Origin: Escherichia coli
Lineage (GTDB): Bacteria; Pseudomonadota; Gammaproteobacteria; Enterobacterales; Enterobacteriaceae
Reading direction: 5' to 3' (one strand)
NCBI RefSeq assembly: GCF_041248615.1
Contig: NZ_CP158426.1
Length of the DNA: 64,000 nt
Below the pieces are notes generated by a model. It worked only from the letters and a program-made list of their open reading frames with translations. It did not search any database and was not told the DNA's origin. Both the position numbers and the translations under genes were made by a program. Numbering within the stretch: the stretch's first letter is position 1; every line of letters begins with the position of its first letter. This document shows positions 1 to 64,000 of this stretch, one piece after another.

Positions 1-503
1 CCGATTCGCTGGCCTTAAAAAGAGTGGAACTCGGCATTGTGACGTTCGGCCCGGTGCATGTGGAACAACCCTTTACCAGCGCCGCTAATTTTTTCCCGCC
101 CATCCTGTTTGCCCAGGGCGATACACCAATGGGCGCTGCCATTACCAAAGCCCTGGATATGGTAGAGGAGCGGAAACGTGAGTATCGTGCAAATGGTATT
201 TCGTATTATCGCCCGTGGATTTTCCTGATCACCGATGGCGCTCCAACCGATGAGTGGCAGGCTGCCGCCAACAAAGTGTTTCAGGGGGAAGAAGATAAGA
301 AGTTTGCCTTCTTTTCCATCGGTGTTCAGGGGGCGGATATGAAGACTTTGGCACAAATCAGCGTTCGTCAGCCTTTGCCACTGCAGGGATTACAATTCCG
401 TGAACTGTTTAGCTGGTTATCCAGTTCGCTGCGTTCGGTTTCCCGCTCCACGCCGGGAACGGAAGTTGTGCTGGAAGCGCCAAAAGGCTGGACGTCAGTG
501 TGA
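1..503 (+). CDS. yegL: von Willebrand factor A (vWA) domain protein, C-terminal part (5' end upstream of window)
   Basis: Frame is open from the window edge to TGA at 501-503 (track ORF 24..503 is only the part after an internal GTG). It carries a vWA/MIDAS-type motif [10 protein letters not shown], and its stop overlaps the next start (GTGA). Recognised as E. coli YegL. Confidence 0.85.
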
Positions 504-1261
504 GCTGGCGTCTGGTCTATGCATCAACCGTTGGAACGTCGCACATCAGCGCGGACTTGCCTTGCCAGGATGCCTGCCAGATGCAGGTTGCCTGGTTAAA
601 TGACCAGCAGCCATTATTGTCGGTATTTGTCGCCGATGGCGCAGGTAGCGTCTCGCAGGGTGGCGAAGGTGCGGAGCTTGCCGTTAATGAAGCGATGGCT
701 TATATGATGCAAAAATTGCAGGGCGGGGAATTGGGGCTTAATGATGTCCTCGCAACGGATATTGTGCTGACCGTTCGTCAGCGACTTTTTGCCGAGGCGG
801 AAGCCAAAGAATTAGCTGTTCGCGATTTTGCCTGCACGTTTATGGGATTGATTTCATCAGCTAATGGCACCCTGATTATGCAGATTGGCGATGGCGGCGT
901 GGTGGTAGATTTGGGGCACGGTCTGCAACTGCCGCTCACGCCGATGGTAGGTGAATATGCCAATATGACACACTTCATTACTGATGAAGATGCCGTTTCC
1001 AGACTGGAAACTTTCACCAGCACTGAGCGTGCGCATAAAGTTGCAGCATTTACGGATGGTATCCAGCGGCTGGCGTTAAATATGCTGGATAATTCTCCCC
1101 ATGTGCCTTTCTTTACCCCGTTTTTCAATGGGCTGGCGTCAGCAACGCAGGAACAACTCGATTTATTACCTGAATTGTTAAAGCAGTTTTTGTCCAGCCC
1201 GGCGGTAAACGAGCGTACGGATGATGATAAAACGTTGGCACTGGCGCTGTGGTTACCATGA
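500..1261 (+). CDS. pphC: PP2C-like Ser/Thr protein phosphatase
   Basis: 253-aa ORF with PP2C metal-site signatures [23 protein letters not shown] and RTDDDKT. GTG start overlaps the yegL stop. Recognised as YegK/PphC. Confidence 0.85.
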
Positions 1262-3198
1262 AACCCACTTTATATACTGCTACTGGTGAGTGCGTTACGC
1301 CAGGCTGTGAACTGGGCAAAGGTGGCGAAGGCGCGGTTTATGATATCGAGGAGTTTGTCGATAGCGTCGCCAAGATTTATCACACGCCGCCACCCGCCTT
1401 AAAACAGGACAAACTTGCCTTTATGGCTGCGACAGCTGACGCACAGTTGCTGAATTATGTCGCCTGGCCGCAGGCAACGCTTCACGGTGGACGAGGCGGA
1501 AAAGTTATCGGTTTTATGATGCCAAAAGTTTCTGGTAAAGAACCGATTCATATGATCTATAGCCCGGCACATCGTCGCCAGAGTTACCCTCATTGTGCGT
1601 GGGATTTTCTACTCTATGTTGCGCGTAATATTGCTTCATCTTTTGCTACGGTTCACGAGCACGGGCATGTCGTGGGTGACGTAAACCAGAACAGCTTTAT
1701 GGTAGGCCGTGACAGCAAAGTGGTGTTGATTGATAGCGACTCCTTTCAGATTAACGCCAACGGCACACTGCATTTATGCGAAGTCGGCGTGTCGCATTTT
1801 ACGCCGCCAGAGCTGCAAACCTTGCCATCATTTGTCGGCTTTGAACGCACCGCGAATCACGATAATTTTGGCCTTGCGTTGCTGATTTTTCACGTCTTGT
1901 TTGGTGGTCGGCATCCTTATTCCGGTGTACCGCTTATCTCTGATGCGGGTAATGCGCTGGAGACGGATATTGCCCATTTCCGTTATGCCTACGCGTCAGA
2001 TAATCAGCGACGTGGTTTAAAACCGCCGCCACGATCTATTCCGCTGTCGATGTTACCGGGCGATGTTGAAGCCATGTTTCAGCAGGCATTCACGGAAAGT
2101 GGCGTGGCAACCGCGCGTCCGACGGCAAAAGCGTGGGTAGCGGCACTTGATTTACTACGCCAACAGTTAAAGAAATGTACCGTTTCGGCAATGCATGTTT
2201 ACCCCGGTCATTTGACTGACTGCCCGTGGTGTGCGCTGGATAATCAAGGCGTTATCTATTTTATTGATCTCGGCGAAGAGGTCATTACCACCGGCGGTGA
2301 TTTTGTGCTGGCGAAAGTCTGGGCAATGGTGATGGCGTCAGTAGCACCACCAGCATTGCAACTGCCATTACCCGATCATTTCCAACCGACTGGCAGGCCG
2401 CTTCCTTTAGGCCTGTTACGGCGTGAATACATCATTCTGATTGAGATCGCACTGTCAGCGTTATCGCTGCTGCTTTGCGGCCTTCAGGTAGAACCGCGTT
2501 ATATCATTTTGGTTCCCGTGCTGGCGGCTATCTGGATTATTGGCAGCCTGACAAGCAAAGCGTACAAAGCAGAAATCCAGCAACGTCGTGAGGCGTTTAA
2601 TCGCGCGAAAATGGACTATGACCATTTAGTAAGCCAGATCCAACGGCTGGGCGGGCTGGAAGGTTTTATCGCCAAACGGGCGATGATCGAAAAAATGAAG
2701 GACGAAATTCTCGGGTTACCGGAAGAGGAGAAACGCGCTCTGGCAGCACTTCATGACACTGCAAGGGAACGGCAGAAGCAGAAGTTTCTGGAGGGATTTT
2801 TTATTGATGTTGCCTCTATTCCCGGCGTTGGCCCTGCGCGTAAAGCGGCGTTACGGTCTTTTGGTATTGAAACAGCCGCAGATGTTACCCGTCGTGGCGT
2901 TAAGCAAGTGAAAGGGTTTGGCGACCATCTGACCCAGGCGGTTATCGACTGGAAAGCGAGTTGTGAACGCCGTTTTGTGTTCAGGCCGAACGAAGCGGTA
3001 ACGCCTGCAGACAGACAAGCGGTACTGACTAAAATGGCCGCCAAACGACATCGGCTGGAATCGACGTTGACTGTCGGCGCGACAGAGTTGCAGCGATTCC
3101 GCCTTCAAGCTCCAGCACGGACCATGCCGTTGATGGAACCGTTACGTCAGGCGGCAGAAAAACTGGCTCAGGCGCAGGCTGAATTAAGCCGTTGCTGA
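1249..3198 (+). CDS. yegI: Eukaryotic-like (Hanks-type) Ser/Thr protein kinase with TM hairpin and C-terminal tandem HhH
   Basis: 649-aa track ORF from GTG 1249; ATG at 1258 gives an ATGA overlap with the yegK stop and may be the true start. Kinase motifs: Gly loop GKGGEGAVY, Lys in VAKIY, catalytic GDVNQNS, DFG-like IDSDSF, APE-like TPPE. Two hydrophobic helices and two helix-hairpin-helix motifs (IPGVGPARKAAL, VKGFGDHLTQAV). Confidence 0.85.
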   Translation: MVTMKPTLYTATGECVTPGCELGKGGEGAVYDIEEFVDSVAKIYHTPPPALKQDKLAFMAATADAQLLNYVAWPQATLHGGRGGKVIGFMMPKVSGKEPIHMIYSPAHRRQSYPHCAWDFLLYVARNIASSFATVHEHGHVVGDVNQNSFMVGRDSKVVLIDSDSFQINANGTLHLCEVGVSHFTPPELQTLPSFVGFERTANHDNFGLALLIFHVLFGGRHPYSGVPLISDAGNALETDIAHFRYAYASDNQRRGLKPPPRSIPLSMLPGDVEAMFQQAFTESGVATARPTAKAWVAALDLLRQQLKKCTVSAMHVYPGHLTDCPWCALDNQGVIYFIDLGEEVITTGGDFVLAKVWAMVMASVAPPALQLPLPDHFQPTGRPLPLGLLRREYIILIEIALSALSLLLCGLQVEPRYIILVPVLAAIWIIGSLTSKAYKAEIQQRREAFNRAKMDYDHLVSQIQRLGGLEGFIAKRAMIEKMKDEILGLPEEEKRALAALHDTARERQKQKFLEGFFIDVASIPGVGPARKAALRSFGIETAADVTRRGVKQVKGFGDHLTQAVIDWKASCERRFVFRPNEAVTPADRQAVLTKMAAKRHRLESTLTVGATELQRFRLQAPARTMPLMEPLRQAAEKLAQAQAELSRC

Positions 3199-3210
3199 GC
3201 CAGTTTTCAA

Positions 3211-4563
3211 TTAACGAAACACCACTTCCGCCCAGCGTGCCAGCCCGGCGGTGACGGAGCCAAAGTCATCGCCGCCTGCAATCGGAATGCCCGGCAACTG
3301 TTCTGCCAGCGCCTTTTTAATCAGCGGTGAACGGGCGCTACCGCCGGTCAGGTAGATAACGTCCGGTTTTTCCTGGGCGTTATCCAGGGCCAGTTGCACC
3401 TGTTCCAGAATCCGCGCCAGTGGCTGGCTGAGGGCGCTTTCCAGCCCTTGCTGGCTAATCAGCGTAGCCAGTTCATCGCTGATAAACGGCAGTGAGGCGC
3501 GGGTTTCCGCTACGCTTGAAAGCGCAATTTTGCTCTCTTCTGCGCTACGTACCAGGCGATAGCTTAAACGCTGACGCCAGACTTTCTGTAACAGGGCCAC
3601 TTTTTCCGGTTCGCGGGCATCGCGTACCAGATCGTTAAGCAGACGACCGTTGGCACTACTGTAGAAATCACTTTGCGCAGGGACGTCGTTGATGGCAACC
3701 GCATTCCACCACGGCAGAATCGGCAGGGCGATGCCTTTTTCGGTTTCGCCCCCCATGCCCAGTAACGGCATCAGGTTTTTAAACGCCAGTGCGATATCCA
3801 GATCGTTACCGCCAATACGGCAACCACTGTGACCCAGCAGGCTGGCTTCACGATCGAGACGCGAACGCCACTGCGGCCCCATCAGCAGCAATGAACAGTC
3901 AGTCGTACCACCGCCGATATCCACCACCAGCACCCGTTTTTCTTCCTGCAAGGTGGCTTCGTAATCCAGCCCAGCCGCGACCGGCTCGTACTGGAATACC
4001 ACATCCTTAAACCCGGCACGCTTCGCCGCGCGTTCCAGAATCCCCTGCGCCTGGGTGTTTGCTTCATCGCCGCCAAGCCCCTGGAAGTTGATAGGGCGAC
4101 CAATTACCGCCTGAGTAATCGCATCCGGCAGCTGTGCCTGCGCCTGCTGGCGAATGTGCAACATCATTGCGCAGACCAGATCCTCAAACAGCGCTACCTG
4201 CTGCGGTTTTAAGCCGCTGGCACCGAGGAACGATTTTGGTGATTTCACAAACCACACTTCTTCTGGATCATCAATGTACTGTGCCAGTGAGGAAAGACCG
4301 AACTGCACGCTTTTCGCCGTAACATCGATATCTTCTTCGCGGTTATAACGAATCGCCCGACGCAACAGCGCCTGCGTTTCATCGTCGTCTGCCGGAACAT
4401 CATGATGGCGGTACAGCCATTCGCTTACCGCTTCACGCGTTGGCGCGCAAAGCATTGAAGGCAGCAGCGTGCTGTCGTTTTCCATTTTCAGTAATTGCGG
4501 CTTACCGTCGCGCATGACCGCCACTGAACAGTTTGCTGTACCGTAATCAAAACCAATAAACAC
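3211..4563 (-). CDS. yegD: Hsp70/actin-fold ATPase family protein
   Basis: Motifs GFDYGTANCSVA (phosphate-1), VVDIGGGTTDCSLL and IYLTGGSARSP. Track ORF 3211..4626 trimmed to GTG at 4563, which gives the conserved MFIGFDYGT N-terminus (450 aa as I recall for YegD). Confidence 0.85.
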   Translation of the reverse strand: MFIGFDYGTANCSVAVMRDGKPQLLKMENDSTLLPSMLCAPTREAVSEWLYRHHDVPADDDETQALLRRAIRYNREEDIDVTAKSVQFGLSSLAQYIDDPEEVWFVKSPKSFLGASGLKPQQVALFEDLVCAMMLHIRQQAQAQLPDAITQAVIGRPINFQGLGGDEANTQAQGILERAAKRAGFKDVVFQYEPVAAGLDYEATLQEEKRVLVVDIGGGTTDCSLLLMGPQWRSRLDREASLLGHSGCRIGGNDLDIALAFKNLMPLLGMGGETEKGIALPILPWWNAVAINDVPAQSDFYSSANGRLLNDLVRDAREPEKVALLQKVWRQRLSYRLVRSAEESKIALSSVAETRASLPFISDELATLISQQGLESALSQPLARILEQVQLALDNAQEKPDVIYLTGGSARSPLIKKALAEQLPGIPIAGGDDFGSVTAGLARWAEVVFR

Positions 4564-4696
4564 GAAATAATCCCCATGCCGGTGAAGAAGGGGCGTGACT
4601 TTAGCGAAATGTTGCCGTCGCGACAACCGGAATATGAAAGCAAAGCGTAGCGTCTGAATAACGTTTATGCTGAAAGCGGATTAACAAGGAGATGCG

Positions 4697-5554
4697 ATGT
4701 ATACCCTGAACTGGCAGCCGCCGTATGACTGGTCGTGGATGTTGGGATTTCTCGCCGCCCGTGCGGTGAACGGTGTGGAAACGGTCGCTGACGATTATTA
4801 TGCCCGTAGTCTGGCGGTGGGCGAATATCGCGGCGTGGTGACTGCTATTCCGGATATAGCCCGCCATACTCTGCACATAAATTTAAGTGCAGGTTTAGAA
4901 CCTGTTGCCGCAGAGTGTCTGGCGAAAATGAGCCGCCTGTTTGATCTGCAATGTAACCCGCAGATTGTTAACGGTGCGTTGGGCAAGTTAGGCGCGGCGC
5001 GGCCCGGATTGCGTTTACCCGGCAGTGTTGATGCTTTTGAGCAGGGCGTGCGGGCGATTTTAGGCCAACTGGTGAGCGTGGCGATGGCGGCAAAATTGAC
5101 CGCCAGAGTGGCACAGCTTTATGGCGAACGGCTGGATGATTTTCCGGATTATGTCTGCTTCCCCACGCCTCAGCGGCTGGCAGCAGCCGACCCGCAGGCA
5201 TTAAAAGCGTTAGGTATGCCGTTGAAACGGGCAGAGGCGCTGATTAATCTGGCAAATGCGGCGCTGGAGGGCACCTTACCAATGACAATTCCGGGCGACG
5301 TAGAGCAAGCGATGAAAACGCTGCAAACTTTTCCGGGTATCGGGCGCTGGACGGCGAATTATTTCGCCTTACGTGGCTGGCAGGCGAAAGATGTTTTCCT
5401 GCCGGATGATTATCTGATTAAACAGCGATTTCCGGGAATGACACCGGCACAAATCCGCCGTTATGCCGAACGCTGGAAGCCCTGGCGTTCTTATGCGCTG
5501 TTGCATATCTGGTATACGGAAGGCTGGCAACCAGACGGAACGGACGAATTGTAG
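4697..5554 (+). CDS. alkA: 3-methyladenine DNA glycosylase II
   Basis: 285-aa ORF with an HhH-GPD glycosylase region (FPGIGRWTANYFALRGW ... LPDDYL). The N-terminus MYTLNWQPPYDWSWMLGFL is recognisable as AlkA. Confidence 0.9.
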   Translation: MYTLNWQPPYDWSWMLGFLAARAVNGVETVADDYYARSLAVGEYRGVVTAIPDIARHTLHINLSAGLEPVAAECLAKMSRLFDLQCNPQIVNGALGKLGAARPGLRLPGSVDAFEQGVRAILGQLVSVAMAAKLTARVAQLYGERLDDFPDYVCFPTPQRLAAADPQALKALGMPLKRAEALINLANAALEGTLPMTIPGDVEQAMKTLQTFPGIGRWTANYFALRGWQAKDVFLPDDYLIKQRFPGMTPAQIRRYAERWKPWRSYALLHIWYTEGWQPDGTDEL

Positions 5555-5575
5555 GCCTGATACGCCGCATCAGGC
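5555..5575. repeat. REP-like palindrome between convergent alkA and dgcE
   Basis: gcctgatacgccgcatcaggc is a near-perfect hairpin of the REP type, directly after the alkA stop. Confidence 0.6.
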
Positions 5576-5591
5576 GATGGGGAAGCACGCC

Positions 5592-8500
5592 TCAGTTAAT
5601 CGCGAAATAACTGCTATTCACCAGCAAATCCAGCGGTTGGGCATCGGCAATCACATCGCCATAAATCAGATCGACGCCGATGCCAGAAAGCGTATCCATC
5701 ACCAGGGGTAAAACTACTGGCCCGGCGATGGTCTTCATCCCGAGCCGCTGAGCGTGCCCCTGAATGATCGTAATCAGCATCTCATCCATCAAATTTCCCT
5801 GCACGTTGGCGCATAACTCACCATCAAGTAGCAGGTAATCTGCCATATTCGCTTTCAGCGAGTTGAAGATTTGCAGATCGCGGCCCACCTGACTGAATAC
5901 GATCCGACATCCCGCCAGCCGCAGTTTTTGCACGTTTTCTGCGTGATCTAAAATCGCGTCTGCCGGAATAATCAGATGTAATAACCGTGGTGGTAGAGGG
6001 CTATTTTCCAGCTGCTCAATTAGTTCATTCACCAGCGTGGCGCTACTCAAACCGGCAACGGAAAGCGGGAGGGCGATGCTTATACCTTTACTGGCAACCG
6101 CTTTGGCGGCCTGCTGGAAAAAATCGTGGAATACCCGTCGGTCAAGAGCATGGCTAAGTGCCGGATCGCTGAAGCTACGACGAAATGTTTGTTCATCAAT
6201 AATCTCGCCTTCGCAACTCCAGAGCTTAAGTGAAATCAGCCACAAATTACGCGCTTTCGGGATCCGCGGCGAAGCGACACCGTGGGCGATCATCATCAAC
6301 TGATTCTCTTTAATCATCCGCCACTGTTCATCAAGCGACATCGCCGCCCGTTCGCTATGTGCGGTAGCTTGCTGCGGTTCGTAAATCGTCACCCGGCCCC
6401 GGCCACCATTTTTGGAGGCATAACAGGCGATATCAGCCTGCGACATCACTTCAGCCGCCTGATGATTGTTGTCATCAATCAAGGTAATCCCGGCACTGGC
6501 ACCTACCCGATGTACACGTCCTTCCCAGATAAAGTGATAGTCATTCACGGCGCTGATAATGCGTGTAGCGATAAAACGCGCACTTTCGACATTACAATCT
6601 GGCAGCAGCAGACCAAATTCATCGCCACCGAGTCGCGCCAGCACGTCGCTGGAGCGCAGCATACTCAGCATCAACGACGCCAGTTCGCGCAGTAAAGCAT
6701 CGCCAGCGGCGTGCCCGGCGCTGTCATTCACCGCTTTAAAGCGATCAAGATCGATAAACACCAGTGCATGTCGCTGATGTGTACTGTTTACCGTTTGCAG
6801 CAGGATACGCAGTTGCTTCTCAAAACTGGCGCGATTGGCGAGATGCGTCAGTGCATCATGGGAGGCGCTGTAGCTCAGCTGGCGCAGCATTTTGCGTGAT
6901 TCGGTGACGTCCTGAATCACCAGAACCGAGCCTATATTGCTGCCGTCCAGAGTACTTAACGGCGTAATACTGTAATGCACGTCGTAGCTGCCGCCGCTCC
7001 GGCAGTGCAACACCACATCTTGTTCAATCGCGGAACGTGAGGTGTCGGCACTGTAAATGTTCTCCATTAATGGTCCGTTGTCGCCAAAAGTAATATGCAA
7101 CACCGTCAGGAGCGGAACACCTAATGCTTCTTCCTGCGTCCAGCCGCTCATCTTCTCCGCCACCGGATTCATAAAGGTAATTTTCATCGCCATATCAATA
7201 CAGACCACGGCTTCGCCGATGGAATCCAGCGTAATGTGCAGGCGCTCTTTTTCCTGAAACAATGCCTCGTTAAGCTGTTTCACTTCGGTCATATCCATAT
7301 TAATGCCGAGCAGGCGTTCGACTTCGCCTTCTTTATTCAGTACCCGGTTAGCGAGGGCGCGGATATGGCGAATGCCGTCTTTCACGGTAATGCGAAATTC
7401 CAGTTTAAAGGGAGAGCGTGATTGCAATGAATCGCGAATCACTTTTTCGGCGTGCTGGCGATCTTCCGGCAGCACGCACTCGTACCACACCTGCCAGTTC
7501 GGTTTGATATGCGGAGGAATTTCATACAGCTCGAACATCCGCTTATCCCAGCTAAAAATATTCGGCTTAAGCTCCCACTCCCAGATGCCAATTCCGCCCG
7601 CTTCGTTAGCCAGCGTGATGCGCTCCATCAGTTGCTGGTTCACCTGTTCGGTGCGTTTTAGCTCGTTAATGTCTTCAATCTGAGCGATAAAATAGAGCGG
7701 CGTACCATCGGTGTGGCGCACCAGTGAGACGGCAAGCAACGCCCAGACAACATCGCCATTGCGGTTGTAGTAGCGTTTTTCCATTGAATAGGTGTTTATT
7801 TCACCGCTGATCAGCTTTTCAACCTGTTGCAGATCTTTATTGAGATCCTCCGGCCAGGTCAGTTGCTGAAAGGTGAGTCCGCGCAGTTCTTCCTGACTGT
7901 AACCGAGAAACTGGCAGAGCGCTTTGTTGGATTGCAGCCATTGCCCCTCGGTGCCCACTAATGCCATGCCGATGGCGGAATATTCCATCGCGTTCCGAAA
8001 GCGGGTTTCGCTTTCGGAAATGTGTTTGCGTTCCGCACGAAAGGCATACATCACCATGGTCATGATGTTGGCGGGCAGCAGGATCAGCAAAAACGGTAGC
8101 CACGGCATATGGCTCATCAGGTATGTACGCGGCGTAGCAAGCAGGGAGGGATCCGCGGCCATCATCAGTGACACCATCATCACCGTGGTAAGGAAGATCA
8201 AAAAGGCTTCCATTCGTGGCAGGCGCACGGCGCTCCACATCAACAGCACAATAATGAAAGTAAAAGGCCACGGCAGATACAGCATCGAAAGCCAGCTTAA
8301 CGTCAGTGTGATGGCTAACGTGAGCAGCGACTCAAAAAGCAACCGTGGGTTGCGATGGCGCAGCAGATAGTGTGGTTTAAATAACAATCCCAGCGGCACT
8401 AGTGCCAGTGCGCCGATGGATTCTGAAAGTACCCATATCAAAAATGCCCTGAGAGGATCGTCTCCGGGCGTCAGCAGGGCAACCAGAACACCCCCCAACA

Positions 8501-8909
8501 GAGGCGGAACAATGGCGCTGCCGAGTGCCAGACGCAGCCAGTCAGCCAGATTTTGCAATGGGTTATACCACGGCAGCAATTTACGCAGTAGCACTGCCCC
8601 GACCACGGCTTCAACAATATTGATGGTCGTCCAGGTCATGTTCAGCGAGCTGGTGGAAAAAAGCAGGATGGATGCGGCGATATTTCCCAGCGAGCAGCTC
8701 AGCGCAATTCCCGGCCACATGCGCCCGGCATGGCGATAAAACGCCACCATCATGATGGACGTCGGGAACCACAGTGGGGCGAGTTGGGTGCCAAACTGCG
8801 AAAGCTCAAGCGAGAAAAGGGTAAAGATAAACGAGACTAAACCTAAACTGACCAGGTGAAGCAGCGGGTGGGGCAGGGCAATTAATACATGCTGTGATTG
8901 TTTGCTCAT
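5592..8909 (-). CDS. dgcE: Membrane-bound diguanylate cyclase (MASE1-type membrane domain, PAS repeats, GGDEF, degenerate EAL)
   Basis: 1105-aa ORF. About 300 aa of polytopic hydrophobic N-terminus, PAS-like repeats, an intact GGDEF (RLGGDEFGLLL), and a C-terminal EAL-like domain without an EAL motif. Recognised as YegE/DgcE. Confidence 0.9.
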   Translation of the reverse strand: MSKQSQHVLIALPHPLLHLVSLGLVSFIFTLFSLELSQFGTQLAPLWFPTSIMMVAFYRHAGRMWPGIALSCSLGNIAASILLFSTSSLNMTWTTINIVEAVVGAVLLRKLLPWYNPLQNLADWLRLALGSAIVPPLLGGVLVALLTPGDDPLRAFLIWVLSESIGALALVPLGLLFKPHYLLRHRNPRLLFESLLTLAITLTLSWLSMLYLPWPFTFIIVLLMWSAVRLPRMEAFLIFLTTVMMVSLMMAADPSLLATPRTYLMSHMPWLPFLLILLPANIMTMVMYAFRAERKHISESETRFRNAMEYSAIGMALVGTEGQWLQSNKALCQFLGYSQEELRGLTFQQLTWPEDLNKDLQQVEKLISGEINTYSMEKRYYNRNGDVVWALLAVSLVRHTDGTPLYFIAQIEDINELKRTEQVNQQLMERITLANEAGGIGIWEWELKPNIFSWDKRMFELYEIPPHIKPNWQVWYECVLPEDRQHAEKVIRDSLQSRSPFKLEFRITVKDGIRHIRALANRVLNKEGEVERLLGINMDMTEVKQLNEALFQEKERLHITLDSIGEAVVCIDMAMKITFMNPVAEKMSGWTQEEALGVPLLTVLHITFGDNGPLMENIYSADTSRSAIEQDVVLHCRSGGSYDVHYSITPLSTLDGSNIGSVLVIQDVTESRKMLRQLSYSASHDALTHLANRASFEKQLRILLQTVNSTHQRHALVFIDLDRFKAVNDSAGHAAGDALLRELASLMLSMLRSSDVLARLGGDEFGLLLPDCNVESARFIATRIISAVNDYHFIWEGRVHRVGASAGITLIDDNNHQAAEVMSQADIACYASKNGGRGRVTIYEPQQATAHSERAAMSLDEQWRMIKENQLMMIAHGVASPRIPKARNLWLISLKLWSCEGEIIDEQTFRRSFSDPALSHALDRRVFHDFFQQAAKAVASKGISIALPLSVAGLSSATLVNELIEQLENSPLPPRLLHLIIPADAILDHAENVQKLRLAGCRIVFSQVGRDLQIFNSLKANMADYLLLDGELCANVQGNLMDEMLITIIQGHAQRLGMKTIAGPVVLPLVMDTLSGIGVDLIYGDVIADAQPLDLLVNSSYFAIN

Positions 8910-9226
8910 TACCGCTTTATCCGCAAGACCAGGTCGCCAGTATTCGTTTCTGTGTTTATGCTAGTACAAAAGTTTTACATTTTATATGCGAATTGCTCAT
9001 AAAGTGACGTAAAGGCGGATAATTTGCGCAACGGCGTATAACATTTTTTACCTTGTATAAAACTGATCAACGTAATTTGCCACCGGGAATTCTTTGTCAA
9101 CAATTAACTCTGAGCGCGCGGCAACGCTATTCGACTGGTATCAGGCGGATGAAATCCCTATAATTGCCGCGTTTGGCGCTTCGTCGCCCCCTTCCTAACA
9201 TCCAGGTTAATCAGGTCGCTAAATAT

Positions 9227-9868
9227 ATGACTGATCAGTCTCATCAGTGCGTCATTATCGGTATCGCTGGCGCATCGGCTTCCGGCAAGAGTCTTATTGC
9301 CAGTACCCTTTATCGTGAATTACGTGAGCAAGTCGGTGATGAACACATCGGCGTAATTCCCGAAGACTGCTATTACAAAGATCAAAGCCATCTGTCGATG
9401 GAAGAACGCGTTAAGACCAACTACGACCATCCCAGCGCGATGGATCACAGCCTGCTGCTTGAGCATTTACAAGCGTTGAAACGCGGCTCGGCAATTGACC
9501 TGCCGGTTTACAGCTATGTTGAACATACGCGTATGAAAGAAACGGTGACGGTTGAGCCGAAGAAAGTCATCATTCTCGAAGGCATTTTGCTGCTAACGGA
9601 TGCGCGTTTGCGTGATGAACTTAACTTCTCAATTTTCGTTGATACCCCGCTGGATATCTGCCTGATGCGCCGCATCAAGCGTGACGTTAACGAGCGTGGG
9701 CGTTCAATGGATTCAGTGATGGCGCAATATCAAAAAACCGTGCGTCCGATGTTCCTGCAATTCATTGAGCCTTCTAAACAATATGCGGACATTATCGTGC
9801 CGCGCGGCGGGAAAAACCGCATCGCCATCGATATATTGAAAGCGAAAATAAGTCAGTTCTTTGAATAA
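9227..9868 (+). CDS. udk: Uridine/cytidine kinase
   Basis: P-loop [11 protein letters not shown]. Track ORF 9164..9868 trimmed to ATG 9227 ([12 protein letters not shown]), giving 213 aa. Confidence 0.9.
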
Positions 9869-9959
9869 GCTTGATAAATTGTGTACCGTTCAGTGATAAC
9901 CTGGTATGCCCTTGACGTAATTGGCGTTAAGGGAGTGATGCGCGAAAGGAGAAAATGCC

Positions 9960-10541
9960 ATGCGTCTGTGTGACCGAGATATTGAAGCCTGGCTTGATGA
10001 AGGCCGTTTGTCGATCAACCCACGTCCGCCAGTGGAGCGTATTAACGGCGCGACAGTGGATGTGCGCCTGGGCAATAAATTTCGTACCTTCCGTGGTCAC
10101 ACGGCAGCGTTTATCGATCTGAGCGGTCCCAAAGATGAAGTGAGCGCCGCGCTTGACCGCGTGATGAGCGATGAGATCGTTCTCGATGAAAGCGAGGCGT
10201 TCTATCTTCACCCAGGAGAGCTGGCGCTGGCGGTGACGCTGGAGTCGGTGACGCTGCCAGCCGATCTGGTGGGATGGCTGGACGGTCGTTCCTCACTGGC
10301 GCGTCTGGGGCTTATGGTGCACGTCACCGCGCACCGTATCGATCCGGGCTGGTCTGGCTGTATTGTGCTGGAGTTCTACAACTCCGGTAAGCTGCCGCTG
10401 GCGCTGCGTCCGGGCATGTTAATTGGTGCGCTGAGCTTTGAGCCGCTTTCCGGCCCGGCGGCGCGACCTTACAACCGCCGTGAAGATGCGAAATATCGCA
10501 ACCAGCAGGGCGCGGTAGCCAGCCGAATCGATAAAGACTAA
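9960..10541 (+). CDS. dcd: dCTP deaminase
   Basis: 193-aa [20 protein letters not shown]..., recognisable as Dcd (dUTPase-fold). Confidence 0.9.
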
Positions 10542-10562
10542 TTCAGGCCCATTGAGGATACC

Positions 10563-12416
10563 ATGAGACGATTTCTGACGACGCTGATGATACTCCTGGT
10601 CGTGCTGGTGGCCGGGTTATCTGCGTTAGTGTTGCTGGTGAATCCGAATGATTTCCGCGACTATATGGTCAAGCAAGTTGCTGCACGTAGCGGTTATCAA
10701 TTGCAGCTCGACGGGCCACTGCGTTGGCACGTCTGGCCGCAGCTTAGTATCCTCTCCGGGCGAATGTCTCTCACCGCCCAGGGCGCGAGCCAGCCACTGG
10801 TTCGCGCCGACAACATGCGTCTGGACGTGGCGCTTTTACCACTGCTGAGTCATCAACTGAGCGTTAAGCAGGTAATGCTAAAAGGGGCAGTGATCCAACT
10901 GACGCCGCAGACGGAAGCGGTACGCAGTGAAGATGCCCCGGTTGCACCACGCGACAATACCTTGCCGGATCTGTCAGACGATCGCGGATGGTCGTTTGAT
11001 ATATCCAGTCTTAAGGTGGCGGACAGCGTGCTGGTGTTCCAGCATGAAGATGACGAGCAGGTGACAATCCGCAATATTCGCCTGCAAATGGAACAAGATC
11101 CCCAACATCGTGGTTCATTTGAGTTCTCCGGGCGGGGTAATCGCGATCAGCGCGATCTCACGATATCCCTTAACGGTACGGTAGATGCTTCTGATTATCC
11201 GCATGATTTAACGGCGGCTATTGAACAAGTTAACTGGCAGTTGCAGGGTGCAGATTTACCAAAACAAGGTATTCAGGGGCAGGGGAGTTTCCAGGCCCAG
11301 TGGCAGGAGTCACATAAACGCCTTTCATTTAACCAAATTAGTTTGACCGCCAATGACAGTACGCTGAGCGGGCAAGCACAGGTCACGCTGACAGAGCAAC
11401 CGGAATGGCAGCTGAGACTGCAATTTCCGCAACTGAATCTTGACAACCTCATCCCGCTTAATGAAACAGCGAACGGTGAAAACGGTGCCGCGCAGCAGGG
11501 GCAGAGCCAATCAACGTTGCCGCGCCCGGTCATTTCTTCGCGTATTGATGAACCGGCCTATCAGGGACTGCAAGGCTTTACGGCTGATATTTTGTTGCAG
11601 GCCAGTAACGTGCGCTGGCGCGGAATGAATTTTACAGATGTTGCCACGCAAATGACCAACAAGTCGGGTTTGCTGGAAATTACTCAACTGCAGGGCAAAC
11701 TTAACGGTGGACAGGTTTCACTGCCGGGCACGCTGGACGCGACATCAATAAATCCGCGGATAAACTTCCAGCCACGGCTGGAAAACGTTGAGATTGGTAC
11801 CATTCTGAAGGCGTTTAACTATCCGATTTCGTTGACCGGAAAGATGTCACTGGCTGGTGATTTCTCCGGTGCTGACATAGATGCCGACGCATTCCGCCAT
11901 AACTGGCAAGGACAGGCACATGTCGAAATGACCGACACGCGCATGGAAGGGATGAACTTCCAGCAGATGATTCAGCAAGCGGTAGAACGTAATGGTGGTG
12001 ATGTGAAGGCCGCTGAAAACTTCGATAACGTAACGCGTCTTGACCGCTTTACCACCGATTTGACGTTGAAGGATGGCGTCGTGACGTTAAACGACATGCA
12101 AGGTCAATCGCCCATGCTGGCGCTTTCCGGGGCTGGTACGTTGAATCTGGCGGAGCAAACCTGTGACACCCAGTTTGATATTCGGGTCGTGGGGGGCTGG
12201 AACGGGGAAAGCAAACTGATTGATTTCCTCAAAGAAACGCCAGTACCGCTTCGGGTTTATGGCAACTGGCAGCAACTCAATTACAGTCTGCAAGTGGATC
12301 AGTTACTGCGCAAACATCTACAGGACGAAGCGAAACGTCGCCTGAATGACTGGGCCGAGCGGAATAAAGATTCCCGCAATGGCAAAGATGTGAAGAAGTT
12401 GCTGGAGAAGATGTAG
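10563..12416 (+). CDS. asmA: AsmA family outer-membrane assembly/lipid-transport protein
   Basis: 617-aa ORF with an N-terminal signal anchor (LMILLVVLVAGLSALVLLV), starting 21 bp after dcd. Recognised as AsmA. Confidence 0.9.
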   Translation: MRRFLTTLMILLVVLVAGLSALVLLVNPNDFRDYMVKQVAARSGYQLQLDGPLRWHVWPQLSILSGRMSLTAQGASQPLVRADNMRLDVALLPLLSHQLSVKQVMLKGAVIQLTPQTEAVRSEDAPVAPRDNTLPDLSDDRGWSFDISSLKVADSVLVFQHEDDEQVTIRNIRLQMEQDPQHRGSFEFSGRGNRDQRDLTISLNGTVDASDYPHDLTAAIEQVNWQLQGADLPKQGIQGQGSFQAQWQESHKRLSFNQISLTANDSTLSGQAQVTLTEQPEWQLRLQFPQLNLDNLIPLNETANGENGAAQQGQSQSTLPRPVISSRIDEPAYQGLQGFTADILLQASNVRWRGMNFTDVATQMTNKSGLLEITQLQGKLNGGQVSLPGTLDATSINPRINFQPRLENVEIGTILKAFNYPISLTGKMSLAGDFSGADIDADAFRHNWQGQAHVEMTDTRMEGMNFQQMIQQAVERNGGDVKAAENFDNVTRLDRFTTDLTLKDGVVTLNDMQGQSPMLALSGAGTLNLAEQTCDTQFDIRVVGGWNGESKLIDFLKETPVPLRVYGNWQQLNYSLQVDQLLRKHLQDEAKRRLNDWAERNKDSRNGKDVKKLLEKM

Positions 12417-12440
12417 GTTACCAGGTGACCTGTCCTGTAG

Positions 12441-12473
12441 GCCTGATAAGACGCGTGAAGCGTCGCATCAGGC
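12441..12473. repeat. REP element
   Basis: gcctgataagacgcgtgaagcgtcgcatcaggc is a typical REP palindrome just downstream of asmA. Confidence 0.7.
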
Positions 12474-12708
12474 GTTCGTGGCGGCACCATTATATTCTGA
12501 ATATGTAAGATCGAAGGCTGTTCCGTTCACTTGATGTTCCTCGCTACTATGGAACGCTCAAGCCGGTGAACGTGCCAGGATGGCTCAATCTCCACCACCC
12601 TGGCAACCCGGACCCACACCCCCGCTGTGATGTCCATGTACCACAGACAACGCTTCATTGCTGAAGTTATAAGGCGTTACGCAGCATTGGGTAAAATGGC
12701 CGATACCA

Positions 12709-14292
12709 TCACACCTCGTACTCCATCTCGCCATCCTTACGCAGCGGTATAATCTGCACCTTCTGCACGCGATGGCTTTCCACCTGCAACGTTTTGAGCA
12801 AGTAATCCCCTACCTGAACTTCTTCGCCAGGTTTTGGAATACGCTGCAAATATTCCATCAGCAGCCCGGCAATGGTGTGATATTCGCGTTTCTCATCCAG
12901 CGGTAGCGGCACATATTGCACCAGATCTTCCAGTGGCATATGACCATTCGCCGTCCAGGAACCGTCGGCGTTTTTCTGAATATCATGGCGGGCGTCGATC
13001 TCTTCCACTTCGTTCGGTAAGTTACCGGCAATGGTTTCAGTGACGTCACTTAATGTCACAATCCCTTCCACCGAGCCAAACTCATCCACTACAAAAGCAA
13101 AGTGCGTGCGGGCATTACGGAACTGCTCCAGGGCAGGTAACAACGGCAAGGTTTCCGGGAACACCAGCGGCTGGCGAATCAACACCCGCAGGTTGAGCGG
13201 TTCGCCGCGCAGAGACTGTTGTAGCAGGTCGATAACGTGAACAACACCGAGCAAATCTTCTGCGTCATCACCGTCGGTAACCACCAACCGCGTATGCTGA
13301 TTTCGCTCCAGCAACTGGCGGATTTCTTCTTCCGGCGCGTTGAGATCGATATGCTCAATATCGTGGCGCGACGTCATAATGCTGCTGACGGTACGCTGGT
13401 TAAGATTAAGTACCCGCTCAATCATCCGCCGTTCCTGCGGATTAAAGATCTGCTGGTTACCATGATCCACCAGCATGGACGCGGTTTCGGCGTCCAGTTC
13501 CGCATCTTCTTTTTGCCCGCTAAGCAGGCGCATTACCGCTTCGGTAGTCCGCTGGCGCAGCGTCTGGTTAGCGGAAAGAAAACGTCGCCGGTTAAAGATA
13601 GCCAACTGATTGAGCGCCTCGATCATCACCGAGAAACCAATAGCAGCGTACAGGTAGCCTTTCGGAATGACGAAGCCGAAACCTTCTGCCACCAGGCTAA
13701 AGCCAATCATCAACAGGAAGCTTAAGCAGAGAATAACGATCGTCGGGTGACTGTTAACAAATTGCGTTAACGGCTTGCTGGCCATCAACATCAGGCTAAT
13801 AGCGATAACGACGGCGGCCATCATGACCAGTAAATGGTCGACCATCCCGACGGCGGTAATCACCGAGTCGAGTGAGAAGATGGCGTCCAGTACCACAATT
13901 TGTGTCACCACCCCCCAGAACTTCGCACCTTTGCGTTGTGTGGGGTTATTGCTGTCTTTCCCTTCCAGCCGTTCGTTCAGCTCCATCGTGGCTTTGAACA
14001 ACAGGAAGAAACCACCAAACAGCATGATTAAGTCGCGGGCGCTAAAGGTAAACGAGCGAAAGCTGAATAGCGGTTGTGTCAGGGTGACCAGCCAGGAGAT
14101 TGACGCCAGCAGTAACAGGCGCATTAACATCGCCAGCAGCAGCCCGGTAACCCGTGCGCGGTCGCGCTGCTTCGGCGGTAGTTTTTCGGCGAGGATGGCA
14201 ATAAAGACCAGGTTATCAATGCCGAGGACCAGTTCGATCACAATCAGCGTGATTAACCCGGCCCAGATAGACGGATCGGCAATCCATTCCAT
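12709..14292 (-). CDS. yegH: TerC-family inner membrane protein with CBS pair and CorC/HlyC domain
   Basis: Multi-TM TerC-like N-half ([13 protein letters not shown]...), followed by CBS and transporter-associated domains. Track ORF 12709..14358 trimmed to ATG 14292 (MEWIADPS), giving 527 aa. Confidence 0.88.
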
Positions 14293-14453
14293 AGTAAGTA
14301 CAAAACCTATTCGTTGTATGACAAATGTCACAATTCGATCATGGATAAATCGGGGCAAAAATGCAATGTTGCAGCACTATTTATCTCATATTATTTGAGG
14401 TTTATAACCTCACATTATCCCTGAATTAAAAGTGGTAATAATAAAACATTATT

Positions 14454-14467
14454 TAAGAAATATCGCA
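14454..14467 (+). promoter_or_regulatory. Candidate RcsAB box upstream of the cps promoter
   Basis: TAAGAAATATCGCA fits the remembered RcsAB-box consensus TaAGaatatTCctA. It lies in the AT-rich yegH-wza intergenic region, about 500 bp upstream of wza. Confidence 0.45.
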
Positions 14468-14733
14468 TATGGAGACACAATATTAAATATTGTCAACCTA
14501 AAGAAACTCCTAAAAACCATATTGAATGACACTTAATATAATTCTTAAAAATAGCCAATTGCCGAATTGTTACCTTGCCTGCTATTCCGTTAGCTGTAAC
14601 ACTTCCTCCTGCATTATTGGAGAGCCAATCTTCAATTACCATAATGTCACCTTATATTCGGAAGTTAATTTCCGCAATAACCCTTTCTCATCAACGACTG
14701 TATGTTGAGAGGGTTTTAAAAATTAAGCTAAAT

Positions 14734-14772
14734 CAGTATATTGGTAGCTAAAAAGCCAGGGGCGGTAGCGTG
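14734..14772 (+). promoter_or_regulatory. JUMPStart element with ops site (RfaH-dependent antitermination) in the cps leader
   Basis: cagtatattggtagctaaaaagccaggGGCGGTAGCGTG. The ops core GGCGGTAGCGTG is at 14761-14772. 33 of 39 positions are identical to the second copy at 38814-38852. Confidence 0.85.
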
Positions 14773-14950
14773 TCTGGATGCCTGAAAGACCAGTCTGAAT
14801 TATTCTGTCAATAGCCTGCGGATGAAATCAATTTTTTTAGGACTGATGCCAGTTAAATTTTTATTCAATTAACTGCAAGGTAAATGTGCATGGCGACATT
14901 GCTATTAATAGTGCACAGGATAATTACTCTGCCAAAGTGATAAATAAACA

Positions 14951-16090
14951 ATGATGAAATCCAAAATGAAATTGATGCCATTATTGGTGTCAGTAACCTT
15001 GATAAGCGGTTGCACAGTACTTCCGGGCAGCAATATGTCGACGATGGGCAAAGACGTCATCAAACAGCAGGACGCTGATTTCGATCTCGACAAAATGGTG
15101 AATGTTTATCCGCTGACCCCGCGCCTGATTGACCAATTACGACCACGCCCCAACGTAGCGCGCCCCAATATGACGCTGGAAAGTGAGATCGCGAATTACC
15201 AGTATCGCGTCGGGCCGGGGGACGTTCTTAATGTCACCGTCTGGGATCACCCGGAACTCACCACGCCAGCCGGTCAGTACCGCAGCTCCAGCGACACCGG
15301 CAACTGGGTACAGCCTGACGGCACCATGTTCTACCCGTATATCGGCAAAGTTCTCGTGGTGGGGAAAACGCTCGCTGAAATCCGCAGTGATATTACCGGG
15401 CGCTTAGCGACGTACATCGCTGACCCGCAGGTGGACGTTAATATCGCCGCCTTCCGCTCGCAAAAAGCCTATATCTCCGGCCAGGTGAATAAATCCGGCC
15501 AACAGGCGATCACCAACGTGCCACTGACCATTCTCGATGCCATCAACGCCGCAGGTGGCCTGACCGACACCGCTGACTGGCGCAACGTGGTGCTAACACA
15601 CAATGGTCGTGAAGAGCGCATTTCTTTGCAGGCGCTGATGCAAAACGGCGACCTCAATCAGAACCGACTGCTTTACCCCGGCGATATTCTCTACGTGCCG
15701 CGTAATGATGATCTGAAAGTGTTTGTGATGGGTGAAGTGAAGAAACAGAGCACCCTGAAAATGGACTTTAGCGGCATGACCCTGACTGAAGCCCTGGGTA
15801 ATGCTGAAGGCATCGACATGACCACCTCCAACGCCAGCGGCATCTTTGTCATTCGTCCGCTGAAAGGCGAGGGCGGGCGTAACGGCAAGATTGCCAATAT
15901 CTATCAGCTGGATATGTCCGATGCGACGTCGCTGGTGATGGCGACAGAATTCCGCCTACAACCTTATGACGTGGTGTATGTCACCACCGCCCCGGTTTCC
16001 CGCTGGAACCGTCTGATCAATCAGTTGCTGCCAACTATTAGCGGTGTCCGTTACATGACGGATACAGCCAGCGACATTCATAACTGGTAA
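14951..16090 (+). CDS. wza: Outer-membrane polysaccharide export lipoprotein
   Basis: 379 aa with a lipoprotein signal and lipobox LISGC. Recognised as Wza. Confidence 0.95.
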
Positions 16091-16095
16091 TCGTC

Positions 16096-16539
16096 ATGTT
16101 TAACAACATCTTAGTTGTCTGTGTCGGCAATATTTGCCGTTCCCCGACGGCGGAACGCTTACTGCAACGTTATCACCCGGAGCTAAAAGTGGAGTCCGCT
16201 GGACTCGGCGCGCTGGTCGGAAAGGGCGCTGATCCTACCGCTATCAGCGTCGCCGCAGAACATCAACTGTCTCTGGAAGGTCATTGCGCACGGCAAATCA
16301 GCCGCCGTCTGTGTCGCAACTACGACCTGATTTTGACCATGGAAAAGCGCCATATCGAACGCTTATGCGAGATGGCACCGGAGATGCGCGGCAAAGTTAT
16401 GCTGTTTGGTCACTGGGATAACGAATGTGAAATCCCCGATCCGTATCGCAAAAGCCGGGAAACGTTTGTAGCGGTGTACACATTACTTGAACGGTCTGCC
16501 CGCCAGTGGGCGCAGGCATTGAACGCAGAGCAGGTATAA
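16096..16539 (+). CDS. wzb: Low-molecular-weight protein-tyrosine phosphatase
   Basis: 147 aa with the active-site CVGNICRSP (CX5R-S/T). Confidence 0.95.
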   Translation: MFNNILVVCVGNICRSPTAERLLQRYHPELKVESAGLGALVGKGADPTAISVAAEHQLSLEGHCARQISRRLCRNYDLILTMEKRHIERLCEMAPEMRGKVMLFGHWDNECEIPDPYRKSRETFVAVYTLLERSARQWAQALNAEQV

Positions 16540-16541
16540 GA

Positions 16542-18704
16542 ATGACAGAAAAAGTAAAACAACATGCCGCTCCGGTAACGGGCAGTGATGAAATCGATAT
16601 TGGTCGCCTGGTCGGCACCGTCATTGAAGCGCGCTGGTGGGTAATTGGCATCACCGCCGTATTCGCCCTCTGTGCCGTGGTTTACACCTTCTTCGCCACG
16701 CCGATATACAGCGCCGACGCACTGGTACAAATCGAACAAAGCAGCGGCAATTCGTTAGTGCAGGATATCGGATCGGCATTAGCCAACAAACCGCCAGCAT
16801 CGGACGCCGAGATCCAGTTGATTCGTTCTCGCCTGGTGCTTGGTAAAACGGTGGACGATCTCGACCTCGATATTGCGGTGAGCAAAAACACGTTCCCGAT
16901 TTTCGGTGCGGGCTGGGAGCGCCTGATGGGACGCCAGAACGAGACGGTGAAAGTGACTACCTTTAACCGTCCGAAAGAGATGGCGGATCAGGTGTTTACG
17001 CTTAATGTGCTGGATGACAAAAACTACACCCTGAGCAGTGATGGCGGCTTTAGCGCCCGTGGACAAGCGGGCCAGATGCTGAAAAAAGAAGGCGTCACGC
17101 TGATGGTTGAAGCCATTCACGCCCGCCCGGGCAGTGAGTTTACCGTCACCAAATACTCCACGCTGGGGATGATCAACCAACTGCAAAACAGCCTGACGGT
17201 AATGGAGAACGGCAAAGACGCAGGCGTACTGAGCCTGACTTATACCGGTGAAGACCGCGAACAGATCCGCGACATTCTTAACAGTATCGCCCGTAACTAT
17301 CAGGAACAAAATATTGAGCGCAAATCCGCGGAAGCGTCGAAAAGCCTCGCTTTCCTCGCGCAACAGTTACCGGAAGTACGTAGCCGCCTCGATGTTGCCG
17401 AAAACAAACTGAATGCCTTCCGTCAGGATAAAGATTCAGTTGATCTGCCGCTGGAAGCGAAAGCGGTGCTCGATTCGATGGTGAACATCGACGCGCAGTT
17501 GAACGAACTGACCTTTAAAGAGGCGGAAATCTCCAAGCTGTACACCAAAGTTCACCCGGCGTACCGCACGCTGCTGGAGAAACGGCAGGCGCTGGAAGAC
17601 GAAAAAGCCAAACTTAATGGTCGCGTAACGGCGATGCCGAAAACCCAGCAGGAGATTGTGCGCCTGACCCGCGATGTCGAGTCTGGTCAGCAGGTCTATA
17701 TGCAACTGCTGAATAAAGAGCAGGAGCTGAAAATCACCGAAGCCAGCACCGTCGGCGATGTGCGCATTGTTGACCCGGCAATCACTCAGCCTGGTGTGCT
17801 GAAACCGAAGAAAGGGTTGATTATCCTCGGTGCAATTATCCTCGGCCTGATGCTCTCAATCGTGGGTGTGCTGCTGCGCTCGTTGTTTAATCGCGGTATC
17901 GAAAGCCCGCAAGTACTGGAAGAACACGGTATTAGCGTCTATGCCAGCATCCCGCTGTCGGAATGGCAGAAAGCGCGCGATAGCGTCAAAACCATCAAAG
18001 GGGTTAAACGCTATAAACAGAGCCAGCTACTGGCAGTGGGGAATCCAACCGATCTGGCGATTGAAGCCATCCGCAGTCTGCGTACCAGTCTGCACTTCGC
18101 GATGATGCAGGCGCAGAACAATGTGTTGATGATGACCGGGGTTAGCCCGTCAATCGGTAAAACCTTTGTCTGCGCTAACCTGGCGGCGGTGATCAGTCAG
18201 ACCAATAAACGGGTGTTGTTGATCGACTGCGATATGCGCAAAGGCTACACCCACGAGCTGTTGGGCACCAATAACGTCAATGGCCTGTCGGAAATTCTGA
18301 TTGGTCAGGGCGATATTACTACCGCTGCTAAACCGACCTCTATTGCCAAATTTGACCTGATCCCGCGCGGTCAGGTGCCGCCAAATCCTTCTGAACTGTT
18401 GATGAGCGAACGCTTTGCCGAACTGGTGAACTGGGCGAGTAAAAACTATGACCTGGTGTTGATTGATACGCCGCCGATTCTGGCAGTGACCGATGCGGCA
18501 ATTGTTGGTCGTCATGTCGGAACGACGTTAATGGTGGCGCGTTATGCGGTCAACACATTGAAAGAAGTGGAAACCAGTCTGAGCCGCTTTGAGCAAAACG
18601 GTATTCCGGTGAAAGGGGTGATTCTGAACTCCATCTTCCGCCGCGCCAGCGCGTATCAGGATTATGGCTATTACGAATACGAATATAAGTCGGATGCGAA
18701 ATAA
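16542..18704 (+). CDS. wzc: Tyrosine autokinase / polysaccharide co-polymerase (PCP-2a)
   Basis: Track ORF 16506..18704 trimmed to ATG 16542 (MTEKVKQH), giving 720 aa. Walker A GVSPSIGKT, LVLIDTPP, and a C-terminal Tyr cluster YQDYGYYEYEY. Confidence 0.93.
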   Translation: MTEKVKQHAAPVTGSDEIDIGRLVGTVIEARWWVIGITAVFALCAVVYTFFATPIYSADALVQIEQSSGNSLVQDIGSALANKPPASDAEIQLIRSRLVLGKTVDDLDLDIAVSKNTFPIFGAGWERLMGRQNETVKVTTFNRPKEMADQVFTLNVLDDKNYTLSSDGGFSARGQAGQMLKKEGVTLMVEAIHARPGSEFTVTKYSTLGMINQLQNSLTVMENGKDAGVLSLTYTGEDREQIRDILNSIARNYQEQNIERKSAEASKSLAFLAQQLPEVRSRLDVAENKLNAFRQDKDSVDLPLEAKAVLDSMVNIDAQLNELTFKEAEISKLYTKVHPAYRTLLEKRQALEDEKAKLNGRVTAMPKTQQEIVRLTRDVESGQQVYMQLLNKEQELKITEASTVGDVRIVDPAITQPGVLKPKKGLIILGAIILGLMLSIVGVLLRSLFNRGIESPQVLEEHGISVYASIPLSEWQKARDSVKTIKGVKRYKQSQLLAVGNPTDLAIEAIRSLRTSLHFAMMQAQNNVLMMTGVSPSIGKTFVCANLAAVISQTNKRVLLIDCDMRKGYTHELLGTNNVNGLSEILIGQGDITTAAKPTSIAKFDLIPRGQVPPNPSELLMSERFAELVNWASKNYDLVLIDTPPILAVTDAAIVGRHVGTTLMVARYAVNTLKEVETSLSRFEQNGIPVKGVILNSIFRRASAYQDYGYYEYEYKSDAK

Positions 18705-18732
18705 CGACGCCTGCATTCGCACCGCCCCGTAG

Positions 18733-18762
18733 GCCGGATAAGGCGTTCACGCCGCATCCGGC
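18733..18762. repeat. REP element between wzc and wcaA
   Basis: gccggataaggcgttcacgccgcatccggc is a classic REP palindrome. Confidence 0.7.
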
Positions 18763-18796
18763 AAGCAAACCAGCTCATAAGCCGGGAGAACAACCT

Positions 18797-19636
18797 ATGA
18801 AAGACAATCCGCTGATCTCAATCTATATGCCGACCTGGAACCGCCAACAACTGGCGATTCGGGCGATAAAATCGGTCCTGCGCCAGGACTACAGTAACTG
18901 GGAGATGATCATCGTGGATGATTGCTCCACCTCCTGGGAACAGCTGCAACAGTACGTTACAGCCCTCAACGACCCGCGTATTACCTACATTCACAACGAC
19001 ATTAACAGCGGGGCGTGCGCGGTACGTAACCAGGCGATTATGCTGGCGCAAGGGGAATACATCACCGGGATCGATGATGATGATGAATGGACACCCAACC
19101 GCCTGAGCGTCTTCCTCGCCCATAAACAGCAACTGGTCACACACGCCTTTTTGTACGCTAACGACTACGTTTGCCAGGGCGAAGTCTATTCCCAACCGGC
19201 AAGTTTGCCGCTGTATCCCAAATCGCCGTATTCACGCCGCCTGTTCTACAAACGCAATATCATTGGCAATCAGGTCTTTACCTGGGCGTGGCGTTTCAAA
19301 GAGTGTTTGTTCGATACCGAACTGAAAGCGGCACAGGATTACGACATTTTCCTGCGGATGGTGGTGGAGTACGGCGAACCGTGGAAAGTGGAAGAGGCGA
19401 CGCAGATCCTGCATATCAATCACGGTGAAATGCAGATCACCTCGTCACCGAAAAAATTCTCCGGATACTTCCACTTTTACCGCAAGCACAAAGACAAATT
19501 CGACCGTGCCAGCAAAAAATATCAGCTGTTTACCCTCTACCAGATCCGCAATAAACGCATGACCTGGCGGACGTTGTTGACGCTGCTATCGGTGCGTAAC
19601 GGCAAACGTCTGGCTGAAGGAATACGGGGGCGTTAA
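18797..19636 (+). CDS. wcaA: Colanic acid glycosyltransferase (GT2)
   Basis: 279 aa with GT-A signatures ISIYMPTWN, IVDDCS and GIDDDDE. Confidence 0.9.
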   Translation: MKDNPLISIYMPTWNRQQLAIRAIKSVLRQDYSNWEMIIVDDCSTSWEQLQQYVTALNDPRITYIHNDINSGACAVRNQAIMLAQGEYITGIDDDDEWTPNRLSVFLAHKQQLVTHAFLYANDYVCQGEVYSQPASLPLYPKSPYSRRLFYKRNIIGNQVFTWAWRFKECLFDTELKAAQDYDIFLRMVVEYGEPWKVEEATQILHINHGEMQITSSPKKFSGYFHFYRKHKDKFDRASKKYQLFTLYQIRNKRMTWRTLLTLLSVRNGKRLAEGIRGR

Positions 19637-19638
19637 GG

Positions 19639-20127
19639 ATGCTGGAAGATCTGCGCGCCAACAGCTGGAGTTTACGCCCGTGCTGCATGGTGCTTGCCTA
19701 TCGCGTCGCCCATTTTTGTTCAGTGTGGCGCAAAAAGAACGTTCTCAACAATCTGTGGGCGGCTCCGCTGCTGGTGCTGTATCGCATTATCACCGAAGGC
19801 TTTTTCGGTTATGAAATCCAGGCCGCTGCGACCATTGGCCGCCGTTTCACTATCCATCACGGTTACGCCGTAGTGATCAATAAAAACGTGGTAGCGGGGG
19901 ATGATTTCACCATTCGCCACGGCGTCACTATCGGCAATCGGGGGGCCGATAACATGGCATGTCCACACATTGGTAACGGTGTCGAACTCGGTGCCAACGT
20001 CATTATTCTTGGTGATATCACGATTGGTAACAACGTCACCGTGGGCGCGGGCAGCGTGGTGCTCGACTCTGTCCCGGACAACGCGCTGGTGGTGGGAGAA
20101 AAAGCGCGAGTGAAGGTAATTAAATGA
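19639..20127 (+). CDS. wcaB: Colanic acid O-acetyltransferase (hexapeptide repeat)
   Basis: 162 aa with left-handed beta-helix repeats (IGNGVELGANVIILGDITIGNNVTVGAGSVV). Confidence 0.9.
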   Translation: MLEDLRANSWSLRPCCMVLAYRVAHFCSVWRKKNVLNNLWAAPLLVLYRIITEGFFGYEIQAAATIGRRFTIHHGYAVVINKNVVAGDDFTIRHGVTIGNRGADNMACPHIGNGVELGANVIILGDITIGNNVTVGAGSVVLDSVPDNALVVGEKARVKVIK

Positions 20128-21341
20128 ATATTTTGCAATTTAATGTGCGACTGGCGGAAGGCGGGGCGGCAGGTGTGGCGTTAGATCTCCACCAGCGTGC
20201 GCTGCAACAGGGGCTGGCGTCACATTTTGTCTACGGCTACGGCAAAGGCGGCAAAGAGAGCGTCAGCCATCAAAACTATCCGCAGGTCATCAAACATACG
20301 CCGCAGATGACCGCGATGGCGAACATTGCCCTGTTTCGTCTGTTTAATCGCGATCTGTTTGGCAATTTCAATGAGTTATATCGCACCATTACTCGCACAC
20401 CGGGCCCGGTGGTTCTGCATTTTCATGTGCTGCACAGCTACTGGCTAAATCTTAAGAGCGTGGTGCGCTTTTGCGAAAAGGTGAAAAACCACAAACCGGA
20501 TGTCACTCTGGTCTGGACGCTGCACGATCACTGGAGCGTTACCGGACGCTGCGCCTTTACCGACGGTTGCGAAGGCTGGAAAACGGGCTGCCAGAAATGC
20601 CCGACCTTAAATAATTATCCGCCGGTGAAGATTGATCGCGCACACCAGCTGGTGGCGGGCAAACGCCAGTTATTCCGTGAGATGCTGGCGCTGGGCTGTC
20701 AGTTTATTTCCCCCAGCCAGCATGTGGCTGATGCTTTCAATAGTCTGTACGGTCCAGGGCGTTGCCGGATTATCAATAATGGCATTGATATGGCAACCGA
20801 AGCGATTCTGGCGGACTTGCCTCCGGTGCGCGAAACTCAGGGCAAGCCGAAAATCGCGGTGGTAGCGCATGACCTGCGTTACGACGGCAAAACTAACCAG
20901 CAACTGGTACGCGAGATGATGGCGCTGGGCGACAAAATCGAACTGCATACCTTTGGTAAGTTCTCGCCGTTCACCGCTGGCAACGTGGTTAATCACGGCT
21001 TTGAAACTGACAAGCGCAAGTTGATGAGCGCGCTCAATCAGATGGATGCGCTGGTATTCAGTTCTCGCGTCGATAACTACCCGCTAATTTTGTGTGAGGC
21101 GCTATCGATTGGCGTGCCGGTGATTGCCACCCATAGCGACGCGGCGCGGGAAGTGCTGCAAAAATCCGGCGGTAAAACCGTCAGTGAAGAAGACGTGCTG
21201 CAACTGGTCCAGTTAAGCAAACCGGAAATCGCGCAGGCGGTATTTGGTACCACGCTGGCTGAGTTCAGCCAGCGCAGCCGTGCCGCCTACAGTGGACAAC
21301 AGATGCTGGAGGAGTATGTCAACTTCTATCAGAATCTGTAG
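20124..21341 (+). CDS. wcaC: Colanic acid glycosyltransferase (GT-B type)
   Basis: 405 aa. Start overlaps the wcaB stop; position and sequence match WcaC. Confidence 0.88.
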   Translation: MNILQFNVRLAEGGAAGVALDLHQRALQQGLASHFVYGYGKGGKESVSHQNYPQVIKHTPQMTAMANIALFRLFNRDLFGNFNELYRTITRTPGPVVLHFHVLHSYWLNLKSVVRFCEKVKNHKPDVTLVWTLHDHWSVTGRCAFTDGCEGWKTGCQKCPTLNNYPPVKIDRAHQLVAGKRQLFREMLALGCQFISPSQHVADAFNSLYGPGRCRIINNGIDMATEAILADLPPVRETQGKPKIAVVAHDLRYDGKTNQQLVREMMALGDKIELHTFGKFSPFTAGNVVNHGFETDKRKLMSALNQMDALVFSSRVDNYPLILCEALSIGVPVIATHSDAAREVLQKSGGKTVSEEDVLQLVQLSKPEIAQAVFGTTLAEFSQRSRAAYSGQQMLEEYVNFYQNL

Positions 21342-22533
21342 CTACCTGCTGCTGCCGCTGATCTACCTGCTGGTTAACGTCAAAATCGCCCAGCTTGGTG
21401 AAAGTTTCCCCATCACCATCGTCACTTTTTTACCTGTCTTGTTACTGCTGTTTTTAGAGCGCATCAGCGTTAAAAAATTAATGATTGCCCTGGGGATTGG
21501 CGCGGGACTCACGGCGTTTAACTACCTGTTTGGTCAGTCGTTGGATGCCAGTAAATACGTCACTTCAACCATGCTGTTTGTCTATATTGTGATCATTATT
21601 GGCATGGTGTGGAGTATTCGCTTTAAAACGATTTCGCCCCACAACCACCGCAAGATATTACGCTTTTTTTATCTGGTGGTCGGGTTGGTGGTGGCGCTGG
21701 CGGCGGTGGAGATGGCGCAAATTATCCTCACCGGCGGCAGCAGTATTATGGAATCGATTTCGAAATATCTGATTTACAGCAACAGCTATGTGCTGAATTT
21801 CATCAAATTCGGCGGCAAGCGCACGACAGCACTTTATTTCGAACCGGCATTTTTCGCTCTGGCATTAATCTCAATTTGGCTCAGCATCAAACAGTTTGGT
21901 ATCAAAACGCCTAAAACCGATGCTATGATTCTCGCAGGGATAATATTATCCGGATCGTTTTCAGGGGTTATGACCTTTATCCTGTTTTATTTGCTGGAGT
22001 GGGCATTTCAATATCTGAATAAAGAGGCGATTAAGAAAAAGTTACCGTTAGCATTGATTTCTCTGGCTGTATTCCTGGTTGGTGTGGTAATTGCATTTCC
22101 TTATATTTCCACCCGTCTGGGTGATTTAGGCACGGAAGGATCGTCATCGTATTATCGTATTGTCGGTCCGCTGGTGATGGTCGGTTATTCTTTGACCCAT
22201 ATTGACGGTGTAGTCAGATTTGGCTCACTTTATGAATATGTCGCATCATTCGGAATATTTAACGGTGCGGATGTCGGAAAAACCATAGACAATGGTTTGT
22301 ATCTGCTGATTATTTATTTTTCCTGGTTCGCAGTGTTTTTATCGCTGTGGTACATGGGGAAAGTGATAAAAATGATGATCAACGCTTTTGGTGATAACCG
22401 CAATTTTCGCGTGCAATTATATCTTTTTACTCCGGTATCGCTGTTTTTTACCGGTTCGATATTTAGCCCGGAATATGCATTTTTAATCGTCTGTCCGTTT
22501 ATTTTGCGAAAAGCGTTAAATATTACGAGGTAA
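21316..22533 (+). CDS. wcaD: Colanic acid polymerase (Wzy-type polytopic membrane protein)
   Basis: Track ORF 21244..22533 trimmed to ATG 21316 ([15 protein letters not shown]), giving 405 aa. Many TM helices. Confidence 0.88.
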
Positions 22534-22543
22534 GAATAAGAAC

Positions 22544-23290
22544 ATGTTGCTTAGCATAATCACTGTCGCGTTTCGTAACCTCGCAGGGATAGTCAAAACA
22601 CACGCCTCGCTGGCGCATCTGGCGCAGGCGGACGATATCAGCTTCGAATGGATTGTTGTCGATGGCGGTTCCAATGACGGCACCTGTGAGTACCTGGAAA
22701 ATCTCAAGGGTATCTATAACCTACGCTTTGTCAGCGAGCCAGATAACGGTATCTACGACGCCATGAACAAAGGCATTGCGATGGCACAAGGCAAGTTCGC
22801 GTTGTTTCTCAACTCAGGTGATATTTTTCATCAGGATGCCGCAAATTTTGTCCGTAAGTTAAAAGTACAAAAAGATAACGTGATGATCACTGGCGATGCG
22901 CTGCTGGATTTTGGCGACGGGCATAAAATTAAACGTAGCGCCAAACCGGGCTGGTATATTTATCACAGCCTGCCCGCCAGTCATCAGGCGATATTTTTCC
23001 CGGTATCCGGCTTGAAAAAATGGCGTTATGACCTGGAATATAAAGTTTCGTCCGACTACGCGCTGGCGGCCAAAATGTATAAAGCCGGTTATGCATTTAA
23101 AAAACTCAATGGTCTGGTGTCTGAATTTTCCATGGGTGGGGTATCTACCACCAATAATATGGAATTGTGTGCTGACGCCAAAAAAGTCCAACGGCAGATA
23201 TTGCACGTGCCTGGCTTCTGGGCTGAATTATCCTGGCATTTACGCCAACGTACTACCTCAAAGACGAAAGCCTTATATAACAAAAGCTGA
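22544..23290 (+). CDS. wcaE: Colanic acid glycosyltransferase (GT2)
   Basis: 248 aa with SIITVAFRN and [13 protein letters not shown] motifs. Confidence 0.9.
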
Positions 23291-23305
23291 ATATAAGGGA
23301 AAACG

Positions 23306-23854
23306 ATGCAAGATTTAAGCGGTTTCTCGGTACCGAAAGGGTTCCGGGGCAGCAATGCTATTAAAGTGCAATTGTGGTGGGCGGTACAGGCAACAATATT
23401 TTCCTGGTCGCCACAAGTATTGTATCGCTGGCGGGCTTTTTTATTACGTTTATTCGGCGCAAAAATAGGAAAAAACGTAGTTATTCGTCCGTCAGTAAAA
23501 ATTACCTATCCGTGGAAATTAACCTTAGGTGATTACGCGTGGGTCGGCGATGAGGTCAATTTATATACCCTCGGTGAAATAACCATTGGCGCACATTCGG
23601 TGATATCGCAAAAAAGTTATTTATGCACCGGGAGCCACGACCATGCAAGTCAACATTTCACCATTAACGCCACGCCTATTGTGATTGGCGATAAATGCTG
23701 GCTGGCAACCGATGTTTTTGTTGCCCCTGGCGTCACGATTGGCGACGGCACCGTCGTGGGTGCGCGAAGCAGTGTTTTTAAATCGCTTCCGGCAAATGTG
23801 GTTTGCCGGGGGAATCCCGCAGTGGTGATACGCGAACGCGTTGAAACTGAATAA
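23306..23854 (+). CDS. wcaF: Colanic acid O-acetyltransferase (hexapeptide repeat)
   Basis: 182 aa with hexapeptide repeats (VAPGVTIGDGTVVGARSSV). Confidence 0.9.
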   Translation: MQDLSGFSVPKGFRGSNAIKVQLWWAVQATIFSWSPQVLYRWRAFLLRLFGAKIGKNVVIRPSVKITYPWKLTLGDYAWVGDEVNLYTLGEITIGAHSVISQKSYLCTGSHDHASQHFTINATPIVIGDKCWLATDVFVAPGVTIGDGTVVGARSSVFKSLPANVVCRGNPAVVIRERVETE

Positions 23855-23880
23855 ATTCAAAAAATACAGAGGAATAAGGC

Positions 23881-25002
23881 ATGTCAAAAGTCGCTCTCAT
23901 CACCGGTGTAACCGGACAAGACGGTTCTTACCTGGCAGAGTTTCTGCTGGAAAAAGGTTACGAGGTGCATGGTATTAAGCGTCGTGCATCGTCATTCAAC
24001 ACCGAGCGCGTGGATCATATTTATCAGGATCCGCACACCTGCAACCCGAAATTCCATCTGCATTATGGCGACCTGAGTGATACCTCCAACCTGACGCGCA
24101 TTTTGCGTGAAGTACAGCCGGATGAAGTGTACAACCTGGGTGCAATGAGCCACGTTGCAGTTTCTTTTGAGTCACCGGAATATACCGCAGACGTCGATGC
24201 GATGGGTACGCTGCGCCTGCTGGAGGCGATCCGCTTCCTCGGTCTGGAAAAGAAAACCCGTTTTTATCAGGCTTCCACCTCTGAACTGTACGGTCTGGTG
24301 CAGGAAATTCCGCAGAAAGAGACCACGCCGTTCTATCCGCGATCTCCGTATGCGGTCGCCAAACTGTATGCCTACTGGATCACCGTTAACTACCGCGAAT
24401 CCTACGGCATGTACGCCTGTAACGGTATTCTCTTCAACCATGAATCCCCGCGCCGCGGCGAAACCTTCGTTACCCGCAAAATCACCCGCGCAATCGCCAA
24501 CATCGCCCAGGGGCTGGAGTCGTGCCTGTACCTCGGCAATATGGATTCCCTGCGTGACTGGGGCCATGCCAAAGACTACGTAAAAATGCAGTGGATGATG
24601 CTGCAACAGGAACAGCCGGAAGATTTCGTTATCGCTACCGGCGTTCAGTACTCCGTGCGTCAGTTCGTGGAAATGGCGGCAGCACAGCTGGGCATCAAAC
24701 TGCGCTTTGAAGGCACGGGCGTTGAAGAGAAGGGCATTGTGGTTTCCGTCACCGGGCATGACGCGCCGGGCGTTAAACCGGGCGATGTGATTATCGCCGT
24801 TGACCCGCGTTACTTCCGTCCGGCGGAAGTTGAAACGCTGCTCGGCGACCCGACCAAAGCGCACGAAAAACTGGGCTGGAAACCGGAAATCACCCTCAGA
24901 GAGATGGTGTCTGAAATGGTGGCTAATGACCTCGAAGCGGCGAAAAAACACTCTCTGCTGAAATCTCACGGCTACGACGTGGCGATCGCGCTGGAGTCAT
25001 AA
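23881..25002 (+). CDS. gmd: GDP-mannose 4,6-dehydratase
   Basis: 373 aa. SDR Rossmann [10 protein letters not shown] and catalytic YAVAK. Confidence 0.95.
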
Positions 25003-25004
25003 GC

Positions 25005-25970
25005 ATGAGTAAACAACGCATTTTTATCGCTGGCCATCGCGGAATGGTCGGTTCCGCCATCAGGCGACAGCTCGAACAGCGCGGTGATGTGGAGCTGGTA
25101 TTACGCACCCGCGATGAACTGAACCTGCTGGACAGCCGCGCGGTGCATGATTTCTTTGCCAGCGAAAGCATTGACCAGGTCTATCTGGCGGCGGCGAAAG
25201 TGGGCGGCATTGTTGCCAACAACACCTATCCGGCGGATTTCATCTATCAGAACATGATGATTGAGAGCAACATCATTCACGCCGCGCATCAGAACGACGT
25301 GAACAAACTGCTGTTTCTCGGATCGTCCTGTATCTACCCGAAACTGGCAAAACAGCCGATGGCAGAAAGCGAGTTATTGCAGGGTACGCTGGAGCCGACC
25401 AACGAGCCTTACGCCATTGCCAAAATCGCCGGGATCAAACTGTGCGAATCTTACAACCGCCAGTACGGACGCGATTACCGCTCGGTCATGCCGACCAACC
25501 TGTACGGGCCGCACGACAACTTCCATCCGAGTAACTCGCATGTGATCCCAGCATTGCTGCGTCGCTTCCACGAGGCGACGGCACAGAATGCGCCGGACGT
25601 GGTGGTGTGGGGCAGTGGTACACCGATGCGCGAATTTCTGCATGTCGATGATATGGCGGCGGCAAGCATTCATGTGATGGAGCTGGCGCACGAAGTCTGG
25701 CTGGAGAACACCCAGCCGATGCTGTCGCACATTAACGTCGGCACGGGCGTTGACTGCACTATCCGCGAGCTTGCGCAAACCATCGCCAAAGTGGTGGGTT
25801 ACAAAGGTCGGGTGGTTTTTGATGCCAGTAAACCGGATGGTACGCCGCGCAAACTGCTGGATGTGACGCGCCTGCATCAGCTTGGCTGGTATCACGAAAT
25901 CTCACTGGAAGCGGGGCTTGCCAGCACTTACCAGTGGTTCCTTGAGAATCAAGACCGCTTTCGGGGGTAA
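25005..25970 (+). CDS. fcl: GDP-L-fucose synthase (GDP-4-keto-6-deoxymannose epimerase/reductase)
   Basis: 321 aa with GHRGMVGSA and YAIAK. Recognised as Fcl/WcaG. Confidence 0.95.
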
Positions 25971-25972
25971 TG

Positions 25973-26452
25973 ATGTTTTTACGTCAGGAAGACTTTGCCA
26001 CGGTAGTGCGCTCCACACCGCTTGTCTCTCTCGACTTTATTGTCGAGAACAGTCGCGGCGAGTTTCTGCTTGGCAAAAGAACCAACCGCCCGGCGCAGGG
26101 TTACTGGTTTGTGCCGGGAGGGCGCGTGCAGAAAGACGAAACGCTGGAAGCCGCATTTGAGCGGCTGACGATGGCGGAACTGGGGCTGCGTCTGCCAATA
26201 ACAGCAGGCCAGTTTTACGGTGTCTGGCAGCACTTTTATGACGATAACTTCTCCGGCACGGATTTCACCACTCACTATGTGGTGCTCGGTTTTCGCTTCA
26301 GAGTAGTGGAAGAAGAGCTGTTACTGCCGGATGAGCAGCATGACGATTACCGCTGGCTGACGCCGTACGCACTGCTCGCCAGTAACGATGTTCACGCTAA
26401 CAGCCGCGCCTATTTTCTCGCTGAGAAGCGTGCCGGAGTACCCGGATTATGA
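25973..26452 (+). CDS. gmm: GDP-mannose mannosyl hydrolase (Nudix)
   Basis: Nudix box [23 protein letters not shown]. The second ATG of an ATGATG pair (25970/25973) was chosen, giving 159 aa. Confidence 0.9.
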
Positions 26453-27672
26453 AAATACTGGTCTACGGCATTAACTACTCGCCGGAGTTAACCGGCATCG
26501 GCAAATACACCGGCGAGATGGTGGAATGGCTGGCGGCACAAGGTTATGAGGTGCGGGTCATTACCGCACCGCCTTACTACCCGCAATGGCAGGTGGGCGA
26601 GAACTATTCCGCCTGGCGGTACAAACGAGAAGAGGGGGCCGCTACGGTGTGGCGCTGCCCGCTGTACGTGCCAAAACAGCCGAGCACCCTGAAACGCCTG
26701 TTGCATCTCGGCAGTTTTGCCGTCAGCAGTTTTTTCCCGTTGATGGCGCAACGTCGCTGGAAGCCGGATCGCATTATCGGCGTAGTGCCAACGCTGTTTT
26801 GCACGCCGGGAATGCGCCTGCTGGCGAAATTCTCTGGCGCGCGTACCGTGCTGCATATTCAGGATTACGAAGTGGACGCCATGCTGGGGCTGGGCTTTGC
26901 CGGAAAAGGCAAAGGCGGCAAAGTGGCACAGCTGGCAACGGCGTTCGAACGTAGCGGACTGCATAACGTCGATAACGTCTCCACGATTTCGCGTTCGATG
27001 ATGAATAAAGCCATCGAAAAAGGCGTGGCGGCAGAAAACGTCATTTTCTTCCCCAACTGGTCAGAAATTGCCCGTTTTCAGCATGTCGCAGACGCCGATG
27101 TTGATGACCTTCGTAACCAGCTTGGCCTGCCGGATAACAAAAAAATCATTCTTTACTCCGGCAATATTGGTGAAAAGCAGGGGCTGGAAAACGTTATTGA
27201 AGCTGCCGAACGTCTGCGCGATGAACCGCTGATTTTTGCCATTGTTGGGCAGGGCGGCGGCAAAGCGCGGCTGGAAAAAATGGCGCAGCAGCGTGGACTG
27301 CGCAACATGCAATTTTTCCCGCTGCAATCGTATAACGCTTTACCCGCACTGCTGAAGATGGGCGATTGCCATCTGGTGGTGCAAAAACGCGGCGCGGCAG
27401 ATGCCGTATTGCCGTCGAAACTGACCAATATTCTGGCGGTAGGCGGTAACGCGGTGATTACCGCAGAAGCCCACACCGAACTGGGGCAGCTTTGCGAAAC
27501 CTTTCCGGGCATTGCGGTTTGCGTAGAACCGGAATCGGTCGAGGCGCTGGTGGCGGGGATCCGTCAGGCGCTCCTGCTGCCCAAACACAACACGGTGGCA
27601 CGTGAATATGCCGAACGCACGCTCGATAAAGAGAACGTGTTACGTCAATTTATAAATGATATTCGGGGATAA
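26449..27672 (+). CDS. wcaI: Colanic acid glycosyltransferase (GT-B type)
   Basis: 407 aa. Start overlaps the gmm stop. Recognised as WcaI. Confidence 0.9.
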
Positions 27673-27674
27673 TT

Positions 27675-29111
27675 ATGGCGCAGTCGAAACTCTATCCAGT
27701 TGTGATGGCAGGTGGCTCCGGTAGCCGCTTATGGCCGCTTTCCCGCGTACTTTACCCCAAGCAGTTTTTATGCCTGAAAGGCGATCTCACCATGCTGCAA
27801 ACCACCATCTGCCGCCTGAACGGCGTGGAGTGCGAAAGCCCGGTGGTGATTTGCAATGAGCAGCACCGCTTTATTGTCGCGGAACAGCTGCGTCAACTGA
27901 ACAAACTCACCGAGAATATTATTCTCGAACCGGCAGGGCGTAACACTGCACCTGCCATTGCACTGGCGGCGCTGGCGGCAAAACGTCATAGCCCGGAGAG
28001 CGACCCATTAATGCTGGTGCTGGCGGCGGATCATGTGATTGCCGATGAAGACGCTTTTCGCACCGCCGTGCGTAATGCTATGCCATATGCCGAAGCGGGC
28101 AAGCTGGTGACCTTCGGCATTGTGCCGGATCTACCAGAAACCGGTTATGGCTATATTCGTCGCGGTGAAGTGTCTGCGGGTGAGCAGGATACGGTGGCCT
28201 TTGAAGTGGCGCAGTTTGTCGAAAAACCAAATCTGGAAACCGCTCAGGCCTATGTGGCAAGCGGCGAATATTACTGGAACAGCGGTATGTTCCTGTTCCG
28301 CGCCGGACGCTATCTCGAAGAACTGAAAAAATATCGCCCGGATATTCTCGACGCCTGTGAAAAAGCGATGAGCGCCGTCGATCCGGATCTCGATTTTATT
28401 CGCGTGGATGAAGAAGCGTTTCTGGCCTGCCCGGAAGAGTCGGTGGATTACGCGGTCATGGAACGTACGGCAGATGCCGTTGTGGTGCCGATGGATGCGG
28501 GCTGGAGCGATGTCGGTTCCTGGTCTTCATTATGGGAGATCAGCGCCCACACCGCCGAGGGCAACGTTTGCCACGGCGATGTGATTAATCACAAAACTGA
28601 AAACAGCTATGTGTATGCCGAATCTGGCCTGGTCACCACCGTCGGGGTGAAAGATTTGGTGGTAGTGCAGACCAAAGATGCGGTGCTGATTGCCGACCGT
28701 AACGCGGTGCAGGATGTGAAAAAAGTGGTCGAGCAGATCAAAGCCGATGGTCGCCATGAGCATCGGGTGCATCGCGAAGTGTATCGCCCGTGGGGCAAAT
28801 ATGACTCTATCGACGCGGGCGACCGCTACCAGGTGAAACGCATCACCGTGAAACCGGGCGAAGGTTTGTCGGTACAGATGCATCATCACCGCGCGGAACA
28901 CTGGGTGGTTGTCGCGGGAACGGCAAAAGTCACTATCGACGGTGATATCAAACTGCTTGGTGAAAACGAGTCCATTTATATTCCGCTGGGGGCGACGCAT
29001 TGCCTGGAAAACCCGGGGAAAATTCCGCTCGATTTAATTGAAGTGCGCTCCGGCTCTTATCTCGAAGAGGATGATGTGGTGCGCTTCGCGGATCGCTACG
29101 GACGGGTGTAG
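27675..29111 (+). CDS. cpsB: Mannose-1-phosphate guanylyltransferase (colanic acid copy)
   Basis: 478 aa. Nucleotidyltransferase motif [12 protein letters not shown] and a C-terminal cupin ([11 protein letters not shown]). Confidence 0.95.
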
Positions 29112-29212
29112 CAGTTGAATAATCAACCGGATTAATTCTCCGGTAAATAACGACAAAAACAAAATTGGCCGTTTCGGTCAGGGCCAACTATTGCCTGAAA
29201 AAGGGTAACGAT

Positions 29213-30583
29213 ATGAAAAAATTAACCTGCTTTAAAGCCTATGATATTCGCGGGAAATTAGGCGAAGAACTGAATGAAGATATCGCCTGGCGCATTGGTC
29301 GCGCCTATGGCGAATTTCTCAAACCGAAAACCATTGTGTTAGGTGGTGATGCCCGCCTCACCAGCGAAACCTTAAAACTGGCGCTGGCGAAAGGTTTACA
29401 GGATGCGGGCGTCGATGTGCTGGATATCGGCATGTCCGGCACCGAAGAGATCTATTTCGCCACGTTCCATCTCGGCGTGGATGGCGGCATCGAAGTTACC
29501 GCCAGCCATAACCCGATGGATTACAACGGCATGAAACTGGTGCGCGAAGGGGCTCACCCGATCAGCGGTGATACCGGACTGCGCGATGTCCAGCGTCTGG
29601 CAGAAGCCAACGACTTCCCTCCCGTTGATGAAACCAAACGCGGTCGCTATCAGCAAATCAATCTGCGTGACGCTTACGTTGATCACCTGTTCGGTTATAT
29701 CAACGTCAAAAACCTCACGTCGCTCAAGCTGGTGATCAACTCCGGGAACGGCGCGGCGGGTCCGGTGGTGGACGCCATTGAAGCCCGCTTTAAAGCCCTC
29801 GGCGCACCGGTGGAATTAATCAAAGTACACAACACGCCGGACGGCAATTTCCCCAACGGTATTCCTAACCCGCTACTGCCGGAATGCCGCGACGACACCC
29901 GCAATGCGGTCATCAAACACGGCGCGGATATGGGCATTGCCTTTGATGGCGATTTTGACCGCTGTTTCCTGTTTGACGAAAAAGGGCAGTTTATCGAGGG
30001 CTACTACATTGTCGGCCTGCTGGCAGAAGCGTTCCTCGAAAAAAATCCCGGCGCGAAGATCATCCACGATCCACGTCTCTCCTGGAACACCGTTGATGTG
30101 GTGACTGCCGCAGGCGGCACCCCGGTAATGTCGAAAACCGGACACGCCTTTATTAAAGAACGGATGCGCAAGGAAGACGCCATCTACGGTGGCGAAATGA
30201 GCGCCCACCATTACTTCCGTGATTTTGCCTACTGCGACAGCGGCATGATCCCGTGGCTGCTGGTCGCCGAACTGGTGTGCCTGAAAGGGAAAACGCTGGG
30301 CGAACTGGTGCGCGACCGGATGGCAGCGTTTCCGGCAAGCGGTGAGATCAACAGCAAACTGGCGCAACCCGTTGAGGCAATTAATCGCGTCGAACAGCAT
30401 TTTAGCCGTGAGGCGCTGGCGGTGGATCGCACCGATGGCATCAGTATGACCTTTGCCGACTGGCGCTTTAACCTGCGCTCCTCCAACACCGAACCGGTGG
30501 TGCGGTTGAATGTGGAATCACGCGGTGATGTGCCGCTGATGGAAGCGCGAACGCGAACTCTGCTGACGTTGCTGAACGAGTAA
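29213..30583 (+). CDS. cpsG: Phosphomannomutase (colanic acid copy)
   Basis: Track ORF 29165..30583 trimmed to ATG 29213 ([14 protein letters not shown]), giving 456 aa. Phosphohexomutase active site TASHNP. Confidence 0.95.
29222..30545 (+). repeat. Copy 1 of a ~1.3-kb direct repeat (cpsG body) shared with O-cluster manB
   Basis: Aligns by eye with 51647..52970 at a constant offset of 22425 nt. The translations differ at 4 residues before the last 12 codons, and nucleotide differences are scattered. Confidence 0.85.
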
Positions 30584-30637
30584 TGTCGGATCTTCCCTTA
30601 CCCCATTGCGGGTAAGGGGCTAATAACAGGAACAACG

Positions 30638-32032
30638 ATGACAAATCTAAAAAAGCGCGAGCGAGCGAAAACCAATGCATCGTTAATCTCTATGGTGCAA
30701 CGCTTTTCAGATATCACCATCATGTTTGCCGGACTATGGCTGGTTTGCGAAGTCAGCGGACTGTCATTCCTCTACATGCACCTGTTGGTGGCGCTGATTA
30801 CGCTGGTGGTGTTCCAGATGCTGGGCGGCATCACCGATTTTTATCGCTCATGGCGCGGTGTTCGGGCAGCGACAGAATTTGCCCTGTTGCTACAAAACTG
30901 GACGTTAAGCGTGATTTTCAGCGCCGGACTGGTGGCGTTTAACAATGATTTCGACACGCAACTGAAAATCTGGCTGGCGTGGTATGGGCTGACCAGCATC
31001 GGACTGGTGGTTTGCCGTTCATGTATTCGCATTGGGGCGGGCTGGCTGCGTAATCATGGCTATAACAAGCGCATGGTCGCGGTGGCGGGGGATTTAGCCG
31101 CCGGACAAATGCTGATGGAGAGCTTCCGTAATCAGCCGTGGTTAGGGTTTGAAGTGGTGGGCGTTTACCACGACCCGAAACCGGGTGGCGTTTCTAACGA
31201 CTGGGCGGGCAATCTGCAACAGCTGGTCGAGGATGCGAAAGCGGGCAAGATTCATAACGTCTATATCGCGATGCAAATGTGCGACGGCGCGCGAGTGAAA
31301 AAACTGGTCCATCAATTGGCGGACACCACCTGTTCGGTGCTGCTGATCCCCGATGTCTTTACCTTCAACATTCTCCATTCCCGTATCGAAGAGATGAACG
31401 GCGTACCGGTGGTGCCGCTTTACGATACGCCGCTTTCCGGGGTTAACCGCCTGATAAAACGTGCGGAAGACATTGTGCTGGCGACGCTTATCCTGCTGCT
31501 GATCTCCCCGGTGCTGTGCTGTATTGCGCTGGCGGTAAAACTCAGTTCACCAGGACCGGTTATTTTCCGCCAGACTCGCTACGGCATGGATGGCAAGCCG
31601 ATCAAAGTGTGGAAGTTCCGTTCGATGAAAGTGATGGAGAACGACAAAGTGGTAACTCAGGCGACGCAGAACGATCCGCGCGTCACCAAAGTGGGGAACT
31701 TTCTGCGCCGCACCTCGCTGGATGAATTGCCGCAGTTTATCAATGTGCTGACCGGGGGGATGTCGATTGTCGGTCCACGTCCACACGCGGTGGCGCATAA
31801 CGAACAGTATCGCCAGCTCATTGAAGGCTACATGCTGCGCCATAAGGTGAAACCGGGCATTACCGGCTGGGCGCAGATTAATGGCTGGCGTGGCGAAACC
31901 GACACGCTGGAGAAAATGGAAAAACGCGTCGAGTTCGACCTTGAGTACATCCGCGAATGGAGCGTCTGGTTCGATATCAAAATCGTTTTCCTGACGGTGT
32001 TCAAAGGTTTCGTTAACAAAGCGGCATATTGA
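30638..32032 (+). CDS. wcaJ: Undecaprenyl-phosphate glucose-1-phosphate transferase (initiating enzyme)
   Basis: 464 aa. Polytopic N-half plus a bacterial sugar-transferase C-domain (GMSIVGPRPHAV, KPGITGWAQ). Confidence 0.93.
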   Translation: MTNLKKRERAKTNASLISMVQRFSDITIMFAGLWLVCEVSGLSFLYMHLLVALITLVVFQMLGGITDFYRSWRGVRAATEFALLLQNWTLSVIFSAGLVAFNNDFDTQLKIWLAWYGLTSIGLVVCRSCIRIGAGWLRNHGYNKRMVAVAGDLAAGQMLMESFRNQPWLGFEVVGVYHDPKPGGVSNDWAGNLQQLVEDAKAGKIHNVYIAMQMCDGARVKKLVHQLADTTCSVLLIPDVFTFNILHSRIEEMNGVPVVPLYDTPLSGVNRLIKRAEDIVLATLILLLISPVLCCIALAVKLSSPGPVIFRQTRYGMDGKPIKVWKFRSMKVMENDKVVTQATQNDPRVTKVGNFLRRTSLDELPQFINVLTGGMSIVGPRPHAVAHNEQYRQLIEGYMLRHKVKPGITGWAQINGWRGETDTLEKMEKRVEFDLEYIREWSVWFDIKIVFLTVFKGFVNKAAY

Positions 32033-32033
32033 T

Positions 32034-33512
32034 ATGAGCTTACGTGAAAAAACCATCAGCGGCGCGAAGTGGTCGGCGATTGCCACGGTGATTATCATCG
32101 GCCTCGGGCTGGTGCAGATGACCGTGCTGGCGCGGATTATCGACAACCACCAGTTCGGTTTGCTTACCGTGTCGCTGGTGATTATCGCGCTGGCAGATAC
32201 GCTTTCTGACTTCGGTATCGCTAACTCGATTATTCAGCGAAAAGAAATCAGTCACCTTGAACTCACCACGTTGTACTGGCTGAACGTTGGGCTGGGGATC
32301 GTGGTGTGCGTGGCGGTGTTTTTGTTGAGTGATCTCATCGGCGACGTGCTGAATAACCCGGACCTGGCACCGTTGATTAAAACATTGTCGCTGGCGTTTG
32401 TGGTGATCCCCCACGGGCAACAGTTCCGCGCGTTGATGCAAAAAGAGCTGGAGTTCAACAAAATTGGCATGATCGAAACCAGCGCGGTGCTGGCGGGCTT
32501 CACTTTTACAGTGGTTAGTGCCCATTTCTGGCCGCTGGCGATGACCGCGATCCTCGGTTATCTGGTCAATAGTGCGGTGAGAACGCTGCTGTTTGGCTAC
32601 TTTGGCCGCAAAATTTATCGCCCCGGTCTGCATTTCTCGCTGGCGTCAGTGGCACCGAACTTACGTTTTGGTGCCTGGCTGACGGCGGACAGCATCATCA
32701 ACTATCTCAACACCAACCTTTCAACGCTGGTGCTGGCGCGTATTCTCGGCGCGGGCGTGGCAGGGGGATACAACCTGGCGTACAACGTGGCCGTTGTGCC
32801 GCCGATGAAGCTGAACCCAATCATCACCCGCGTGTTGTTTCCGGCATTTGCCAAAATTCAGGACGACACCGAAAAGCTGCGCGTTAACTTCTACAAGCTG
32901 CTGTCGGTGGTGGGGATTATCAACTTTCCGGCGCTGCTCGGGCTGATGGTGGTGTCGAATAATTTTGTACCGCTGGTCTTTGGTGAGAAGTGGAACAGCA
33001 TTATTCCGGTGCTGCAATTGCTGTGTATTGTGGGTCTGCTGCGTTCGGTAGGTAACCCGATTGGTTCGCTGCTGATGGCGAAAGCGCGGGTCGATATCAG
33101 CTTTAAATTCAACGTATTCAAAACCTTTCTGTTTATTCCGGCGATTGTTATTGGTGGGCAGATGGCGGGCGCAATCGGCGTCACGCTTGGCTTCCTGCTG
33201 GTGCAGATTATCAACACCATTCTGAGCTATTTCGTGATGATTAAACCGGTGCTCGGTTCCAGTTATCGCCAGTACATCCTGAGTTTATGGCTGCCGTTTT
33301 ATCTCTCGCTGCCGACGCTGGTGGTCAGTTATGCGCTGGGCATTGTGCTGAAAGGGCAACTGGCGCTGGGGATGCTGCTGGCGGTGCAAATAGCCGCGGG
33401 CGTGCTGGCGTTTGTGGTGATGATTGTGCTGTCGCGCCATCCGCTGGTGGTGGAAGTGAAGCGTCAGTTTTGTCGCAGCGAAAAAATGAAAATGCTTTTA
33501 CGGGCGGGGTGA
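32034..33512 (+). CDS. wzxC: Colanic acid repeat-unit flippase (MOP/Wzx family)
   Basis: 492 aa, highly hydrophobic multi-TM protein. Recognised as WzxC. Confidence 0.92.
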   Translation: MSLREKTISGAKWSAIATVIIIGLGLVQMTVLARIIDNHQFGLLTVSLVIIALADTLSDFGIANSIIQRKEISHLELTTLYWLNVGLGIVVCVAVFLLSDLIGDVLNNPDLAPLIKTLSLAFVVIPHGQQFRALMQKELEFNKIGMIETSAVLAGFTFTVVSAHFWPLAMTAILGYLVNSAVRTLLFGYFGRKIYRPGLHFSLASVAPNLRFGAWLTADSIINYLNTNLSTLVLARILGAGVAGGYNLAYNVAVVPPMKLNPIITRVLFPAFAKIQDDTEKLRVNFYKLLSVVGIINFPALLGLMVVSNNFVPLVFGEKWNSIIPVLQLLCIVGLLRSVGNPIGSLLMAKARVDISFKFNVFKTFLFIPAIVIGGQMAGAIGVTLGFLLVQIINTILSYFVMIKPVLGSSYRQYILSLWLPFYLSLPTLVVSYALGIVLKGQLALGMLLAVQIAAGVLAFVVMIVLSRHPLVVEVKRQFCRSEKMKMLLRAG

Positions 33513-33583
33513 GTTGTTGTTTTAGTCACTGGCAATAAAAACAACAACATAACCTCACCTGGCATCAAATTTATGAGGAAAAA

Positions 33584-34864
33584 ATGAAATTACTTATTCT
33601 GGGCAACCACACTTGCGGCAATCGTGGCGACAGCGCCATCCTGCGCGGCTTACTTGATGCCATCAACATCCTCAATCCACATGCCGAAGTGGACGTGATG
33701 AGCCGCTATCCGGTCAGTTCTTCCTGGCTACTCAACCGCCCGGTAATGGGCGATCCGCTGTTCCTGCAAATGAAACAACACAACAGCGCGGCGGGCGTTG
33801 TCGGACGCGTTAAAAAAGTCCTCCGTCGCCGCTATCAACACCAGGTACTGCTCTCACGCGTCACCGACACTGGCAAGCTGCGTAATATCGCCATCGCCCA
33901 GGGATTCACTGACTTCGTGCGCCTGCTGTCAGGTTACGACGCCATTATTCAGGTCGGCGGATCGTTTTTTGTCGATCTCTACGGCGTGCCGCAGTTTGAA
34001 CACGCGCTTTGCACATTTATGGCGAAAAAGCCGCTGTTTATGATTGGTCACAGCGTCGGCCCCTTCCAGGATGAGCAATTTAACCAACTGGCGAACTACG
34101 TTTTTGGTCACTGCGACGCGCTGATCCTGCGCGAATCGGTCAGCCTTGATCTGATGAAACGCAGCAATATCACCACTGCAAAAGTTGAACATGGCGTCGA
34201 TACCGCGTGGCTGGTCGATCACCACACAGAAGACTTCACCGCCAGCTATGCCGTTCAACACTGGCTGGACGTTGCCGCACAACAGAAAACGGTGGCCATT
34301 ACCCTGCGCGAACTGGCACCGTTCGACAAACGTCTCGGCACCACTCAACAAGCGTATGAAAAAGCCTTTGCTGGGGTGGTCAATCGCATTCTCGATGAAG
34401 GGTATCAGGTGATTGCGCTCTCCACCTGTACGGGTATCGACAGCTATAACAAAGACGACCGCATGGTGGCGATCAACCTGCGCCAGCACATCAGCGATCC
34501 TACCCGTTATCACGTAGTGATGGATGAACTCAACGATCTGGAAATGGGCAAAATTCTGGGTGCCTGTGAACTCACCATCGGTACGCGCCTGCACTCGGCT
34601 ATTATCTCGATGAATTTCTCCACTCCGGCAATTGCCATCAACTACGAACATAAATCCGCCGGGATTATGCAGCAGCTGGGGCTGCCAGAGATGGCAATTG
34701 ATATCCGTCATTTACTGGACGGCAGCCTGCAAGCGATGGTTGCGGATACCTTAGGCCAGCTTCCGGCGCTGAATGCGCGACTTAGTGAAGCCGTCAGTCG
34801 TGAGCGTCAGACAGGAATGCAGATGGTGCAGTCAGTGCTTGAGCGCATCGGGGAGGCGAAATGA
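33584..34864 (+). CDS. wcaK: Colanic acid pyruvyl transferase
   Basis: 426 aa with N-terminus MKLLILGNHTCGNRGDSAIL, typical of polysaccharide pyruvyl transferases. Confidence 0.9.
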   Translation: MKLLILGNHTCGNRGDSAILRGLLDAINILNPHAEVDVMSRYPVSSSWLLNRPVMGDPLFLQMKQHNSAAGVVGRVKKVLRRRYQHQVLLSRVTDTGKLRNIAIAQGFTDFVRLLSGYDAIIQVGGSFFVDLYGVPQFEHALCTFMAKKPLFMIGHSVGPFQDEQFNQLANYVFGHCDALILRESVSLDLMKRSNITTAKVEHGVDTAWLVDHHTEDFTASYAVQHWLDVAAQQKTVAITLRELAPFDKRLGTTQQAYEKAFAGVVNRILDEGYQVIALSTCTGIDSYNKDDRMVAINLRQHISDPTRYHVVMDELNDLEMGKILGACELTIGTRLHSAIISMNFSTPAIAINYEHKSAGIMQQLGLPEMAIDIRHLLDGSLQAMVADTLGQLPALNARLSEAVSRERQTGMQMVQSVLERIGEAK

Positions 34865-36081
34865 AGGTCGGCTTCTTTTTACTGAAATTCCCGCTGTCTT
34901 CGGAAACCTTCGTCCTCAACCAAATCACTGCGTTTATTGATATGGGCTTTGAGGTGGAGATTGTTGCGCTGCAAAAAGGCGACACACAAAACACCCACGC
35001 GGCATGGACGAAATACAACCTTGCCGCCAGAACCCGCTGGTTACAGGACGAACCTACGGGCAAAGTGGCGAAGCTGCGCCACCGCGCCAGCCAGACCTTA
35101 CGCGGCATTCATCGTAAAAATACCTGGCAGGCGCTCAACCTCAAACGCTATGGTGCCGAGTCGCGGAACCTGATTTTGTCTGCCATTTGCGGCCAGGTCG
35201 CAACACCGTTTCGCGCCGATGTGTTCATCGCTCATTTTGGCCCGGCGGGGGTAACCGCAGCAAAACTACGGGAACTGGGTGTCATTCGCGGCAAAATTGC
35301 CACTATTTTCCATGGTATTGATATCTCCAGTCGGGAAGTGCTCAACCACTACACCCCCGAATATCAGCAACTGTTTCGCCGTGGCGACCTGATGTTACCG
35401 ATAAGCGATCTGTGGGCCGGAAGGCTGCAAAAAATGGGCTGCCCGAGGGAAAAAATCGCCGTATCGCGCATGGGCGTGGACATGACGCGCTTTAGCCCGC
35501 GCCCGGTGAAAGCGCCCGCAACGCCGCTGGAAATCATTTCCGTTGCACGCTTAACCGAGAAAAAAGGCCTGCATGTGGCGATCGAAGCCTGCCGTCAGTT
35601 GAAAGAGCAGGGCGTGGCATTTCGCTATCGCATCCTCGGCATTGGCCCGTGGGAACGACGCCTGCGCACCCTTATCGAACAATATCAACTGGAAGATGTG
35701 GTAGAGATGCCGGGCTTTAAACCGAGCCATGAAGTGAAAGCGATGCTCGACGACGCGGATGTCTTCCTGTTGCCATCGGTTACAGGTGCGGATGGTGATA
35801 TGGAAGGCATTCCGGTGGCGCTAATGGAAGCGATGGCGGTCGGCATTCCGGTGGTTTCTACTCTGCATAGCGGAATACCGGAACTGGTGGAGGCTGACAA
35901 ATCCGGCTGGCTGGTGCCTGAGAACGATGCCCGTGCACTGGCGCAACGACTGGCGGCGTTTAGCCAACTGGACACCGACGAACTGGCACCGGTCGTCAAA
36001 CGTGCGCGCGAAAAAGTCGAACACGATTTTAACCAGCAGGTGATTAACCGAGAACTCGCCAGCTTGCTGCAGGCTTTATAG
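34861..36081 (+). CDS. wcaL: Colanic acid glycosyltransferase (GT4)
   Basis: 406 aa with the GT4 EX7E-type motif [11 protein letters not shown]. Start overlaps the wcaK stop. Confidence 0.9.
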
Positions 36082-36091
36082 AGGAGAACGC

Positions 36092-37486
36092 ATGCCATTT
36101 AAAAAACTCTCCCGACGCACCTTCCTGACGGCAAGCTCGGCGCTTGCCTTCCTCCATACCCCTTTCGCCCGTGCACTTCCTGCCCGGCAAAGCGTTAACA
36201 TTAACGACTACAACCCTCACGACTGGATCGCCTCATTTAAACAAGCCTTCAGCGAAGGGCAAACGGTCGTCGTGCCCGCCGGATTGGTTTGCGACAATAT
36301 CAACACCGGCATCTTCATTCCTGCAGGTAAAACGTTACACATCCTTGGAAGCCTGCGCGGCAACGGCAGAGGGCGATTTGTCTTACAGGACGGCAGCAAG
36401 GTGACAGGGGGGGAGGGCGGCAGTATACATAACATCACCCTGGATGTGCGTGGTTCTGACTGCACCATCAAAGGGCTGGTGATGAGCGGCTTTGGCCCGG
36501 TGACGCAGATCTATATCGGCGGCAAAAACAAACGGGTCATGCGCAACCTGACCATCGATAACCTCACCGTTAGCCACGCTAACTACGCCATCTTACGCCA
36601 GGGATTTCATAACCAGATTATCGGTGCCAATATCACCAATTGTAAGTTCAGCGACTTACAGGGCGACGCCATTGAATGGAACGTGGCAATTAACGACAGT
36701 GATATTTTGATCTCCGACCATGTGATCGAGCGCATCAACTGTACTAACGGCAAAATCAACTGGGGCATTGGCATCGGCCTTGCGGGAAGTACCTACGATA
36801 ATAATTATCCGGAAAACCAGGCAGTGAAAAACTTTGTCGTGGCGAATATCACGGGATCAGATTGTCGGCAACTGATCCATGTTGAAAATGGTAAACATTT
36901 TGTTATCCGTAATATCAAAGCTCGTAATATCACGCCGGATTTCAGTAAGAAAGCAGGTATTGATAACGCCACAGTTGCTATTTATGGTTGTGACAACTTT
37001 GTGATTGATAATATTGAAATGATTAATAGTGCCGGGATGTTAATTGGCTATGGGGTAATTAAAGGCAAATATCTCTCGATACCGCAGAATTTCCGAGTGA
37101 ATGATATTCAACTGGATAATACTCATCTTGCTTATAAATTGCGCGGCATCCAAATCTCCGCCGGGAATGCTGTCTCCTTTGTGGCGCTGACTAACATTGA
37201 GATGAAGCGTGCGTCGCTTGAGCTACACAATAAACCGCAACACCTTTTTATGCGAAATATCAATGTGATGCAGGAATCCTCTGTTGGACCCGCATTGAGC
37301 ATGAACTTCGACATGCGCAAAGACGTACGCGGTGTCTTTATGGCGAAAAAAGAAACACTGCTGTCTCTTGCAAATGTTCATGCGGTGAATGAAAAAGGAC
37401 AAATCTCCGTCGATATCGACAGGATTAATCACCATATTGTTAATGTGGAGAAGATTAACTTTAGATTGCCAGAACGGAGGGAGTAG
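36092..37486 (+). CDS. wcaM: Tat-signal, parallel beta-helix protein of the colanic acid cluster (function unknown)
   Basis: 464 aa. Twin-arginine signal [22 protein letters not shown] and repetitive beta-helix-like segments ([51 protein letters not shown]). Confidence 0.9.
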
Positions 37487-37660
37487 ATTTGCGACCATTC
37501 CTGGAAAAATGGAGCCATACTTAGGAACAATGCTACTGCAATCCACAACGAAGCGGCGTAACATCACAAGTAATTCAGTAATCAATTCAGGGTAATTGAT
37601 GCTGGCGAAAAAAATCGAACAAGCTATAATTCAGCAACCATTTTACAGGTGGATGAAATA

Positions 37661-38554
37661 ATGACGAATTTAAAAGCAGTTATTCCTGTAGCGGGTCTTG
37701 GGATGCATATGTTGCCTGCCACTAAGGCGATTCCCAAAGAGATGCTACCGATCGTCGATAAGCCAATGATTCAGTACATCGTTGACGAGATTGTGGCTGC
37801 AGGGATCAAAGAAATCCTCCTGGTAACTCACGCTTCCAAGAACGCGGTCGAAAACCACTTCGACACCTCTTATGAATTAGAATCTCTCCTTGAACAGCGC
37901 GTGAAGCGTCAACTGCTGGCGGAAGTACAGTCCATTTGCCCGCCGGGCGTGACAATTATGAACGTGCGTCAGGGCGAACCTTTAGGTTTGGGCCACTCCA
38001 TTTTATGTGCACGACCTGCCATTGGTGACAATCCATTTGTCGTGGTGCTGCCAGACGTTGTGATCGACGACGCCAGCGCCGACCCGCTGCGCTACAACCT
38101 TGCTGCCATGATTGCGCGCTTCAACGAAACGGGCCGCAGCCAGGTGCTGGCAAAACGTATGCCGGGTGACCTCTCTGAATACTCTGTCATCCAGACCAAA
38201 GAGCCGCTGGACCGCGAAGGTAAAGTCAGCCGCATTGTTGAATTCATCGAAAAACCGGATCAGCCGCAGACGCTGGACTCAGACATCATGGCCGTTGGTC
38301 GCTATGTGCTTTCTGCAGATATTTGGCCGGAACTTGAACGCACTCAGCCTGGTGCATGGGGGCGTATTCAGCTGACTGATGCCATCGCTGAACTGGCGAA
38401 AAAACAGTCCGTTGATGCCGTGCTGATGACAGGTGACAGCTACGACTGCGGTAAAAAAATGGGGTATATGCAGGCATTTGTGAAGTATGGACTACGCAAC
38501 CTGAAAGAAGGGGCGAAGTTCCGTAAAGGGATTGAGAAGCTGTTAAGCGAGTAA
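37661..38554 (+). CDS. galF: UTP-glucose-1-phosphate uridylyltransferase-like protein
   Basis: Track ORF 37649..38554 trimmed to ATG 37661 ([14 protein letters not shown]), giving 297 aa. Confidence 0.93.
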
Positions 38555-38595
38555 CAAATTCCTGACTGGAAGTGTCGGTCAGTAAGTAATTAAAA

Positions 38596-38657
38596 ACGGC
38601 AGTGAAGATTCATAGCATAAGTTTTGCTCATTGAATCTCACTGCCGTTGTCTTTTTT
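38596..38657 (+). terminator. Rho-independent terminator after galF
   Basis: Left arm acggcagtgaagattca (38596-38612) and right arm tgaatctcactgccgt (38632-38647) pair over 16-17 bp, followed by tgtctttttt. Confidence 0.8.
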
Positions 38658-38813
38658 ATAAGTACAATAAAAACAGCATGTTAGCTTGCAATCATAGTTC
38701 AAATTTTTCCAGGATTTTCCTTGTTTCTACAGCTGTTTGGTAAGACAATTAGCGTTTGAATTTTTCGGATTTGGCACGAGTGGGTTACGCTCGTCACATC
38801 GTGGAAATGTACG

Positions 38814-38852
38814 CAGTACTCTGGTAGCTGTTAAGCCAGGGGCGGTAGCGTG
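38814..38852 (+). promoter_or_regulatory. JUMPStart element with ops site upstream of the O-antigen cluster
   Basis: cagtactctggtagctgttaagccaggGGCGGTAGCGTG. The ops core is at 38841-38852, 75 bp upstream of the rmlB start. Confidence 0.88.
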
Positions 38853-38926
38853 CATTAATGCATCTATTAATCAAATCTGGAGCAGTCTATTTCACAGCAT
38901 GCTCTCTGGCTATATGGAATAAAAAA

Positions 38927-40012
38927 GTGAAGATACTTGTTACTGGTGGCGCAGGATTTATTGGTTCTGCTGTTGTTCGTCACATAATAAATAATACGCA
39001 AGATAGTGTTGTTAATGTCGATAAATTAACATACGCCGGAAACCTGGAATCACTCGCTGAAATTTCTGATTCTGAACGTTATTCATTTGAGCATGCAGAT
39101 ATCTGCGATGCCGAAGCGATGGCTCGTATTTTCGCACAGCACCAGCCAGACGCGGTGATGCACCTGGCAGCAGAGAGCCACGTTGACCGCTCAATAACTG
39201 GCCCTGCGGCATTTATTGAAACCAATATTGTGGGTACTTATGTTCTTTTAGAAGCGGCGCGCAATTATTGGTCTGGTCTGGATGATGAAAAGAAAAAAAA
39301 CTTCCGTTTTCATCATATTTCTACTGATGAGGTGTATGGTGACTTACCCCATCCGGATGAAGTAAATAGCAATGAAACGTTGCCGCTATTTACGGAAACG
39401 ACAGCATACGCGCCAAGTAGTCCATATTCTGCTTCTAAAGCTTCCAGCGATCATTTGGTTCGCGCATGGAAACGTACTTATGGTTTACCGACCATTGTGA
39501 CTAATTGCTCGAACAACTATGGTCCTTATCATTTCCCGGAAAAGCTTATTCCACTGGTTATTCTTAATGCACTGGAAGGTAAGGCATTACCTATTTATGG
39601 CAAAGGAGATCAGATCCGCGACTGGTTGTATGTAGAGGATCATGCTCGAGCGTTATATACCGTCGTAACCGAAGGTAAAGCGGGCGAAACTTATAACATT
39701 GGTGGACACAACGAAAAGAAAAACATCGACGTAGTGTTCACTATTTGTGATTTGTTGGATGAGATAGTCCCGAAAGAGAAATCTTATCGTGAGCAAATTA
39801 CCTATGTTGCTGATCGCCCAGGGCATGATCGCCGTTATGCAATTGATGCCGATAAAATTAGCCGCGAATTGGGCTGGAAACCGCAAGAAACGTTTGAGAG
39901 CGGTATTCGTAAAACGGTGGAATGGTATCTGGCTAATACAAATTGGGTTGAGAATGTGAAAAGCGGTGCTTATCAGTCGTGGATTGAACAGAACTATGAG
40001 GGCCGCCATTAA
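38927..40012 (+). CDS. rmlB: dTDP-glucose 4,6-dehydratase
   Basis: Track ORF 38858..40012 trimmed to GTG 38927 ([14 protein letters not shown]), giving 361 aa. Catalytic YSASK. Confidence 0.93.
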
Positions 40013-40911
40013 TGAATATCCTCCTATTCGGCAAAACAGGGCAGGTAGGTTGGGAACTGCAGCGTGCTCTGGCACCGCTGGGTAATCTGATTGCTCTTGA
40101 TGTTCACTCCACTGATTATTGTGGTGATTTTAGTAATCCCGAAGGTGTAGCTGAAACTGTCAAAAAAATTCGCCCTGATGTTATTGTTAATGCGGCTGCT
40201 CACACTGCAGTAGACAAAGCGGAATCAGAACCGGAATTTGCACAATTACTTAACGCGACAAGTGTCGAAGCGATTGCAAAAGCAGCCAATGAAGTCGGCG
40301 CTTGGGTTATTCACTACTCTACTGACTACGTATTTCCGGGAACCGGTGAAATACCGTGGCAGGAGACGGATGCTACAGCACCTTTGAATGTTTATGGTGA
40401 AACTAAACTAGCCGGAGAAAAAGCGTTACAGAAACATTGCGCGAAGCATATTATTTTCCGTACCAGCTGGGTATATGCAGGTAAAGGAAATAACTTCGCC
40501 AAAACAATGTTGCGTCTGGCAAAAGAGCGCGAAGAACTGGCTGTGATAAACGATCAGTTTGGCGCACCAACAGGTGCCGAATTGCTGGCTGATTGCACCG
40601 CTCATGCCATTCGCGTAGCAGTAGACAAACCAGAAGTTGCTGGTTTGTACCATCTGGTTGCTGGCGGTACAACAACCTGGCACGATTATGCCGCTCTGGT
40701 ATTTGAAGAAGCGCGCAAAGCAGGGATTAACCTTGCTCTTAACAAACTTAACGCCGTGCCAACAACGGCCTATCCCACACCAGCCCGTCGACCCCATAAC
40801 TCTCGCCTCAATACAGAAAAGTTTCAGCAGAACTTTGCGCTTGTCTTGCCTGACTGGCAGGTGGGTGTGAAACGAATGCTCAACGAATTATTTACGACTA
40901 CGGCAATTTAA
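40012..40911 (+). CDS. rmlD: dTDP-4-dehydrorhamnose reductase
   Basis: 299 aa with Rossmann GKTGQVGWEL. ATG overlaps the rmlB TAA by 1 nt. Confidence 0.93.
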   Translation: MNILLFGKTGQVGWELQRALAPLGNLIALDVHSTDYCGDFSNPEGVAETVKKIRPDVIVNAAAHTAVDKAESEPEFAQLLNATSVEAIAKAANEVGAWVIHYSTDYVFPGTGEIPWQETDATAPLNVYGETKLAGEKALQKHCAKHIIFRTSWVYAGKGNNFAKTMLRLAKEREELAVINDQFGAPTGAELLADCTAHAIRVAVDKPEVAGLYHLVAGGTTTWHDYAALVFEEARKAGINLALNKLNAVPTTAYPTPARRPHNSRLNTEKFQQNFALVLPDWQVGVKRMLNELFTTTAI

Positions 40912-40969
40912 CAAATTTTTGCATCTCGCTCATGATGCCAGAGCGGGATGAATTAAAAGGAATGGTGAA

Positions 40970-41848
40970 ATGAAAACGCGTAAAGGTATTATTCTGGCTG
41001 GTGGTTCCGGCACTCGTCTTTATCCTGTGACGATGGCAGTAAGTAAACAACTGCTGCCGATTTATGATAAGCCGATGATTTATTATCCGCTTTCAACGCT
41101 TATGTTAGCGGGTATTCGCGATATTCTTATTATCAGTACGCCACAGGATACGCCGCGTTTCCAACAATTGTTGGGGGACGGGAGCCAGTGGGGGCTTAAT
41201 CTACAGTATAAAGTACAACCGAGTCCGGATGGCCTGGCGCAAGCGTTTATCATTGGTGAAGACTTTATTGGTGGCGATGATTGTGCACTTGTGCTTGGTG
41301 ATAATATCTTCTATGGACACGACTTGCCGAAATTAATGGAAGCTGCTGTTAACAAAGAAAGCGGTGCAACGGTATTTGCTTATCACGTTAATGATCCTGA
41401 ACGTTATGGTGTCGTGGAGTTTGATAATAACGGTACTGCAATTAGCCTGGAAGAAAAACCGCTGGAACCAAAAAGTAACTATGCGGTTACTGGGCTTTAT
41501 TTCTATGACAATGACGTTGTGGAAATGGCGAAAAACCTTAAGCCTTCTGCCCGAGGTGAACTGGAAATTACCGATATTAACCGTATTTATATGGAACAAG
41601 GACGTTTGTCTGTCGCTATGATGGGGCGTGGCTATGCATGGCTGGATACAGGGACGCATCAAAGTCTTATTGAAGCAAGCAACTTCATTGCCACCATTGA
41701 AGAGCGCCAGGGACTAAAGGTTTCCTGTCCGGAAGAAATTGCTTATCGTAAAGGGTTTATTGATGCTGAGCAGGTAAAAGTATTAGCCGAACCGTTGAAG
41801 AAAAATGCTTATGGTCAGTATCTGCTCAAAATGATTAAAGGTTATTAA
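40970..41848 (+). CDS. rmlA: Glucose-1-phosphate thymidylyltransferase
   Basis: 292 aa with [11 protein letters not shown]. Recognised as RmlA/RfbA. Confidence 0.95.
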
Positions 41849-41852
41849 TAAG

Positions 41853-42398
41853 ATGAACGTAATTAAAACTGAAATTCCTGATGTATTAATATTTGAACCA
41901 AAAGTATTTGGGGATGAGCGTGGTTTTTTTATGGAAAGCTTCAATCAGAAAGTTTTCGAAGAAGCTGTGGGGCGGAAGGTTGAATTTGTTCAGGATAACC
42001 ATTCTAAGTCTACTAAAGGAGTAATTAGAGGATTACATTTTCAATTACCACCTTATTCACAGGCAAAATTAGTACGCTGTGTAGTAGGTGAGGTATATGA
42101 CGTTGTTGTTGATATAAGGAAAGATTCTAAAACTTTTGGCAAATGGGTCGGTGTAAATCTTTCTGCTGAAAACAAGCGACAGTTGTGGATTCCAGAAGGA
42201 TTCGCCCATGGTTTTGAAGTGATTAGTGAAGTCGCTCATTTTTTATACAAAACAAATAATTATTATAATGCAACTATGGAAAAAGGTATAAGATGGGATG
42301 ATGAATATTTAGCTATTAATTGGAAAGAAAAAAAAGCGATAATCTCTGAGAAAGACATGAAACAACCATCATTCAGAGAACTTTTTGAGAAAGTTTAA
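41853..42398 (+). CDS. rmlC: dTDP-4-dehydrorhamnose 3,5-epimerase
   Basis: 181 aa cupin with FGDERGFF and RGLHFQ motifs. Confidence 0.93.
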   Translation: MNVIKTEIPDVLIFEPKVFGDERGFFMESFNQKVFEEAVGRKVEFVQDNHSKSTKGVIRGLHFQLPPYSQAKLVRCVVGEVYDVVVDIRKDSKTFGKWVGVNLSAENKRQLWIPEGFAHGFEVISEVAHFLYKTNNYYNATMEKGIRWDDEYLAINWKEKKAIISEKDMKQPSFRELFEKV

Positions 42399-42401
42399 TT
42401 G

Positions 42402-43832
42402 ATGAATAACAAACTAGCCAGGCAAGGATTATTATGGAGCACAATTGAAAGGCTAGGAACGCAAGCCATACAATTATTATTAATGTTGTATTTGGGTAGG
42501 GTTCTTGGACCAAGCTCTTTTGGTTATGTTGGTATGCTAACTTTATTTCTATCATTAGCTCAGGTTCTAATTGATAGTGGATTTAGTGCAGCATTAATTA
42601 GAAAATCGGAGCGTACTGAAAAAGATTATTCGACAGTATTTATATTTAATATTTGTCTATCAATACTAATATATATTGTACTTTATTGTTTATCTTCTTA
42701 TATTGCTTTATTCTATCAAATACCTCTGCTGGAATCTTTACTTGATATTTTAGCATTAACAGTTATAGCAAATGGTCTAACTTTAATCCCCAAGATTCAA
42801 CTCACTGTAGACGTGAATTTTAAGATCCAAGCTAAAAGTTCACTTATCGCTATTACCAGTAGTAGTGTAATAGCGATAACGTTAGCTGCTTTGGGTTATG
42901 GAGTATGGACATTGGTTTTCCAATCGTTATCCTATAGTGTCATAAATTGTATTGTACTGAATATTTATAATCCATGGTATCCAAAAGAGAAATTTTGCTA
43001 TGAAACATTCAAAAAGCTATTTTCATTTAGCAGTAACTTACTAATTGCTGGAGTACTTGAAGCTTTTTATTCAAATATATATCAATTAATTATAGGGAAA
43101 TTTTTTACACCACAGCTTGTAGGGCAATTTACACAGGCTAATCAGATCTCTAGCGTACCTGCAATGACACTTACTAATATTATTCAGAGAGTAACTTATC
43201 CACTTTTTTGTAATATTTATAATGGCAAAGGGAAAATAGATGATGCTTATTTAAACACACTTAAAATTGCAGGCGTTGTAGTTTTTCCAATTCTATTAGG
43301 AATAGGTTTAATCTCGAAGCCATTAGTCTCTGTATTATTAGGAAGTGAGTGGAAATTTACATCTGATATTCTGTTTCTACTTTGTATTGCATTTATGATT
43401 TATCCTATACATGCAATAAATATTAATATCCTACAGGTTCATGGGCGAAGTGATCTTTTTTTGCGTTTGGAAATACTAAAAAAGACATTGATGACAATTA
43501 TTCTTGTCATTACGATGCAAATAAATATAAATGCAATGGTGATTGGTTTAGTTTTACACTCATATCTTTCGTGGTTTTTAAATGGATTATTTAGCCAGAA
43601 AGTATCAACGATCACAATAAGGAAGCAGTTAAAAGAGTTACTACCTATATGGTGTCTATGTTTAATTAGTGGGTTAGGTTCTAACTATATTATAAATGAA
43701 ATAAGTATGGAACCTTTATTAAATATAATATTTACTATTTTATTAAATGCCATTATATACATCACACTAATTCGAATTATGTACAAAGAAATATTTATGA
43801 CTATTATTTCTCTTATAAAAAATAAGGGCTGA
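42402..43832 (+). CDS. wzx: O-antigen flippase (Wzx, MOP family)
   Basis: About 476 aa, AT-rich, with more than 10 predicted TM helices. The track starts at TTG 42399; the ATG at 42402 is more likely. Confidence 0.85.
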   Translation: MNNKLARQGLLWSTIERLGTQAIQLLLMLYLGRVLGPSSFGYVGMLTLFLSLAQVLIDSGFSAALIRKSERTEKDYSTVFIFNICLSILIYIVLYCLSSYIALFYQIPLLESLLDILALTVIANGLTLIPKIQLTVDVNFKIQAKSSLIAITSSSVIAITLAALGYGVWTLVFQSLSYSVINCIVLNIYNPWYPKEKFCYETFKKLFSFSSNLLIAGVLEAFYSNIYQLIIGKFFTPQLVGQFTQANQISSVPAMTLTNIIQRVTYPLFCNIYNGKGKIDDAYLNTLKIAGVVVFPILLGIGLISKPLVSVLLGSEWKFTSDILFLLCIAFMIYPIHAININILQVHGRSDLFLRLEILKKTLMTIILVITMQININAMVIGLVLHSYLSWFLNGLFSQKVSTITIRKQLKELLPIWCLCLISGLGSNYIINEISMEPLLNIIFTILLNAIIYITLIRIMYKEIFMTIISLIKNKG

Positions 43833-43834
43833 AA

Positions 43835-44947
43835 ATGAACGATAAAACTATTCCAGTAACGCAACCTTCTTTGCCGGAACTTGCAGAATTCATGCCTTAC
43901 CTGGAAAAAATATGGAAAAATAAATGGTTGACAAATAATGGACCATTTCATCAAGAACTCGAGGAAAAATTATGTGAATTTTTGGGTGTGCAGCATATCT
44001 CGCTTTTTAACAATGCAACAATTGCATTGATCACAGCATTACAAGCCCTAAGAATAACAGGTGAGGTAATAACAACACCATATTCATTTGTTGCAACTTC
44101 ACATGCTATTTTATGGAATGGACTTACGCCTGTCTTTGTTGATATTGAAAATGATGGATATAATATTGATTACAGAAAAATAGAACAGGCTATTACACCA
44201 AAAACTTCAGCAATTTTACCTGTCCATTGCTACTCAACACCCTGTGAAGTCGAAGAAATTCAAAAAATAGCTGATAATTATGGATTGAAAGTAATCTACG
44301 ACGCAGCACATGCATTCGGTGTAAATTTTAAAGGGCAAAGTTTACTTAACTATGGTGATTTATCAATTCTTAGTTTCCATGCGACGAAAGTCTTCAATAC
44401 ATTTGAAGGTGGGGCAATAATTAGCCCTGATGCTAAAACCAAGTTACGTATAGATCGATTAAAAAACTTTGGTATCGCCGACGAGCTGACTGTGACAGCT
44501 CCAGGAATAAATGGCAAAATGAGTGAAATTAATGCTGCCTTTGGACTTGTTCAGTTAAAGCATATTGAGGGCTCAATATCTAAGCGAAAAATAATTGATA
44601 GTCTTTACCGGAATTTACTGAAAGGGACTCCGGGTATTACTATATTTCCAGGAAATATAAATGCAAATAGCAACTATTCATATTTTCCTATACTCATAGA
44701 TGATGGTTTTCATATGAGTCGTGATCAGGCATATGAATTACTTAAGAAAAATAATATCCTATCTCGAAAGTATTTTTATCCATTAATCAGTAATATGCCT
44801 ATGTATCGAGGATTGATTTCAGCTAGCGTTGATAATCTACCAATAGCCAATAGTGTTGCTGATAAAGTCCTATGCTTGCCAATATATACAGATTTAAATG
44901 AAGAGATTGTTGTGAAAATAACCAAATTATTATTGGGTAAGATGTGA
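43835..44947 (+). CDS. vioA: DegT/DnrJ/EryC1-family PLP aminotransferase, likely dTDP-4-amino-4,6-dideoxy-D-glucose (viosamine) synthase
   Basis: 370 aa with the PLP-lysine context LSFHATKVF. It follows rmlBDAC, precedes an acetyltransferase, and no 3,4-isomerase gene is present. The vioA symbol rests on the O7-like context. Confidence 0.7.
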   Translation: MNDKTIPVTQPSLPELAEFMPYLEKIWKNKWLTNNGPFHQELEEKLCEFLGVQHISLFNNATIALITALQALRITGEVITTPYSFVATSHAILWNGLTPVFVDIENDGYNIDYRKIEQAITPKTSAILPVHCYSTPCEVEEIQKIADNYGLKVIYDAAHAFGVNFKGQSLLNYGDLSILSFHATKVFNTFEGGAIISPDAKTKLRIDRLKNFGIADELTVTAPGINGKMSEINAAFGLVQLKHIEGSISKRKIIDSLYRNLLKGTPGITIFPGNINANSNYSYFPILIDDGFHMSRDQAYELLKKNNILSRKYFYPLISNMPMYRGLISASVDNLPIANSVADKVLCLPIYTDLNEEIVVKITKLLLGKM

Positions 44948-44948
44948 T

Positions 44949-45527
44949 ATGGCCTATTTAGATGAAATACAGTTAAAAGAAATGGGCTTCAAAAGCGTTG
45001 GAGAAAATGTAAAAATATCAGATAAGGCATCTTTTTATGGGTGTGATAATATTAGTATTGGGAATAATGTAAGGATTGATGATTTTTGCGTGTTTTCAGC
45101 TGGAGAGGGTGGTATTGATATACACGATTATATTCATATAGCGGTATATTCTTCAATTATTGGCAAAGGAAAAGTAACTATATCTGACTACGCAAACATT
45201 TCATCTCGAGTCTCAATATATTCCAGTAACGATGATTATTCTGGCAATTATATGTCTAATCCAGTAGTTCCAAGTGAATATACGAATATACATAGCGGTA
45301 CTGTATTTATAGGCAAACATGTTATCATAGGTTGCGGAAGTATTGTTCTTCCGGATGTTATTTTACATGAGGGTGCAGCAATTGGAGCTCTTTCTGTAGT
45401 CAAAGAGGATTGTGAAGCTTTTACGGTAAATGTAGGTATACCAGCTAAACCAATATCTGAAAGAAGCAAGAAATTATTGGAGCTTGAATCTGTATTTAAA
45501 CCAAGCGCTATTGGAGATAATCTGTGA
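44949..45527 (+). CDS. vioB: Hexapeptide-repeat N-acetyltransferase (likely dTDP-viosamine acetyltransferase)
   Basis: 192 aa with left-handed beta-helix repeats (ISIGNNVRIDDFCVF, VIIGCGSIVLPDV). Adjacent to the aminotransferase. Confidence 0.65.
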   Translation: MAYLDEIQLKEMGFKSVGENVKISDKASFYGCDNISIGNNVRIDDFCVFSAGEGGIDIHDYIHIAVYSSIIGKGKVTISDYANISSRVSIYSSNDDYSGNYMSNPVVPSEYTNIHSGTVFIGKHVIIGCGSIVLPDVILHEGAAIGALSVVKEDCEAFTVNVGIPAKPISERSKKLLELESVFKPSAIGDNL

Positions 45528-46270
45528 AGATTCATATTTATTTTCGGCATACGGATATTAGTCGGACAACTAAAAATAATCGGCCTGAGTGGTTTAGTCA
45601 TGAAAATTGTTTTATAAATCTTATAAATACAATAAAAGAATCTAAATATAAAGACCAAATAGCATTTACTTTTATTTTTGATGGATCATTAAACGTTGCT
45701 TCCTTAGATCCGTTATATCAACACTTTGAAAATATCGATATGAATAATAAAAAGATATTCATAATCAATGGAGGAGATCAGCGCAAAGCATGGCGTGAAT
45801 GCGTAAAACTAGTAGATGAAGATCGTCGAGTTGGAAAAATTGATAAAAATGATTTAATATATTTTTTAGAAAATGATTATTTGCATGAGTCTAAATGGAT
45901 TGATGAGATATTTAACTTGGTCAAATCAAATATAAGATGGGATATGGCAACGCTTTATGATCATCCAGATAAATATAGTGAATATTGTGAACATCTTGAT
46001 TCATTAAAAAATAAAAACAAAAAAACTATTGTATTTTATTCTGGGAGTAGGCATTGGAAAATAGCACCAAGTACATGTGCAACATATATTATGAAAGCCA
46101 GGGTTTTTGATAGGACAAAAATAATTCTAAAATTAGCTATTTACGATTACAAATTATTTTTGATACTTACTAAAATATTTAGAATTAGACTTCTTTCACC
46201 TATCCCCGCTCTTTCAACTCATTGTATGGCTTCTTTGTTATCACCTTCAATCAATTGGGATGATTTATAA
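45524..46270 (+). CDS. Hypothetical protein, candidate non-canonical GT-A-like glycosyltransferase
   Basis: 248-aa ORF whose GTG start overlaps the vioB stop. Weak GT-A hints only (KIHIYF beta-strand start, FIFDGS, YFLENDYLH as a DXD-like site). No family recognised. Confidence 0.6.
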   Translation: MKIHIYFRHTDISRTTKNNRPEWFSHENCFINLINTIKESKYKDQIAFTFIFDGSLNVASLDPLYQHFENIDMNNKKIFIINGGDQRKAWRECVKLVDEDRRVGKIDKNDLIYFLENDYLHESKWIDEIFNLVKSNIRWDMATLYDHPDKYSEYCEHLDSLKNKNKKTIVFYSGSRHWKIAPSTCATYIMKARVFDRTKIILKLAIYDYKLFLILTKIFRIRLLSPIPALSTHCMASLLSPSINWDDL

Positions 46271-47091
46271 TGGATTGTAAAAAAAAATTATGCATTGTGG
46301 CCTGTTCTTATACTTTAAAGCCAGAATTCATAATTAATAAATTATATAATTATTTACCAGATTATGAACTAGATGGTGTTGTGATTTCCAATAATCATGT
46401 AGTAGAACAGATTACAATGAAGGGATTTCATATCGAAAACGGGACAAATTCTCTTTTTGAGTTTTCTGCCTATAAGGAAGGAATAGATTTTTTAGAAGAT
46501 AGCTCATTATTACCATCAGGAGTACCAATTCTCATTTTGAATGATACATTGTTCTTGAAACATAATGCAAAATTCTTTTTAAGGAAAATTGTGAGTTATT
46601 ATTCAACAATTCAAAGAACTGAATTGCCTACAATGGCAGGTCGTTTAGATCCTTATAATAATATATGTTACAGTAACCCTTGGAATAATATGAATGGCTA
46701 TATATCTTCCTTTTGTATGCTAATAAATGAAAAATCTGCAAAAATAATTGTTAGTTGCTACAATGAGCTTCCAAAATATTTTTTTAGTAATGATATTGAT
46801 ATTATTGACCCCAAATGGGGAATGCAGATTGAATCAAGACTGAGAGAATTTATTCGTAGTCATTTAATTGATATAGACACAGATACGGTTTGGTATCAAG
46901 CTAAATTGTTACATAATGATAAACAACGAATTAATATTAAAGCTCAATGTGTCTTCATGGAACATTTCATATCAGGGAAGATTGGTGAAAGTGGAATTGT
47001 TGTTTCTATTTTTCCCACATGGAAAGGAAAGGTGTTAAATTTTTTAAACGAGCAATTGGCTAAAATCAAGAGGAAGATTATAATTAAATGA
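46270..47091 (+). CDS. Hypothetical protein, candidate glycosyltransferase of unknown family
   Basis: 273-aa ORF coupled at both ends (TAATG at 46270, ATGA at 47088). No recognisable motif except ILILNDT. The call rests on position in the O-unit block. Confidence 0.55.
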   Translation: MDCKKKLCIVACSYTLKPEFIINKLYNYLPDYELDGVVISNNHVVEQITMKGFHIENGTNSLFEFSAYKEGIDFLEDSSLLPSGVPILILNDTLFLKHNAKFFLRKIVSYYSTIQRTELPTMAGRLDPYNNICYSNPWNNMNGYISSFCMLINEKSAKIIVSCYNELPKYFFSNDIDIIDPKWGMQIESRLREFIRSHLIDIDTDTVWYQAKLLHNDKQRINIKAQCVFMEHFISGKIGESGIVVSIFPTWKGKVLNFLNEQLAKIKRKIIIK

Positions 47092-48263
47092 GGAAAAATT
47101 TTTACACGACACCAATCACATTACTAATTCTTACGCTTAATATTGCTGCAACAATTGTAGTTATAAACAACAGTGAATTATTGATTGGCGATTTAATGGG
47201 GTTTAAATCAGAAACTGTCGTAATAATTCAATCTCTAATTTATATATCTCTTAGCTTATTATTTCTATCGGTATTATATAATGGATTGGAAAAAATAAAA
47301 CCACTTACAACAAAATTAGCTGATTCTAATAGTAGACCGATCGCCATTTTTTTAATTTGTTTAGAATTATTATATATAACATACGTATTTAATACAGGCT
47401 TATTTGTTGCCGGTAATAATGAGCGCGGAGGCGGAGTAATTTCAGCGTTATTTGTATTACTGAATGTTGATGTACTTGTTTTAATATTTCTAACACATGT
47501 TAAAACAAGTAAGTACAAGCCCATTATTATCATGTTGTGGATTATTTCTTTTCTTCAGCGTGGTTGGATATCTTATTTTTTCATTTTGATTTTAATCTCA
47601 TTTATCGATCGTCGATTGAAAAACAAAAAAAATTGGAAAGCTGGGGTAGTATTAATATGTTTTATTCTGGCTCTGCCATTTGTAGAACAGATTAAGAATT
47701 CTATCAGAAGTGGCGAAGCTATCAGCACGCAATTAACTTTTTTTGATTATGCGGATTCTTTTAATCAACAATTTATGAAGGTTGTTGGCAGAGTTCAAAC
47801 AGTTTCACACGTTGCATTTATAACAGATAATATTAATCAACTTCAGAATTTAAAAAATAATGGAGAATCTACTGATTTTTTTGAAGAAAATTTTATTTAT
47901 ATAATTGCTAAAAAATTAGGGAGTGCTGATGATAAGATTAATACTCCAGATTTGCTTGCCAGATATATTTCTCCATCTCTGGATAGCTCATGGAATGTGA
48001 ATCCATCGTTAATTGGTTGGATTTTTATTCAAAATGATTTATACGTTTTACCCATCATATGGGTTGTTTTGCTGTGTTTTCTATTTACAATGCTATCTAA
48101 AATTATTGCGAATGACCTATATGCAATGAATATGAGATGGTTGTTTTGGTTAGTGTTTTTATTTCCGGGTTGGATATTCCAATTCACAGCAGTTATATTT
48201 TCGCTTTTAGTATTTATTTTATTAAAGTACACACTTAGGACTAAAAGAGTAAAACCTTTATGA
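47088..48263 (+). CDS. wzy: O-antigen polymerase (Wzy)
   Basis: 391 aa, very AT-rich, about 10 TM helices with a large loop, and no close recognisable homologue. This is typical of Wzy, and it is the only other polytopic protein besides Wzx. Confidence 0.75.
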   Translation: MRKNFYTTPITLLILTLNIAATIVVINNSELLIGDLMGFKSETVVIIQSLIYISLSLLFLSVLYNGLEKIKPLTTKLADSNSRPIAIFLICLELLYITYVFNTGLFVAGNNERGGGVISALFVLLNVDVLVLIFLTHVKTSKYKPIIIMLWIISFLQRGWISYFFILILISFIDRRLKNKKNWKAGVVLICFILALPFVEQIKNSIRSGEAISTQLTFFDYADSFNQQFMKVVGRVQTVSHVAFITDNINQLQNLKNNGESTDFFEENFIYIIAKKLGSADDKINTPDLLARYISPSLDSSWNVNPSLIGWIFIQNDLYVLPIIWVVLLCFLFTMLSKIIANDLYAMNMRWLFWLVFLFPGWIFQFTAVIFSLLVFILLKYTLRTKRVKPL

Positions 48264-49372
48264 CGAAAATAGTTTTCAATTTACTATCTTTTTCAGAATT
48301 AAAATATTATGGGGTTGGAGTATACTTTAGAGATTTAATTGCAAAAAATATTAATGAAATATTCGATGGGATTGATTGCGAAATAATAGTTGTTCACCAG
48401 GCTAATATCCCTGTTAAAGAATTGTTCAATTTTCCAGAAAACAATAATATTACCTATAATCCTGTAAAAGGCATTAATGGGAAATTTTTGCGTGTTATTT
48501 ACGAACAGATATTTATGCCGATTAAATTTCGTAACTATAACATAATTTATTCCCCAAATAATATTAATCCGATTCTTTTGGGGGCTAAATGTAAGTCAAT
48601 AATTACTATTCATGACTTGTTTCCATTTAGAAAGGCTAATAGATTTGGTCTTCTACAAAGATTGTATCTAAAGTTTTTCACATATATGTGTGCTCACAAA
48701 TCGGAAAAAATCGCTACAGTGTCCAATAATTCAAAAAATGATATTATCAATACCCTTAATGTCAAGAGCGATAAGGTTATTGTAACTTACAATATATTAG
48801 GTGATTTTAAAAAATCCTCTATACACCAATATGATTGTGAACCTTTTTTTTTCTCGGTGGGTGCTTTGCATGAAGATAAACAATACGATTTGATGATAAA
48901 GGCTTTTCTAAAGTTCAAAAAATTAGTCAATGATAATTGTAAATTATTAATTGCTGGGGGTGATCATGGAGCTAAGAAAATTTTACAGGACTTGATTGAT
49001 GAATTAAAATTAAATGACCATGTTCAATTATTAGGATATATCACTGATGAAGATAAGTGGGACTACTATGAAAATTGTTGTGCACTTATCTTACTAGGGA
49101 AATATGAAGGTTTTGGTATTCCTGTATTGGAAGCTATGAGTGTCAATAAGCCATCAATTGTAGCAAATACCGGGGCTCTACCTGAGATCATAGGTAAAGC
49201 AGGATTTGTCATAAATGCTGATATTGATTCAATTTGTGATGCTATGTTAAAAAGCTATTCATATAAAGTTGACCCAAAATTGTTTGAAGATGAATTATCA
49301 CGCTTTTCTACTAATAAACAAATAAATACTTTGCAGCACATGTTTAAGGAAATATGTAAAGATGTCAGATGA
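48260..49372 (+). CDS. GT4-family glycosyltransferase (retaining, mannosyl/hexosyl type)
   Basis: 370 aa with the EX7E motif YEGFGIPVLEAM. Start overlaps the wzy stop. Confidence 0.8.
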   Translation: MTKIVFNLLSFSELKYYGVGVYFRDLIAKNINEIFDGIDCEIIVVHQANIPVKELFNFPENNNITYNPVKGINGKFLRVIYEQIFMPIKFRNYNIIYSPNNINPILLGAKCKSIITIHDLFPFRKANRFGLLQRLYLKFFTYMCAHKSEKIATVSNNSKNDIINTLNVKSDKVIVTYNILGDFKKSSIHQYDCEPFFFSVGALHEDKQYDLMIKAFLKFKKLVNDNCKLLIAGGDHGAKKILQDLIDELKLNDHVQLLGYITDEDKWDYYENCCALILLGKYEGFGIPVLEAMSVNKPSIVANTGALPEIIGKAGFVINADIDSICDAMLKSYSYKVDPKLFEDELSRFSTNKQINTLQHMFKEICKDVR

Positions 49373-50189
49373 CACTCCAAAGTTTTCTGTTTTGATGGCT
49401 ATATACATCAAGGATTCTCCCCTATTTCTCTCTGAGGCTTTACAATCAATTTATAAAAATACGGTTGCCCCAGATGAAGTTATTATTATTCGTGATGGTA
49501 AGGTCACATCTGAACTCAATTCTGTTATTGATAGTTGGAGAAGATATTTAAATATAAAAGATTTCACACTTGAAAAAAATATGGGGTTGGGGGCAGCGTT
49601 AAATTTTGGGTTGAATCAATGTATGCATGATTTAGTAATACGTGCTGATTCTGATGATATAAATAGAACAAATCGATTCGAATGTATACTTGATTTTATG
49701 ACTAAGAATGGTGATGTTCATATTCTTAGCTCTTGGGTTGAAGAGTTCGAATTCAATCCAGGAGATAAGGGCATAATAAAAAAAGTACCAAGTCGGAATT
49801 CTATACTTAAATATTCAAAAAACAGATCTCCTTTTAATCACCCTGCAGTTGCATTTAAAAAGTGTGAAATAATGCGCGTCGGTGGTTATGGAAATGAGTA
49901 CTTATATGAAGATTATGCCCTTTGGTTGAAATCTTTAGCTAATGGATGTAATGGTGATAATATTCAACAAGTTTTAGTTGATATGAGATTTTCAAAGGAA
50001 ACAGCAAAAAGACGAGGTGGAATAAAATATGCCATTTCAGAAATTAAAGCTCAGTATCATTTTTATCGTGCAAATTATATATCATATCAAGACTTTATAA
50101 TAAATATTATCACAAGGATATTTGTTAGACTTCTTCCCACTAGTTTTCGTGGCTATATATATAAAAAAGTTATCAGGAGATTTTTATGA
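49362..50189 (+). CDS. GT2-family glycosyltransferase (WbbD-like, likely acts on GlcNAc-PP-Und)
   Basis: 275 aa with FSVLMAIY, IIIRDG and RADSDDI (DXD). Overlaps the previous gene by 11 nt. Confidence 0.8.
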   Translation: MSDDTPKFSVLMAIYIKDSPLFLSEALQSIYKNTVAPDEVIIIRDGKVTSELNSVIDSWRRYLNIKDFTLEKNMGLGAALNFGLNQCMHDLVIRADSDDINRTNRFECILDFMTKNGDVHILSSWVEEFEFNPGDKGIIKKVPSRNSILKYSKNRSPFNHPAVAFKKCEIMRVGGYGNEYLYEDYALWLKSLANGCNGDNIQQVLVDMRFSKETAKRRGGIKYAISEIKAQYHFYRANYISYQDFIINIITRIFVRLLPTSFRGYIYKKVIRRFL

Positions 50190-51610
50190 GCTCACCTCTT
50201 ATTCCGGTTATATTAAGTGGTGGTAATGGTACTAGGTTATGGCCACTATCTAGAGAGGAATATCCTAAGCAGTTTTTAAAACTAACCGACTCAATATCAA
50301 TGCTGCAATCAACAATATCTCGGTTAGACTCATTAAATACTTCCTCTCCAGTTGTAATATGCAATGAATTACACAGATTTATTGTTGCAGAACAACTCAG
50401 GCACTTAAATAAATTAGATAATAATATTATTTTAGAACCATCTGGTCGCAATACTGCACCTGCTATTTGTATTGCTGCTTTAATTTTAAAAATGAAGCAT
50501 CCAAATGAAAATCCACTTATGCTCGTTCTTCCAGCCGATCACTCCGTAAAAAAAGTCAAAACTTTTTGTAATACAATAAAAAGTGCTATTCCCTTCGCTG
50601 AAGCTGGTAATTTGGTTTCTTTTGGTATTAAACCTACTCATCCTGAGACGGGGTATGGATATATACAAAAAGGCAAAGTGTTATCTGATTCTGATATATA
50701 TGAGGTCAGTGAAGTTAGAACTTTTGTTGAAAAGCCTAATCTTAAAACAGCAGAAAGCTTTATAGAAAAAGATGAGTATTATTGGAATAGTGGTATGTAT
50801 TTGTTTAGTGTTGAACGTTACTTACAAGAGTTATCATTATACCGACCAGACATAGTTAAAGTATGCCAGGAAACTGTTAAAAATATTCATTATGATATGG
50901 ATTTTATTAGATTGGACGATAAAATATTTCGGAACTGTCCACAGGAGTCTATTGATTATGCTGTAATGGAGAAAACAAAGGATGCTGTAGTTGCTACAAT
51001 GGATATCGGTTGGAATGATGTAGGAGCATGGTCTTCGCTTTGGGAATTAGGGAAAAAAGACTCCTCTGGTAATGTTATCACGGGAGACATCGTTTGCCAC
51101 GAGACAGAAAATAGTTATATTTATACTGAGTCTGGATTGGTAGCAACTATTGGTATTCAAGATCTTGTTATTATTCATACTAAAGATTCATTACTGGTTT
51201 CCAGACGTGATTCAGTACAAAATGTAAAAAATATTGTTCAGCATCTTGATTTGTCAGGACGTAAAGAACATAAAGAACATAGGGAAGTATTCAAGTCATG
51301 GGGACGATGTGACTCCATAGATAGTAGTGAAAAGTACCACTATCAGGTCAAACGAATAACAGTTAATCCAAGTGAAAAATTATCGTTGCAATTGCATCAT
51401 CACCGTGCGGAACATTGGGTTGTTGTAATGGGGATTGCTAAAGTTACAGTTGCAGAAGAAATAAAAATTTTAAAAGAGAATGAGTCTGTATATATTCCTG
51501 CAGGTATTAAGCATAGTTTGGAAAATATTGGGACAATACCACTTGTGTTAATAGAAGTTTGGACCGGTTCTTATCTTGCTGATGATGATATCCTTCGATT
51601 TGAAGATTGA
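50186..51610 (+). CDS. manC: Mannose-1-phosphate guanylyltransferase (O-antigen copy)
   Basis: 474 aa with GGNGTRLWPLSR and the cupin [13 protein letters not shown]-rich, and clearly divergent from cpsB (roughly 55-65% aa identity by eye). Confidence 0.93.
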   Translation: MSSPLIPVILSGGNGTRLWPLSREEYPKQFLKLTDSISMLQSTISRLDSLNTSSPVVICNELHRFIVAEQLRHLNKLDNNIILEPSGRNTAPAICIAALILKMKHPNENPLMLVLPADHSVKKVKTFCNTIKSAIPFAEAGNLVSFGIKPTHPETGYGYIQKGKVLSDSDIYEVSEVRTFVEKPNLKTAESFIEKDEYYWNSGMYLFSVERYLQELSLYRPDIVKVCQETVKNIHYDMDFIRLDDKIFRNCPQESIDYAVMEKTKDAVVATMDIGWNDVGAWSSLWELGKKDSSGNVITGDIVCHETENSYIYTESGLVATIGIQDLVIIHTKDSLLVSRRDSVQNVKNIVQHLDLSGRKEHKEHREVFKSWGRCDSIDSSEKYHYQVKRITVNPSEKLSLQLHHHRAEHWVVVMGIAKVTVAEEIKILKENESVYIPAGIKHSLENIGTIPLVLIEVWTGSYLADDDILRFED

Positions 51611-51643
51611 TATGGTAGAGCTTAGAAATAGAGAGTCTTAATA

Positions 51644-53008
51644 ATGCTAACTTGCTTTAAAGCTTATGATATTCGCGGGAAACTAGGCGAAGAACTGAAT
51701 GAAGATATCGCCTGGCGCATTGGGCGTGCCTATGGCGAATTTCTCAAACCGAAAACCATTGTGTTAGGCGGTGATGTCCGCCTCACCAGCGAAACCTTAA
51801 AACTGGCGCTGGCGAAAGGTTTACAGGATGCGGGCGTCGATGTGCTGGATATCGGTATGTCCGGCACCGAAGAGATCTATTTCGCCACGTTCCATCTCGG
51901 CGTGGATGGCGGCATTGAAGTTACCGCCAGCCATAATCCGATGGATTATAACGGCATGAAGCTGGTGCGCGAGGGGGCTCGCCCGATCAGCGGGGATACC
52001 GGACTGCGCGATGTCCAGCGCCTGGCAGAAGCCAACGACTTCCCCCCCGTTGACGAAACCAAACGCGGTCGCTATCAGCAAATCAATCTGCGTGACGCTT
52101 ACGTTGATCACCTGTTCGGTTATATCAATGTCAAAAACCTCACGCCGCTCAAGCTGGTGATTAACTCCGGGAACGGCGCGGCGGGTCCGGTGGTGGACGC
52201 TATCGAAGCCCGCTTTAAAGCCCTCGGCGCACCTGTGGAATTAATCAAAGTACACAACACGCCGGACGGCAATTTCCCCAACGGTATTCCTAACCCGCTG
52301 CTGCCGGAATGCCGCGACGACACCCGCAATGCAGTCATCAAACACGGCGCGGATATGGGCATTGCCTTTGATGGCGATTTTGACCGCTGTTTCCTGTTTG
52401 ACGAAAAAGGGCAGTTTATCGAGGGCTACTACATTGTCGGTCTTCTGGCAGAAGCGTTCCTCGAAAAAAATCCCGGCGCGAAGATCATCCACGATCCGCG
52501 TCTCTCCTGGAACACCGTTGATGTGGTGACCGCCGCGGGCGGCACTCCGGTGATGTCGAAAACCGGACACGCCTTTATTAAAGAACGTATGCGCAAGGAA
52601 GACGCCATCTACGGTGGCGAAATGAGCGCCCACCACTATTTCCGTGATTTCGCTTACTGCGACAGCGGCATGATCCCGTGGCTGCTGGTCGCCGAACTGG
52701 TGTGTCTGAAAGGAAAAACGCTGGGCGAACTGGTGCGCGACCGGATGGCGGCGTTTCCGGCAAGCGGTGAGATCAACAGCAAACTGGCGCACCCCGTTGA
52801 GGCGATTAATCGCGTCGAACAGCATTTTAGCCGCGAGGCGCTGGCGGTGGATCGCACCGATGGCATCAGCATGACCTTTGCCGACTGGCGCTTTAACCTG
52901 CGCTCCTCCAACACCGAACCGGTGGTGCGGTTGAATGTGGAATCGCGCGGTGATGTACCGTTGATGGAAGAAAAGACAAAACTTATCCTTGAGTTACTGA
53001 ACAAGTAA
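51644..53008 (+). CDS. manB: Phosphomannomutase (O-antigen copy, mosaic with cpsG-like body)
   Basis: 454 aa with TASHNP. Differs from CpsG at 4 residues (A/V, H/R, S/P, Q/H) until the last 12 codons, which diverge ([13 protein letters not shown] vs [13 protein letters not shown]). Confidence 0.93.
51647..52970 (+). repeat. Copy 2 of the ~1.3-kb direct repeat (manB body)
   Basis: GC-rich tract matching 29222..30545, embedded between AT-rich manC and the AT-rich manB 3' tail. Confidence 0.85.
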
Positions 53009-53171
53009 TTCAGTAATTTCATATAAATGGGTTTTAAAAAACGGAAAAGATGAGATATCCGGTGTGGTATAGCCAAGGTAATGCTATTCAGTATCTCTAT
53101 GAGTGAGTTAACATCTATACCACATTTAAGCCGCACACTTCGCGGTGACCACCCCCTGACAGGAGTAAACA

Positions 53172-54578
53172 ATGTCAAAGCAACAGATCGGCGTCGTCGG
53201 TATGGCAGTGATGGGGCGCAACCTTGCGCTCAACATCGAAAGCCGTGGTTATACCGTCTCTATTTTCAACCGTTCCCGTGAAAAGACGGAAGAAGTGATT
53301 GCCGAAAATCCAGGCAAGAAACTGGTTCCTTACTATACGGTGAAAGAGTTTGTTGAATCTCTGGAAACGCCTCGTCGCATCCTGTTAATGGTGAAAGCAG
53401 GTGCAGGCACGGATGCTGCTATTGATTCCCTCAAACCATATCTCGATAAAGGCGACATCATCATCGATGGTGGTAACACCTTCTTCCAGGACACCATTCG
53501 TCGTAACCGTGAGCTTTCTGCCGAAGGCTTTAACTTTATCGGTACCGGTGTTTCTGGTGGTGAAGAAGGTGCGCTGAAAGGGCCTTCCATTATGCCTGGT
53601 GGGCAGAAAGAAGCCTATGAACTGGTTGCGCCGATCCTGACCAAAATCGCTGCAGTGGCTGAAGACGGTGAGCCATGCGTTACCTATATTGGTGCTGATG
53701 GTGCAGGTCACTATGTGAAGATGGTTCACAACGGTATTGAATACGGTGATATGCAGCTGATTGCTGAAGCCTATTCTCTGCTTAAAGGTGGCCTGAACCT
53801 CACCAACGAAGAACTGGCGCAGACCTTTACTGAGTGGAATAACGGTGAACTGAGCAGTTACCTGATCGACATCACCAAAGATATCTTCACCAAAAAAGAT
53901 GAAGACGGTAACTACCTGGTTGATGTGATCCTGGATGAAGCGGCTAACAAAGGTACCGGTAAATGGACCAGCCAGAGCGCGCTGGATCTCGGCGAACCGC
54001 TGTCGCTGATTACCGAGTCTGTGTTTGCACGTTATATCTCTTCTCTGAAAGATCAGCGTGTTGCCGCATCTAAAGTTCTCTCTGGTCCGCAAGCACAGCC
54101 AGCAGGCGACAAGGCTGAGTTCATCGAAAAAGTTCGTCGTGCGCTGTATCTGGGCAAAATCGTTTCTTACGCCCAGGGCTTCTCTCAGCTGCGTGCTGCG
54201 TCTGAAGAGTACAACTGGGATCTGAACTACGGCGAAATCGCGAAGATTTTCCGTGCTGGCTGCATCATCCGTGCGCAGTTCCTGCAGAAAATCACCGATG
54301 CTTATGCCGAAAATCCGCAGATCGCTAACCTGCTGCTGGCTCCGTACTTCAAGCAAATTGCCGATGACTACCAGCAGGCGCTGCGTGATGTCGTTGCTTA
54401 TGCAGTACAGAACGGTATTCCGGTTCCGACCTTCTCCGCAGCGGTTGCCTATTACGACAGCTACCGTGCTGCTGTTCTGCCTGCGAACCTGATCCAGGCA
54501 CAGCGTGACTATTTTGGTGCGCATACTTATAAGCGTATTGATAAAGAAGGCGTGTTCCATACCGAATGGCTGGATTAA
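53172..54578 (+). CDS. gnd: 6-phosphogluconate dehydrogenase, decarboxylating
   Basis: 468 aa with Rossmann [15 protein letters not shown]. Recognised as Gnd. Confidence 0.97.
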
Positions 54579-54605
54579 TCTGATTTAACCAACAATAAGA
54601 TTGAG

Positions 54606-54636
54606 GCCCGGCGTATATTGCACCGGGCTTTTTTTT
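54606..54636 (+). terminator. Rho-independent terminator after gnd
   Basis: gcccgg...ccgggc is a 6-bp GC stem (54606-54611 / 54623-54628) followed by T8. Confidence 0.7.
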
Positions 54637-54817
54637 GCCAAACATCTTATAGACTAAATTTCACTGCTTAATATTAACTTAATAAATATCAGCTATTCTT
54701 ATAAAGAAAATCTGAATTGTTTTTCGTTGCGTTGACCATCTGACAACGTAGCGTTAAAACTTTTAACTCTTATCAGGATGCTAAAAACATCATGATTCAC
54801 AGTTAAGTTAATTCTGA

Positions 54818-55993
<1,176 letters not shown>

Positions 55994-56138
55994 CATCCTG
56001 TTATCAGGGCTATTTACGCCCTGATTGTCTTTTGTTACTTGCGTAACAATTCATTATTTTTATCAATTATCCTATAGCATTCATGAGGATTATCGCTAAA
56101 CTATGCGGACTTGGAAATTTCCGTCAGTTAGGGTAATG

Positions 56139-57119
56139 ATGAGAGTAGAAAATAATAATGTTTCTGGGCAAAACCATGACCCGGAACAGATTGATTTGAT
56201 TGATTTACTAGTGCAGTTGTGGCGTGGCAAGATGACAATCATCATTTCCGTCATTGTGGCTATTGCCCTGGCTATTGGATATTTGGCAGTAGCGAAGGAG
56301 AAATGGACGTCAACAGCAATTATCACTCAGCCCGATGTGGGGCAAATTGCTGGCTATAACAATGCCATGAATGTTATCTATGGTCAGGCTGCACCGAAAG
56401 TATCGGATTTGCAGGAGACGTTAATTGGTCGCTTCAGTTCTGCCTTCTCTGCATTAGCAGAAACGCTGGATAATCAGGAAGAACCAGAAAAACTTACCAT
56501 CGAACCTTCTGTTAAGAACCAGCAATTACCATTGACTGTTTCTTATGTTGGGCAAACTGCAGAGGGCGCACAAATGAAGTTGGCCCAATACATTCAGCAA
56601 GTTGACGATAAAGTGAATCAAGAGTTAGAAAAGGATCTCAAGGACAACATTGCTCTGGGACGGAAAAACTTGCAGGACTCTTTAAGAACGCAGGAAGTGG
56701 TTGCGCAGGAGCAGAAAGATCTGCGTATCCGTCAGATTCAGGAAGCGTTGCAGTATGCGAATCAGGCGCAGGTGACAAAACCGCAAATTCAACAGACTGG
56801 CGAAGATATCACACAAGATACGTTGTTCCTTTTGGGGAGCGAAGCGCTGGAGTCGATGATTAAGCATGAAGCGACCCGTCCGTTAGTGTTCTCACCAAAC
56901 TACTATCAGACTCGTCAAAACCTGCTGGATATCGAAAGCTTAAAAGTTGATGATCTTGATATTCATGCTTACCGTTATGTGATGAAACCGACGTTACCTA
57001 TTCGTCGCGATAGCCCGAAAAAGGCAATTACCTTGATTCTGGCGGTGCTGCTGGGCGGCATGGTTGGCGCGGGGATTGTGCTGGGGCGTAACGCTCTGCG
57101 TAATTACAACGCGAAGTAA
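56139..57119 (+). CDS. wzzB: O-antigen chain-length determinant (PCP-1)
   Basis: Track ORF 56103..57119 trimmed to ATG 56139 (MRVENNNVSGQ), giving 326 aa. Two TM helices flank a coiled-coil periplasmic domain. Confidence 0.92.
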   Translation: MRVENNNVSGQNHDPEQIDLIDLLVQLWRGKMTIIISVIVAIALAIGYLAVAKEKWTSTAIITQPDVGQIAGYNNAMNVIYGQAAPKVSDLQETLIGRFSSAFSALAETLDNQEEPEKLTIEPSVKNQQLPLTVSYVGQTAEGAQMKLAQYIQQVDDKVNQELEKDLKDNIALGRKNLQDSLRTQEVVAQEQKDLRIRQIQEALQYANQAQVTKPQIQQTGEDITQDTLFLLGSEALESMIKHEATRPLVFSPNYYQTRQNLLDIESLKVDDLDIHAYRYVMKPTLPIRRDSPKKAITLILAVLLGGMVGAGIVLGRNALRNYNAK

Positions 57120-57140
57120 TCTTTTCGGTTTTAAAGAAAA

Positions 57141-57174
57141 CGGGCAGGGTGGTGACACCTTGCCCGTTTTTTTT
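57141..57174. terminator. Bidirectional intrinsic terminator shared by wzzB (+) and the his operon (-)
   Basis: cgggcagggtggtgacaccttgcccg forms a 9-bp stem. T8 follows on the plus strand and ttttctttaaaa follows on the minus strand. Confidence 0.75.
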
Positions 57175-57176
57175 GC

Positions 57177-57202
57177 CGGATGCGACAACAACATCGCATC
57201 CG
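57177..57202. repeat. REP-like palindrome downstream of hisI
   Basis: cggatgcga-caacaaca-tcgcatccg: a 9-bp stem with an 8-nt loop and no adjacent T-run. Confidence 0.5.
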
Positions 57203-57215
57203 CTCAGCACGCCAC

Positions 57216-57820
57216 TCACTGATGCCGTTTACGCAGGTTCTCAATTACCGTCGTTAAATCCAGATCCTGATCCTGCAACAACACCAGCAGGTGATACATC
57301 AAGTCAGATGCTTCGTTGGTCAGTTCAAAGCGGTCATGCACCGTTGCGGCCAGTGCGGTTTCCACGCCTTCTTCGCCCACTTTCTGCGCAATGCGTTTGG
57401 TGCCGCTGGCATACAGTTTGGCTGTGTAAGAGGTTTCCGGGTCGGCAGATTTGCGTTCGGCGAGCAGTTGTTCCAGTTGATACAGGAACAGCCACTGGTG
57501 AGCGGTGTCGCCGAAGCAGCTGCTGGTACCTTTGTGGCAGGTTGGCCCGATTGGATTTGCCAGCACCAGTAACGTGTCGTTGTCGCAGTCCGGAGCAATA
57601 CTCACCACATTGAGAAAATTGCCCGACGTTTCGCCTTTGGTCCACAGTCGCTGTTTAGTGCGCGAGAAGAAGGTGACATTGCCGCTTTCGATGGTTTTGT
57701 CCAGAGCTTCCGGGGTCATATAGCCCAGCATTAACACTTCGCCAGATACCGCGTGTTGCACAATCACCGGCATAAGTCCGTCGGTTTTTTCCCAGTCCAG
57801 TTCGCGACGTTGTTGTTCTG

Positions 57821-57827
<7 letters not shown>
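57216..57827 (-). CDS. hisI: Bifunctional phosphoribosyl-AMP cyclohydrolase / phosphoribosyl-ATP pyrophosphatase
   Basis: 203 aa, recognised as HisIE. Confidence 0.95.
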
Positions 57828-59905
<2,078 letters not shown>

Positions 59906-59906
<1 letters not shown>

Positions 59907-60972
59907 TACAGCACTCCTTTCGACGAGGGCAGGGTATCGCCTTCCACGCGGATGGCCTGGCGCAGGGTACGACCAAAGGCTTTGAACAGGCTTTCTACAC
60001 GGTGATGATCGTTTTTACCTTTGGTTTTCAGGTGCAGCGTCACGCCCATGGTGTAAGAGAGTGAGCGGAAGAAGTGTTCGATCATTTCAGTGCTGAGATC
60101 GCCCACGCGCTGGTAGGTAAACTCGGCTTTATATTCCAGGTGCGGGCGACCAGAGATATCCAGCGCGCAGCGGGCAAGGCATTCGTCCATCGGTAGCACA
60201 AAACCAAAGCGACAAATACCGCGTTTATCGCCGAGGGCAATTTTTAACGCTTCGCCCAGCGCCAGGCCGGTATCTTCGACGGTGTGGTGATCGTCGATAT
60301 AGAGGTCGCCTTTGACGTTGATTTCCATGCGGAAACCGCCGTGGGTGGCGATCTGATCCAGCATATGATCAAAGAAGCCAACGCCGGTGTTAATCTTGCT
60401 GCCACCTTCGCGATCCAGCCACACCTGGACGTCAATCTGCGTCTCTTTGGTGTTGCGCACTACATGGGCGTAACGGTCTCGTTTAGTGAGTTGCTCGCCA
60501 ATCATCGGCCAGTTCAGGGTTTCGCGGTCGTAGCGTAAACCATTAATGCCCATGTTTTCCGCCAGTTGAATGTCGGTCGCGCGATCGCCAATCACATAAC
60601 TGTTGGCACGATCCATCGCTTGCTCAGCCAGATAACGCTCCACCAGTTTTACTTTCGGCTTACGGCAGTCGCACTCATCGGCGGGCAGGTGCGGACAAAT
60701 CAGCACTTCATCAAACTGCACGCCTTGCGAGGTGAAGATCTGCATCATCAGGTTGTGCGGGCCATCAAAATCCGCCTGTGGGAAACTTTGTGTTCCAAGG
60801 CCATCCTGATTAGTGATCATCACCAGTTTGTAGCCCGCTTTTTGCAGCTTCAGCAGCTCCGGGATCACGCCCGGTTCAAAGGCGAGTTTGTCAAAACGGT
60901 CTACCTGAAAATCACTCGGCGGTTCGCTAATCAGGGTTCCATCGCGATCGATAAAAAGATACTTCTGACTCA

Positions 60973-60973
<1 letters not shown>
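59906..60973 (-). CDS. hisB: Bifunctional histidinol-phosphatase / imidazoleglycerol-phosphate dehydratase
   Basis: Second ATG ([13 protein letters not shown]) gives 355 aa. HAD motif DRDGT. Confidence 0.95.
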
Positions 60974-63344
<2,371 letters not shown>

Positions 63345-63349
63345 GGCGA

Positions 63350-64000
63350 TCACTCCATCATCTTCTCAATCGGCAGCACCAGGATTGAACTGGCACCCAG
63401 CGCTTTCAGTTTTTCCATCGTTTCCCAGAACAGGGTTTCGCTACTGACCATGTGCATCGCTACGCGCTGTTGATCACCTGCCAGCGGCAGAATAGTTGGG
63501 CGTTCGGCACCTGGCAGCAGGGCGATGACTTCATCCAGACGTTCAGTCGGTGCGTGCATCATGATGTATTTTGATTCGCGCGCCTGGATCACGCCCTGAA
63601 TACGGGTCAGCAGCTTGTCGATCAGTTGCTGTTTAGATTCTTCCATTTCGCCATCGCGCTGGATCAGGCAGGCTTTCGAGCGGTAGATAACTTCGACTTC
63701 GCGCAGGCCGTTAGCTTCCAGCGTGGCACCGGTGGAAACCAGATCGCAAATCGCATCCGCCAGTCCGGCGCGCGGGGCGACTTCAACAGAACCGTTCAGT
63801 AAGCAGGATTTAAAAGAGATGCCTTTCTGGTCGAGATAACGCTTGAGCAGGTGAGGATAAGAGGTGGCGATACGTTTACCGTTTAAGGAGAGCGGACCGT
63901 CCCAGGCTTCATCAACCGGCGTTGCCAGCGAAAGGCGGCAGCCGCCGAAATCCAGTCGACGCAGGGTAAAGTAGCGCGGATCTTCACCCTGGGCTCGGCG
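63350..64000 (-). CDS. hisG: ATP phosphoribosyltransferase, C-terminal ~216 codons (5' end beyond window)
   Basis: The reading frame stays open to the window end. The translation (..[27 protein letters not shown].. to ..LPIEKMME) is recognisable as HisG; the track shows only the part after an internal Met. Confidence 0.93.

Follow-up and report, generated by a model that had tools for sequence, protein, structure and literature searches.

The first 3,198 nucleotides of the window, by which we mean the whole 64,000-nt stretch of Escherichia coli DNA analysed (contig NZ_CP158426.1 of assembly GCF_041248615.1), almost certainly carry the yegL-pphC(yegK)-yegI operon in uninterrupted form, with a TerY-P-type architecture. 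This is an already-described locus and not a discovery: Rajagopalan and Dworkin (J Bacteriol 2018; FEBS Lett 2020) reported the biochemistry of the kinase/phosphatase pair, the 4-nt gene overlap, the difference between K-12 and B strains at yegJ and the lack of a known signal, and the operon that they studied has the same genes, the same site and the same B-strain (REL606) arrangement, with only allelic differences from ours. YegI and PphC are one of the few Ser/Thr kinase-phosphatase pairs of E. coli. What is added here is that the uninterrupted form is the majority state, that the triad is strictly colinear and lacks a conserved fourth gene, that its relatives occur in mobile and defence contexts, that its proteins match those of a TerY-P triad, and that YegI carries extra domains. 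The features, all on the + strand, are as follows.

1-503, + strand: 3' part of yegL (codons ~54-219 plus stop), an open reading frame that runs off the window start and ends with TGA at 501-503; a RefSeq CDS in an identical strain.
500-503, + strand: GTGA overlap of the pphC start (GTG, 500-502) and the yegL stop (TGA, 501-503).
500-1261, + strand: pphC (yegK), PP2C-type Ser/Thr phosphatase of 253 aa, with a GTG start and a Pfam PP2C_2 match.
1258-1261, + strand: ATGA overlap of the yegI start (ATG, 1258-1260) and the pphC stop (TGA, 1259-1261).
1258-3198, + strand: yegI, membrane-anchored Ser/Thr kinase of 646 aa, an open reading frame annotated in RefSeq as 'protein kinase YegI'.
1258-2163, + strand: YegI kinase domain (aa 1-~302), atypical, with conserved kinase motifs.
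2164-2247, + strand: YegI zinc ribbon or knuckle (aa ~303-330), with C307, H313, H318 and C322-P-W-C325.
2410-2577, + strand: YegI hydrophobic hairpin of two TM helices (aa ~385-440), AlphaFold2 (AF2) helices at 389-408 and from 418 onward.
2578-2799, + strand: YegI coiled-coil stalk (aa ~441-514).
2800-2997, + strand: YegI (HhH)2 module (aa ~515-580), with the motifs IPGVGPARK...FGIETAADV and VKGFGDHL.
3004-3192, + strand: YegI C-terminal long helix (aa ~583-645), which packs back along the stalk; AF2 helices at 154-216 of a fragment model and 583-645 of the full-length model.

The three consecutive same-strand genes with overlapping GTGA and ATGA stop/start codons, on which the first-pass annotation of this DNA had built its case, are exact in the sequence and in the open reading frames, and the RefSeq CDS boundaries of strain WP4-S18-ESBL-07, which is 100% identical, agree for all three genes. 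The stop/start coupling that it proposed has also been kept in evolution. Among 70 relatives from outside Escherichia, a 4-nt overlap of the vWA gene with the PP2C gene is available in 57 and a 1-nt overlap in six, and at the PP2C/kinase junction there is a 4-nt overlap in 24 and a gap of 0-20 nt in 40; since overlap or near-abutment recurs in these relatives, we regard coupling as a conserved feature of the triad. Co-occurrence and co-orientation outside E. coli, the failure of which the first-pass annotation had named as one way to refute its reading, hold throughout: the order vWA-PP2C-kinase is kept in all 75 of the relatives with enough upstream DNA, across many phyla, and no fourth gene is conserved among them.

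YegL is the best conserved of the three proteins. It is cytoplasmic, lacks a signal peptide, and combines an intact MIDAS metal site with a conserved Ser-rich tail. Its identification as a vWA protein stands (Pfam VWA, 2.9e-7 for the fragment inside the window and 8.7e-10 for the full-length protein), with one correction: the DxSxS motif of the MIDAS (D27, S29, S31) is encoded upstream of position 1, and only Thr94 and Asp131 of the site fall inside the window; D27xS29xS31, T94 and D131 are all invariant among 71 homologs. The assignment of PphC as a PP2C-type phosphatase is borne out by a Pfam PP2C_2 match at 1.6e-50, and its metal-binding aspartates (D24, D46, D131, D186, D241-243) are invariant among 73 homologs. 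PphC dephosphorylates YegI in vitro and the D46N mutant is inactive (Rajagopalan and Dworkin).

YegI is a eukaryotic-like Ser/Thr kinase, as had been proposed, on the evidence of published in vitro activity, autophosphorylation on Ser (Rajagopalan and Dworkin), and of motifs invariant among 40 homologs: G20xG22G23 (GKGGEG), VAK39, D141xxxxN (GD141VNQNS), N143, D159-S-D161-S162 and T182PPE185. Its catalytic loop reads VGDxxQxS, with VGD in place of HRD, and DSD replaces DFG. The E. coli protein has no match to Pfam Pkinase (PF00069) even at E<=10, precomputed PF00069 matches exist for homologs from Pseudomonas and other bacteria, and the core gives weak matches to the PD-T4-6, MkoA and LanL kinase models. 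Beyond the kinase domain lie invariant or nearly invariant zinc-ligand residues, where the AF2 model has two short strands, and then an all-helical C-terminal half (AF2) made up of the TM hairpin, coiled coil, (HhH)2 and long helix. The hairpin is variable in sequence and poorly conserved in the homolog alignment; PhoA-LacZ fusions gave a two-pass topology with both termini cytoplasmic (Rajagopalan and Dworkin). In the AF2 fragment model (pLDDT 94.6) the (HhH)2 module caps the stalk as a compact globule of helices; its Pfam HHH_5 match (0.0011) is below the gathering score, and homologs show little or no variation at G523/G525 and G553-F-G555.

The E. coli module belongs to the fixed core genome and shows hardly any expression under laboratory conditions. 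The triad locus is found in 5,416 of 5,426 complete genomes (99.8%), at the same site, between ibs/mdtABC and yegD, and with average GC. Over positions 1-3600 nucleotide identity to most E. coli is about 95-97%, reaching at least 99% in only 14 genomes. The statement in the first-pass annotation that K-12 has an opposite-strand yegJ between pphC and yegI proved correct for a K-12-like genome: relative to K-12, our strain lacks a 725-bp yegJ segment, and the C-terminus of PphC and the N-terminus of YegI differ. The operon is uninterrupted here, as suggested, but this is not a peculiarity of the strain, as about 64% of complete genomes share it and yegJ is found in 36% of the 5,426. K-12, the usual test strain, carries a rearranged operon, a possible reason for the meagre results of screens in that strain.

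One could read these data as the signs of a cryptic remnant, once mobile in E. coli and now silent, contributing nothing and slowly decaying. The yegJ segment splits the operon in those 36% of genomes and changes the first ~17 codons of yegI as well, dN of pphC and yegI is 3-10 times that of the flanking genes, no expression was detected under the conditions tested in the literature, where no condition giving robust triad expression is reported, and yegI mutations are reported to recur in long-term evolution (Rajagopalan and Dworkin). However, dN/dS of the triad genes is 0.05-0.14, not near 1, and so points to purifying selection; at least 80% of the region is retained in 5,400 of the 5,426 genomes; the residues that the family alignments show as invariant at catalytic, MIDAS and zinc positions are also present in the E. 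coli proteins; and the purified proteins are enzymatically active, as published. We consider a decaying remnant improbable.

The first-pass annotation had placed the triad with the TerY-P triad of tellurite-resistance (ter) neighbourhoods, and direct comparison with the ter-cluster triad of a Klebsiella plasmid upholds this. YegL and the ter-cluster TerY vWA share 31% identity over 181 aa (E=8e-26), and tblastn with YegL matched plasmid genes annotated TerY/VWA at 1e-16; PphC is 28% identical to the ter-linked PP2C (E=4e-6); and YegI aligns with the ter-linked kinase in the last part of the C-lobe and in the zinc ribbon (E=6e-6), with C307/H313/C322/C325 aligned with the CxxC of that kinase. 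A ZnR fusion is described for TerY-P kinases in the literature. The two arrangements (the ter-linked one is that of Anantharaman, Iyer and Aravind 2012, as cited) are alike in uniting a TerY-type vWA, a PP2C and a Ser/Thr kinase in one operon. They differ in that ter genes lie near the ter-linked triad, a link that is common but not obligatory, whereas none lies within +/-8 kb of the triad in E. coli; in the size of the phosphatase (577 aa in the ter-linked form, 253 aa in PphC); in the TerY-C domain, which YegL lacks; and in the TM hairpin, coiled-coil stalk and (HhH)2 head of YegI, which are absent from the 499-aa ter-linked kinase.

Experiments that the first-pass annotation did not mention have shown that TerY-P-type triads block T7-like phages (Gao 2020, as cited), and a P. 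aeruginosa variant protects against Autographiviridae, with survival of the infected cells (Costa 2024). These anti-phage systems follow the same three-domain logic as stand-alone cassettes and are not close relatives of YegLKI; the kinase of Gao (2020), as cited, ends in an OB fold, where YegI has instead the ZnR, TM hairpin, coiled coil and HhH2. The cloning primers of the P. aeruginosa variant (Costa 2024) had no match among the triad loci that we collected, and no protein named as P. aeruginosa occurs among the 120 top-ranking relatives of YegI homologs from Pseudomonas. With the PADLOC TerY-P models YegL scored E=0.01, and neither PphC nor YegI gave a TerY-P-named match at E<=10. The models also missed two controls, the classical ter-linked triad and that of pQBR103, which indicates that they are narrow and that their failure to match YegLKI is weak evidence.

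Beyond Escherichia the triad has a patchy distribution among phyla (62% identity in Klebsiella relatives and 60% in Betaproteobacteria relatives), and homologs are found on Pseudomonas, Agrobacterium, Rhizobium, Cupriavidus and Ralstonia (mega)plasmids, including conjugative megaplasmids. Relatives often adjoin RM, Wadjet, Gabija, Qat, GmrSD, AbiH or Tn7 genes: the neighbourhood has GmrSD, type I RM, SymE and BrnA in Klebsiella spallanzanii, SNase, ScoMcrA/NOV_C, an SLFN-type helicase, BrxR and JetB in Piscinibacter, and AbiH, a KAP NTPase and Tn7-like genes in Chromobacterium. The 143 immediate neighbours at 37 loci include matches to JetA, WYL, type I RM, GajA, QatA/QatC, methylases, integrases and transposases. 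Many neighbours are ordinary metabolic genes, the links to RM, Wadjet, Gabija, Qat and DUF4236 genes are variable and not consistent, and any estimate of defence-neighbour enrichment from these counts is a rough one made without a matched control. Searches of phage genomes and viral contigs yielded no relatives.

The neighbourhoods also bear on the idea that the triad regulates what lies beside it, either the downstream Hsp70-like YegD or the upstream MdtABC efflux pump or Ibs toxins. The end of yegD is 12 bp from yegI, on the opposite strand, the two stay linked in every Escherichia species examined, and overexpression of yegJ is reported to induce yegD. Yet this linkage is confined to Escherichia, being found at 0 of 70 other loci, and the triad travels without any conserved neighbour, which makes a local regulator very hard to credit.

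A housekeeping or stress switch, which would sense metal, oxyanion or DNA-damage stress and tune physiology by Ser/Thr phosphorylation, would account for fixation in the core genome at one site with normal GC, and for purifying selection. The homology of YegL to TerY of tellurite-resistance clusters is in line with it, as is a DUF4236 gene that accompanies ter clusters and some YegLKI triads, and the recurrent yegI mutations suggest a fitness effect in the absence of phage. DNA damage enters here as well: YegL and YegI are reported as DNA-damage-up proteins, whose overproduction raises endogenous DNA damage. The first-pass annotation had stated that the kinase/phosphatase pair was characterised in vitro only, without an established signal, substrate or phenotype; the literature to 2026 agrees on signal and substrate, but 'no phenotype' was a slight overstatement in view of this effect and of the yegI mutations. 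Against such a switch stand the patchy distribution outside Escherichia, carriage on plasmids and frequent location in defence or mobile islands, all atypical of housekeeping signalling, as well as the absence of ter genes within 8 kb in E. coli and of any reported inducing stress condition. On balance we think it rather unlikely.

Because the family is mobile and linked to defence genes and other TerY-P triads block T7-like phages, the likeliest role for the triad is conflict or foreign-DNA sensing, anti-phage or anti-plasmid, an assignment from relatives to which we give about even chances. The E. coli locus itself, as core sequence at one site with average GC, is unusual for a defence system and speaks against this role. 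We found no phage-resistance experiment with YegLKI in the searchable literature. B strains with an intact operon are standard T7 hosts, so the triad evidently does not stop T7 at native expression.

A rough proposal for how conflict or foreign-DNA sensing might operate can nevertheless be made. Published work by others has shown in vitro that YegI, which a hairpin of two helices anchors in the inner membrane so that both its ends are cytoplasmic, autophosphorylates on activation-loop serines, and that PphC removes these phosphates and so holds the kinase off. The cytoplasmic C-terminal half is confidently modelled as a coiled-coil stalk bearing the (HhH)2 head, which, by what is known of its family, may be a sequence-independent DNA-binding module; if so, the trigger would likely be DNA, incoming or damaged, at the membrane. 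YegL would be the obligate third partner, perhaps a phospho-regulated output or an adaptor, and the whole would form a self-contained mobile module, which in relatives rides on conjugative megaplasmids and sits beside restriction and defence genes. We put forward only tentatively the fuller version, that YegLKI is a distinct, widespread TerY-P subtype missed by defence-finders, in which a membrane-tethered kinase detects foreign or damaged DNA at the inner membrane via its (HhH)2 head on a coiled-coil stalk, with PphC setting the threshold and the MIDAS protein YegL carrying out or relaying the response. If true, the E. coli core genome would carry a cryptic innate-immune or DNA-surveillance kinase switch. 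The invariant three-gene unit, the conserved vWA partner, the plasmid and defence context and the DNA-binding type of head narrow down which experiments would be worthwhile.

Two further systems invite comparison. The H1 T6SS threonine-phosphorylation pathway of P. aeruginosa (PpkA/PppA/Fha1) also combines a Hanks-type membrane kinase, a PP2C and a vWA sensing or partner module; in that pathway the kinase itself bears the vWA as a fused periplasmic domain, an FHA protein serves as output, and the genes belong to a T6SS cluster. In contrast, the YegL vWA is a separate protein without a signal peptide, and no FHA-domain or T6SS genes occur in the 19.6-kb annotated region or among the conserved neighbours of relatives. 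Single-kinase phage defences (PD-T4-6, and the idea of Stk2-type kinase-mediated abortive infection) lack vWA or PP2C partners; PD-T4-6 is the best PADLOC match of the YegI core (E=2e-4), a weak match confined to the catalytic core. The rise in endogenous DNA damage on overproduction of YegL and YegI also counts in favour of a DNA-binding head and DNA sensing.

The three same-strand genes that the first-pass annotation read at positions 1-3198 are all present, both in the open reading frames and in the annotation of WP4-S18-ESBL-07, one strain with a 100% match to positions 1-3600 by megablast:

window start to 503, + strand: 3' part of yegL, stop codon at 501-503, reading frame open at the window start
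500-1261, + strand: pphC, GTG start, 253 aa
1258-3198, + strand: yegI, ATG start, 646 aa

The proposed GTGA and ATGA overlaps lie exactly where they had been placed, in sequence and reading frames alike. WP4-S18-ESBL-07 labels yegL a vWA domain protein, pphC (alias yegK) a Ser/Thr phosphatase and yegI a protein kinase, followed by yegD, which is convergent with yegI and 12 bp downstream. Since the window starts at about codon 54 of yegL, the MIDAS DxSxS motif falls outside it. Antisense reading frames across 1-3198 were short and without support, and no promoters, terminators or RNA families within 1-5000 stood above chance (Rfam, 0 matches); the short yegI/yegD gap (3199-3210) showed no detectable terminator-like hairpin.

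This operon is a well-known 'y-gene' unknown, not a new system: earlier publications already cover the locus and its architecture, the yegJ polymorphism and the question of function, and our own contribution is to set the operon among its relatives and to sharpen a hypothesis that can be tested. YegI autophosphorylates on Ser in a Mn/Mg-dependent manner, its VGD/DSD motifs are unusual, it crosses the membrane twice, and PphC dephosphorylates it (Rajagopalan & Dworkin). A 2026 paper described binding of YegJ to RNase E and toxicity of YegJ in excess, and still called the YegI/PphC pathway unknown; overproduced YegJ has also been reported to be toxic and membrane-damaging.

Profile searches recovered the domains first proposed from motifs for two of the proteins, with full-length YegL matching Pfam VWA (8.7e-10) and PphC matching PP2C_2 (1.6e-50). 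For YegI the sole Pfam match was a sub-threshold HHH_5, with none to Pkinase even at E<=10, so the kinase call was made from its motifs, from how homologs are annotated and from the activity already published. Five features stay unchanged across 40 homologs, namely the Gly-rich loop, VAK39, D141, the DSD161S segment and TPPE185, and the kinase models PD-T4-6, MkoA and LanL give weak matches; judged by its motifs, YegI is clearly a kinase despite the Pfam negative. A PDB search with the YegI profile and the YegL sequence returned no solved relative (best E about 0.1). Our full-length YegI model (mean pLDDT 69, below 50 in the catalytic region) was left out of the fold search; it has a pair of hydrophobic helices at ~389-440 and, at ~303-330, a small element resembling a zinc ribbon, which agrees with the two-pass topology in the literature. 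YegI is also predicted to carry a stalk with an HhH-type head. Four serines in the YegL tail (S193, S195, S200 and S202, within aa 191-205, window 420-480) are invariant across 71 homologs, and TerY shows a similar W-[LV]-S-x-S; this tail may be phosphorylated or may serve a structural purpose.

Beyond E. coli, a first search gave 1,544 matches to full-length YegI homologs (about 646 aa), and a genome scan placed homologs in 232 species-level genomes, among Proteobacteria, Acidobacteria, Nitrospira, Planctomycetes, Verrucomicrobia, Actinobacteria, Chloroflexi and one Methanoregula MAG. The stalk-plus-HhH module as query matched 1,241 representative clusters at E<=1e-10, and among the best matches listed its full-length carriers were about 640-655 aa long. 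The order vWA, PP2C, then kinase, and its orientation, were kept in 75/75 loci whose upstream sequence reached 1.5 kb or more, across many phyla, so that co-occurrence outside E. coli, which the first-pass annotation had put forward as a check, is upheld. Start/stop overlaps are conserved among relatives as well. Across 70 non-Escherichia loci the median identity to E. coli was 71% for YegL, 52% for PphC and 50% for YegI, making the vWA partner the most constrained. The three genes form an invariant unit, with catalytic, MIDAS and zinc residues conserved. Linkage to yegD is confined to Escherichia, and a search around the relatives' triads found no conserved fourth gene, the largest extra cluster being DUF4236 (6 loci); that the operon acts by local regulation of its neighbour genes, close as yegD lies here, strikes us as very improbable.

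The DUF4236 protein (~360-390 aa) directly adjoins YegLKI-type triads in 6 of ~70 loci, given here by fetched locus of each relative:

L016:5294-6424, - strand: DUF4236 gene beside triad
L020:5390-6469, - strand: DUF4236 gene beside triad
L022:10465-11604, + strand: DUF4236 gene beside triad
L025:3578-4750, + strand: DUF4236 gene beside triad
L035:9957-11054, + strand: DUF4236 gene beside triad
L045:3331-4473, + strand: DUF4236 gene beside triad

In the IncHI2 ter cluster, too, a DUF4236 gene sits next to terW/TerY (plasmid p100R, L087:6838-8046), and the link between TerY-type vWA genes and DUF4236 is recurrent.

The proposed kinship with the TerY-P triads of tellurite-resistance neighbourhoods was borne out by three alignments with ter-linked Klebsiella proteins. 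The genes of the reference triad, from an IncFIB plasmid, encode TerY vWA paralogs, a PP2C of 577 aa and a kinase of 499 aa. YegL and TerY shared 31% identity across 181 aa (E=8e-26), PphC matched the reference PP2C domain (E=4e-6), and YegI matched the reference kinase where the C-lobe ends and along a CxxC zinc ribbon (E=6e-6). TerY-P kinases are described in the literature as zinc-ribbon fusions, which these matches fit, so YegLKI belongs to the TerY-P class. Of the three proteins only YegL drew a match from the PADLOC TerY-P models, at E=0.01, which says little, because the same models miss the classical ter-linked triad, and that of pQBR103 too; they are simply narrow, and with no meaningful matches and this failed control we dropped them as a membership test. 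YegLKI and the system tested by Gao et al. are not closely related; the TerY-P kinase of the latter is reported to carry an OB fold. Costa et al. described a P. aeruginosa TerY-P variant, also overlooked by the finders, which gives protection from Autographiviridae and leaves the cell alive. Its cloning and sequencing primers matched none of our fetched loci, and the best 120 relatives of Pseudomonas YegI homologs included no P. aeruginosa-named homolog; we lean towards the variant not being of the YegLKI type.

By annotation, the ter-linked triad of p100R (L087:12061-17429) appears cut when set against a Klebsiella ter-cluster plasmid (L088:7071-10331): where the 577-aa PP2C would stand, the gene after TerY-C encodes 236 aa, and ISApl1-mcr-1-pap2-ISApl1 takes the kinase position.

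The triads' surroundings were annotated with Pfam on three relatives' contigs:

Klebsiella spallanzanii: GmrSD, type I RM, SymE, BrnA
Piscinibacter: SNase, ScoMcrA/NOV_C, SLFN-type helicase, MazG-like, BrxR, JetB
Chromobacterium: AbiH, KAP NTPase, AAA+/S8 protease pair, Tn7-like transposon

A scan of immediate neighbours (143 genes at 37 loci) found JetA, WYL, type I restriction and methylase subunits, GajA, QatA, QatC, cytosine methylases, HNH, SNase, integrases and transposases, along with ordinary metabolic genes. Bona fide defence genes made up roughly 8% of these 143, an estimate made without a matched control that is above the typical genomic background. Homologs also occur on large conjugative plasmids and megaplasmids of Pseudomonas (including pQBR103), Agrobacterium, Rhizobium, Cupriavidus and Ralstonia; none were found in the phage genomes of INPHARED or in IMG/VR contigs. 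The family is shown here to be mobile and often set amid defence genes.

Within E. coli, positions 1-3600 were found in 5,416 of 5,426 complete genomes (megablast). Compared with a K-12-like genome, dS is similar across the region's genes (0.07-0.19; about 0.07-0.13 for each flanking gene), so the ~3-4% divergence belongs to the strain's lineage and not to the locus. dN was 0.027 for pphC, 0.017 for yegI, 0.006 for yegL and 0.000-0.007 for flanking genes, giving dN/dS of 0.14, 0.14 and 0.05 for the three operon genes. The operon is under purifying selection with faster-evolving enzymes, showing neither decay nor gene-wide positive selection; that it is a cryptic remnant, nearly silent as it is in the laboratory, is improbable. 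Positive selection was rejected at the gene level, with dN/dS of 0.05-0.14, and no compositional anomaly was seen (GC 0.48-0.53, average for E. coli). Only 14 of the 5,426 genomes are at least 99% identical over 1-3600, and the source strain is of a relatively divergent E. coli lineage.

The K-12 difference noted in the first-pass annotation is real. In the K-12-like genome pphC and yegI are separated by yegJ (DUF2314), encoded on the opposite strand (L002:9260-9984), and the window is without it; both this difference and the 4-nt overlap had been published before. The 725-bp yegJ segment occurs in 1,934 of 5,426 complete genomes (36%), so the uninterrupted operon is the majority form. The segment is a replacement, not a simple insertion: in pphC it alters the last two codons and in yegI the first ~17 (against window 1250-1310). 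One strain has an IS1 within yegJ.

We can propose what the operon most likely does. The HhH head of YegI would bind DNA, and DNA met at the membrane could activate the kinase through that head; YegL, which has a MIDAS site and an invariant tail rich in Ser, may be the phospho-regulated partner, in a role that would be conflict-related. Overproduced YegL and YegI have been reported to raise endogenous DNA damage, and yegI to mutate repeatedly in long-term evolution, which fits an activity that, once switched on, is costly or acts on DNA. Three points speak against defence: E. coli has the locus fixed in its core genome, the operon's laboratory expression is close to nil, and B strains with an intact operon are fully T7-sensitive. 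We give the conflict or DNA-sensing role about an even chance, and general stress signalling is a possible but less probable reading.

Two observations concern genes nearby. Positions 4697-5554 (+ strand) hold alkA, called 'frameshifted' in the identical RefSeq strain; its product is 97% identical to K-12 AlkA over 280 aa, differing only in the last residues and a tail longer by 3 aa, and the gene is probably functional. Ahead of yegL, upstream of the window, the window's strain has three Ibs-family type I toxin genes (L001:6907-7623), and the K-12-like genome has two at the equivalent place (L002:7233-7621).

What the first reader, a model, noticed from the sequence alone, without database searches (positions are those of the whole stretch)
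2420..2960. The kinase carries a two-helix membrane hairpin, a coiled coil and tandem helix-hairpin-helix motifs
Downstream of the kinase domain and a Cys/His patch (HLTDCPWCALD), the YegI translation has three further elements:
- Two adjacent hydrophobic helices (IILIEIALSALSLLLCGL and IILVPVLAAIWIIGSL, nt ~2422-2560).
- A charged, heptad-like stretch.
- Two HhH motifs (IPGVGPARKAALRSFGIETAADV and VKGFGDHLTQAVIDW, nt ~2797-2955).

A hairpin of two TM helices would place both the kinase and the HhH module in the cytoplasm. That predicts a membrane-tethered kinase with a non-sequence-specific DNA- or protein-binding HhH pair. This is an unusual combination for a bacterial Hanks kinase, and it hints that nucleic acid at the membrane (for example incoming DNA or nucleoid contacts) could be the signal or target.
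Basis: partly seen in the sequence, partly recalled or inferred. Interest (0 to 1): 0.5.

Follow-up and report, generated by a model that had tools for sequence, protein, structure and literature searches.

The report
YegI kinase: membrane hairpin, stalk, HhH
The region is the C-terminal half of the known E. coli membrane kinase YegI; its two-pass membrane anchor is already published and its helix-hairpin-helix pair is already in database names, and the one new detail is that the pair probably sits at the tip of a long cytoplasmic coiled-coil stalk.

Summary
Window 1258-3198 (+) is E. coli yegI, the last gene of the yegL (vWA) - pphC (PP2C) - yegI cassette.

**Already known**
- Rajagopalan & Dworkin showed with PhoA-LacZα fusions that YegI is two-pass, with both termini cytoplasmic.

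**Confirmed here**
- Two hydrophobic helices lie at nt 2422-2484 and 2503-2550.
- A basic (HhH)2 unit lies at nt 2794-2973. It scores below Pfam's threshold, but both hairpins align in register with solved HhH proteins.

**Refined here**
- The "heptad stretch" is only the up-strand of an antiparallel coiled-coil hairpin. Its partner is the C-terminal 63-residue helix.

**Context**
- The cassette order holds in bacteria of many phyla and in Methanoregula.
- Five of six non-Escherichia contexts examined carry recognised defence genes.

DNA binding and any defence role are untested. Verdict: already known, with one structural refinement.

The parts
1..503 (+). 3' part of yegL (vWA protein). The gene starts before the window, and its stop overlaps the pphC start by 4 nt.
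   Evidence: Pfam VWA E = 3e-7. RefSeq annotation of a 100%-identical genome. The full-length protein carries a DVSGS MIDAS-like motif.
500..1261 (+). pphC (yegK), a PP2C-type Ser/Thr phosphatase. It overlaps the yegI start by 4 nt (ATGA).
   Evidence: Pfam PP2C_2 E = 1.6e-50. RefSeq annotation. Reported to dephosphorylate YegI (cited).
1258..3198 (+). yegI, 646 aa from the RefSeq start. The mechanical ORF from GTG 1249 gives 649 aa.
   Evidence: Residues S153, S160, S162, S602 and S644 match the published phosphosite numbering.
1258..2157 (+). Atypical Hanks-type kinase core (aa 1-300), with a VGD..Q.S catalytic loop and a DSD loop in place of DFG.
   Evidence: Invariant motifs in alignment A1. 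Weak NCBIfam and PADLOC kinase hits. Kinase activity is published.
2167..2247 (+). CHCC zinc-ribbon-like element (C307, H313, C322-P-W-C325).
   Evidence: The four residues are invariant in 26 homologues. phmmer recovers the segment in 60+ loci. The full-length model has two short strands followed by a helix here.
2422..2484 (+). Membrane helix 1 (aa 389-409).
   Evidence: Hydropathy. AF2 helix 389-408. Published fusions: 390 cytoplasmic, 414 periplasmic or in the membrane.
2503..2550 (+). Membrane helix 2 (aa 416-431). It runs straight into the first stalk helix.
   Evidence: Hydropathy. AF2 helix 413-465 is continuous. Published fusions: 432 periplasmic or in the membrane, 439 cytoplasmic.
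2557..2793 (+). Up-strand of the antiparallel coiled-coil stalk (aa 434-512). It is four helices, broken at the conserved G-F and L-P.
   Evidence: AF2 C-terminal model, pLDDT 95.4. Co-variation with the down-strand.
2794..2973 (+). (HhH)2 domain at the stalk tip (aa 513-572). Hairpin 1 is IPGVG (nt 2818-2832) and hairpin 2 is VKGFG (nt 2908-2922).
   Evidence: Pfam HHH_5, sub-threshold. PDB profile hits in register. Invariant glycines and conserved K/R after the hairpins, mean net charge +3.8. 13 internal co-varying pairs among the top 60.
3004..3192 (+). Down-strand of the stalk (aa 583-645). It is one long helix that returns to the membrane and carries the published autophosphorylation sites S602 and S644.
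   Evidence: AF2 helix 151-213 of the fragment. Co-variation band i+j = 212-230. Longer homologues place a third membrane helix directly after it. Phosphosites.

Best explanation
This is the C-terminal half of E. coli YegI, the kinase of a conserved three-gene vWA / PP2C / Ser-Thr-kinase cassette of the TerY-P type.

**Architecture**
- From the N-terminus: an atypical Hanks-type kinase, a CHCC zinc ribbon, a linker, a tight two-helix membrane hairpin, and a cytoplasmic module of about 210 residues.
- In that module, roughly 60 residues of helix run away from the membrane.
- A basic (HhH)2 domain forms the tip.
- One long helix then runs back antiparallel to the membrane.
- My estimate from about 55-63 paired residues is that the HhH pair is held 8-9 nm into the cytoplasm.

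**Inferred function**
- The HhH pair probably contacts the sugar-phosphate backbone of nucleic acid without sequence specificity.
- DNA lying close to the inner membrane would gather or re-orient YegI molecules.
- That would promote the trans-autophosphorylation that activates the kinase. PphC resets it, and YegL is a partner or substrate.
- The cassette most likely works as a conflict or stress-sensing module rather than in housekeeping.

**Shown versus inferred**
- Shown by others: kinase activity, topology, phosphosites.
- Shown here by computation: the motifs, their conservation, the antiparallel stalk and the cassette conservation.
- Inferred: DNA binding, the activation mechanism and any defence role.
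For: **Identity**
- The sequence is 100% identical to annotated yegL-pphC-yegI, and 5423 of 5426 complete E. coli genomes match the 4.7-kb query spanning this locus.

**Topology**
- Published PhoA-LacZα fusions.
- Hydropathy and K/R flanks.
- The hairpin is conserved in all but one of 64 homologues.

**HhH pair**
-.
- R/K at the two positions after hairpin 1 in 98-100% of sequences.
- The whole C-terminal module has a mean net charge of +9.9.

**Antiparallel stalk**
- The AF2 model has pLDDT 95.4.
- In mean-field DCA on 321 sequences, the three strongest pairs are 48-168, 45-175 and 59-158.
- 13 of the top 60 pairs fall in the band i+j = 212-230, against 3.3 expected. Neighbouring bands hold 0-1 pairs.
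- Longer relatives have a third membrane helix right after the last helix, followed by TPR, SH3_3, PG_binding_2 or TonB_C domains. The C-terminus must therefore return to the membrane.

**Cassette**
- The order vWA, PP2C, kinase-ZnR-TM-CTD holds in nearly all loci with enough flank. These include Paenibacillus, Acidobacteria, Pirellulales, Nitrospira and Methanoregula.

**Conflict context**
- Neighbours include type I R-M, GmrSD, Mrr, AbiH, KAP NTPase, BrxR, JetB and dCTP deaminase, in 5 of 6 non-Escherichia contexts.
- The module also occurs on conjugative plasmids.
- TerY-P triads defend against T7-like phages.
- Their kinases carry a zinc ribbon or an OB fold C-terminally.

**Link to DNA**
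- YegI and YegL are both listed among proteins whose overproduction raises endogenous DNA damage.
- Autophosphorylation follows second-order kinetics.
Against: - No experiment shows nucleic-acid binding by YegI.
- The Pfam HHH_5 score is below the gathering threshold.
- (HhH)2 domains can also serve as protein-protein modules.
- Fold searches with the whole module never returned an HhH protein, because the coiled coil dominates. I could not model the HhH domain alone, so its five-helix fold was not superposed on a solved one.
- I had no model coordinates. The stalk geometry rests on secondary structure, fold hits and co-variation.
- The co-variation band was chosen after seeing the top pairs.
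- PADLOC's TerY-P kinase and phosphatase models do not match YegI or PphC.
- The locus is core in E. coli and barely expressed under laboratory conditions. That is atypical for an accessory defence system.
- No homologue was found in phage genomes.
Confidence: 0.55

Rival explanations
1. The (HhH)2 tip is a protein-protein interaction module. It would dimerise YegI, or dock YegL or PphC, as the (HhH)2 domains of ERCC1-XPF do. Nucleic acid would play no part, and the stalk would simply present an interaction surface.
For: - Autophosphorylation is second order, which is consistent with dimerisation.
- The three genes are strictly co-inherited, so physical contacts among the products are likely.
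- There are no DNA-binding data.
- The Pfam score is sub-threshold.
- That HhH pairs can mediate dimerisation is established knowledge of the XPF/ERCC1 family. I take this from memory and did not test it here.
Against: - K/R at the positions following hairpin 1 are conserved in 98-100% of sequences, and the domain is net positive in every homologue, from +1 to +6.
- The best sequence matches are nucleic-acid-binding HhH units: L32e, Pol IV, REV1 and LigA.
- Related TerY-P kinases carry an OB fold at the same end.
- YegI and YegL overproduction raises DNA damage.
Confidence: 0.25
2. The C-terminal module is chiefly a mechanical signal-transmitting stalk. It would couple a change in the membrane, sensed by the hairpin or by periplasmic domains in longer relatives, to the kinase. 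The HhH unit would be a structural cap with no ligand of its own.
For: - Longer relatives add a third membrane helix and periplasmic TPR, SH3_3, PG_binding_2 or TonB_C domains. This suggests envelope-derived input.
- The autophosphorylation sites S602 and S644 lie on the down-strand.
- Membrane helix 2 is continuous with the first stalk helix.
Against: - The HhH segment is the most conserved part of the C-terminal module. FGIETAAD is nearly invariant from Escherichia to Methanoregula. That is more than a passive cap would need.
- The E. coli protein has only a 6-residue periplasmic loop and no sensor domain.
Confidence: 0.12
3. The motifs are chance resemblances in a low-complexity helical tail, or the tail is periplasmic. 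In either case the HhH reading would be meaningless.
For: The only support is that Pfam HHH_5 is below its gathering score and that fold searches returned no HhH protein.
Against: - Published fusions at 439 and 646 are cytoplasmic.
- The motifs are invariant across phyla.
- PDB profile hits align both hairpins in register.
- 13 co-varying pairs lie inside the domain.
- 1238 clusters match the module at E <= 1e-10.
Confidence: 0.03

Closest known systems
E. coli YegI itself (Rajagopalan & Dworkin: bioRxiv 10.1101/819920; FEBS Lett 2020 as cited)
   Same: It is the same protein, and residue numbering matches the published phosphosites. The two-pass, N-in/C-in topology, kinase activity, phosphosites S153/S160/S162/S602/S644 and the partner phosphatase PphC are all published.
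   Different: The preprint text has no occurrence of helix-hairpin-helix, HhH or coiled coil. The antiparallel stalk with an apical HhH pair is added here.
[quoted passage not shown]
   Same: It has the same domain combination. JGI gives the equivalent name to homologues that are 56-60% identical to YegI. In P. aeruginosa ATCC 27853 it lies two locus tags from the vWA family COG4245.
   Different: The COG name is only a label. It says nothing about the membrane hairpin or the stalk, and the function is untested. I could not check directly that YegI is a listed member.
TerY-P (TerY-phosphorylation) triads, including the anti-phage TerY-P systems of Gao et al. 2020
   Same: It is a three-gene vWA + PP2C + Ser/Thr kinase cassette. 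The kinase is followed by a zinc ribbon, neighbours are often defence genes, and a putative nucleic-acid-binding domain sits at the kinase C-terminus.
   Different: The YegI family adds a membrane hairpin and a coiled-coil/(HhH)2 module in place of an OB fold. PADLOC's TerY-P models do not recognise YegI or PphC, and recognise YegL only weakly (E = 0.013). No defence phenotype is known for the E. coli locus.
Antiparallel coiled-coil stalks with a functional tip (SMC hinge, Rad50 hook, dynein stalk)
   Different: There is no sequence relationship. This stalk is much shorter and is anchored in the membrane, and the tip is an HhH pair. The resemblance is architectural only.
Canonical (HhH)2 domains (Pfam HHH_5; haloarchaeal L32e N-terminus; Y-family polymerase thumb)
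   Same: There are two h-x-x-h-x-G-h-G hairpins joined by a connector helix, and basic residues follow the hairpins.
   Different: The connector is three residues shorter than in L32e. The score is below Pfam's threshold. The domain is inserted in a coiled coil rather than standing free.

Membership tests
(HhH)2 domain (Pfam HHH_5 type) | Two helix-hairpin-helix motifs with G-h-G hairpins joined by a connector helix | tested here: met
   IPGVG and KGFG hairpins have invariant glycines in 26 and 44 homologues. AF2 places helices on both sides of each hairpin.
(HhH)2 domain (Pfam HHH_5 type) | Score at or above Pfam's gathering threshold | tested here: not met
   19.9 bits for the full protein and 21.7-22.3 bits for the C-terminal fragment, against a 27-bit cut-off. 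E = 2e-4 to 1e-3. 26 of 44 relatives hit at E <= 0.01, and the lowest E-value among them was that of the window fragment itself, which is below the cut-off.
(HhH)2 domain (Pfam HHH_5 type) | Sequence similarity to solved HhH proteins, with both hairpins in register | tested here: met
   A profile of 69 columns finds L32e at E = 0.0027-0.008 with both hairpins aligned, Pol IV at 0.017, REV1 at 0.79 and LigA at 1.8.
(HhH)2 domain (Pfam HHH_5 type) | Compact five-helix fold that superposes on a solved (HhH)2 | tested here: inconclusive
   Fold searches of the whole module were dominated by the coiled coil. No separate domain model could be made. The 13 internal co-varying pairs are consistent with a compact fold.
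(HhH)2 domain (Pfam HHH_5 type) | Non-sequence-specific nucleic-acid binding | not testable with these tools
   Only indirect support exists: conserved K/R and net positive charge.
Two-pass inner-membrane protein, N-in/C-in | Two hydrophobic helices with a short loop and positive flanks; reporter fusions | tested here: met
   Hydropathy and flanks. Conserved in all but one of 64 homologues. The experimental PhoA-LacZα data come from the literature.
Hanks-type Ser/Thr kinase | Match to the Pkinase profile and the canonical HRD/DFG motifs | tested here: not met
   No Pfam Pkinase hit for YegI at E <= 1. Hits to LanL, Bud32 and PD-T4-6 kinase regions are weak. The motifs are VGD and DSD. Distant relatives reach Pkinase at E = 7e-9 to 1e-5. 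Kinase activity itself is published, so it works as a kinase.
TerY-P triad | Adjacent vWA, PP2C and Ser/Thr kinase genes in one operon | tested here: met
   The order is conserved in nearly all of about 70 loci with enough flank.
TerY-P triad | Kinase followed by a zinc ribbon | tested here: met
   Invariant C307, H313, C322 and C325.
TerY-P triad | Recognition by the defence-system HMMs (PADLOC) | tested here: not met
   Only a weak TerY hit for YegL (E = 0.013). There is no hit for PphC, and YegI hits PD-T4-6 and MkoA kinase regions only.
TerY-P triad | Protection against phage | not testable with these tools
   I found no published phage-defence test of the E. coli yegL-pphC-yegI locus in the held literature.
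Intramolecular antiparallel coiled-coil stalk | Contacts between an N-terminal and a C-terminal helix running in opposite directions | tested here: met

The most novel reading that the evidence does not exclude
The YegI family may be a membrane-anchored nucleic-acid sensor kinase. The (HhH)2 tip, held a fixed distance below the inner membrane, would detect DNA entering or lying at the membrane, such as phage DNA being internalised or conjugative DNA. It would convert that into trans-autophosphorylation. The vWA/PP2C/kinase cassette would then be a new, membrane-based branch of TerY-P-type immunity that is present in almost every E. coli.
Probability: 0.15. Interest if true: 0.7.

Novelty: already known. 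Interest (0 to 1): 0.25.

Why it matters
YegI is one of the few Ser/Thr kinases of E. coli, and its signal, its substrates and the purpose of its cassette are all unknown. A cytoplasmic HhH pair on a rigid stalk gives a concrete, testable idea for the missing input: nucleic acid near the membrane. It also links a core E. coli locus to TerY-P-type defence cassettes. The elements in the finding itself are already published or already in annotation, so the value lies in the experiment it suggests rather than in the observation.

Tried and rejected
- The afdb50 library was not available.
- The full-length model was poor for the kinase domain (pLDDT 65). I used it only for helix boundaries.
- A crude heptad score did not flag residues 434-512. 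I dropped it in favour of co-variation.
- A first hydropathy pass at a strict threshold found only one membrane helix in half of the homologues. Inspecting the sequences showed that the second helix is Gly/Ala/Trp-rich but uncharged. I therefore rejected the idea of a one-pass topology with a periplasmic tail.
- A PDB sequence search with the whole-module profile gave spurious hits to clostridial toxin repeats.
- PADLOC did not classify the cassette.
- There were no Rfam matches on either strand in window 1-5000.
- The antisense ORFs at 2751-3044 and 2851-3108 have no support.
- There were no homologues in phage genomes.
- The TerY-P paper of Anantharaman et al. 2012 and the FEBS Letters version of the YegI paper are not held. 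I could not check whether they mention the HhH or the stalk.
Full report
**What is there**

- Window 1249-3198 (+) is a 649-codon ORF. RefSeq starts it at ATG 1258, giving 646 aa, and calls it protein kinase YegI.
- The first 4.7 kb of the window are 100% identical to several complete E. coli genomes. Of 5426 complete genomes, 5423 match that 4.7-kb query.
- Upstream lie yegL (vWA, cut by the window start) and pphC (PP2C). Each overlaps the next gene by 4 nt. Downstream lie yegD (convergent), alkA and dgcE.
- No Rfam family matches either strand in window 1-5000.

**The observation**

- The two hydrophobic segments, nt 2431-2484 and 2503-2550, are the only strongly hydrophobic 19-residue windows in the protein. 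A six-residue loop separates them and K/R-rich sequence flanks them on both sides.
- Across 64 full-length homologues from genome contigs, all but one have a 31-43-residue uncharged hydrophobic stretch, or two shorter uncharged segments, at this position. It often has a central P-x-x-W turn.
- A stricter hydropathy threshold misses the second helix in half of them, because it is Gly/Ala/Trp-rich.

**The topology is already settled**

- Rajagopalan and Dworkin predicted the hairpin with Phobius and tested it with PhoA-LacZα fusions.
- Fusions at positions 340, 390, 439 and 646 behaved as cytoplasmic. Fusions at 414 and 432 behaved as periplasmic or in the membrane (bioRxiv 10.1101/819920).
- That preprint contains no occurrence of helix-hairpin-helix, HhH or coiled coil.

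**The HhH pair**

- Pfam HHH_5 matches aa 518-553 at E = 1e-3 (19.9 bits). On the C-terminal fragment it reaches E = 2e-4. Both are below the 27-bit gathering score.
- 26 of 44 relatives hit HHH_5 at E <= 0.01.
- A 69-column profile of the region searched against all PDB sequences finds the N-terminal HhH pair of haloarchaeal L32e at E = 0.0027-0.008, with both hairpins aligned. It then finds E. coli Pol IV (0.017), REV1 and NAD-ligase.
- The hairpin glycines are invariant. The segment FGIETAAD between the motifs is nearly invariant from Escherichia to Methanoregula.
- The two residues after hairpin 1 are K/R in 98-100% of sequences. The domain is net positive in every homologue, with a mean of +3.8.
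- The combination is not a new observation:
  - JGI names homologues 'DNA-binding helix-hairpin-helix protein with protein kinase domain'.
  - NCBI names many of them 'helix-hairpin-helix domain-containing protein'.

**The coiled coil, corrected**

- AlphaFold2 on a 44-sequence alignment of aa 436-649 gives a confident model (mean pLDDT 95.4, pTM 0.68). It has four helices (fragment 2-80), the HhH region (81-139), and one 63-residue helix (151-213).
- I had no coordinates, so I tested the pairing independently:
  - I ran mean-field DCA on 321 non-redundant module sequences (effective number 249).
  - The three strongest couplings overall are 48-168, 45-175 and 59-158.
  - 13 of the top 60 couplings fall in the band i+j = 212-230, against 3.3 expected. 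Neighbouring bands hold 0-1.
  - The band was chosen after seeing the top pairs, so the p-value of about 2e-5 is only indicative.
  - A further 13 of the top 60 couplings lie inside the HhH region.
- A second independent line comes from longer relatives. They have a third membrane helix 10-25 residues after the last helix, followed by TPR, SH3_3, PG_binding_2 or TonB_C domains. This requires the chain to be back at the membrane at that point.
- In the full-length model, membrane helix 2 runs without a break into the first stalk helix.
- The 'heptad-like stretch' is therefore the up-strand of a stalk. The HhH pair is its tip. The down-strand carries the published autophosphorylation sites S602 and S644.

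**The Cys/His patch**

C307, H313, C322 and C325 are invariant. They correspond to the zinc ribbon described for TerY-P kinases.

**Family and context**

- The C-terminal module matches 2030 clusters at 50% identity (1238 at E <= 1e-10). Most are proteins of about 645 aa with the module at about 436-645.
- A scan of one genome per species found 230 loci. They include Escherichia, many Burkholderiales, Xanthomonas, Pseudomonas, Paenibacillus, Acidobacteria, Pirellulales, Verrucomicrobia, Nitrospira and Methanoregula.
- In nearly all loci with enough flank the order is vWA, PP2C, then kinase-zinc ribbon-hairpin-module.
- Five of six non-Escherichia neighbourhoods examined contain recognised defence genes: type I R-M, GmrSD, Mrr, AbiH, KAP NTPase, BrxR, JetB and dCTP deaminase.
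- The module also occurs on conjugative plasmids, but not in phage genomes.
- vWA/PP2C/kinase triads of the TerY-P type protect against T7-like phages. However, PADLOC's models do not recognise YegI or PphC.
- In E. coli the locus is core and barely expressed in the laboratory.
- YegI and YegL are both listed among proteins whose overproduction raises endogenous DNA damage.

**How it most likely works**

- Shown by others: YegI is an active kinase. [quoted passage not shown]
- Shown here by computation: the stalk-and-tip architecture, its conservation, and the cassette.
- Inferred:
  - The basic HhH tip binds nucleic-acid backbone at a set distance from the membrane. I estimate 8-9 nm from the roughly 55-63 paired residues.
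  - This clusters or re-orients YegI to drive trans-autophosphorylation, and PphC resets it.
- I give this 0.55. Most of the doubt concerns DNA binding and the biological role, not the anatomy.
- The main rival is that the HhH pair is a protein-docking or dimerisation surface (0.25).

**Verdict**

- The finding is correct but ordinary as a discovery.
- The membrane hairpin and the cytoplasmic location are published. The kinase-HhH combination has long been in database names.
- The one addition is the antiparallel stalk with the HhH pair at its apex. That gives a sharper hypothesis for the still unknown signal of this kinase.

Noticed in passing
P0258, P0276, P0284, P0299, P0358, P0360 (relatives found); L063:4597-7281: Longer family members add a third membrane helix right after the module, then periplasmic-type domains (TPR, SH3_3, PG_binding_2, TonB_C). 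P0297 and P0358 lack the kinase and carry Cys-rich N-termini instead. The coiled-coil/HhH module is therefore a mobile, always membrane-proximal unit.
   Followed up: partly
L061, L077, L080, L085 (Methanoregula MAG contigs): The complete vWA-PP2C-kinase-HhH cassette occurs in methanogenic archaea with the same gene order. This implies inter-domain transfer, or possibly mis-binned contigs.
   Followed up: no
L018 (Shigella flexneri), L009, L010 (Escherichia spp.), L006:3973-4699: yegI is broken into fragments in Shigella flexneri and in two Escherichia species genomes. In a K-12-like genome a gap of about 0.7 kb separates pphC from yegI, which is the yegJ insertion described in the literature.
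   Followed up: partly
window 4697-5554: The alkA ORF is intact as a 285-codon frame in the window. RefSeq nevertheless marks alkA as a frameshifted pseudogene in the 100%-identical genome NZ_AP022087. I did not compare it with a reference AlkA sequence.
   Followed up: no
window 500-503 and 1258-1261: Both gene junctions of the cassette are 4-nt overlaps. The pphC-yegI junction reads ATGA (yegI start ATG 1258-1260, pphC stop TGA 1259-1261), and yegL (stop at 503) overlaps the GTG start of pphC at 500. This suggests translational coupling of vWA, phosphatase and kinase.
   Followed up: no
L001:2907-3623 (upstream of the window): Three Ibs-family type I toxin genes lie between mdtA and yegL in the matching genome.
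   Followed up: no
window 2440-2442 (Glu in IILIEIAL): The Escherichia membrane helix 1 contains a glutamate in its hydrophobic core. Most homologues have no charge there.
   Followed up: no
H20 NC_009444.1 (P. fluorescens SBW25 plasmid, 425,094 bp) and 25 Agrobacterium plasmids: Relatives of the C-terminal module are encoded on large, mostly conjugative plasmids. Their gene context was not examined.
   Followed up: no

Follow-up and report, generated by a model that had tools for sequence, protein, structure and literature searches.

We propose that WcaM, encoded at the end of the colanic acid (wca/cps) cluster of Escherichia coli, is probably a Tat-exported, soluble periplasmic endo-colanidase that is specific for colanic acid, carries a tailspike-type β-helix, and trims or clears the nascent polymer. 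The gene was studied in a 64,000-nucleotide stretch of E. coli DNA (the window). In a 2022 summary of the colanic acid pathway of E. coli K-12, whose operon has 20 genes, all genes but wcaM were given a role (PMC9143390). This agrees with the first-pass annotation of the window, which had considered a transferase unlikely because the other wca genes account for the repeat unit. It had also regarded the function as not established; accordingly, in the openly searchable literature, with subscription journals outside the search, we found neither a pairing of WcaM with a tailspike nor a hydrolase activity given to it. Databases already record the gene, its Tat signal, and a pectin-lyase-like fold, and they imply a link to phage colanidases through the Pfam family PF27800 and the annotations of some phage genes. 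What can now be named from the sequence comparisons below are a likely substrate and a set of candidate catalytic residues. Homology to a characterized phage colanidase makes the wcaM gap in the pathway directly testable with these named residues.

wcaM closes the colanic acid operon

Translation of the DNA gave one uninterrupted open reading frame of 464 amino acids, whose coordinates and features are summarized in Table 1. The frame and the 28-letter N-terminal peptide quoted in the first-pass annotation matched this translation exactly. The ribosome-binding sequence shares bases with the stop codon of wcaL (36079-36081), and 5 nt separate its end from the ATG of wcaM. The gene is thus packed tightly behind wcaL, and we took it as the last gene of the operon. 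A simple terminator scan 3' of wcaM found none.

Table 1 Features of wcaM and its product in the window
Feature	Position	Strand	Remarks
wcaM CDS	36092..37486	+	ATG start, 464 codons, stop codon 37484-37486
Shine-Dalgarno GAGGAG of wcaM	36081..36086	+	Read directly from the sequence
Predicted Tat signal peptide, residues 1-28	36092..36175	+	From sequence; unstructured in the model
Twin-arginine motif S-R-R-T-F-L-T, residues 7-13	36110..36130	+	From sequence; conservation in relatives
Predicted mature protein, residues 29-464	36176..37483	+	436 aa, ~48 kDa, pI 8.9
Most conserved core, residues 163-349	36578..37138	+	Alignable with phage gp150, 32% identity
Motif G-D-A-I-E-W-N, residues 191-197	36662..36682	+	D192 and E195, candidate catalytic carboxylates, plus N197; invariant in the narrow alignment
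Trp/Gly-rich loop-strand motif, residues 223-233	36758..36790	+	On the next coil
Motif at residues 258-268	36863..36895	+	H263 and E265 absolutely invariant, candidate catalytic

The protein matched two NCBIfam equivalog models over residues 1-464, namely NF007517 (1017.4 bits; cutoff 808) and TIGR04004 (964.3 bits; cutoff 794.6). In RefSeq E. coli chromosomes that are 100% identical to the window across 34000-39000, the annotated order is wcaK-wcaL-wcaM-galF-rfbB, which places WcaM last in the colanic acid cluster, with wcaL on one side and galF on the other. Every family test run, by equivalog model or by operon position, assigned the protein to WcaM, and the identity given in the first-pass annotation therefore stands. 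Orthologs of WcaM bear the precomputed Pfam label PF27800 'WcaM'. This family was absent from our local copy of Pfam-A, in which the scan of WcaM returned no domain besides a sub-threshold TAT_signal.

WcaM is predicted to fold as a tailspike-type β-helix

A structural model of WcaM was built with AlphaFold2 from a 30-sequence alignment and without templates (mean pLDDT 88.2, pTM 0.87). Residues 1-30 were disordered in the model, and an all-β coil pattern extended from approximately residue 31 onward. The mature protein was modeled as one right-handed parallel β-helix with an N-terminal cap helix at residues 45-55; its stacked three-strand coils, arranged in a single long helix, are those of the pectin-lyase-like fold.

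The top match of the model in a Foldseek search against the PDB was 6E0V, the colanidase tailspike gp150 of phage phi92 (E 1e-14, TMq 0.76). The runners-up were phi29 gp12 and the tailspikes of HK620 and Sf6, which were approximately nine orders of magnitude weaker. In BFVD, a set of viral structures, the six top-ranked matches were all phage tailspike or tail-fibre proteins, of which three are named colanidase or WcaM, one is named tail fiber protein, and two are unnamed; TMq was 0.74-0.78 for five of the six. The first-pass annotation had proposed a β-helix of the tailspike type and suggested a structure prediction followed by a search by fold. Both the PDB and the BFVD matches bear out this proposal, and the nearest fold in the PDB is a tailspike that acts on colanic acid.

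WcaM is homologous to phage colanidases

The similarity to gp150 was also evident at the sequence level. When WcaM was searched with phmmer against all PDB sequences, gp150 was the sole protein found at E <= 10 (E 2.5e-24; WcaM residues 163-349), and BLASTP aligned the two proteins over ~190 aa (E 2e-26) at the identity given in Table 1. A 30-sequence family profile searched against the PDB still gave gp150 as the only credible match, the other matches being weak and unrelated. Furthermore, residues 86-460 of WcaM matched PHROG 6117, 'colanic acid degradation', with E 2.9e-51, and the PF27800 'WcaM' label also covers gp150. Homologs of WcaM were detected by tblastn in 248 phage records, many of them labelled as colanic-acid-degrading protein or tailspike colanidase, and certain phage genes even carry the annotation 'colanic acid biosynthesis protein wcaM'. 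Mature WcaM aligned end to end, at ~35% identity, with certain podophage fibres whose N-terminal adaptor is of the T7 type; in the P0190 podophage fibre, the alignment spanned WcaM residues 32-460.

According to PMC13450770, which cites Xu 2025, gp150 was shown experimentally to hydrolyze colanic acid at the Glc-Fuc linkage. Crystal structures of gp150 are available in the apo form (6E0V) and with a colanic acid repeat unit (6E0W); in the papers that name either entry, we did not find the catalytic residues. Another phage enzyme, that of NST1, yields the repeat unit and no monosaccharides from colanic acid, and is set beside gp150 here by its activity. The first-pass annotation had read WcaM as a possible glycan-cleaving enzyme, a depolymerase. 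That reading gains support from the homology to gp150, which suggests colanic acid as the substrate of WcaM and cleavage as its activity.

Candidate catalytic residues are conserved in cellular and phage members

Conservation was examined in a narrow alignment (WcaM, 11 orthologs, and 18 phage or other members) and in a wide set of 86 cellular and phage sequences composed of 50%-identity cluster representatives and phage proteins. The invariant columns of the narrow alignment include D192, E195, N197, W224, Y235, Q260, H263, and E265; W224 through G229 and G232 were also invariant. In the wide set, H263, E265, and G225 were each present in 86/86 sequences, D192 was kept in 84/85 and E195 in 81/85, and N197 and Q260 were among the positions with at least 90% identity. 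Overall, D192, E195, N197, W224, Q260, H263, and E265 were 94-100% conserved across the 86 members.

In the model, consecutive coils carry the conserved motifs on their short strands (strands 194-197, 228-231, 260-265, and 293-298), and the motifs would thereby stack on one face of the helix. We infer that D192, E195, H263, and E265 may form the catalytic center.

The family is small, amounting at 50% identity to 185 clusters in a set of 1.84 billion representatives, and it showed two architectures. Short members of 370-500 aa mostly have RR signals and ~110-145 aa after the core. Long members, of 550-1016 aa, lack a signal and begin with phage N-terminal adaptors; the part after their core is ~280 aa long. 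In a rough neighbor-joining tree without support values, short cellular and long phage forms interleaved, a pattern that may point to recurrent exchange between the exopolysaccharide (EPS) loci of hosts and phages.

The twin-arginine signal is conserved in the cellular branch

The N-terminus of WcaM contains the motif SRRTFLT, followed by a weakly hydrophobic h-region (mean Kyte-Doolittle hydropathy 0.79) and a putative signal peptidase I site, A26-R27-A28, with the cut predicted after A28 and an Arg in the c-region. The pLDDT of the model was below 50 at residues 1-7 and 14-30. A lipoprotein fate was rejected, as no Cys, and hence no lipobox, occurs among the first 33 residues.

The Pfam TAT_signal model (PF10518) scored WcaM at 12.5 bits (E 0.15), under its gathering score of 22.7. 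This short model is known to miss genuine Tat signals, and the result reduces the case for Tat export only slightly. Hence, we examined the conservation of the motif instead. The pattern [ST]RRxF[LIV] occurred within the first 30 residues of 196 of the 197 full-length WcaM-like proteins, while the surrounding signal-peptide residues varied freely; its conservation is thus far above chance. The c-region pattern x-R-[AS] was found in 126/197. RR signals were also found in most of the distant homologs of ~400-500 aa, with identities of only ~30-40%, from Raoultella, Bradyrhizobium, and metagenomes; that of the Bradyrhizobium homolog appeared once a mis-called start was moved upstream. The long phage-type members lack the signal. 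Taken together, the sequences indicate that Tat targeting is a conserved trait of the cellular WcaM branch, with export itself predicted. The twin-arginine signal with an AxA site described in the first-pass annotation was thus confirmed as a sequence feature, with the sub-threshold Pfam score set beside it. A signal-peptide reporter test for Tat export was reportedly described by Tullman-Ercek et al. in 2007. WcaM has been named among Tat substrates in several papers (PMC7549933, PMC3027627, PMC8262268, and PMC9604234).

wcaM is under purifying selection and fixed in position

A search of 5426 complete E. coli genomes found at least 80% of wcaM in 4627 of them. Four alleles of this species were compared, with dS of 0.19-0.26 and dN of ~0.01-0.02, giving dN/dS of 0.04-0.07. 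Synteny was assessed in the best 80 loci of one genome-contig scan that used the motif of residues 223-233; these were Enterobacteriaceae-type colanic acid loci only, a few of them under mismatched organism names. The order wcaJ-wzxC-wcaK-wcaL-wcaM-galF was complete in 75 of these 80 species loci, and the remaining five contained shorter subsets of it, partly on short contigs. WcaM was the most divergent of five wca proteins compared over the 80 species, with a median identity of 75% vs 79-89%. The wcaM transcript has been reported to follow that of wza under Rcs activation (PMC8117528).

Distant homologs were found in similar surroundings. Five contexts were examined: Raoultella planticola and a related metagenomic contig, Bradyrhizobium sp. 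150, and two metagenome lineages from root or soil. Each placed the homolog among the genes of a Wzx/Wzy EPS cluster that encodes a WcaD-family polymerase. These clusters also hold a WcaJ-like initiating transferase, GT2 and GT4 transferases, a hexapeptide acetyltransferase, and usually GDP-fucose genes. This content suggests that they are colanic-acid-like gene sets.

Proposed role in colanic acid assembly

Here, we propose a model for WcaM by combining the above results. wcaM would be co-transcribed as the final gene of the Rcs-controlled wca operon, and its product would fold in the cytoplasm before export by Tat. Removal of the signal peptide after ARA(28) would then leave a soluble 48-kDa enzyme in the periplasm. 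In group 1 capsule and colanic acid assembly, Wzy-type polymerization occurs at the periplasmic face before the chain moves out through Wzc/Wza, which makes access of an exported WcaM to its substrate plausible. WcaM would meet colanic acid while WcaD (Wzy) polymerizes chains on undecaprenyl-PP, before or during export by Wza/Wzc, and would cut between repeat units through the center formed by D192, E195, H263, and E265. The expected effect is trimming of chain length, clearing of polymer stalled in the periplasm, or both. Single repeat units in the cytoplasm would not be substrates of such an endo-enzyme, and the authors of the study on WceF, the stewartan hydrolase discussed below, argue likewise for that protein (PMC7949094). 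We favored trimming or clearing because knockout of WceF lengthens chains and by analogy with the glycanases AlgL, BcsZ, and PslG.

Deletion phenotypes bear on this model. In a mouse model of extraintestinal pathogenic E. coli (ExPEC), deletion of wcaM caused no fitness defect (competitive index 0.89, not significant). In Salmonella work, wcaM deletion mutants serve as 'colanic-acid-deficient' strains and have a real phenotype (PMC8171120). If the polymer is truly absent in such a deletion, the role of WcaM exceeds trimming.

The Salmonella phenotypes are not obviously explained by mere trimming, and they keep in play a different use of the same activity, which we consider quite unlikely. Acting in the periplasm, WcaM would cleave the growing chain close to its reducing end and detach finished colanic acid from a stub linked to undecaprenyl-PP. 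The stub could remain as a primer, chain length would be set by the cut, and colanic acid could become a free slime instead of an anchored capsule. In E. coli, wcaM closes the colanic acid loci and is missing from group 1 capsule loci, and wzi is described as unique to the latter (PMC6128206). Such a release would fit this reciprocal gene content as well as the treatment of Salmonella wcaM mutants as colanic-acid-deficient, and the fixed pairing of WcaM with a WcaD-type polymerase would then represent a polymerase/cutter module.

Alternative explanations

Several readings in which WcaM does not hydrolyze colanic acid were considered. It might be a non-catalytic, lectin-like binder, for example a periplasmic guide or co-factor of WcaD or of Wzc/Wza that holds the nascent chain uncut. 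The constant presence of a WcaD-family polymerase beside distant homologs could be viewed in this light, but it may merely reflect the gene set common to colanic-acid-like clusters. Moreover, the conserved residues shared by WcaM and catalytically active phage enzymes have polar or charged side chains (D192, E195, H263, and E265) and are conserved at 94-100% over the 86 members, and a full catalytic set is not expected to persist in a protein that only binds under dN/dS of ~0.05. We therefore judge a pure binder unlikely. A periplasmic enzyme that modifies colanic acid, such as a lyase acting at the 4-substituted side-chain glucuronic acid, an epimerase, or an acetyl or pyruvyl esterase, appears distinctly improbable: no sequence similarity to such enzymes was found, gp150 was the only credible PDB match of both the single sequence (E <= 10) and the family profile, and the homologous phage enzymes hydrolyze the polymer to repeat-unit oligosaccharides.

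It is also conceivable that WcaM is a domesticated or decaying fragment of a phage tailspike, which is carried along at the border of the O-antigen recombination hot spot and plays no current role in colanic acid metabolism. The last place in the operon, beside the highly recombining galF/O-antigen region, would suit such a relic, as would the high dS of the alleles, the larger divergence of WcaM than of the other wca proteins compared, the interleaving of short cellular and long phage forms in the rough tree, and the ExPEC deletion that had no defect in vivo. However, the dN/dS values indicate strong purifying selection, and wcaM is intact and fixed in position across Enterobacteriaceae. In addition, homologs with Tat signals occur in EPS clusters as distant as that of Bradyrhizobium, and the Tat motif is conserved in cellular forms though absent from phage forms. 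A relic without function is accordingly highly improbable, and a periplasmic colanidase that trims or clears the polymer remains the reading that we prefer.

If this reading is correct, colanic acid joins the exopolysaccharides whose loci encode their own depolymerase, and one and the same catalytic module is passed between the EPS loci of hosts and the tailspikes of phages. This reading also suggests a check on the widespread practice of treating Salmonella wcaM deletions as 'colanic-acid-negative' strains.

Comparison with known systems

WcaM and the phage colanidases of the gp150 type share a homologous β-helix domain, catalytic in the phage enzymes and predicted to be so in WcaM, with the same invariant polar residues. 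They differ in origin and architecture: WcaM is a cellular protein encoded in a biosynthetic operon, whereas the gp150-type enzymes are phage tailspikes, and WcaM has a Tat signal where the phage forms have a virion-attachment N-terminus of ~180-500 aa. After the core, WcaM continues for ~144 aa, compared with ~280 aa in the phage forms, which thus have ~135 extra C-terminal residues. Because it lacks the anchor and has a short C-terminus, WcaM appears from its sequence to be a carrier of the tailspike enzymatic domain and not itself a tailspike. The site of action would differ as well, as gp150 attacks colanic acid from outside and breaches a barrier, whereas WcaM is proposed to act inside the envelope of the producer. 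The activity of gp150 was measured, while that of WcaM is predicted. If the active site or the stability of gp150 needs trimer contacts, the shorter and possibly monomeric WcaM could act differently.

The closest functional parallel is WceF of Pantoea stewartii, a protein encoded in a Wzx/Wzy EPS cluster that combines a Tat signal with a right-handed β-helix resembling those of tailspikes; it cuts the EPS of its own producer to repeat units, and its knockout results in longer chains (PMC7949094). WcaM, too, is encoded in an EPS cluster and has a predicted export signal and a tailspike-like β-helix. Sequence homology between the two proteins was rejected, as WceF was absent from the PDB matches of both the single sequence (E <= 10) and the 30-sequence profile. 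The relation of WcaM to WceF is therefore a functional analogy only.

AlgL, BcsZ, and PslG are glycanases of EPS loci with shown or proposed roles in trimming or clearing. Together with Vibrio RbmB, they act on alginate (AlgL), cellulose (BcsZ), Psl (PslG), and VPS (RbmB) and, like WcaM, are encoded with the EPS machinery. With the exception of RbmB, their folds and families differ from those of WcaM; all four differ from it in chemistry, several being lyases, are mostly Sec rather than Tat substrates, and have no sequence similarity to it. The periplasmic or secreted β-helix C5-epimerases AlgG and AlgE4 likewise showed no sequence-level similarity to WcaM. They are epimerases, whereas the phage enzymes homologous to WcaM are hydrolases, and colanic acid is not known to carry an epimerized uronate. 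Among these systems, WcaM is best described as a still unproven case, recognized by its sequence relationships, of an EPS-locus self-depolymerase with phage-tailspike ancestry.

Divergence and possible absence of wcaM in E. coli

Comparison of wcaM in the window with three other E. coli alleles indicated high synonymous divergence (dS 0.19–0.26) at a dN/dS of approximately 0.05. The high dS fits linkage of wcaM to the adjoining, recombining O-antigen region. In approximately 600 complete E. coli genomes, wcaM had no megablast match, though parts of the 5-kb wcaK–rfbB stretch did match. These genomes may carry divergent wcaM alleles, or the gene may have been lost or truncated at the locus. A divergent allele does exist, as one WcaM labelled E. 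coli (P0109) was found at 74% identity; loss or truncation of wcaM has been described for group 1 capsule and O89 strains (PMC6128206).

Downstream of galF, the mechanical ORF of rfbB begins approximately 25 codons 5′ of the conserved N-terminus. Translation probably begins at that conserved, more downstream position; the spacer between galF and rfbB would then be approximately 300 nt long, and a putative JUMPStart element would be expected there.

Features with coordinates.
Feature	Sequence	Coordinates	Organism	Product
wcaM	window	36092–37486 (+)	E. coli	WcaM
rfbB, mechanical ORF	window	38858–40012	E. coli	
Stretch 5′ of the P0344 start as annotated	L003	9839–10000	Bradyrhizobium sp. 150	
P0137 gene	L010	8001–9785	Enterobacter sp.	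gp150-like PF27800 protein, 594 aa

Organism and host labels of WcaM homologs

Enterobacterial-type WcaM and entire colanic acid loci were also found under non-enterobacterial assembly names (P0049, P0365, L026, and L079), namely Vagococcus sp. WN89Y, Bacillus amyloliquefaciens, and Chryseobacterium sp. 18061; contamination or mislabelling of the assemblies is the most likely explanation. Among phage records, the colanidase genes of MG065656 (Campylobacter phage C3 by name) and OP562383 (Acinetobacter phage vB_AbaM_ABPW7 by name) match WcaM exactly as do those of E. coli phages of the phi92 and Phapecoctavirus types. The Acinetobacter host of vB_AbaM_ABPW7 has already been questioned in a review.

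Cellular and phage-type architectures

The start of the Bradyrhizobium homolog P0344 was called too far downstream: no stop codon interrupts the in-frame sequence 5′ of it, ...LISRRSLVAIAAVLPVAVPTARSALA, which constitutes a Tat-type signal.

The Enterobacter protein P0137 showed 49% identity with phi92 gp150, and both a signal peptide and a phage adaptor were absent from it. Its gene lies on a bacterial chromosome immediately 3′ of a YfaZ-family outer-membrane protein gene, with dcm/vsr close by, and belongs to no prophage and no EPS cluster. P0137 is not alone, as a set of similar proteins of 560–605 aa was found.

Another homolog, P0260 (605 aa), combines a Tat-like N-terminus, SRRKFI, with a C-terminal domain, FPYGIEFITGDLIIDT..., that is common to the phage-type protein P0203. 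P0260 may represent a transitional form linking the cellular and phage types of the family.

What the first reader, a model, noticed from the sequence alone, without database searches (positions are those of the whole stretch)
45524..47091. Two coupled O-cluster ORFs with no canonical glycosyltransferase signature
The 248-aa and 273-aa products sit where glycosyltransferases are expected. An O7-type unit needs four transferases after WecA, and only two recognisable ones (GT4 at 48260, GT2 at 49362) are present. Neither shows a GT2 or GT4 signature that I can recognise. The first has only weak GT-A hints (FIFDGS, YFLENDYLH). The second has essentially none (ILILNDT). They are soluble-looking, very AT-rich, and tightly coupled to vioB and wzy. 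They may represent poorly characterised transferase families, for example for dTDP-VioNAc or dTDP-Rha, or a different modifying activity.
Basis: partly seen in the sequence, partly recalled or inferred. Interest (0 to 1): 0.55.

Follow-up and report, generated by a model that had tools for sequence, protein, structure and literature searches.

The report
Two unclassified O7 O-antigen glycosyltransferases
The two genes are the already catalogued but never tested wbbA and wbbB of the E. coli O7 O-antigen cluster: both are predicted to have a standard glycosyltransferase fold although no curated sequence family recognises them, and they most likely add the viosamine and rhamnose sugars.

Summary
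The 248-aa ORF (45524-46270) and the 273-aa ORF (46270-47091) are real. They are translationally coupled to vioB and wzy, have 29% GC, look soluble, and sit in a complete E. coli O7 O-antigen cluster that is 100% identical to sequenced O7 genomes.

Neither protein matches Pfam, NCBIfam or any PDB sequence. Both AlphaFold models are confident, and both resemble GT-A (nucleotide-sugar transferase) folds:

Comparative genomics assigns the sugars:
- ORF1 relatives travel with VioA orthologues and are missing where vioAB is missing, which points to a Qui4NAc (VioNAc) transferase.
- ORF2 relatives persist without vioAB. They occur with rml genes even where manC and the GT4 gene are absent, which points to the rhamnose branch transferase.

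The genes were named wbbA and wbbB in 1999 as putative transferases, so this is a refinement, not a discovery. ORF2 belongs to a small, uncurated family, which gives the finding moderate interest.

The parts
38858..42398 (+). rmlB, rmlD, rmlA, rmlC: dTDP-L-rhamnose pathway. RmlA and RmlB also feed dTDP-viosamine synthesis.
   Evidence: ORFs; RefSeq names.
42399..43832 (+). wzx, O7-family flippase
   Evidence: Pfam Polysacc_synt_3 at 1.8e-79; RefSeq name.
43835..44947 (+). vioA, dTDP-4-amino-4,6-dideoxy-D-glucose aminotransferase
   Evidence: Pfam DegT_DnrJ_EryC1 at 1.8e-100; RefSeq name. Orthologues at 56-81% identity flank ORF1 homologues elsewhere.
44949..45527 (+). vioB, viosamine N-acetyltransferase. 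Its stop overlaps the ORF1 start.
   Evidence: Hexapep hit; RefSeq name; GTGA overlap.
45524..46270 (+). ORF1 = wbbA, 248 aa. Predicted GT-A-fold glycosyltransferase from an uncurated family; proposed dTDP-Qui4NAc (VioNAc) transferase.
45680..45685 (+). Conserved in at least 90% of 60 homologues, at the end of predicted strand 46-53. Candidate nucleotide-binding Asp.
   Evidence: Alignment A2; secondary structure. The role is inferred.
45869..45877 (+). ORF1 E116-N117-D118, inside 'YFLENDYLH'. Invariant, at the end of predicted strand 111-116. This is the position of the DXD metal/diphosphate motif in GT-A enzymes.
   Evidence: Invariant columns in A2; strand position. The role is inferred.
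46217..46222 (+). ORF1 T232-H233 ('STHCM'), invariant. Candidate C-terminal metal or substrate ligand.
   Evidence: The role is inferred.
46270..47091 (+). ORF2 = wbbB, 273 aa. Predicted GT-A-like N-terminal domain plus a helical C-terminal part ending in a basic helix. Small uncurated family. Proposed dTDP-L-Rha transferase that adds the Rha branch to Man.
46540..46545 (+). ORF2 N91-D92, inside 'ILILNDT'. Invariant across 60 relatives down to 20% identity, at the end of predicted strand 87-91. A single-Asp counterpart of DXD.
   Evidence: Alignment A3; secondary structure. The role is inferred.
46960..46965 (+). ORF2 E231-H232. E231 is invariant and H232 is conserved in at least 90% of relatives. 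Candidate catalytic or ligand residues in the C-terminal helical part.
   Evidence: The role is inferred.
47088..48263 (+). wzy, O-unit polymerase (O6/O28-type subfamily). Its start overlaps the ORF2 stop.
   Evidence: NCBIfam NF033860 at 2e-80; ATGA overlap.
48260..49372 (+). GT4 glycosyltransferase (wbbC); proposed alpha-mannosyltransferase
   Evidence: Pfam Glycos_transf_1 at 5.5e-31. It is found with manC/manB and is missing together with them in L017-L019. The sugar assignment is inferred.
49362..50189 (+). wbbD, GT2 UDP-Gal:GlcNAc-PP-Und beta-1,3-galactosyltransferase (shown experimentally in the literature)
   Evidence: Pfam Glycos_transf_2 at 3.1e-17; RefSeq name; PMC4202792 and PMC7685785 citing Riley et al. 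2005.
50186..53008 (+). manC and manB, GDP-mannose supply

Best explanation
ORF1 (wbbA) and ORF2 (wbbB) are the two remaining cytoplasmic O-unit glycosyltransferases of the E. coli O7 antigen. The O7 unit is Qui4NAc-Man(Rha)-Gal-GlcNAc, built on undecaprenyl diphosphate.

Proposed order of assembly:
1. WecA starts the unit with GlcNAc-P.
2. WbbD adds beta-1,3-Gal (shown experimentally in the literature).
3. The GT4 protein adds Man from GDP-Man.
4. ORF2/WbbB adds the L-Rha side branch to Man from dTDP-L-Rha.
5. ORF1/WbbA adds the terminal Qui4NAc (VioNAc) to Man from the dTDP-Qui4NAc made by RmlA, RmlB, VioA and VioB.
6. Wzx flips the unit and Wzy polymerises it.

Both proteins are single-domain, soluble, GT-A-fold enzymes. 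They would hold the dTDP-sugar diphosphate at an acidic motif after the fourth beta strand: E116-N117-D118 in ORF1 and N91-D92 in ORF2.

Status of each step:
- Shown here: the ORFs, their coupling, the absence of curated family hits, the predicted folds, the conserved motifs, and the gene co-occurrence patterns.
- Inferred: donor and acceptor specificity, inverting chemistry, metal dependence, and the order of the last two additions.
For: - **Count of transferases.** The unit has five sugars (PMC7857678), so four transferases are needed after WecA. The cluster holds only WbbD, one GT4 protein, ORF1 and ORF2.
- **ORF1 sequence link to GT2.** 7 of 60 family members weakly hit Pfam GT2 (best E 3.2e-6).
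- **Motif position.** The invariant residues sit where GT-A enzymes carry DXD.
- **ORF1 travels with vioA.** VioA orthologues (56-81% identity) lie next to ORF1 homologues in Kluyvera, L013, Pandoraea, Polaromonas and 12 metagenome contigs. ORF1 is absent from the otherwise syntenic E. albertii, E. coli TOE3 and Enterobacter clusters, which lack vioAB.
- **ORF2 does not depend on vioAB.** ORF2 homologues persist in those vioAB-less clusters, together with rmlBDAC.
- **ORF2 travels with rml, not man.** In L017-L019 ORF2 homologues occur with rml genes (including rmlC and rmlD) but without manC or the GT4 gene.
- **Gene order.** wbbA, wbbB, (wzy), wbbC, wbbD is the reverse of the proposed order of action. 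PMC7685785 reports this pattern for 39% of E. coli clusters.
- **Remote ORF1 relatives.** They also sit in glycan-synthesis clusters.
Against: - No enzyme assay or mutant exists for either protein or for any homologue found. The names found are only 'glycosyl transferase', 'sugar polymerase', 'WbbB' or 'hypothetical'.
- ORF2 has a single Asp in place of DXD.
- ORF2 homologues in Pandoraea (L008), L011, L015 and the P0147 contig show no rml genes in the DNA available. The donor may therefore differ across the family, or the rml genes may lie elsewhere.
- rml genes are common in O-antigen clusters generally, so their co-occurrence with ORF2 is weak evidence.
- Many remote ORF1 relatives have no vioA nearby. 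The family as a whole is not viosamine-specific.
- GT4-family L-rhamnosyltransferases are known (my own knowledge). The split between the GT4 protein and ORF2 rests on co-occurrence only.
- The linkage details of the O7 unit come from my memory of L'vov et al. 1984. Only the composition was verified here.
Confidence: 0.6

Rival explanations
1. Both are glycosyltransferases, but ORF2 and the GT4 protein swap roles. ORF2/WbbB would be the mannosyltransferase (GDP-Man to Gal) and the GT4 protein would add L-rhamnose. ORF1 would still add Qui4NAc.
Against: L017, L018 and L019 carry ORF1h-ORF2h-wzy-wbbD-like genes with rml genes (rmlC and rmlD in L018) but no manC and no O7-like GT4 gene. A ~250-aa gene fills that slot instead; in L017 it is GT32-like. 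L012 has an ORF2 homologue with rmlA/C/D and no manC. A retaining GT4 enzyme fits an alpha-Man linkage made from GDP-alpha-Man.
Confidence: 0.13
2. The specificities are swapped: ORF1/WbbA adds L-rhamnose and ORF2/WbbB adds Qui4NAc.
For: Both donors are dTDP-sugars and both genes follow vioB directly. Nothing in the sequences names the sugar. Many remote ORF1 relatives lack vioA nearby.
Against: ORF2 homologues (44% identity) sit in the E. albertii, E. coli TOE3 and Enterobacter clusters, which have no vioA or vioB. ORF1 homologues are absent from those clusters. ORF1 homologues lie directly beside VioA orthologues in at least 16 independent contigs, several with no rmlC or rmlD in 10-kb flanks, for example L047.
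Confidence: 0.06
3. ORF2/WbbB is not a Leloir glycosyltransferase. It would be another nucleotide-dependent enzyme or a partner of the Wzy polymerase (its database label is 'sugar polymerase'), and one of the other three transferases would do two additions.
Against: ORF2 lacks the glycine-rich loop after strand 1 that nucleotidyltransferases use; the sequence there is VACSYTLKPE. It has no TM segment, so it cannot itself be a Wzy. One homologue sits in an ABC-transporter cluster that has no Wzy (L015). The count of sugars against transferases in O7 needs a fourth transferase. All nucleotide-sugar pathways needed for O7 are already complete without it.
Confidence: 0.08

Closest known systems
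WbbD of E. coli O7 and other GT2-family (Pfam PF00535) GT-A O-antigen transferases
   Same: Same cluster, similar size (248-275 aa), soluble, predicted GT-A fold, and action on Und-PP-linked acceptors. 7 of 60 ORF1 relatives weakly hit PF00535.
   Different: ORF1 and ORF2 themselves do not hit PF00535 at E <= 1. hhalign of either family profile against WbbD gives a probability below 1%. The motif is END (ORF1) or ND (ORF2) instead of DXD.
GnT-I (GT13), GnT-II (GT16) and POMGnT1: inverting GT-A beta-1,2-GlcNAc transferases acting on mannose
   Different: Sequence identity is 7-12%. They are eukaryotic Golgi enzymes that use UDP-GlcNAc. There is no evidence of common descent beyond the shared fold.
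GlfT2 (GT2) and mannosylglycerate synthase (GT78)
   Different: Sequence identity is 4-9%. The Foldseek E-value is never below 1e-3. ORF2 has its own helical C-terminal part (residues ~189-272) and a single-Asp motif.
VioT (P. syringae) / OrfN (P. aeruginosa): the genetically defined viosamine-derivative transferase of flagellin glycosylation
   Same: It would carry out the same kind of step as proposed for ORF1, transferring an N-acyl-viosamine from its dTDP form, and it is likewise encoded beside vioA and vioB (PMC3927599).
   Different: VioT is a 1,173-aa protein that acts on flagellin-linked rhamnan. ORF1 is 248 aa and acts on a lipid-linked O unit. Their sequences were not compared here.
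Wzy O-antigen polymerases (ORF2 is labelled 'sugar polymerase' in RefSeq and UniProt)
   Same: Only the label and the position next to wzy are shared.
   Different: Wzy proteins are multi-pass membrane proteins. ORF2 has no hydrophobic segment and has a Rossmann-like soluble fold. The label looks like a misnomer.

Membership tests
GT2 (Pfam PF00535 Glycos_transf_2) | Significant match to the family profile | tested here: not met
   Neither ORF1 nor ORF2 hits the profile at E <= 1. Among relatives, 7 of 60 ORF1-family members hit weakly (best E 3.2e-6) and 0 of 60 ORF2-family members hit. hhalign against WbbD gives a probability below 1%.
GT4 / GT-B (Pfam PF00534, PF13439) | Match to the profile and a two-domain GT-B fold | tested here: not met
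   No hit. Both models are single Rossmann-like domains that match GT-A structures.
GT-A fold superfamily (nucleotide-diphospho-sugar transferases) | A single alpha/beta/alpha Rossmann-like domain that superposes on solved GT-A enzymes | tested here: met
GT-A fold superfamily | A DXD (or EXD) acidic motif at the end of strand beta-4 that binds metal and diphosphate | tested here: inconclusive
   ORF1 has invariant E116-N117-D118 at the end of strand 111-116. ORF2 has only invariant N91-D92 at the end of strand 87-91. The position is right but the sequence is atypical. Metal binding was not tested.
Sugar-phosphate nucleotidyltransferases (IspD, MobA, KdsB, RmlA type) | A glycine-rich loop (GxGxR-like) directly after strand beta-1 | tested here: not met
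Wzy polymerase ('sugar polymerase' label on ORF2) | A multi-pass integral membrane protein | tested here: not met
   The maximum 19-residue Kyte-Doolittle score is 1.32, against 2.76 for the adjacent Wzy. There is no match to NF033860 or Wzy_C.
Viosamine (Qui4NAc) transferase, as a functional class, for ORF1 | Encoded with the dTDP-viosamine pathway (vioA with or without vioB) and absent when that pathway is absent | tested here: met
   VioA orthologues at 56-81% identity lie beside ORF1 homologues in Kluyvera, L013, Pandoraea, Polaromonas and 12 metagenome contigs. ORF1 is absent from the vioAB-less sister clusters. This holds for the clade nearest ORF1 and does not hold for the remote ~225-aa clade.
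Viosamine or rhamnose transferase, as a functional class | Demonstrated transfer of the sugar from its dTDP donor to the acceptor | not testable with these tools
   This needs enzyme assays or mutants.
CAZy GT family assignment | Listing in, or a dbCAN HMM match to, a numbered CAZy family | not testable with these tools
   No CAZy or dbCAN library was available. The AFDB fold library was also unavailable.

The most novel reading that the evidence does not exclude
WbbB-like proteins (ORF2) would form a distinct, rare and uncurated offshoot of the GT-A superfold, with a single-Asp 'ND' motif and a private helical C-terminal domain. Their function would be tied to the Wzy polymerase. For example, WbbB might add the branch sugar that Wzy recognises, or it might act as a cytoplasmic partner of the polymerase. 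This would explain why they lie next to Wzy-like membrane proteins of three unrelated families. Separately, the WbbA clade would be the first compact (~250 aa) family of viosaminyltransferases.
Probability: 0.12. Interest if true: 0.6.

Novelty: new member of a known kind. Interest (0 to 1): 0.35.

Why it matters
O7 is a common extra-intestinal pathogenic serogroup and a glycoconjugate-vaccine antigen, and the same genes sit in E. coli B and BL21. Only one of its four O-unit transferases (WbbD) has been tested. Assigning WbbA to Qui4NAc and WbbB to Rha gives directly testable predictions. It would also supply parts for glyco-engineering with dTDP-sugars.

Both proteins show that curated profile libraries still miss whole families of GT-A enzymes, even in the best-studied bacterium. 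WbbB has only about 377 cluster representatives among 1.84 billion and no characterised member. It may therefore deserve a family definition in Pfam or CAZy.

The finding does not change how O-antigen assembly is understood.

Tried and rejected
- **Sequence profiles.** Pfam and NCBIfam gave nothing useful on the two proteins or on 60 relatives of each. The same was true of PDB sequence searches with single sequences and with the A1, A2 and A3 profiles. The only 'hits' were chance matches to an engrailed homeodomain and a VapC-type toxin.
- **Are the two families related to each other?** No. hhalign of A1 against A2 gives a probability of 0.1%.
- **Are they related to WbbD?** No.
- **Is ORF2 restricted to Enterobacterales?** The first word-indexed search suggested so, with 10 hits. 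The exhaustive profile search (377 hits) and relatives in Pandoraea, Burkholderiales and Ideonella rejected it.
- **Is ORF2 strictly a partner of Wzy?** This is weakened by L015, an ABC-transporter cluster with no Wzy.
- **Database scans that fell short.** The genome-contig scan with A3 failed because no conserved stretch was available. With A4 it returned only 3 loci. The AFDB fold library was unavailable. The last homologue search with A3 was limited by its candidate cap and added no named members.
- **Literature.** Marolda et al. 1999 and Wang et al. 2007 are not held. The wbbA/wbbB history and the O7 linkages therefore rest partly on my own knowledge. The O7 composition and the WbbD assay were confirmed from PMC7857678, PMC4202792 and PMC7685785.
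- **VioT.** I considered it as a relative of ORF1. It is a 1,173-aa protein of a different type.
Full report
**1. What is there**

The window from about 38.8 to 53 kb is a complete E. coli O7 O-antigen cluster: rmlB-rmlD-rmlA-rmlC-wzx-vioA-vioB-ORF1-ORF2-wzy-GT4-wbbD-manC-manB, lying between galF and gnd. The stretch 45400-47200 is 100% identical to 96 of 5,426 complete E. coli genomes, all on chromosomes. One of them is an O7:H15 strain whose RefSeq annotation gives the same gene boundaries.

ORF1 (45524-46270, GTG start, 248 aa) is annotated there as 'glycosyl transferase'. ORF2 (46270-47091, 273 aa) is annotated as 'hypothetical protein', or 'sugar polymerase' in other genomes. Exact-sequence look-up links ORF1 to UniProt Q9XCW2 and ORF2 to an entry named 'component WbbB of exported sugar polymer'. 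From my own knowledge, these are the wbbA and wbbB genes of Marolda, Feldman and Valvano (1999), proposed then as transferases. That paper is not in the library.

The junctions are GTGA (vioB/ORF1), TAATG (ORF1/ORF2) and ATGA (ORF2/wzy), so the genes are translationally coupled. GC is 0.285 and 0.291 inside a 10-kb low-GC island. Neither protein has a hydrophobic segment.

**2. No curated family recognises them**

Pfam finds GT4 domains in the 48260 gene and a GT2 domain in wbbD. For ORF1 and ORF2 it finds nothing better than E = 0.087. NCBIfam gives nothing meaningful. PDB sequence searches give no relatives, whether with single sequences or with family profiles.

Every member of a 60-sequence alignment was scanned for each family. 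Seven ORF1 relatives hit Pfam GT2 weakly (best E 3.2e-6). No ORF2 relative hit any plausible family; the single hit among the 60 was a chance match to Tas3_C-hel at E 0.004. The two families are unrelated to each other and to WbbD at the profile level.

**3. Family sizes**

ORF1 has more than 524 homologues in the word-indexed search, from Enterobacterales, Burkholderiales and many marine and freshwater metagenomes. A metagenome scan hit its 600-stretch limit, and 569 of those stretches were confirmed as relatives.

ORF2 first looked restricted to Enterobacterales, with 10 hits. An exhaustive profile search then found 377 cluster representatives at E <= 1e-3, 40 of them at E <= 1e-30, among 1.84 billion. 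Only three species genomes in GTDB carry a recognisable relative. It is a genuine but small family.

**4. Folds**

AlphaFold2 with the family alignments gave confident models:

| Protein | pLDDT | pTM |
|---|---|---|
| ORF1 | 94.1 | 0.92 |
| ORF2 | 85.8 | 0.85 |

**5. Motifs**

In ORF1 the invariant columns include R20, P21, W23 and F24. They also include E116-N117-D118-Y119, at the end of predicted strand 111-116, which is the DXD position of GT-A enzymes. Y145-D146, H177-W178 and T232-H233 are invariant too, and D53-G54 is conserved in at least 90% of members.

In ORF2 only N91, D92, N153, K224 and E231 are invariant across 60 relatives down to 20% identity. N91-D92 sits at the end of strand 87-91.

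ORF2 has no glycine-rich loop after strand 1, which argues against a nucleotidyltransferase.

**6. Which sugar?**

The O7 unit is Qui4NAc-Man(Rha)-Gal-GlcNAc (PMC7857678, citing L'vov 1984). WbbD is the experimentally shown beta-1,3-galactosyltransferase acting on GlcNAc-PP-lipid (PMC4202792 and PMC7685785). Three additions remain (Man, Rha, Qui4NAc) for three proteins (GT4, ORF1, ORF2). Neighbourhoods of homologues separate them, as the table shows.

| Locus or group | vioA/vioB | ORF1 homologue | ORF2 homologue | rml genes | GT4 and manC/manB |
|---|---|---|---|---|---|
| Kluyvera cryocrescens and L013 | yes | yes | yes | yes | yes (whole O7 layout) |
| E. albertii, E. coli TOE3, Enterobacter hormaechei | no | no | yes (44% identity) | rmlBDAC | yes (GT4 48-54%, WbbD 51-56% identity); a different GT4, wzx and wzy replace vioA-vioB-ORF1 |
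| Pandoraea apista | vioA only (66% identity) | yes (45%) | yes (35%; hhalign probability 100) | none within 10 kb | manC and a GT4 protein at 36% identity; O7-type wzy |
| Polaromonas | vioA (63%), directly adjacent | yes | no | not seen | not seen |
| L017, L018, L019 | yes in L018 and L019 | yes (not resolved by the gene caller used for L018) | yes | yes (rmlC, rmlD) | neither present; a ~250-aa gene fills the slot (GT32-like in L017) |
| L012 | no | no | yes | rmlA, rmlC, rmlD | no manC |

Among 80 metagenome loci, 12 members of the clade nearest ORF1 lie beside VioA orthologues of 56-67% identity, several of them adjacent or overlapping.

So ORF1 follows vioA, and the GT4 protein follows manC/manB. 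ORF2 is independent of both and usually comes with rml genes. The gene order wbbA-wbbB-(wzy)-wbbC-wbbD is the reverse of the proposed order of action, a pattern reported for 39% of E. coli clusters.

**7. Caveats**

- Nothing in either family has been tested biochemically. The only genetically defined viosamine-derivative transferase I found, VioT, is an unrelated-looking 1,173-aa protein.
- Four ORF2 contexts (Pandoraea L008, L011, L015 and the P0147 contig) show no rml genes in the DNA available. rml genes are also common in O-antigen clusters generally. I put the ORF2 = rhamnosyltransferase assignment at roughly two in three.
- The remote ~225-aa clade of the ORF1 family has no vioA nearby. 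It does sit in glycan clusters with GT2 genes, TylF-type O-methyltransferases, WbqC and sulfotransferases. The family is therefore broader than viosamine.
- The anomeric and positional details of the O7 linkages, and hence 'inverting' chemistry for both enzymes, come from my memory of the 1984 structure and were not verified here.

**8. An unexplained regularity**

ORF2 homologues almost always lie next to a multi-pass membrane protein, and these neighbours belong to three unrelated families:
- the NF033860 O6/O28-type Wzy, in the O7-like module;
- a Wzy_C-type protein, in E. albertii and Enterobacter;
- an unassigned type with 7-10 predicted TM segments, in L011 and L012 (48% identical to each other).

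One homologue lies in an ABC-transporter cluster without any Wzy (L015), so the link is not obligatory. With so few independent arrangements the enrichment is only suggestive. It may simply reflect that branch-adding transferases and polymerases are exchanged together. The 'sugar polymerase' label on ORF2 is not supported by its sequence or predicted fold.

**9. Verdict**

These are the two 'missing' O7 transferases. Both are GT-A-fold proteins in sequence families that Pfam and NCBIfam do not cover. The genes are already catalogued as putative transferases, so the novelty lies in fold-level confirmation, motif definition and a reasoned sugar assignment (WbbA for Qui4NAc, WbbB for Rha). ORF2/WbbB is the more interesting of the two because its family is small, uncharacterised and structurally remote. 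Interest is moderate to low (0.35).

Noticed in passing
window 46270-48263; loci L002, L004, L008, L011, L012, L013, L014, L018, L019: ORF2/WbbB homologues lie directly beside multi-TM proteins of three unrelated families: the NF033860-type Wzy, a Wzy_C-type protein, and an unassigned 447-504 aa type. The one exception (L015) is an ABC-transporter cluster.
   Followed up: partly
window 46270-47091: RefSeq and UniProt label ORF2 and its relatives 'sugar polymerase'. The protein has no TM segment and a GT-A-like predicted fold, so the label looks like a propagated misnomer.
   Followed up: yes
L009 10001-15013 (Polaromonas MAG): An ORF1 homologue is followed by a VioA orthologue (63% identity), then an E1-dehydrogenase/transketolase-like protein, then a PglD_N/hexapeptide acyltransferase with a biotin/lipoyl hit. 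This may be a pathway for an unusual N-acyl-viosamine.
   Followed up: no
L030 7183-13203 and L093 7827-12266 (AT-rich aquatic metagenome contigs): A remote clade of the ORF1 family (about 225 aa) sits among WbqC, TylF-type O-methyltransferase, GNAT-methyltransferase fusion, sulfotransferase, 2OG-Fe(II) oxygenase and GT2 genes, with no vioA nearby. So the family is wider than viosamine transfer.
   Followed up: partly
L016 (E. coli TOE3), L002/L003 (E. albertii), L004 (Enterobacter hormaechei): These clusters share the block ORF2h-GT4-wbbD-like-manC-manB plus rmlBDAC with O7. They replace wzx-vioA-vioB-ORF1-wzy with a different GT4, wzx and wzy. This is a mosaic relative of O7 found in three genera.
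   Followed up: partly
L013 2509-20849 (GCA_054864335.1): A complete O7-like gene order (rmlBDAC-wzx-vioA-vioB-ORF1h-ORF2h-wzy-GT4-GT2-manC-manB) is followed by a WecA-like gene, wzz and a PglL/Wzy_C gene. This is a setting unlike the enterobacterial galF-gnd locus. The organism was not identified.
   Followed up: no
window 50186-51610 versus L001 13787-15210: manC is intact in the window (474 aa) but is flagged as frameshifted in the reference O7:H15 strain ST70.
   Followed up: no
window 45524-47091 versus E. coli B/BL21 genomes: The laboratory strains BL21 and C43(DE3) carry ORF2 at 99.8% identity, with the ORF1 ('glycosyl transferase') gene and O7-family wzy annotated beside it. The untested enzymes are thus present in a standard expression host.
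   Followed up: no
window 41500-51500: There is a sharp low-GC island (0.29-0.35) from rmlC to manC, set within flanks of about 0.45-0.56 GC. This is typical of horizontally exchanged serotype-specific O-antigen genes.
   Followed up: no

Follow-up and report, generated by a model that had tools for sequence, protein, structure and literature searches.

The manB gene of the Escherichia coli O7 O-antigen cluster is a chimera, composed of a GC-rich body of the colanic-acid cpsG type and a short AT-rich tail of the O-antigen type, with sharp and statistically significant boundaries. It very probably represents an old chimeric, colanic-acid-like module, common to many O-types, which has been kept similar to cpsG by recombination. 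The first-pass annotation of this region had read the same mosaic as an imported low-GC manB overwritten by the resident colanic-acid cpsG, with only the original tail left behind. The cpsG-type interior and the older tail stand, but the resident cpsG is not identifiable as the donor, since the two genes differ at 48 of 1323 positions, about as much as unrelated alleles do. The value of the present check lies mainly in presenting the tract as a shared, old module rather than a strain-specific event.

Location and mosaic structure of manB

The window (the whole 64,000-nt stretch of DNA that was analysed) covers the colanic-acid/O-antigen/gnd region of E. coli and is 100% identical to NZ_LT599825.1. 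Its genes are arranged in the order cpsB, cpsG, wcaJ to wcaM, galF, rmlBDAC, wzx, vioAB, glycosyltransferase genes, wzy, wbbD, manC, manB, gnd and ugd. The O-antigen cluster is that of E. coli O7, and its central genes (positions 42399–50189) show at least 99% identity to the O7 cluster in 94 complete E. coli genomes. The manB gene is placed within this cluster, between galF and gnd, and the colanic-acid cpsG is a separate copy. The features relevant to the analysis are as follows.

27675–29111: cpsB (GC content 0.553)
29213–30583, + strand: cpsG, the resident colanic-acid paralogue (real ATG at 29213; 22,425 bp upstream of manB, in direct orientation)
37649–38554: galF
50186–51610, + strand: manC, the unreplaced low-GC partner gene (GC 0.347; 58% nucleotide identity to cpsB; Pfam NTP_transferase and MannoseP_isomer)
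51611–51647, + strand: the O7-specific manC-manB spacer, extended by the manB ATG and the initial base of codon 2 (dissimilar to the sequence upstream of cpsG)
51644–53008, + strand: manB (rfbK), a predicted intact chimeric phosphomannomutase gene, 454 aa (assigned from the ORF, Pfam and NCBIfam)
51648–52970, + strand: the GC-rich, cpsG-type (colanic-acid) body of manB (unlike the resident cpsG at 48 of 1323 positions; GC 0.560)
51910–52456, + strand: an internal tract separating two O7 manB alleles (19 clustered synonymous differences)
52971–53008, + strand: the AT-rich manB tail of the O-antigen type, i.e. the last 12 codons and the stop codon (17/38 differences from cpsG; GC 0.289)
53009–53103, + strand: an AT-rich spacer, which travels with the tail in O-antigen clusters ending in manB (GC 0.337; aligned across the loci L001–L006 and O39)
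53104–53171, + strand: the region upstream of gnd, or its leader, found in many E. coli irrespective of O-type (partial matches to 33% of the query, positions 139–206; alignable with Citrobacter braakii)
53172–54578: gnd

The manB gene and the resident cpsG were compared in an ungapped register (offset 22425). This analysis revealed that the manB body is 96.4% identical to cpsG over 1323 nt (48 mismatches between 51648 and 52970) and that the manB sequence upstream of 51648 is unrelated to cpsG in this register. The maximum chi-square method placed the 3′ breakpoint at 52971 (permutation p ≤ 0.0005), and the frequency of mismatches to cpsG differs sharply between the body (48/1323) and the tail (17/38) (Fisher p = 5e-14). 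Divergence along the gene, for which a breakpoint check had been advised, is not uniform, and the breakpoint is significant. The encoded bodies differ at only four amino acid positions (V45A, R113H, P168S and H383Q), and manB is devoid of two Lys codons present at the start of cpsG.

The base composition follows the same boundaries: the GC content rises from 0.347 in manC to 0.560 in the manB body, falls to 0.289 in the tail and reaches 0.337 in the spacer (53009–53103), compared with 0.307 for the central O7 genes. The neighbouring manC is 58% identical to cpsB at the nucleotide level.

Most of the sequence observations made in the first-pass annotation agree with these results. It had described manC as AT-rich and moderately similar to cpsB, manB as matching cpsG from about codon 2 to position 52970 with four amino acid differences (the same four as listed above), the last 12 codons as AT-rich and unlike cpsG (with tail peptides exactly as determined here), and the 3′ junction as lying inside the gene. 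Its estimate of about eight nucleotide differences within the first ~200 nt nearly agrees with the count of seven obtained in this study. The 5′ junction, which it had assigned to the manC-manB spacer, is actually located inside manB, in codon 2 (51647/51648, after the ATG). Position 51611 is the first base of the manC-manB spacer and not the start of the cpsG-like tract.

The product of O7 manB is predicted to be an intact phosphomannomutase: the 454-aa reading frame is open, and the protein contains Pfam PGM_PMM domains I–IV and the TASHNP active-site motif. It hits the NCBIfam model “phosphomannomutase CpsG” with a score of 1048 bits (cut-off 801), compared with 1050 bits for the resident CpsG. 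With more than 90% nucleotide identity to cpsG and a composition unlike that of its O-antigen neighbours, the gene fits the colanic-acid-like class of O-antigen manB genes, of which it is a member. The RfbK protein of O7 is reportedly very similar to CpsG but dissimilar to RfbK of Salmonella LT2, and colanic-acid-like manB genes are said to lie beside gnd in the O-antigen clusters of Salmonella enterica. In every PGAP record examined, the O-antigen manB is named “colanic acid biosynthesis phosphomannomutase CpsG”, and the typing of clusters can be misled as a result.

Distribution of the tail-spacer module and the manB-cpsG allele pool

The region comprising the tail and the spacer (52966–53171) was detected in 434 genomes at a coverage of at least 80%; the O7 manC, at an identity of at least 99%, was found in 97 genomes, including that of E. 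coli B. Genomes without the tail-spacer module match positions 139–206 of the query only, i.e. 53104–53171 of the window.

The same 3′ junction, tail and spacer were identified in at least seven or eight other O-type clusters, among them O58, O88, O93, O39, the galE-containing cluster of K-15KW01 and the fucose-containing clusters of GSH8M-2 and STLIN_13. The manB genes of these clusters are cpsG-like and encode proteins of about 456–459 aa. In each of them the body ends at an identical 3′ junction (…GATGGAAG on the body side and AAAAGACAAAAC… on the tail side), which is followed by the same tail and an AT-rich spacer of ~95 bp that precedes the gnd leader. Within this O7-type group, the identity between O-types is 92–100% for both the tail and the non-coding spacer of ~95 bp. 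The sequence upstream of manB is different in every O-type, and the 5′ edge of the cpsG-like region lies within the first ~5–8 codons (MLTC in O7, MPKNRVITSF in O39, and MSSLPC, MNCLTC, MEKLTC or MKKLTC in the others). These results show that the 3′ junction is neither O7- nor strain-specific, and that it travels as part of a common manB-tail-spacer-gnd flank.

A 656-nt segment of the manB body gave 5686 matches in 4677 of the 5,426 genomes. Since the matches outnumber the genomes in which they fall, a second cpsG-type copy is present in roughly 1000 of the 5,426 genomes.

The relationship between the two paralogues was examined in a sample of 18 alleles (12 distinct manB and 6 distinct cpsG bodies), which is a subset and not the whole collection. 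In this sample, the mean number of differences per 1251 nt was 38.9 for manB-manB pairs, 43.2 for cpsG-cpsG pairs (range 31–50) and 44.5 for manB-cpsG pairs (range 30–58). Fixed differences between manB and cpsG are confined to positions 52971–53003, within the tail, and none were found in the bodies of the 18 alleles. Moreover, 53 polymorphisms are shared by the manB and cpsG bodies, and all four gametes occur in 1633 of the 3570 informative site pairs. These allele comparisons show that the manB and cpsG bodies are undifferentiated at the species level and form one recombining allele pool, a pattern of the kind left by concerted evolution of paralogues. Since manB is part of a recombining pool common with cpsG, it is a poor marker for O-typing or phylogeny.

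The preferred reading, an old module kept similar to cpsG, would involve the following events: (i) an O-antigen cluster ended, on its 3′ side, in a low-GC manB adjoining gnd; (ii) the colanic-acid cpsG, located ~22 kb away in direct orientation, replaced the interior of this gene through homologous recombination or gene conversion; and (iii) the replacement spared nothing but the last 12 codons and the AT-rich spacer that precedes gnd. Such exchange would spread outward only to the limits of homology, so that the tract ends would ratchet to the two outermost conserved blocks. In all of the chimeras, the edges do coincide with the outermost nucleotide-conserved blocks of the gene, which can be recognised even in rfbK of O111; the 5′ block encodes CFKAYDIRG. 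Since exchange is expected to stop where homology ends, junctions of this kind would be both clean and recurrent. The earlier impression that the junctions of the O7 gene are unusually clean does not hold: they are the norm for this gene family and fall at the outermost conserved blocks of manB. In the conserved end blocks, the exact matches between O111 rfbK and cpsG are ~8 nt long. Matches of this length are short for RecA-dependent exchange, which counts against the proposed ratcheting.

The manB gene of O157 provides a second example of such a structure. Like its O7 counterpart, it combines a cpsG-like, GC-rich body (92–100% identity per 60-nt window) with a C-terminal tail rich in AT, its manC partner is low in GC (0.376), and its junction is located in the same conserved block. 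However, its tail is different (EKKTKALLKLLSE), its junction lies ~10 nt earlier and the gene does not adjoin gnd, and O157 manB is for these reasons best viewed as an independent chimera.

The O157 case bears on the idea that the junctions arose by convergence, i.e. that each O-type had its own low-GC manB overwritten by cpsG and that the junctions coincide because the ends of homology are shared. An independent chimera with its own tail and a junction only ~10 nt away is in line with this scenario, as are the 5′ edges, which differ between O-types but all lie within the first 5–8 codons. On the other hand, the 92–100% identity of the tail and the ~95-bp spacer across O-types points to common descent of the 3′ end, and convergence is therefore considered unlikely for the O7-type group.

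Origin of the tail and the role of the resident cpsG

The unreplaced state of manB is represented by rfbK of O111. This gene encodes a member of the same enzyme family and occupies the same place after a low-GC manC as O7 manB, but it has a GC content of 0.352, is 48–77% identical to cpsG along its whole length and shows no mosaic structure.

The O7 tail keeps the manB reading frame, the length of the gene and the C-terminal pattern LM-EKT--IL----K common to RfbK of O111. It is identical to the cpsG tail at 25 of 42 nt, a value close to the 58% found for manC and cpsB. At the amino acid level, this short tail (38 nt) matches the low-GC tail of O111 and the tail of cpsG at 6 of 13 positions each, and is equally distant from both. 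Because of its AT-rich composition, its preserved frame and C-terminal pattern, and the low GC content of the partner gene manC, the tail is probably a remnant of an imported low-GC manB.

When 185,579 species, each represented by one genome, were scanned for the peptide M-EEKTKLIL, the sole hit of relevance was in Citrobacter braakii ATCC 51113; four other hits were irrelevant. In this strain, the gene order is wcaI (80% aa identity), cpsB (92% aa identity), a GC-rich cpsG-type gene and gnd. The body of the cpsG-type gene shows 81% nucleotide identity to E. coli cpsG, and its tail matches the O7 manB tail at 12 of 13 amino acid positions. Tails of this type thus also occur outside E. coli. 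The same scan of one genome per species (185,579 species) yielded no manB combining an EEKTKLIL-type tail with a low GC content throughout.

It is conceivable, though somewhat doubtful, that the 3′ boundary is a single ancient junction that predates many E. coli O-types and is shared with Citrobacter, and that the interior of the gene has been re-homogenised with the cpsG of each species. If this is true, the manB-gnd region would have long served as an anchor for recombination, its conversion tracts ratcheting outward to fixed limits of homology, and a general rule would follow for where the junctions of paralogue conversion settle.

The structure of the 3′ end could also have arisen if a duplicate of cpsG had been inserted beside gnd, with its 3′ end rebuilt from, or drifted into, AT-rich sequence, in which case no manB would have been replaced. 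Two of the above results are compatible with such an origin: a fully low-GC manB with this tail was not found in the scan of one genome per species, and the tail is at the same distance (6/13 aa) from those of cpsG and O111. Nevertheless, the tail retains the frame, length and C-terminal pattern of ManB, and 12 of its 13 residues are conserved between E. coli and C. braakii. Furthermore, manC is low in GC and only 58% identical to cpsB, as expected for an imported low-GC manC-manB pair (compare O111). Considering this evidence, the insertion of a cpsG duplicate is regarded as improbable, and the tail is better explained as the remnant of a replaced manB.

Strain specificity of the cpsG-type tract, for which a comparison with strains of the same O type had been proposed, was examined using eight further O7 loci taken from diverse backgrounds (IAI39, CE10, ST70, AR_0013, 3-72, Z142-4, T309.Ta3 and E. 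coli B). The ManB protein (WP_000954427.1) is identical in all nine O7 strains, while CpsG occurs in five variants and the gnd alleles also differ; the tract is therefore not specific to one strain, and the same ManB protein is found regardless of the cpsG allele, an outcome that the first-pass annotation had itself named as contradicting its reading. This shows that the O7 manB allele moves together with its cluster, independently of which cpsG allele the strain carries.

In every O7 strain, manB and the resident cpsG differ at 44–61 of 1316 sites, compared with 32–53 of 1316 sites between the cpsG alleles of unrelated strains. In the window, manB has diverged from the resident cpsG by 3.6%, as much as unrelated alleles have from one another. 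No stretch of perfect identity to the resident gene exceeds 107 nt, a length expected by chance (permutation p = 0.60). A recent conversion from the resident cpsG was considered and rejected, given the 48 differences and the lack of a long identical run. Since ManB is constant across five CpsG variants and diverges from the resident cpsG to the same extent as unrelated alleles do, the resident gene as an identifiable recent donor for O7 manB is not supported.

Within the nine O7 strains, on which this comparison rests (the cpsG genes of the non-O7 loci L001–L006 being left out), manB-cpsG pairs from one genome are no closer than pairs from different genomes. Because paralogues of the same genome are no closer, homogenisation does not seem to be dominated by recent within-genome exchange. 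It appears that manB and cpsG either exchange sequence within the species pool as a whole or do so slowly compared with recombination between strains.

Two alleles of O7 manB were distinguished: that of the window, present in 18 genomes, and that of IAI39 and E. coli B, present in 72. They are separated by 19 synonymous differences clustered in the internal tract 51910–52456 and by one at 52961 (clustering permutation p < 1e-5), and the remainder of the O7 cluster is at least 99.9% identical between the two types. Both versions of the tract were searched by megablast against the 5,426 E. coli genomes, and no donor with a match of at least 99% was found outside O7 or E. coli B genomes; the best match beyond these was the manB of O58 (98.0%).

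Taken to mean that an imported low-GC O7 manB was converted by the resident cpsG in the present strain or a recent ancestor, with a strain- or lineage-specific tract as the outcome, the reading of the first-pass annotation is very hard to sustain. In its favour are the donor paralogue 22 kb upstream, which has the same orientation, the sharp bounds of the tract, and the recombination observed experimentally between the same pair in E. coli B. Against it, the 48 differences are as numerous as those between random alleles and no identical run is unusually long (p = 0.60), a single ManB protein accompanies five CpsG variants in nine O7 strains, and other O-types share the 3′ junction, the tail and the spacer.

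Comparison with known manB-cpsG recombination systems

Mosaicism involving manB and cpsG had been noted beforehand as a known phenomenon, and this is borne out by the literature on E. coli B, O157 and O14. The chimeric manB module of O7 is thus already known in principle (from O157, O14 and the O7 remnant of E. coli B), and nothing new is claimed in this respect. In practical terms, the consequences are modest. As direct repeats of 1.3 kb, manB and cpsG turn the 22 kb between them into a recurrent deletion hotspot, with loss of the O-antigen genes and part of the colanic-acid genes.

The closest system is that of E. coli B (REL606 and BL21), which has the same O7 cluster, with wbbD disrupted by IS1. 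E. coli B-LamR and the window encode identical ManB proteins. At the nucleotide level, however, the manB of E. coli B is the second of the two O7 alleles, and its cpsG allele also differs from that of the window. Since the gene is the same and the ManB proteins are identical, the published results on manB and cpsG of E. coli B describe the locus analysed here. According to Raeside et al. (2014, PMC4173774), the two genes are 96% identical in E. coli B, and their recombination led to loss of the DNA between them in 10 of 12 long-term evolution populations. Deletions generated in this way in E. coli B are 23,293 bp long (PMC4173774, PMC13626634). The manB-cpsG deletion creates a chimeric phosphomannomutase, and such alleles are found in natural isolates as a result of recurrent recombination (2026, PMC13626634).

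For O157, the replacement of the original manB by the colanic-acid gene is attributed to Samuel et al. in the passage of Iguchi et al. (2011, PMC3158064) that cites them, and gene conversion with cpsG was proposed for this manB by Iguchi et al. (2011, PMC3158064). The O14 cluster was lost through recombination between two manB genes (reviewed by Liu et al. 2019, PMC7685785).

The O14 deletion and C. braakii ATCC 51113 involve the same two paralogues and the same O-antigen-type tail as the O7 locus, and the C. braakii gene has the fused form that results when the manB and cpsG paralogues recombine. They differ from the O7 locus in their outcome: in O14 and C. braakii, reciprocal recombination deleted the DNA between the paralogues, whereas in the O7 window both copies and the 22 kb that separate them are intact.

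Alleles and annotation of the O-cluster manB

The two manB alleles found in O7 clusters, that of the window and that shared by IAI39 and E. coli B, differ at 19 sites, all of them synonymous and clustered at window positions 51910-52456 (and 52961). The remainder of the O7 cluster is at least 99.9% identical. No donor for either version of the manB segment was found at ≥99% identity outside O7 strains or E. coli B among 5,426 E. coli genomes.

In all records (loci L001-L014, L020 and L022), PGAP labels the O-antigen-cluster manB as "cpsG: colanic acid biosynthesis phosphomannomutase CpsG", and the genomes therefore seem to hold two cpsG genes. Among the records compared, only the low-GC O111 gene bears the name rfbK. 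The O88 manC of strain HN257 (L005, 3227-4654), named cpsB by PGAP, has a GC content of 0.466, whereas manC of the other O clusters is clearly lower (0.33-0.38). Part of this O88 gene may be mosaic with cpsB as well.

Disrupted genes in other O7 clusters

In E. coli B-LamR, wbbD of the O7 cluster is interrupted by IS1 (L014, 4622-5319), which accounts for the larger manB-cpsG offset in this strain (23,293 bp, compared to 22,425 bp in the window). Two further genes, both annotated as pseudogenes, are frameshifted: wzy in the O7:K1 strain CE10 (L008, 19690-20864) and manC in the O7:H15 strain ST70 (L009, 22788-24211). Either these frameshifts inactivate O-antigen synthesis in the clinical isolates concerned, or they are errors of sequencing; both are possible.

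Intergenic elements of the colanic-acid region

A GC-rich inverted repeat (CCCTTACCCCATTGCGGGTAAGGG) is located at window 30593-30620, between the cpsG stop codon, which lies immediately 5′ of it, and wcaJ. The repeat resembles a stem-loop or a REP-like element and has no counterpart downstream of manB. The wzxC-wcaK intergenic region is 72 bp long in the window (33512-33584), compared to 563 bp in the O7 strains 3-72 (L011) and T309.Ta3 (L013), at 5622-6186 in both. REP-element indels have been reported in this intergenic region (Iguchi et al. 2011, PMC3158064), and are a possible source of the longer spacer.

The Citrobacter braakii locus

In C. braakii ATCC 51113 (L017, NZ_NAEW01000002.1), a cpsG-type gene bearing the O-antigen-type tail comes directly after wcaI and cpsB, and gnd comes next:

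7765-6539, minus strand, wcaI (ORF)
6542-5103, minus strand, cpsB (ORF)
4996-3605, minus strand, cpsG-type gene with O-antigen-type tail (ORF)
3432-2026, minus strand, gnd (ORF)

In this type strain gnd appears to be fused to the colanic-acid cluster, much like the E. coli O14 deletion and the deletions obtained in evolution experiments; alternatively, the order could be the ordinary Citrobacter layout.
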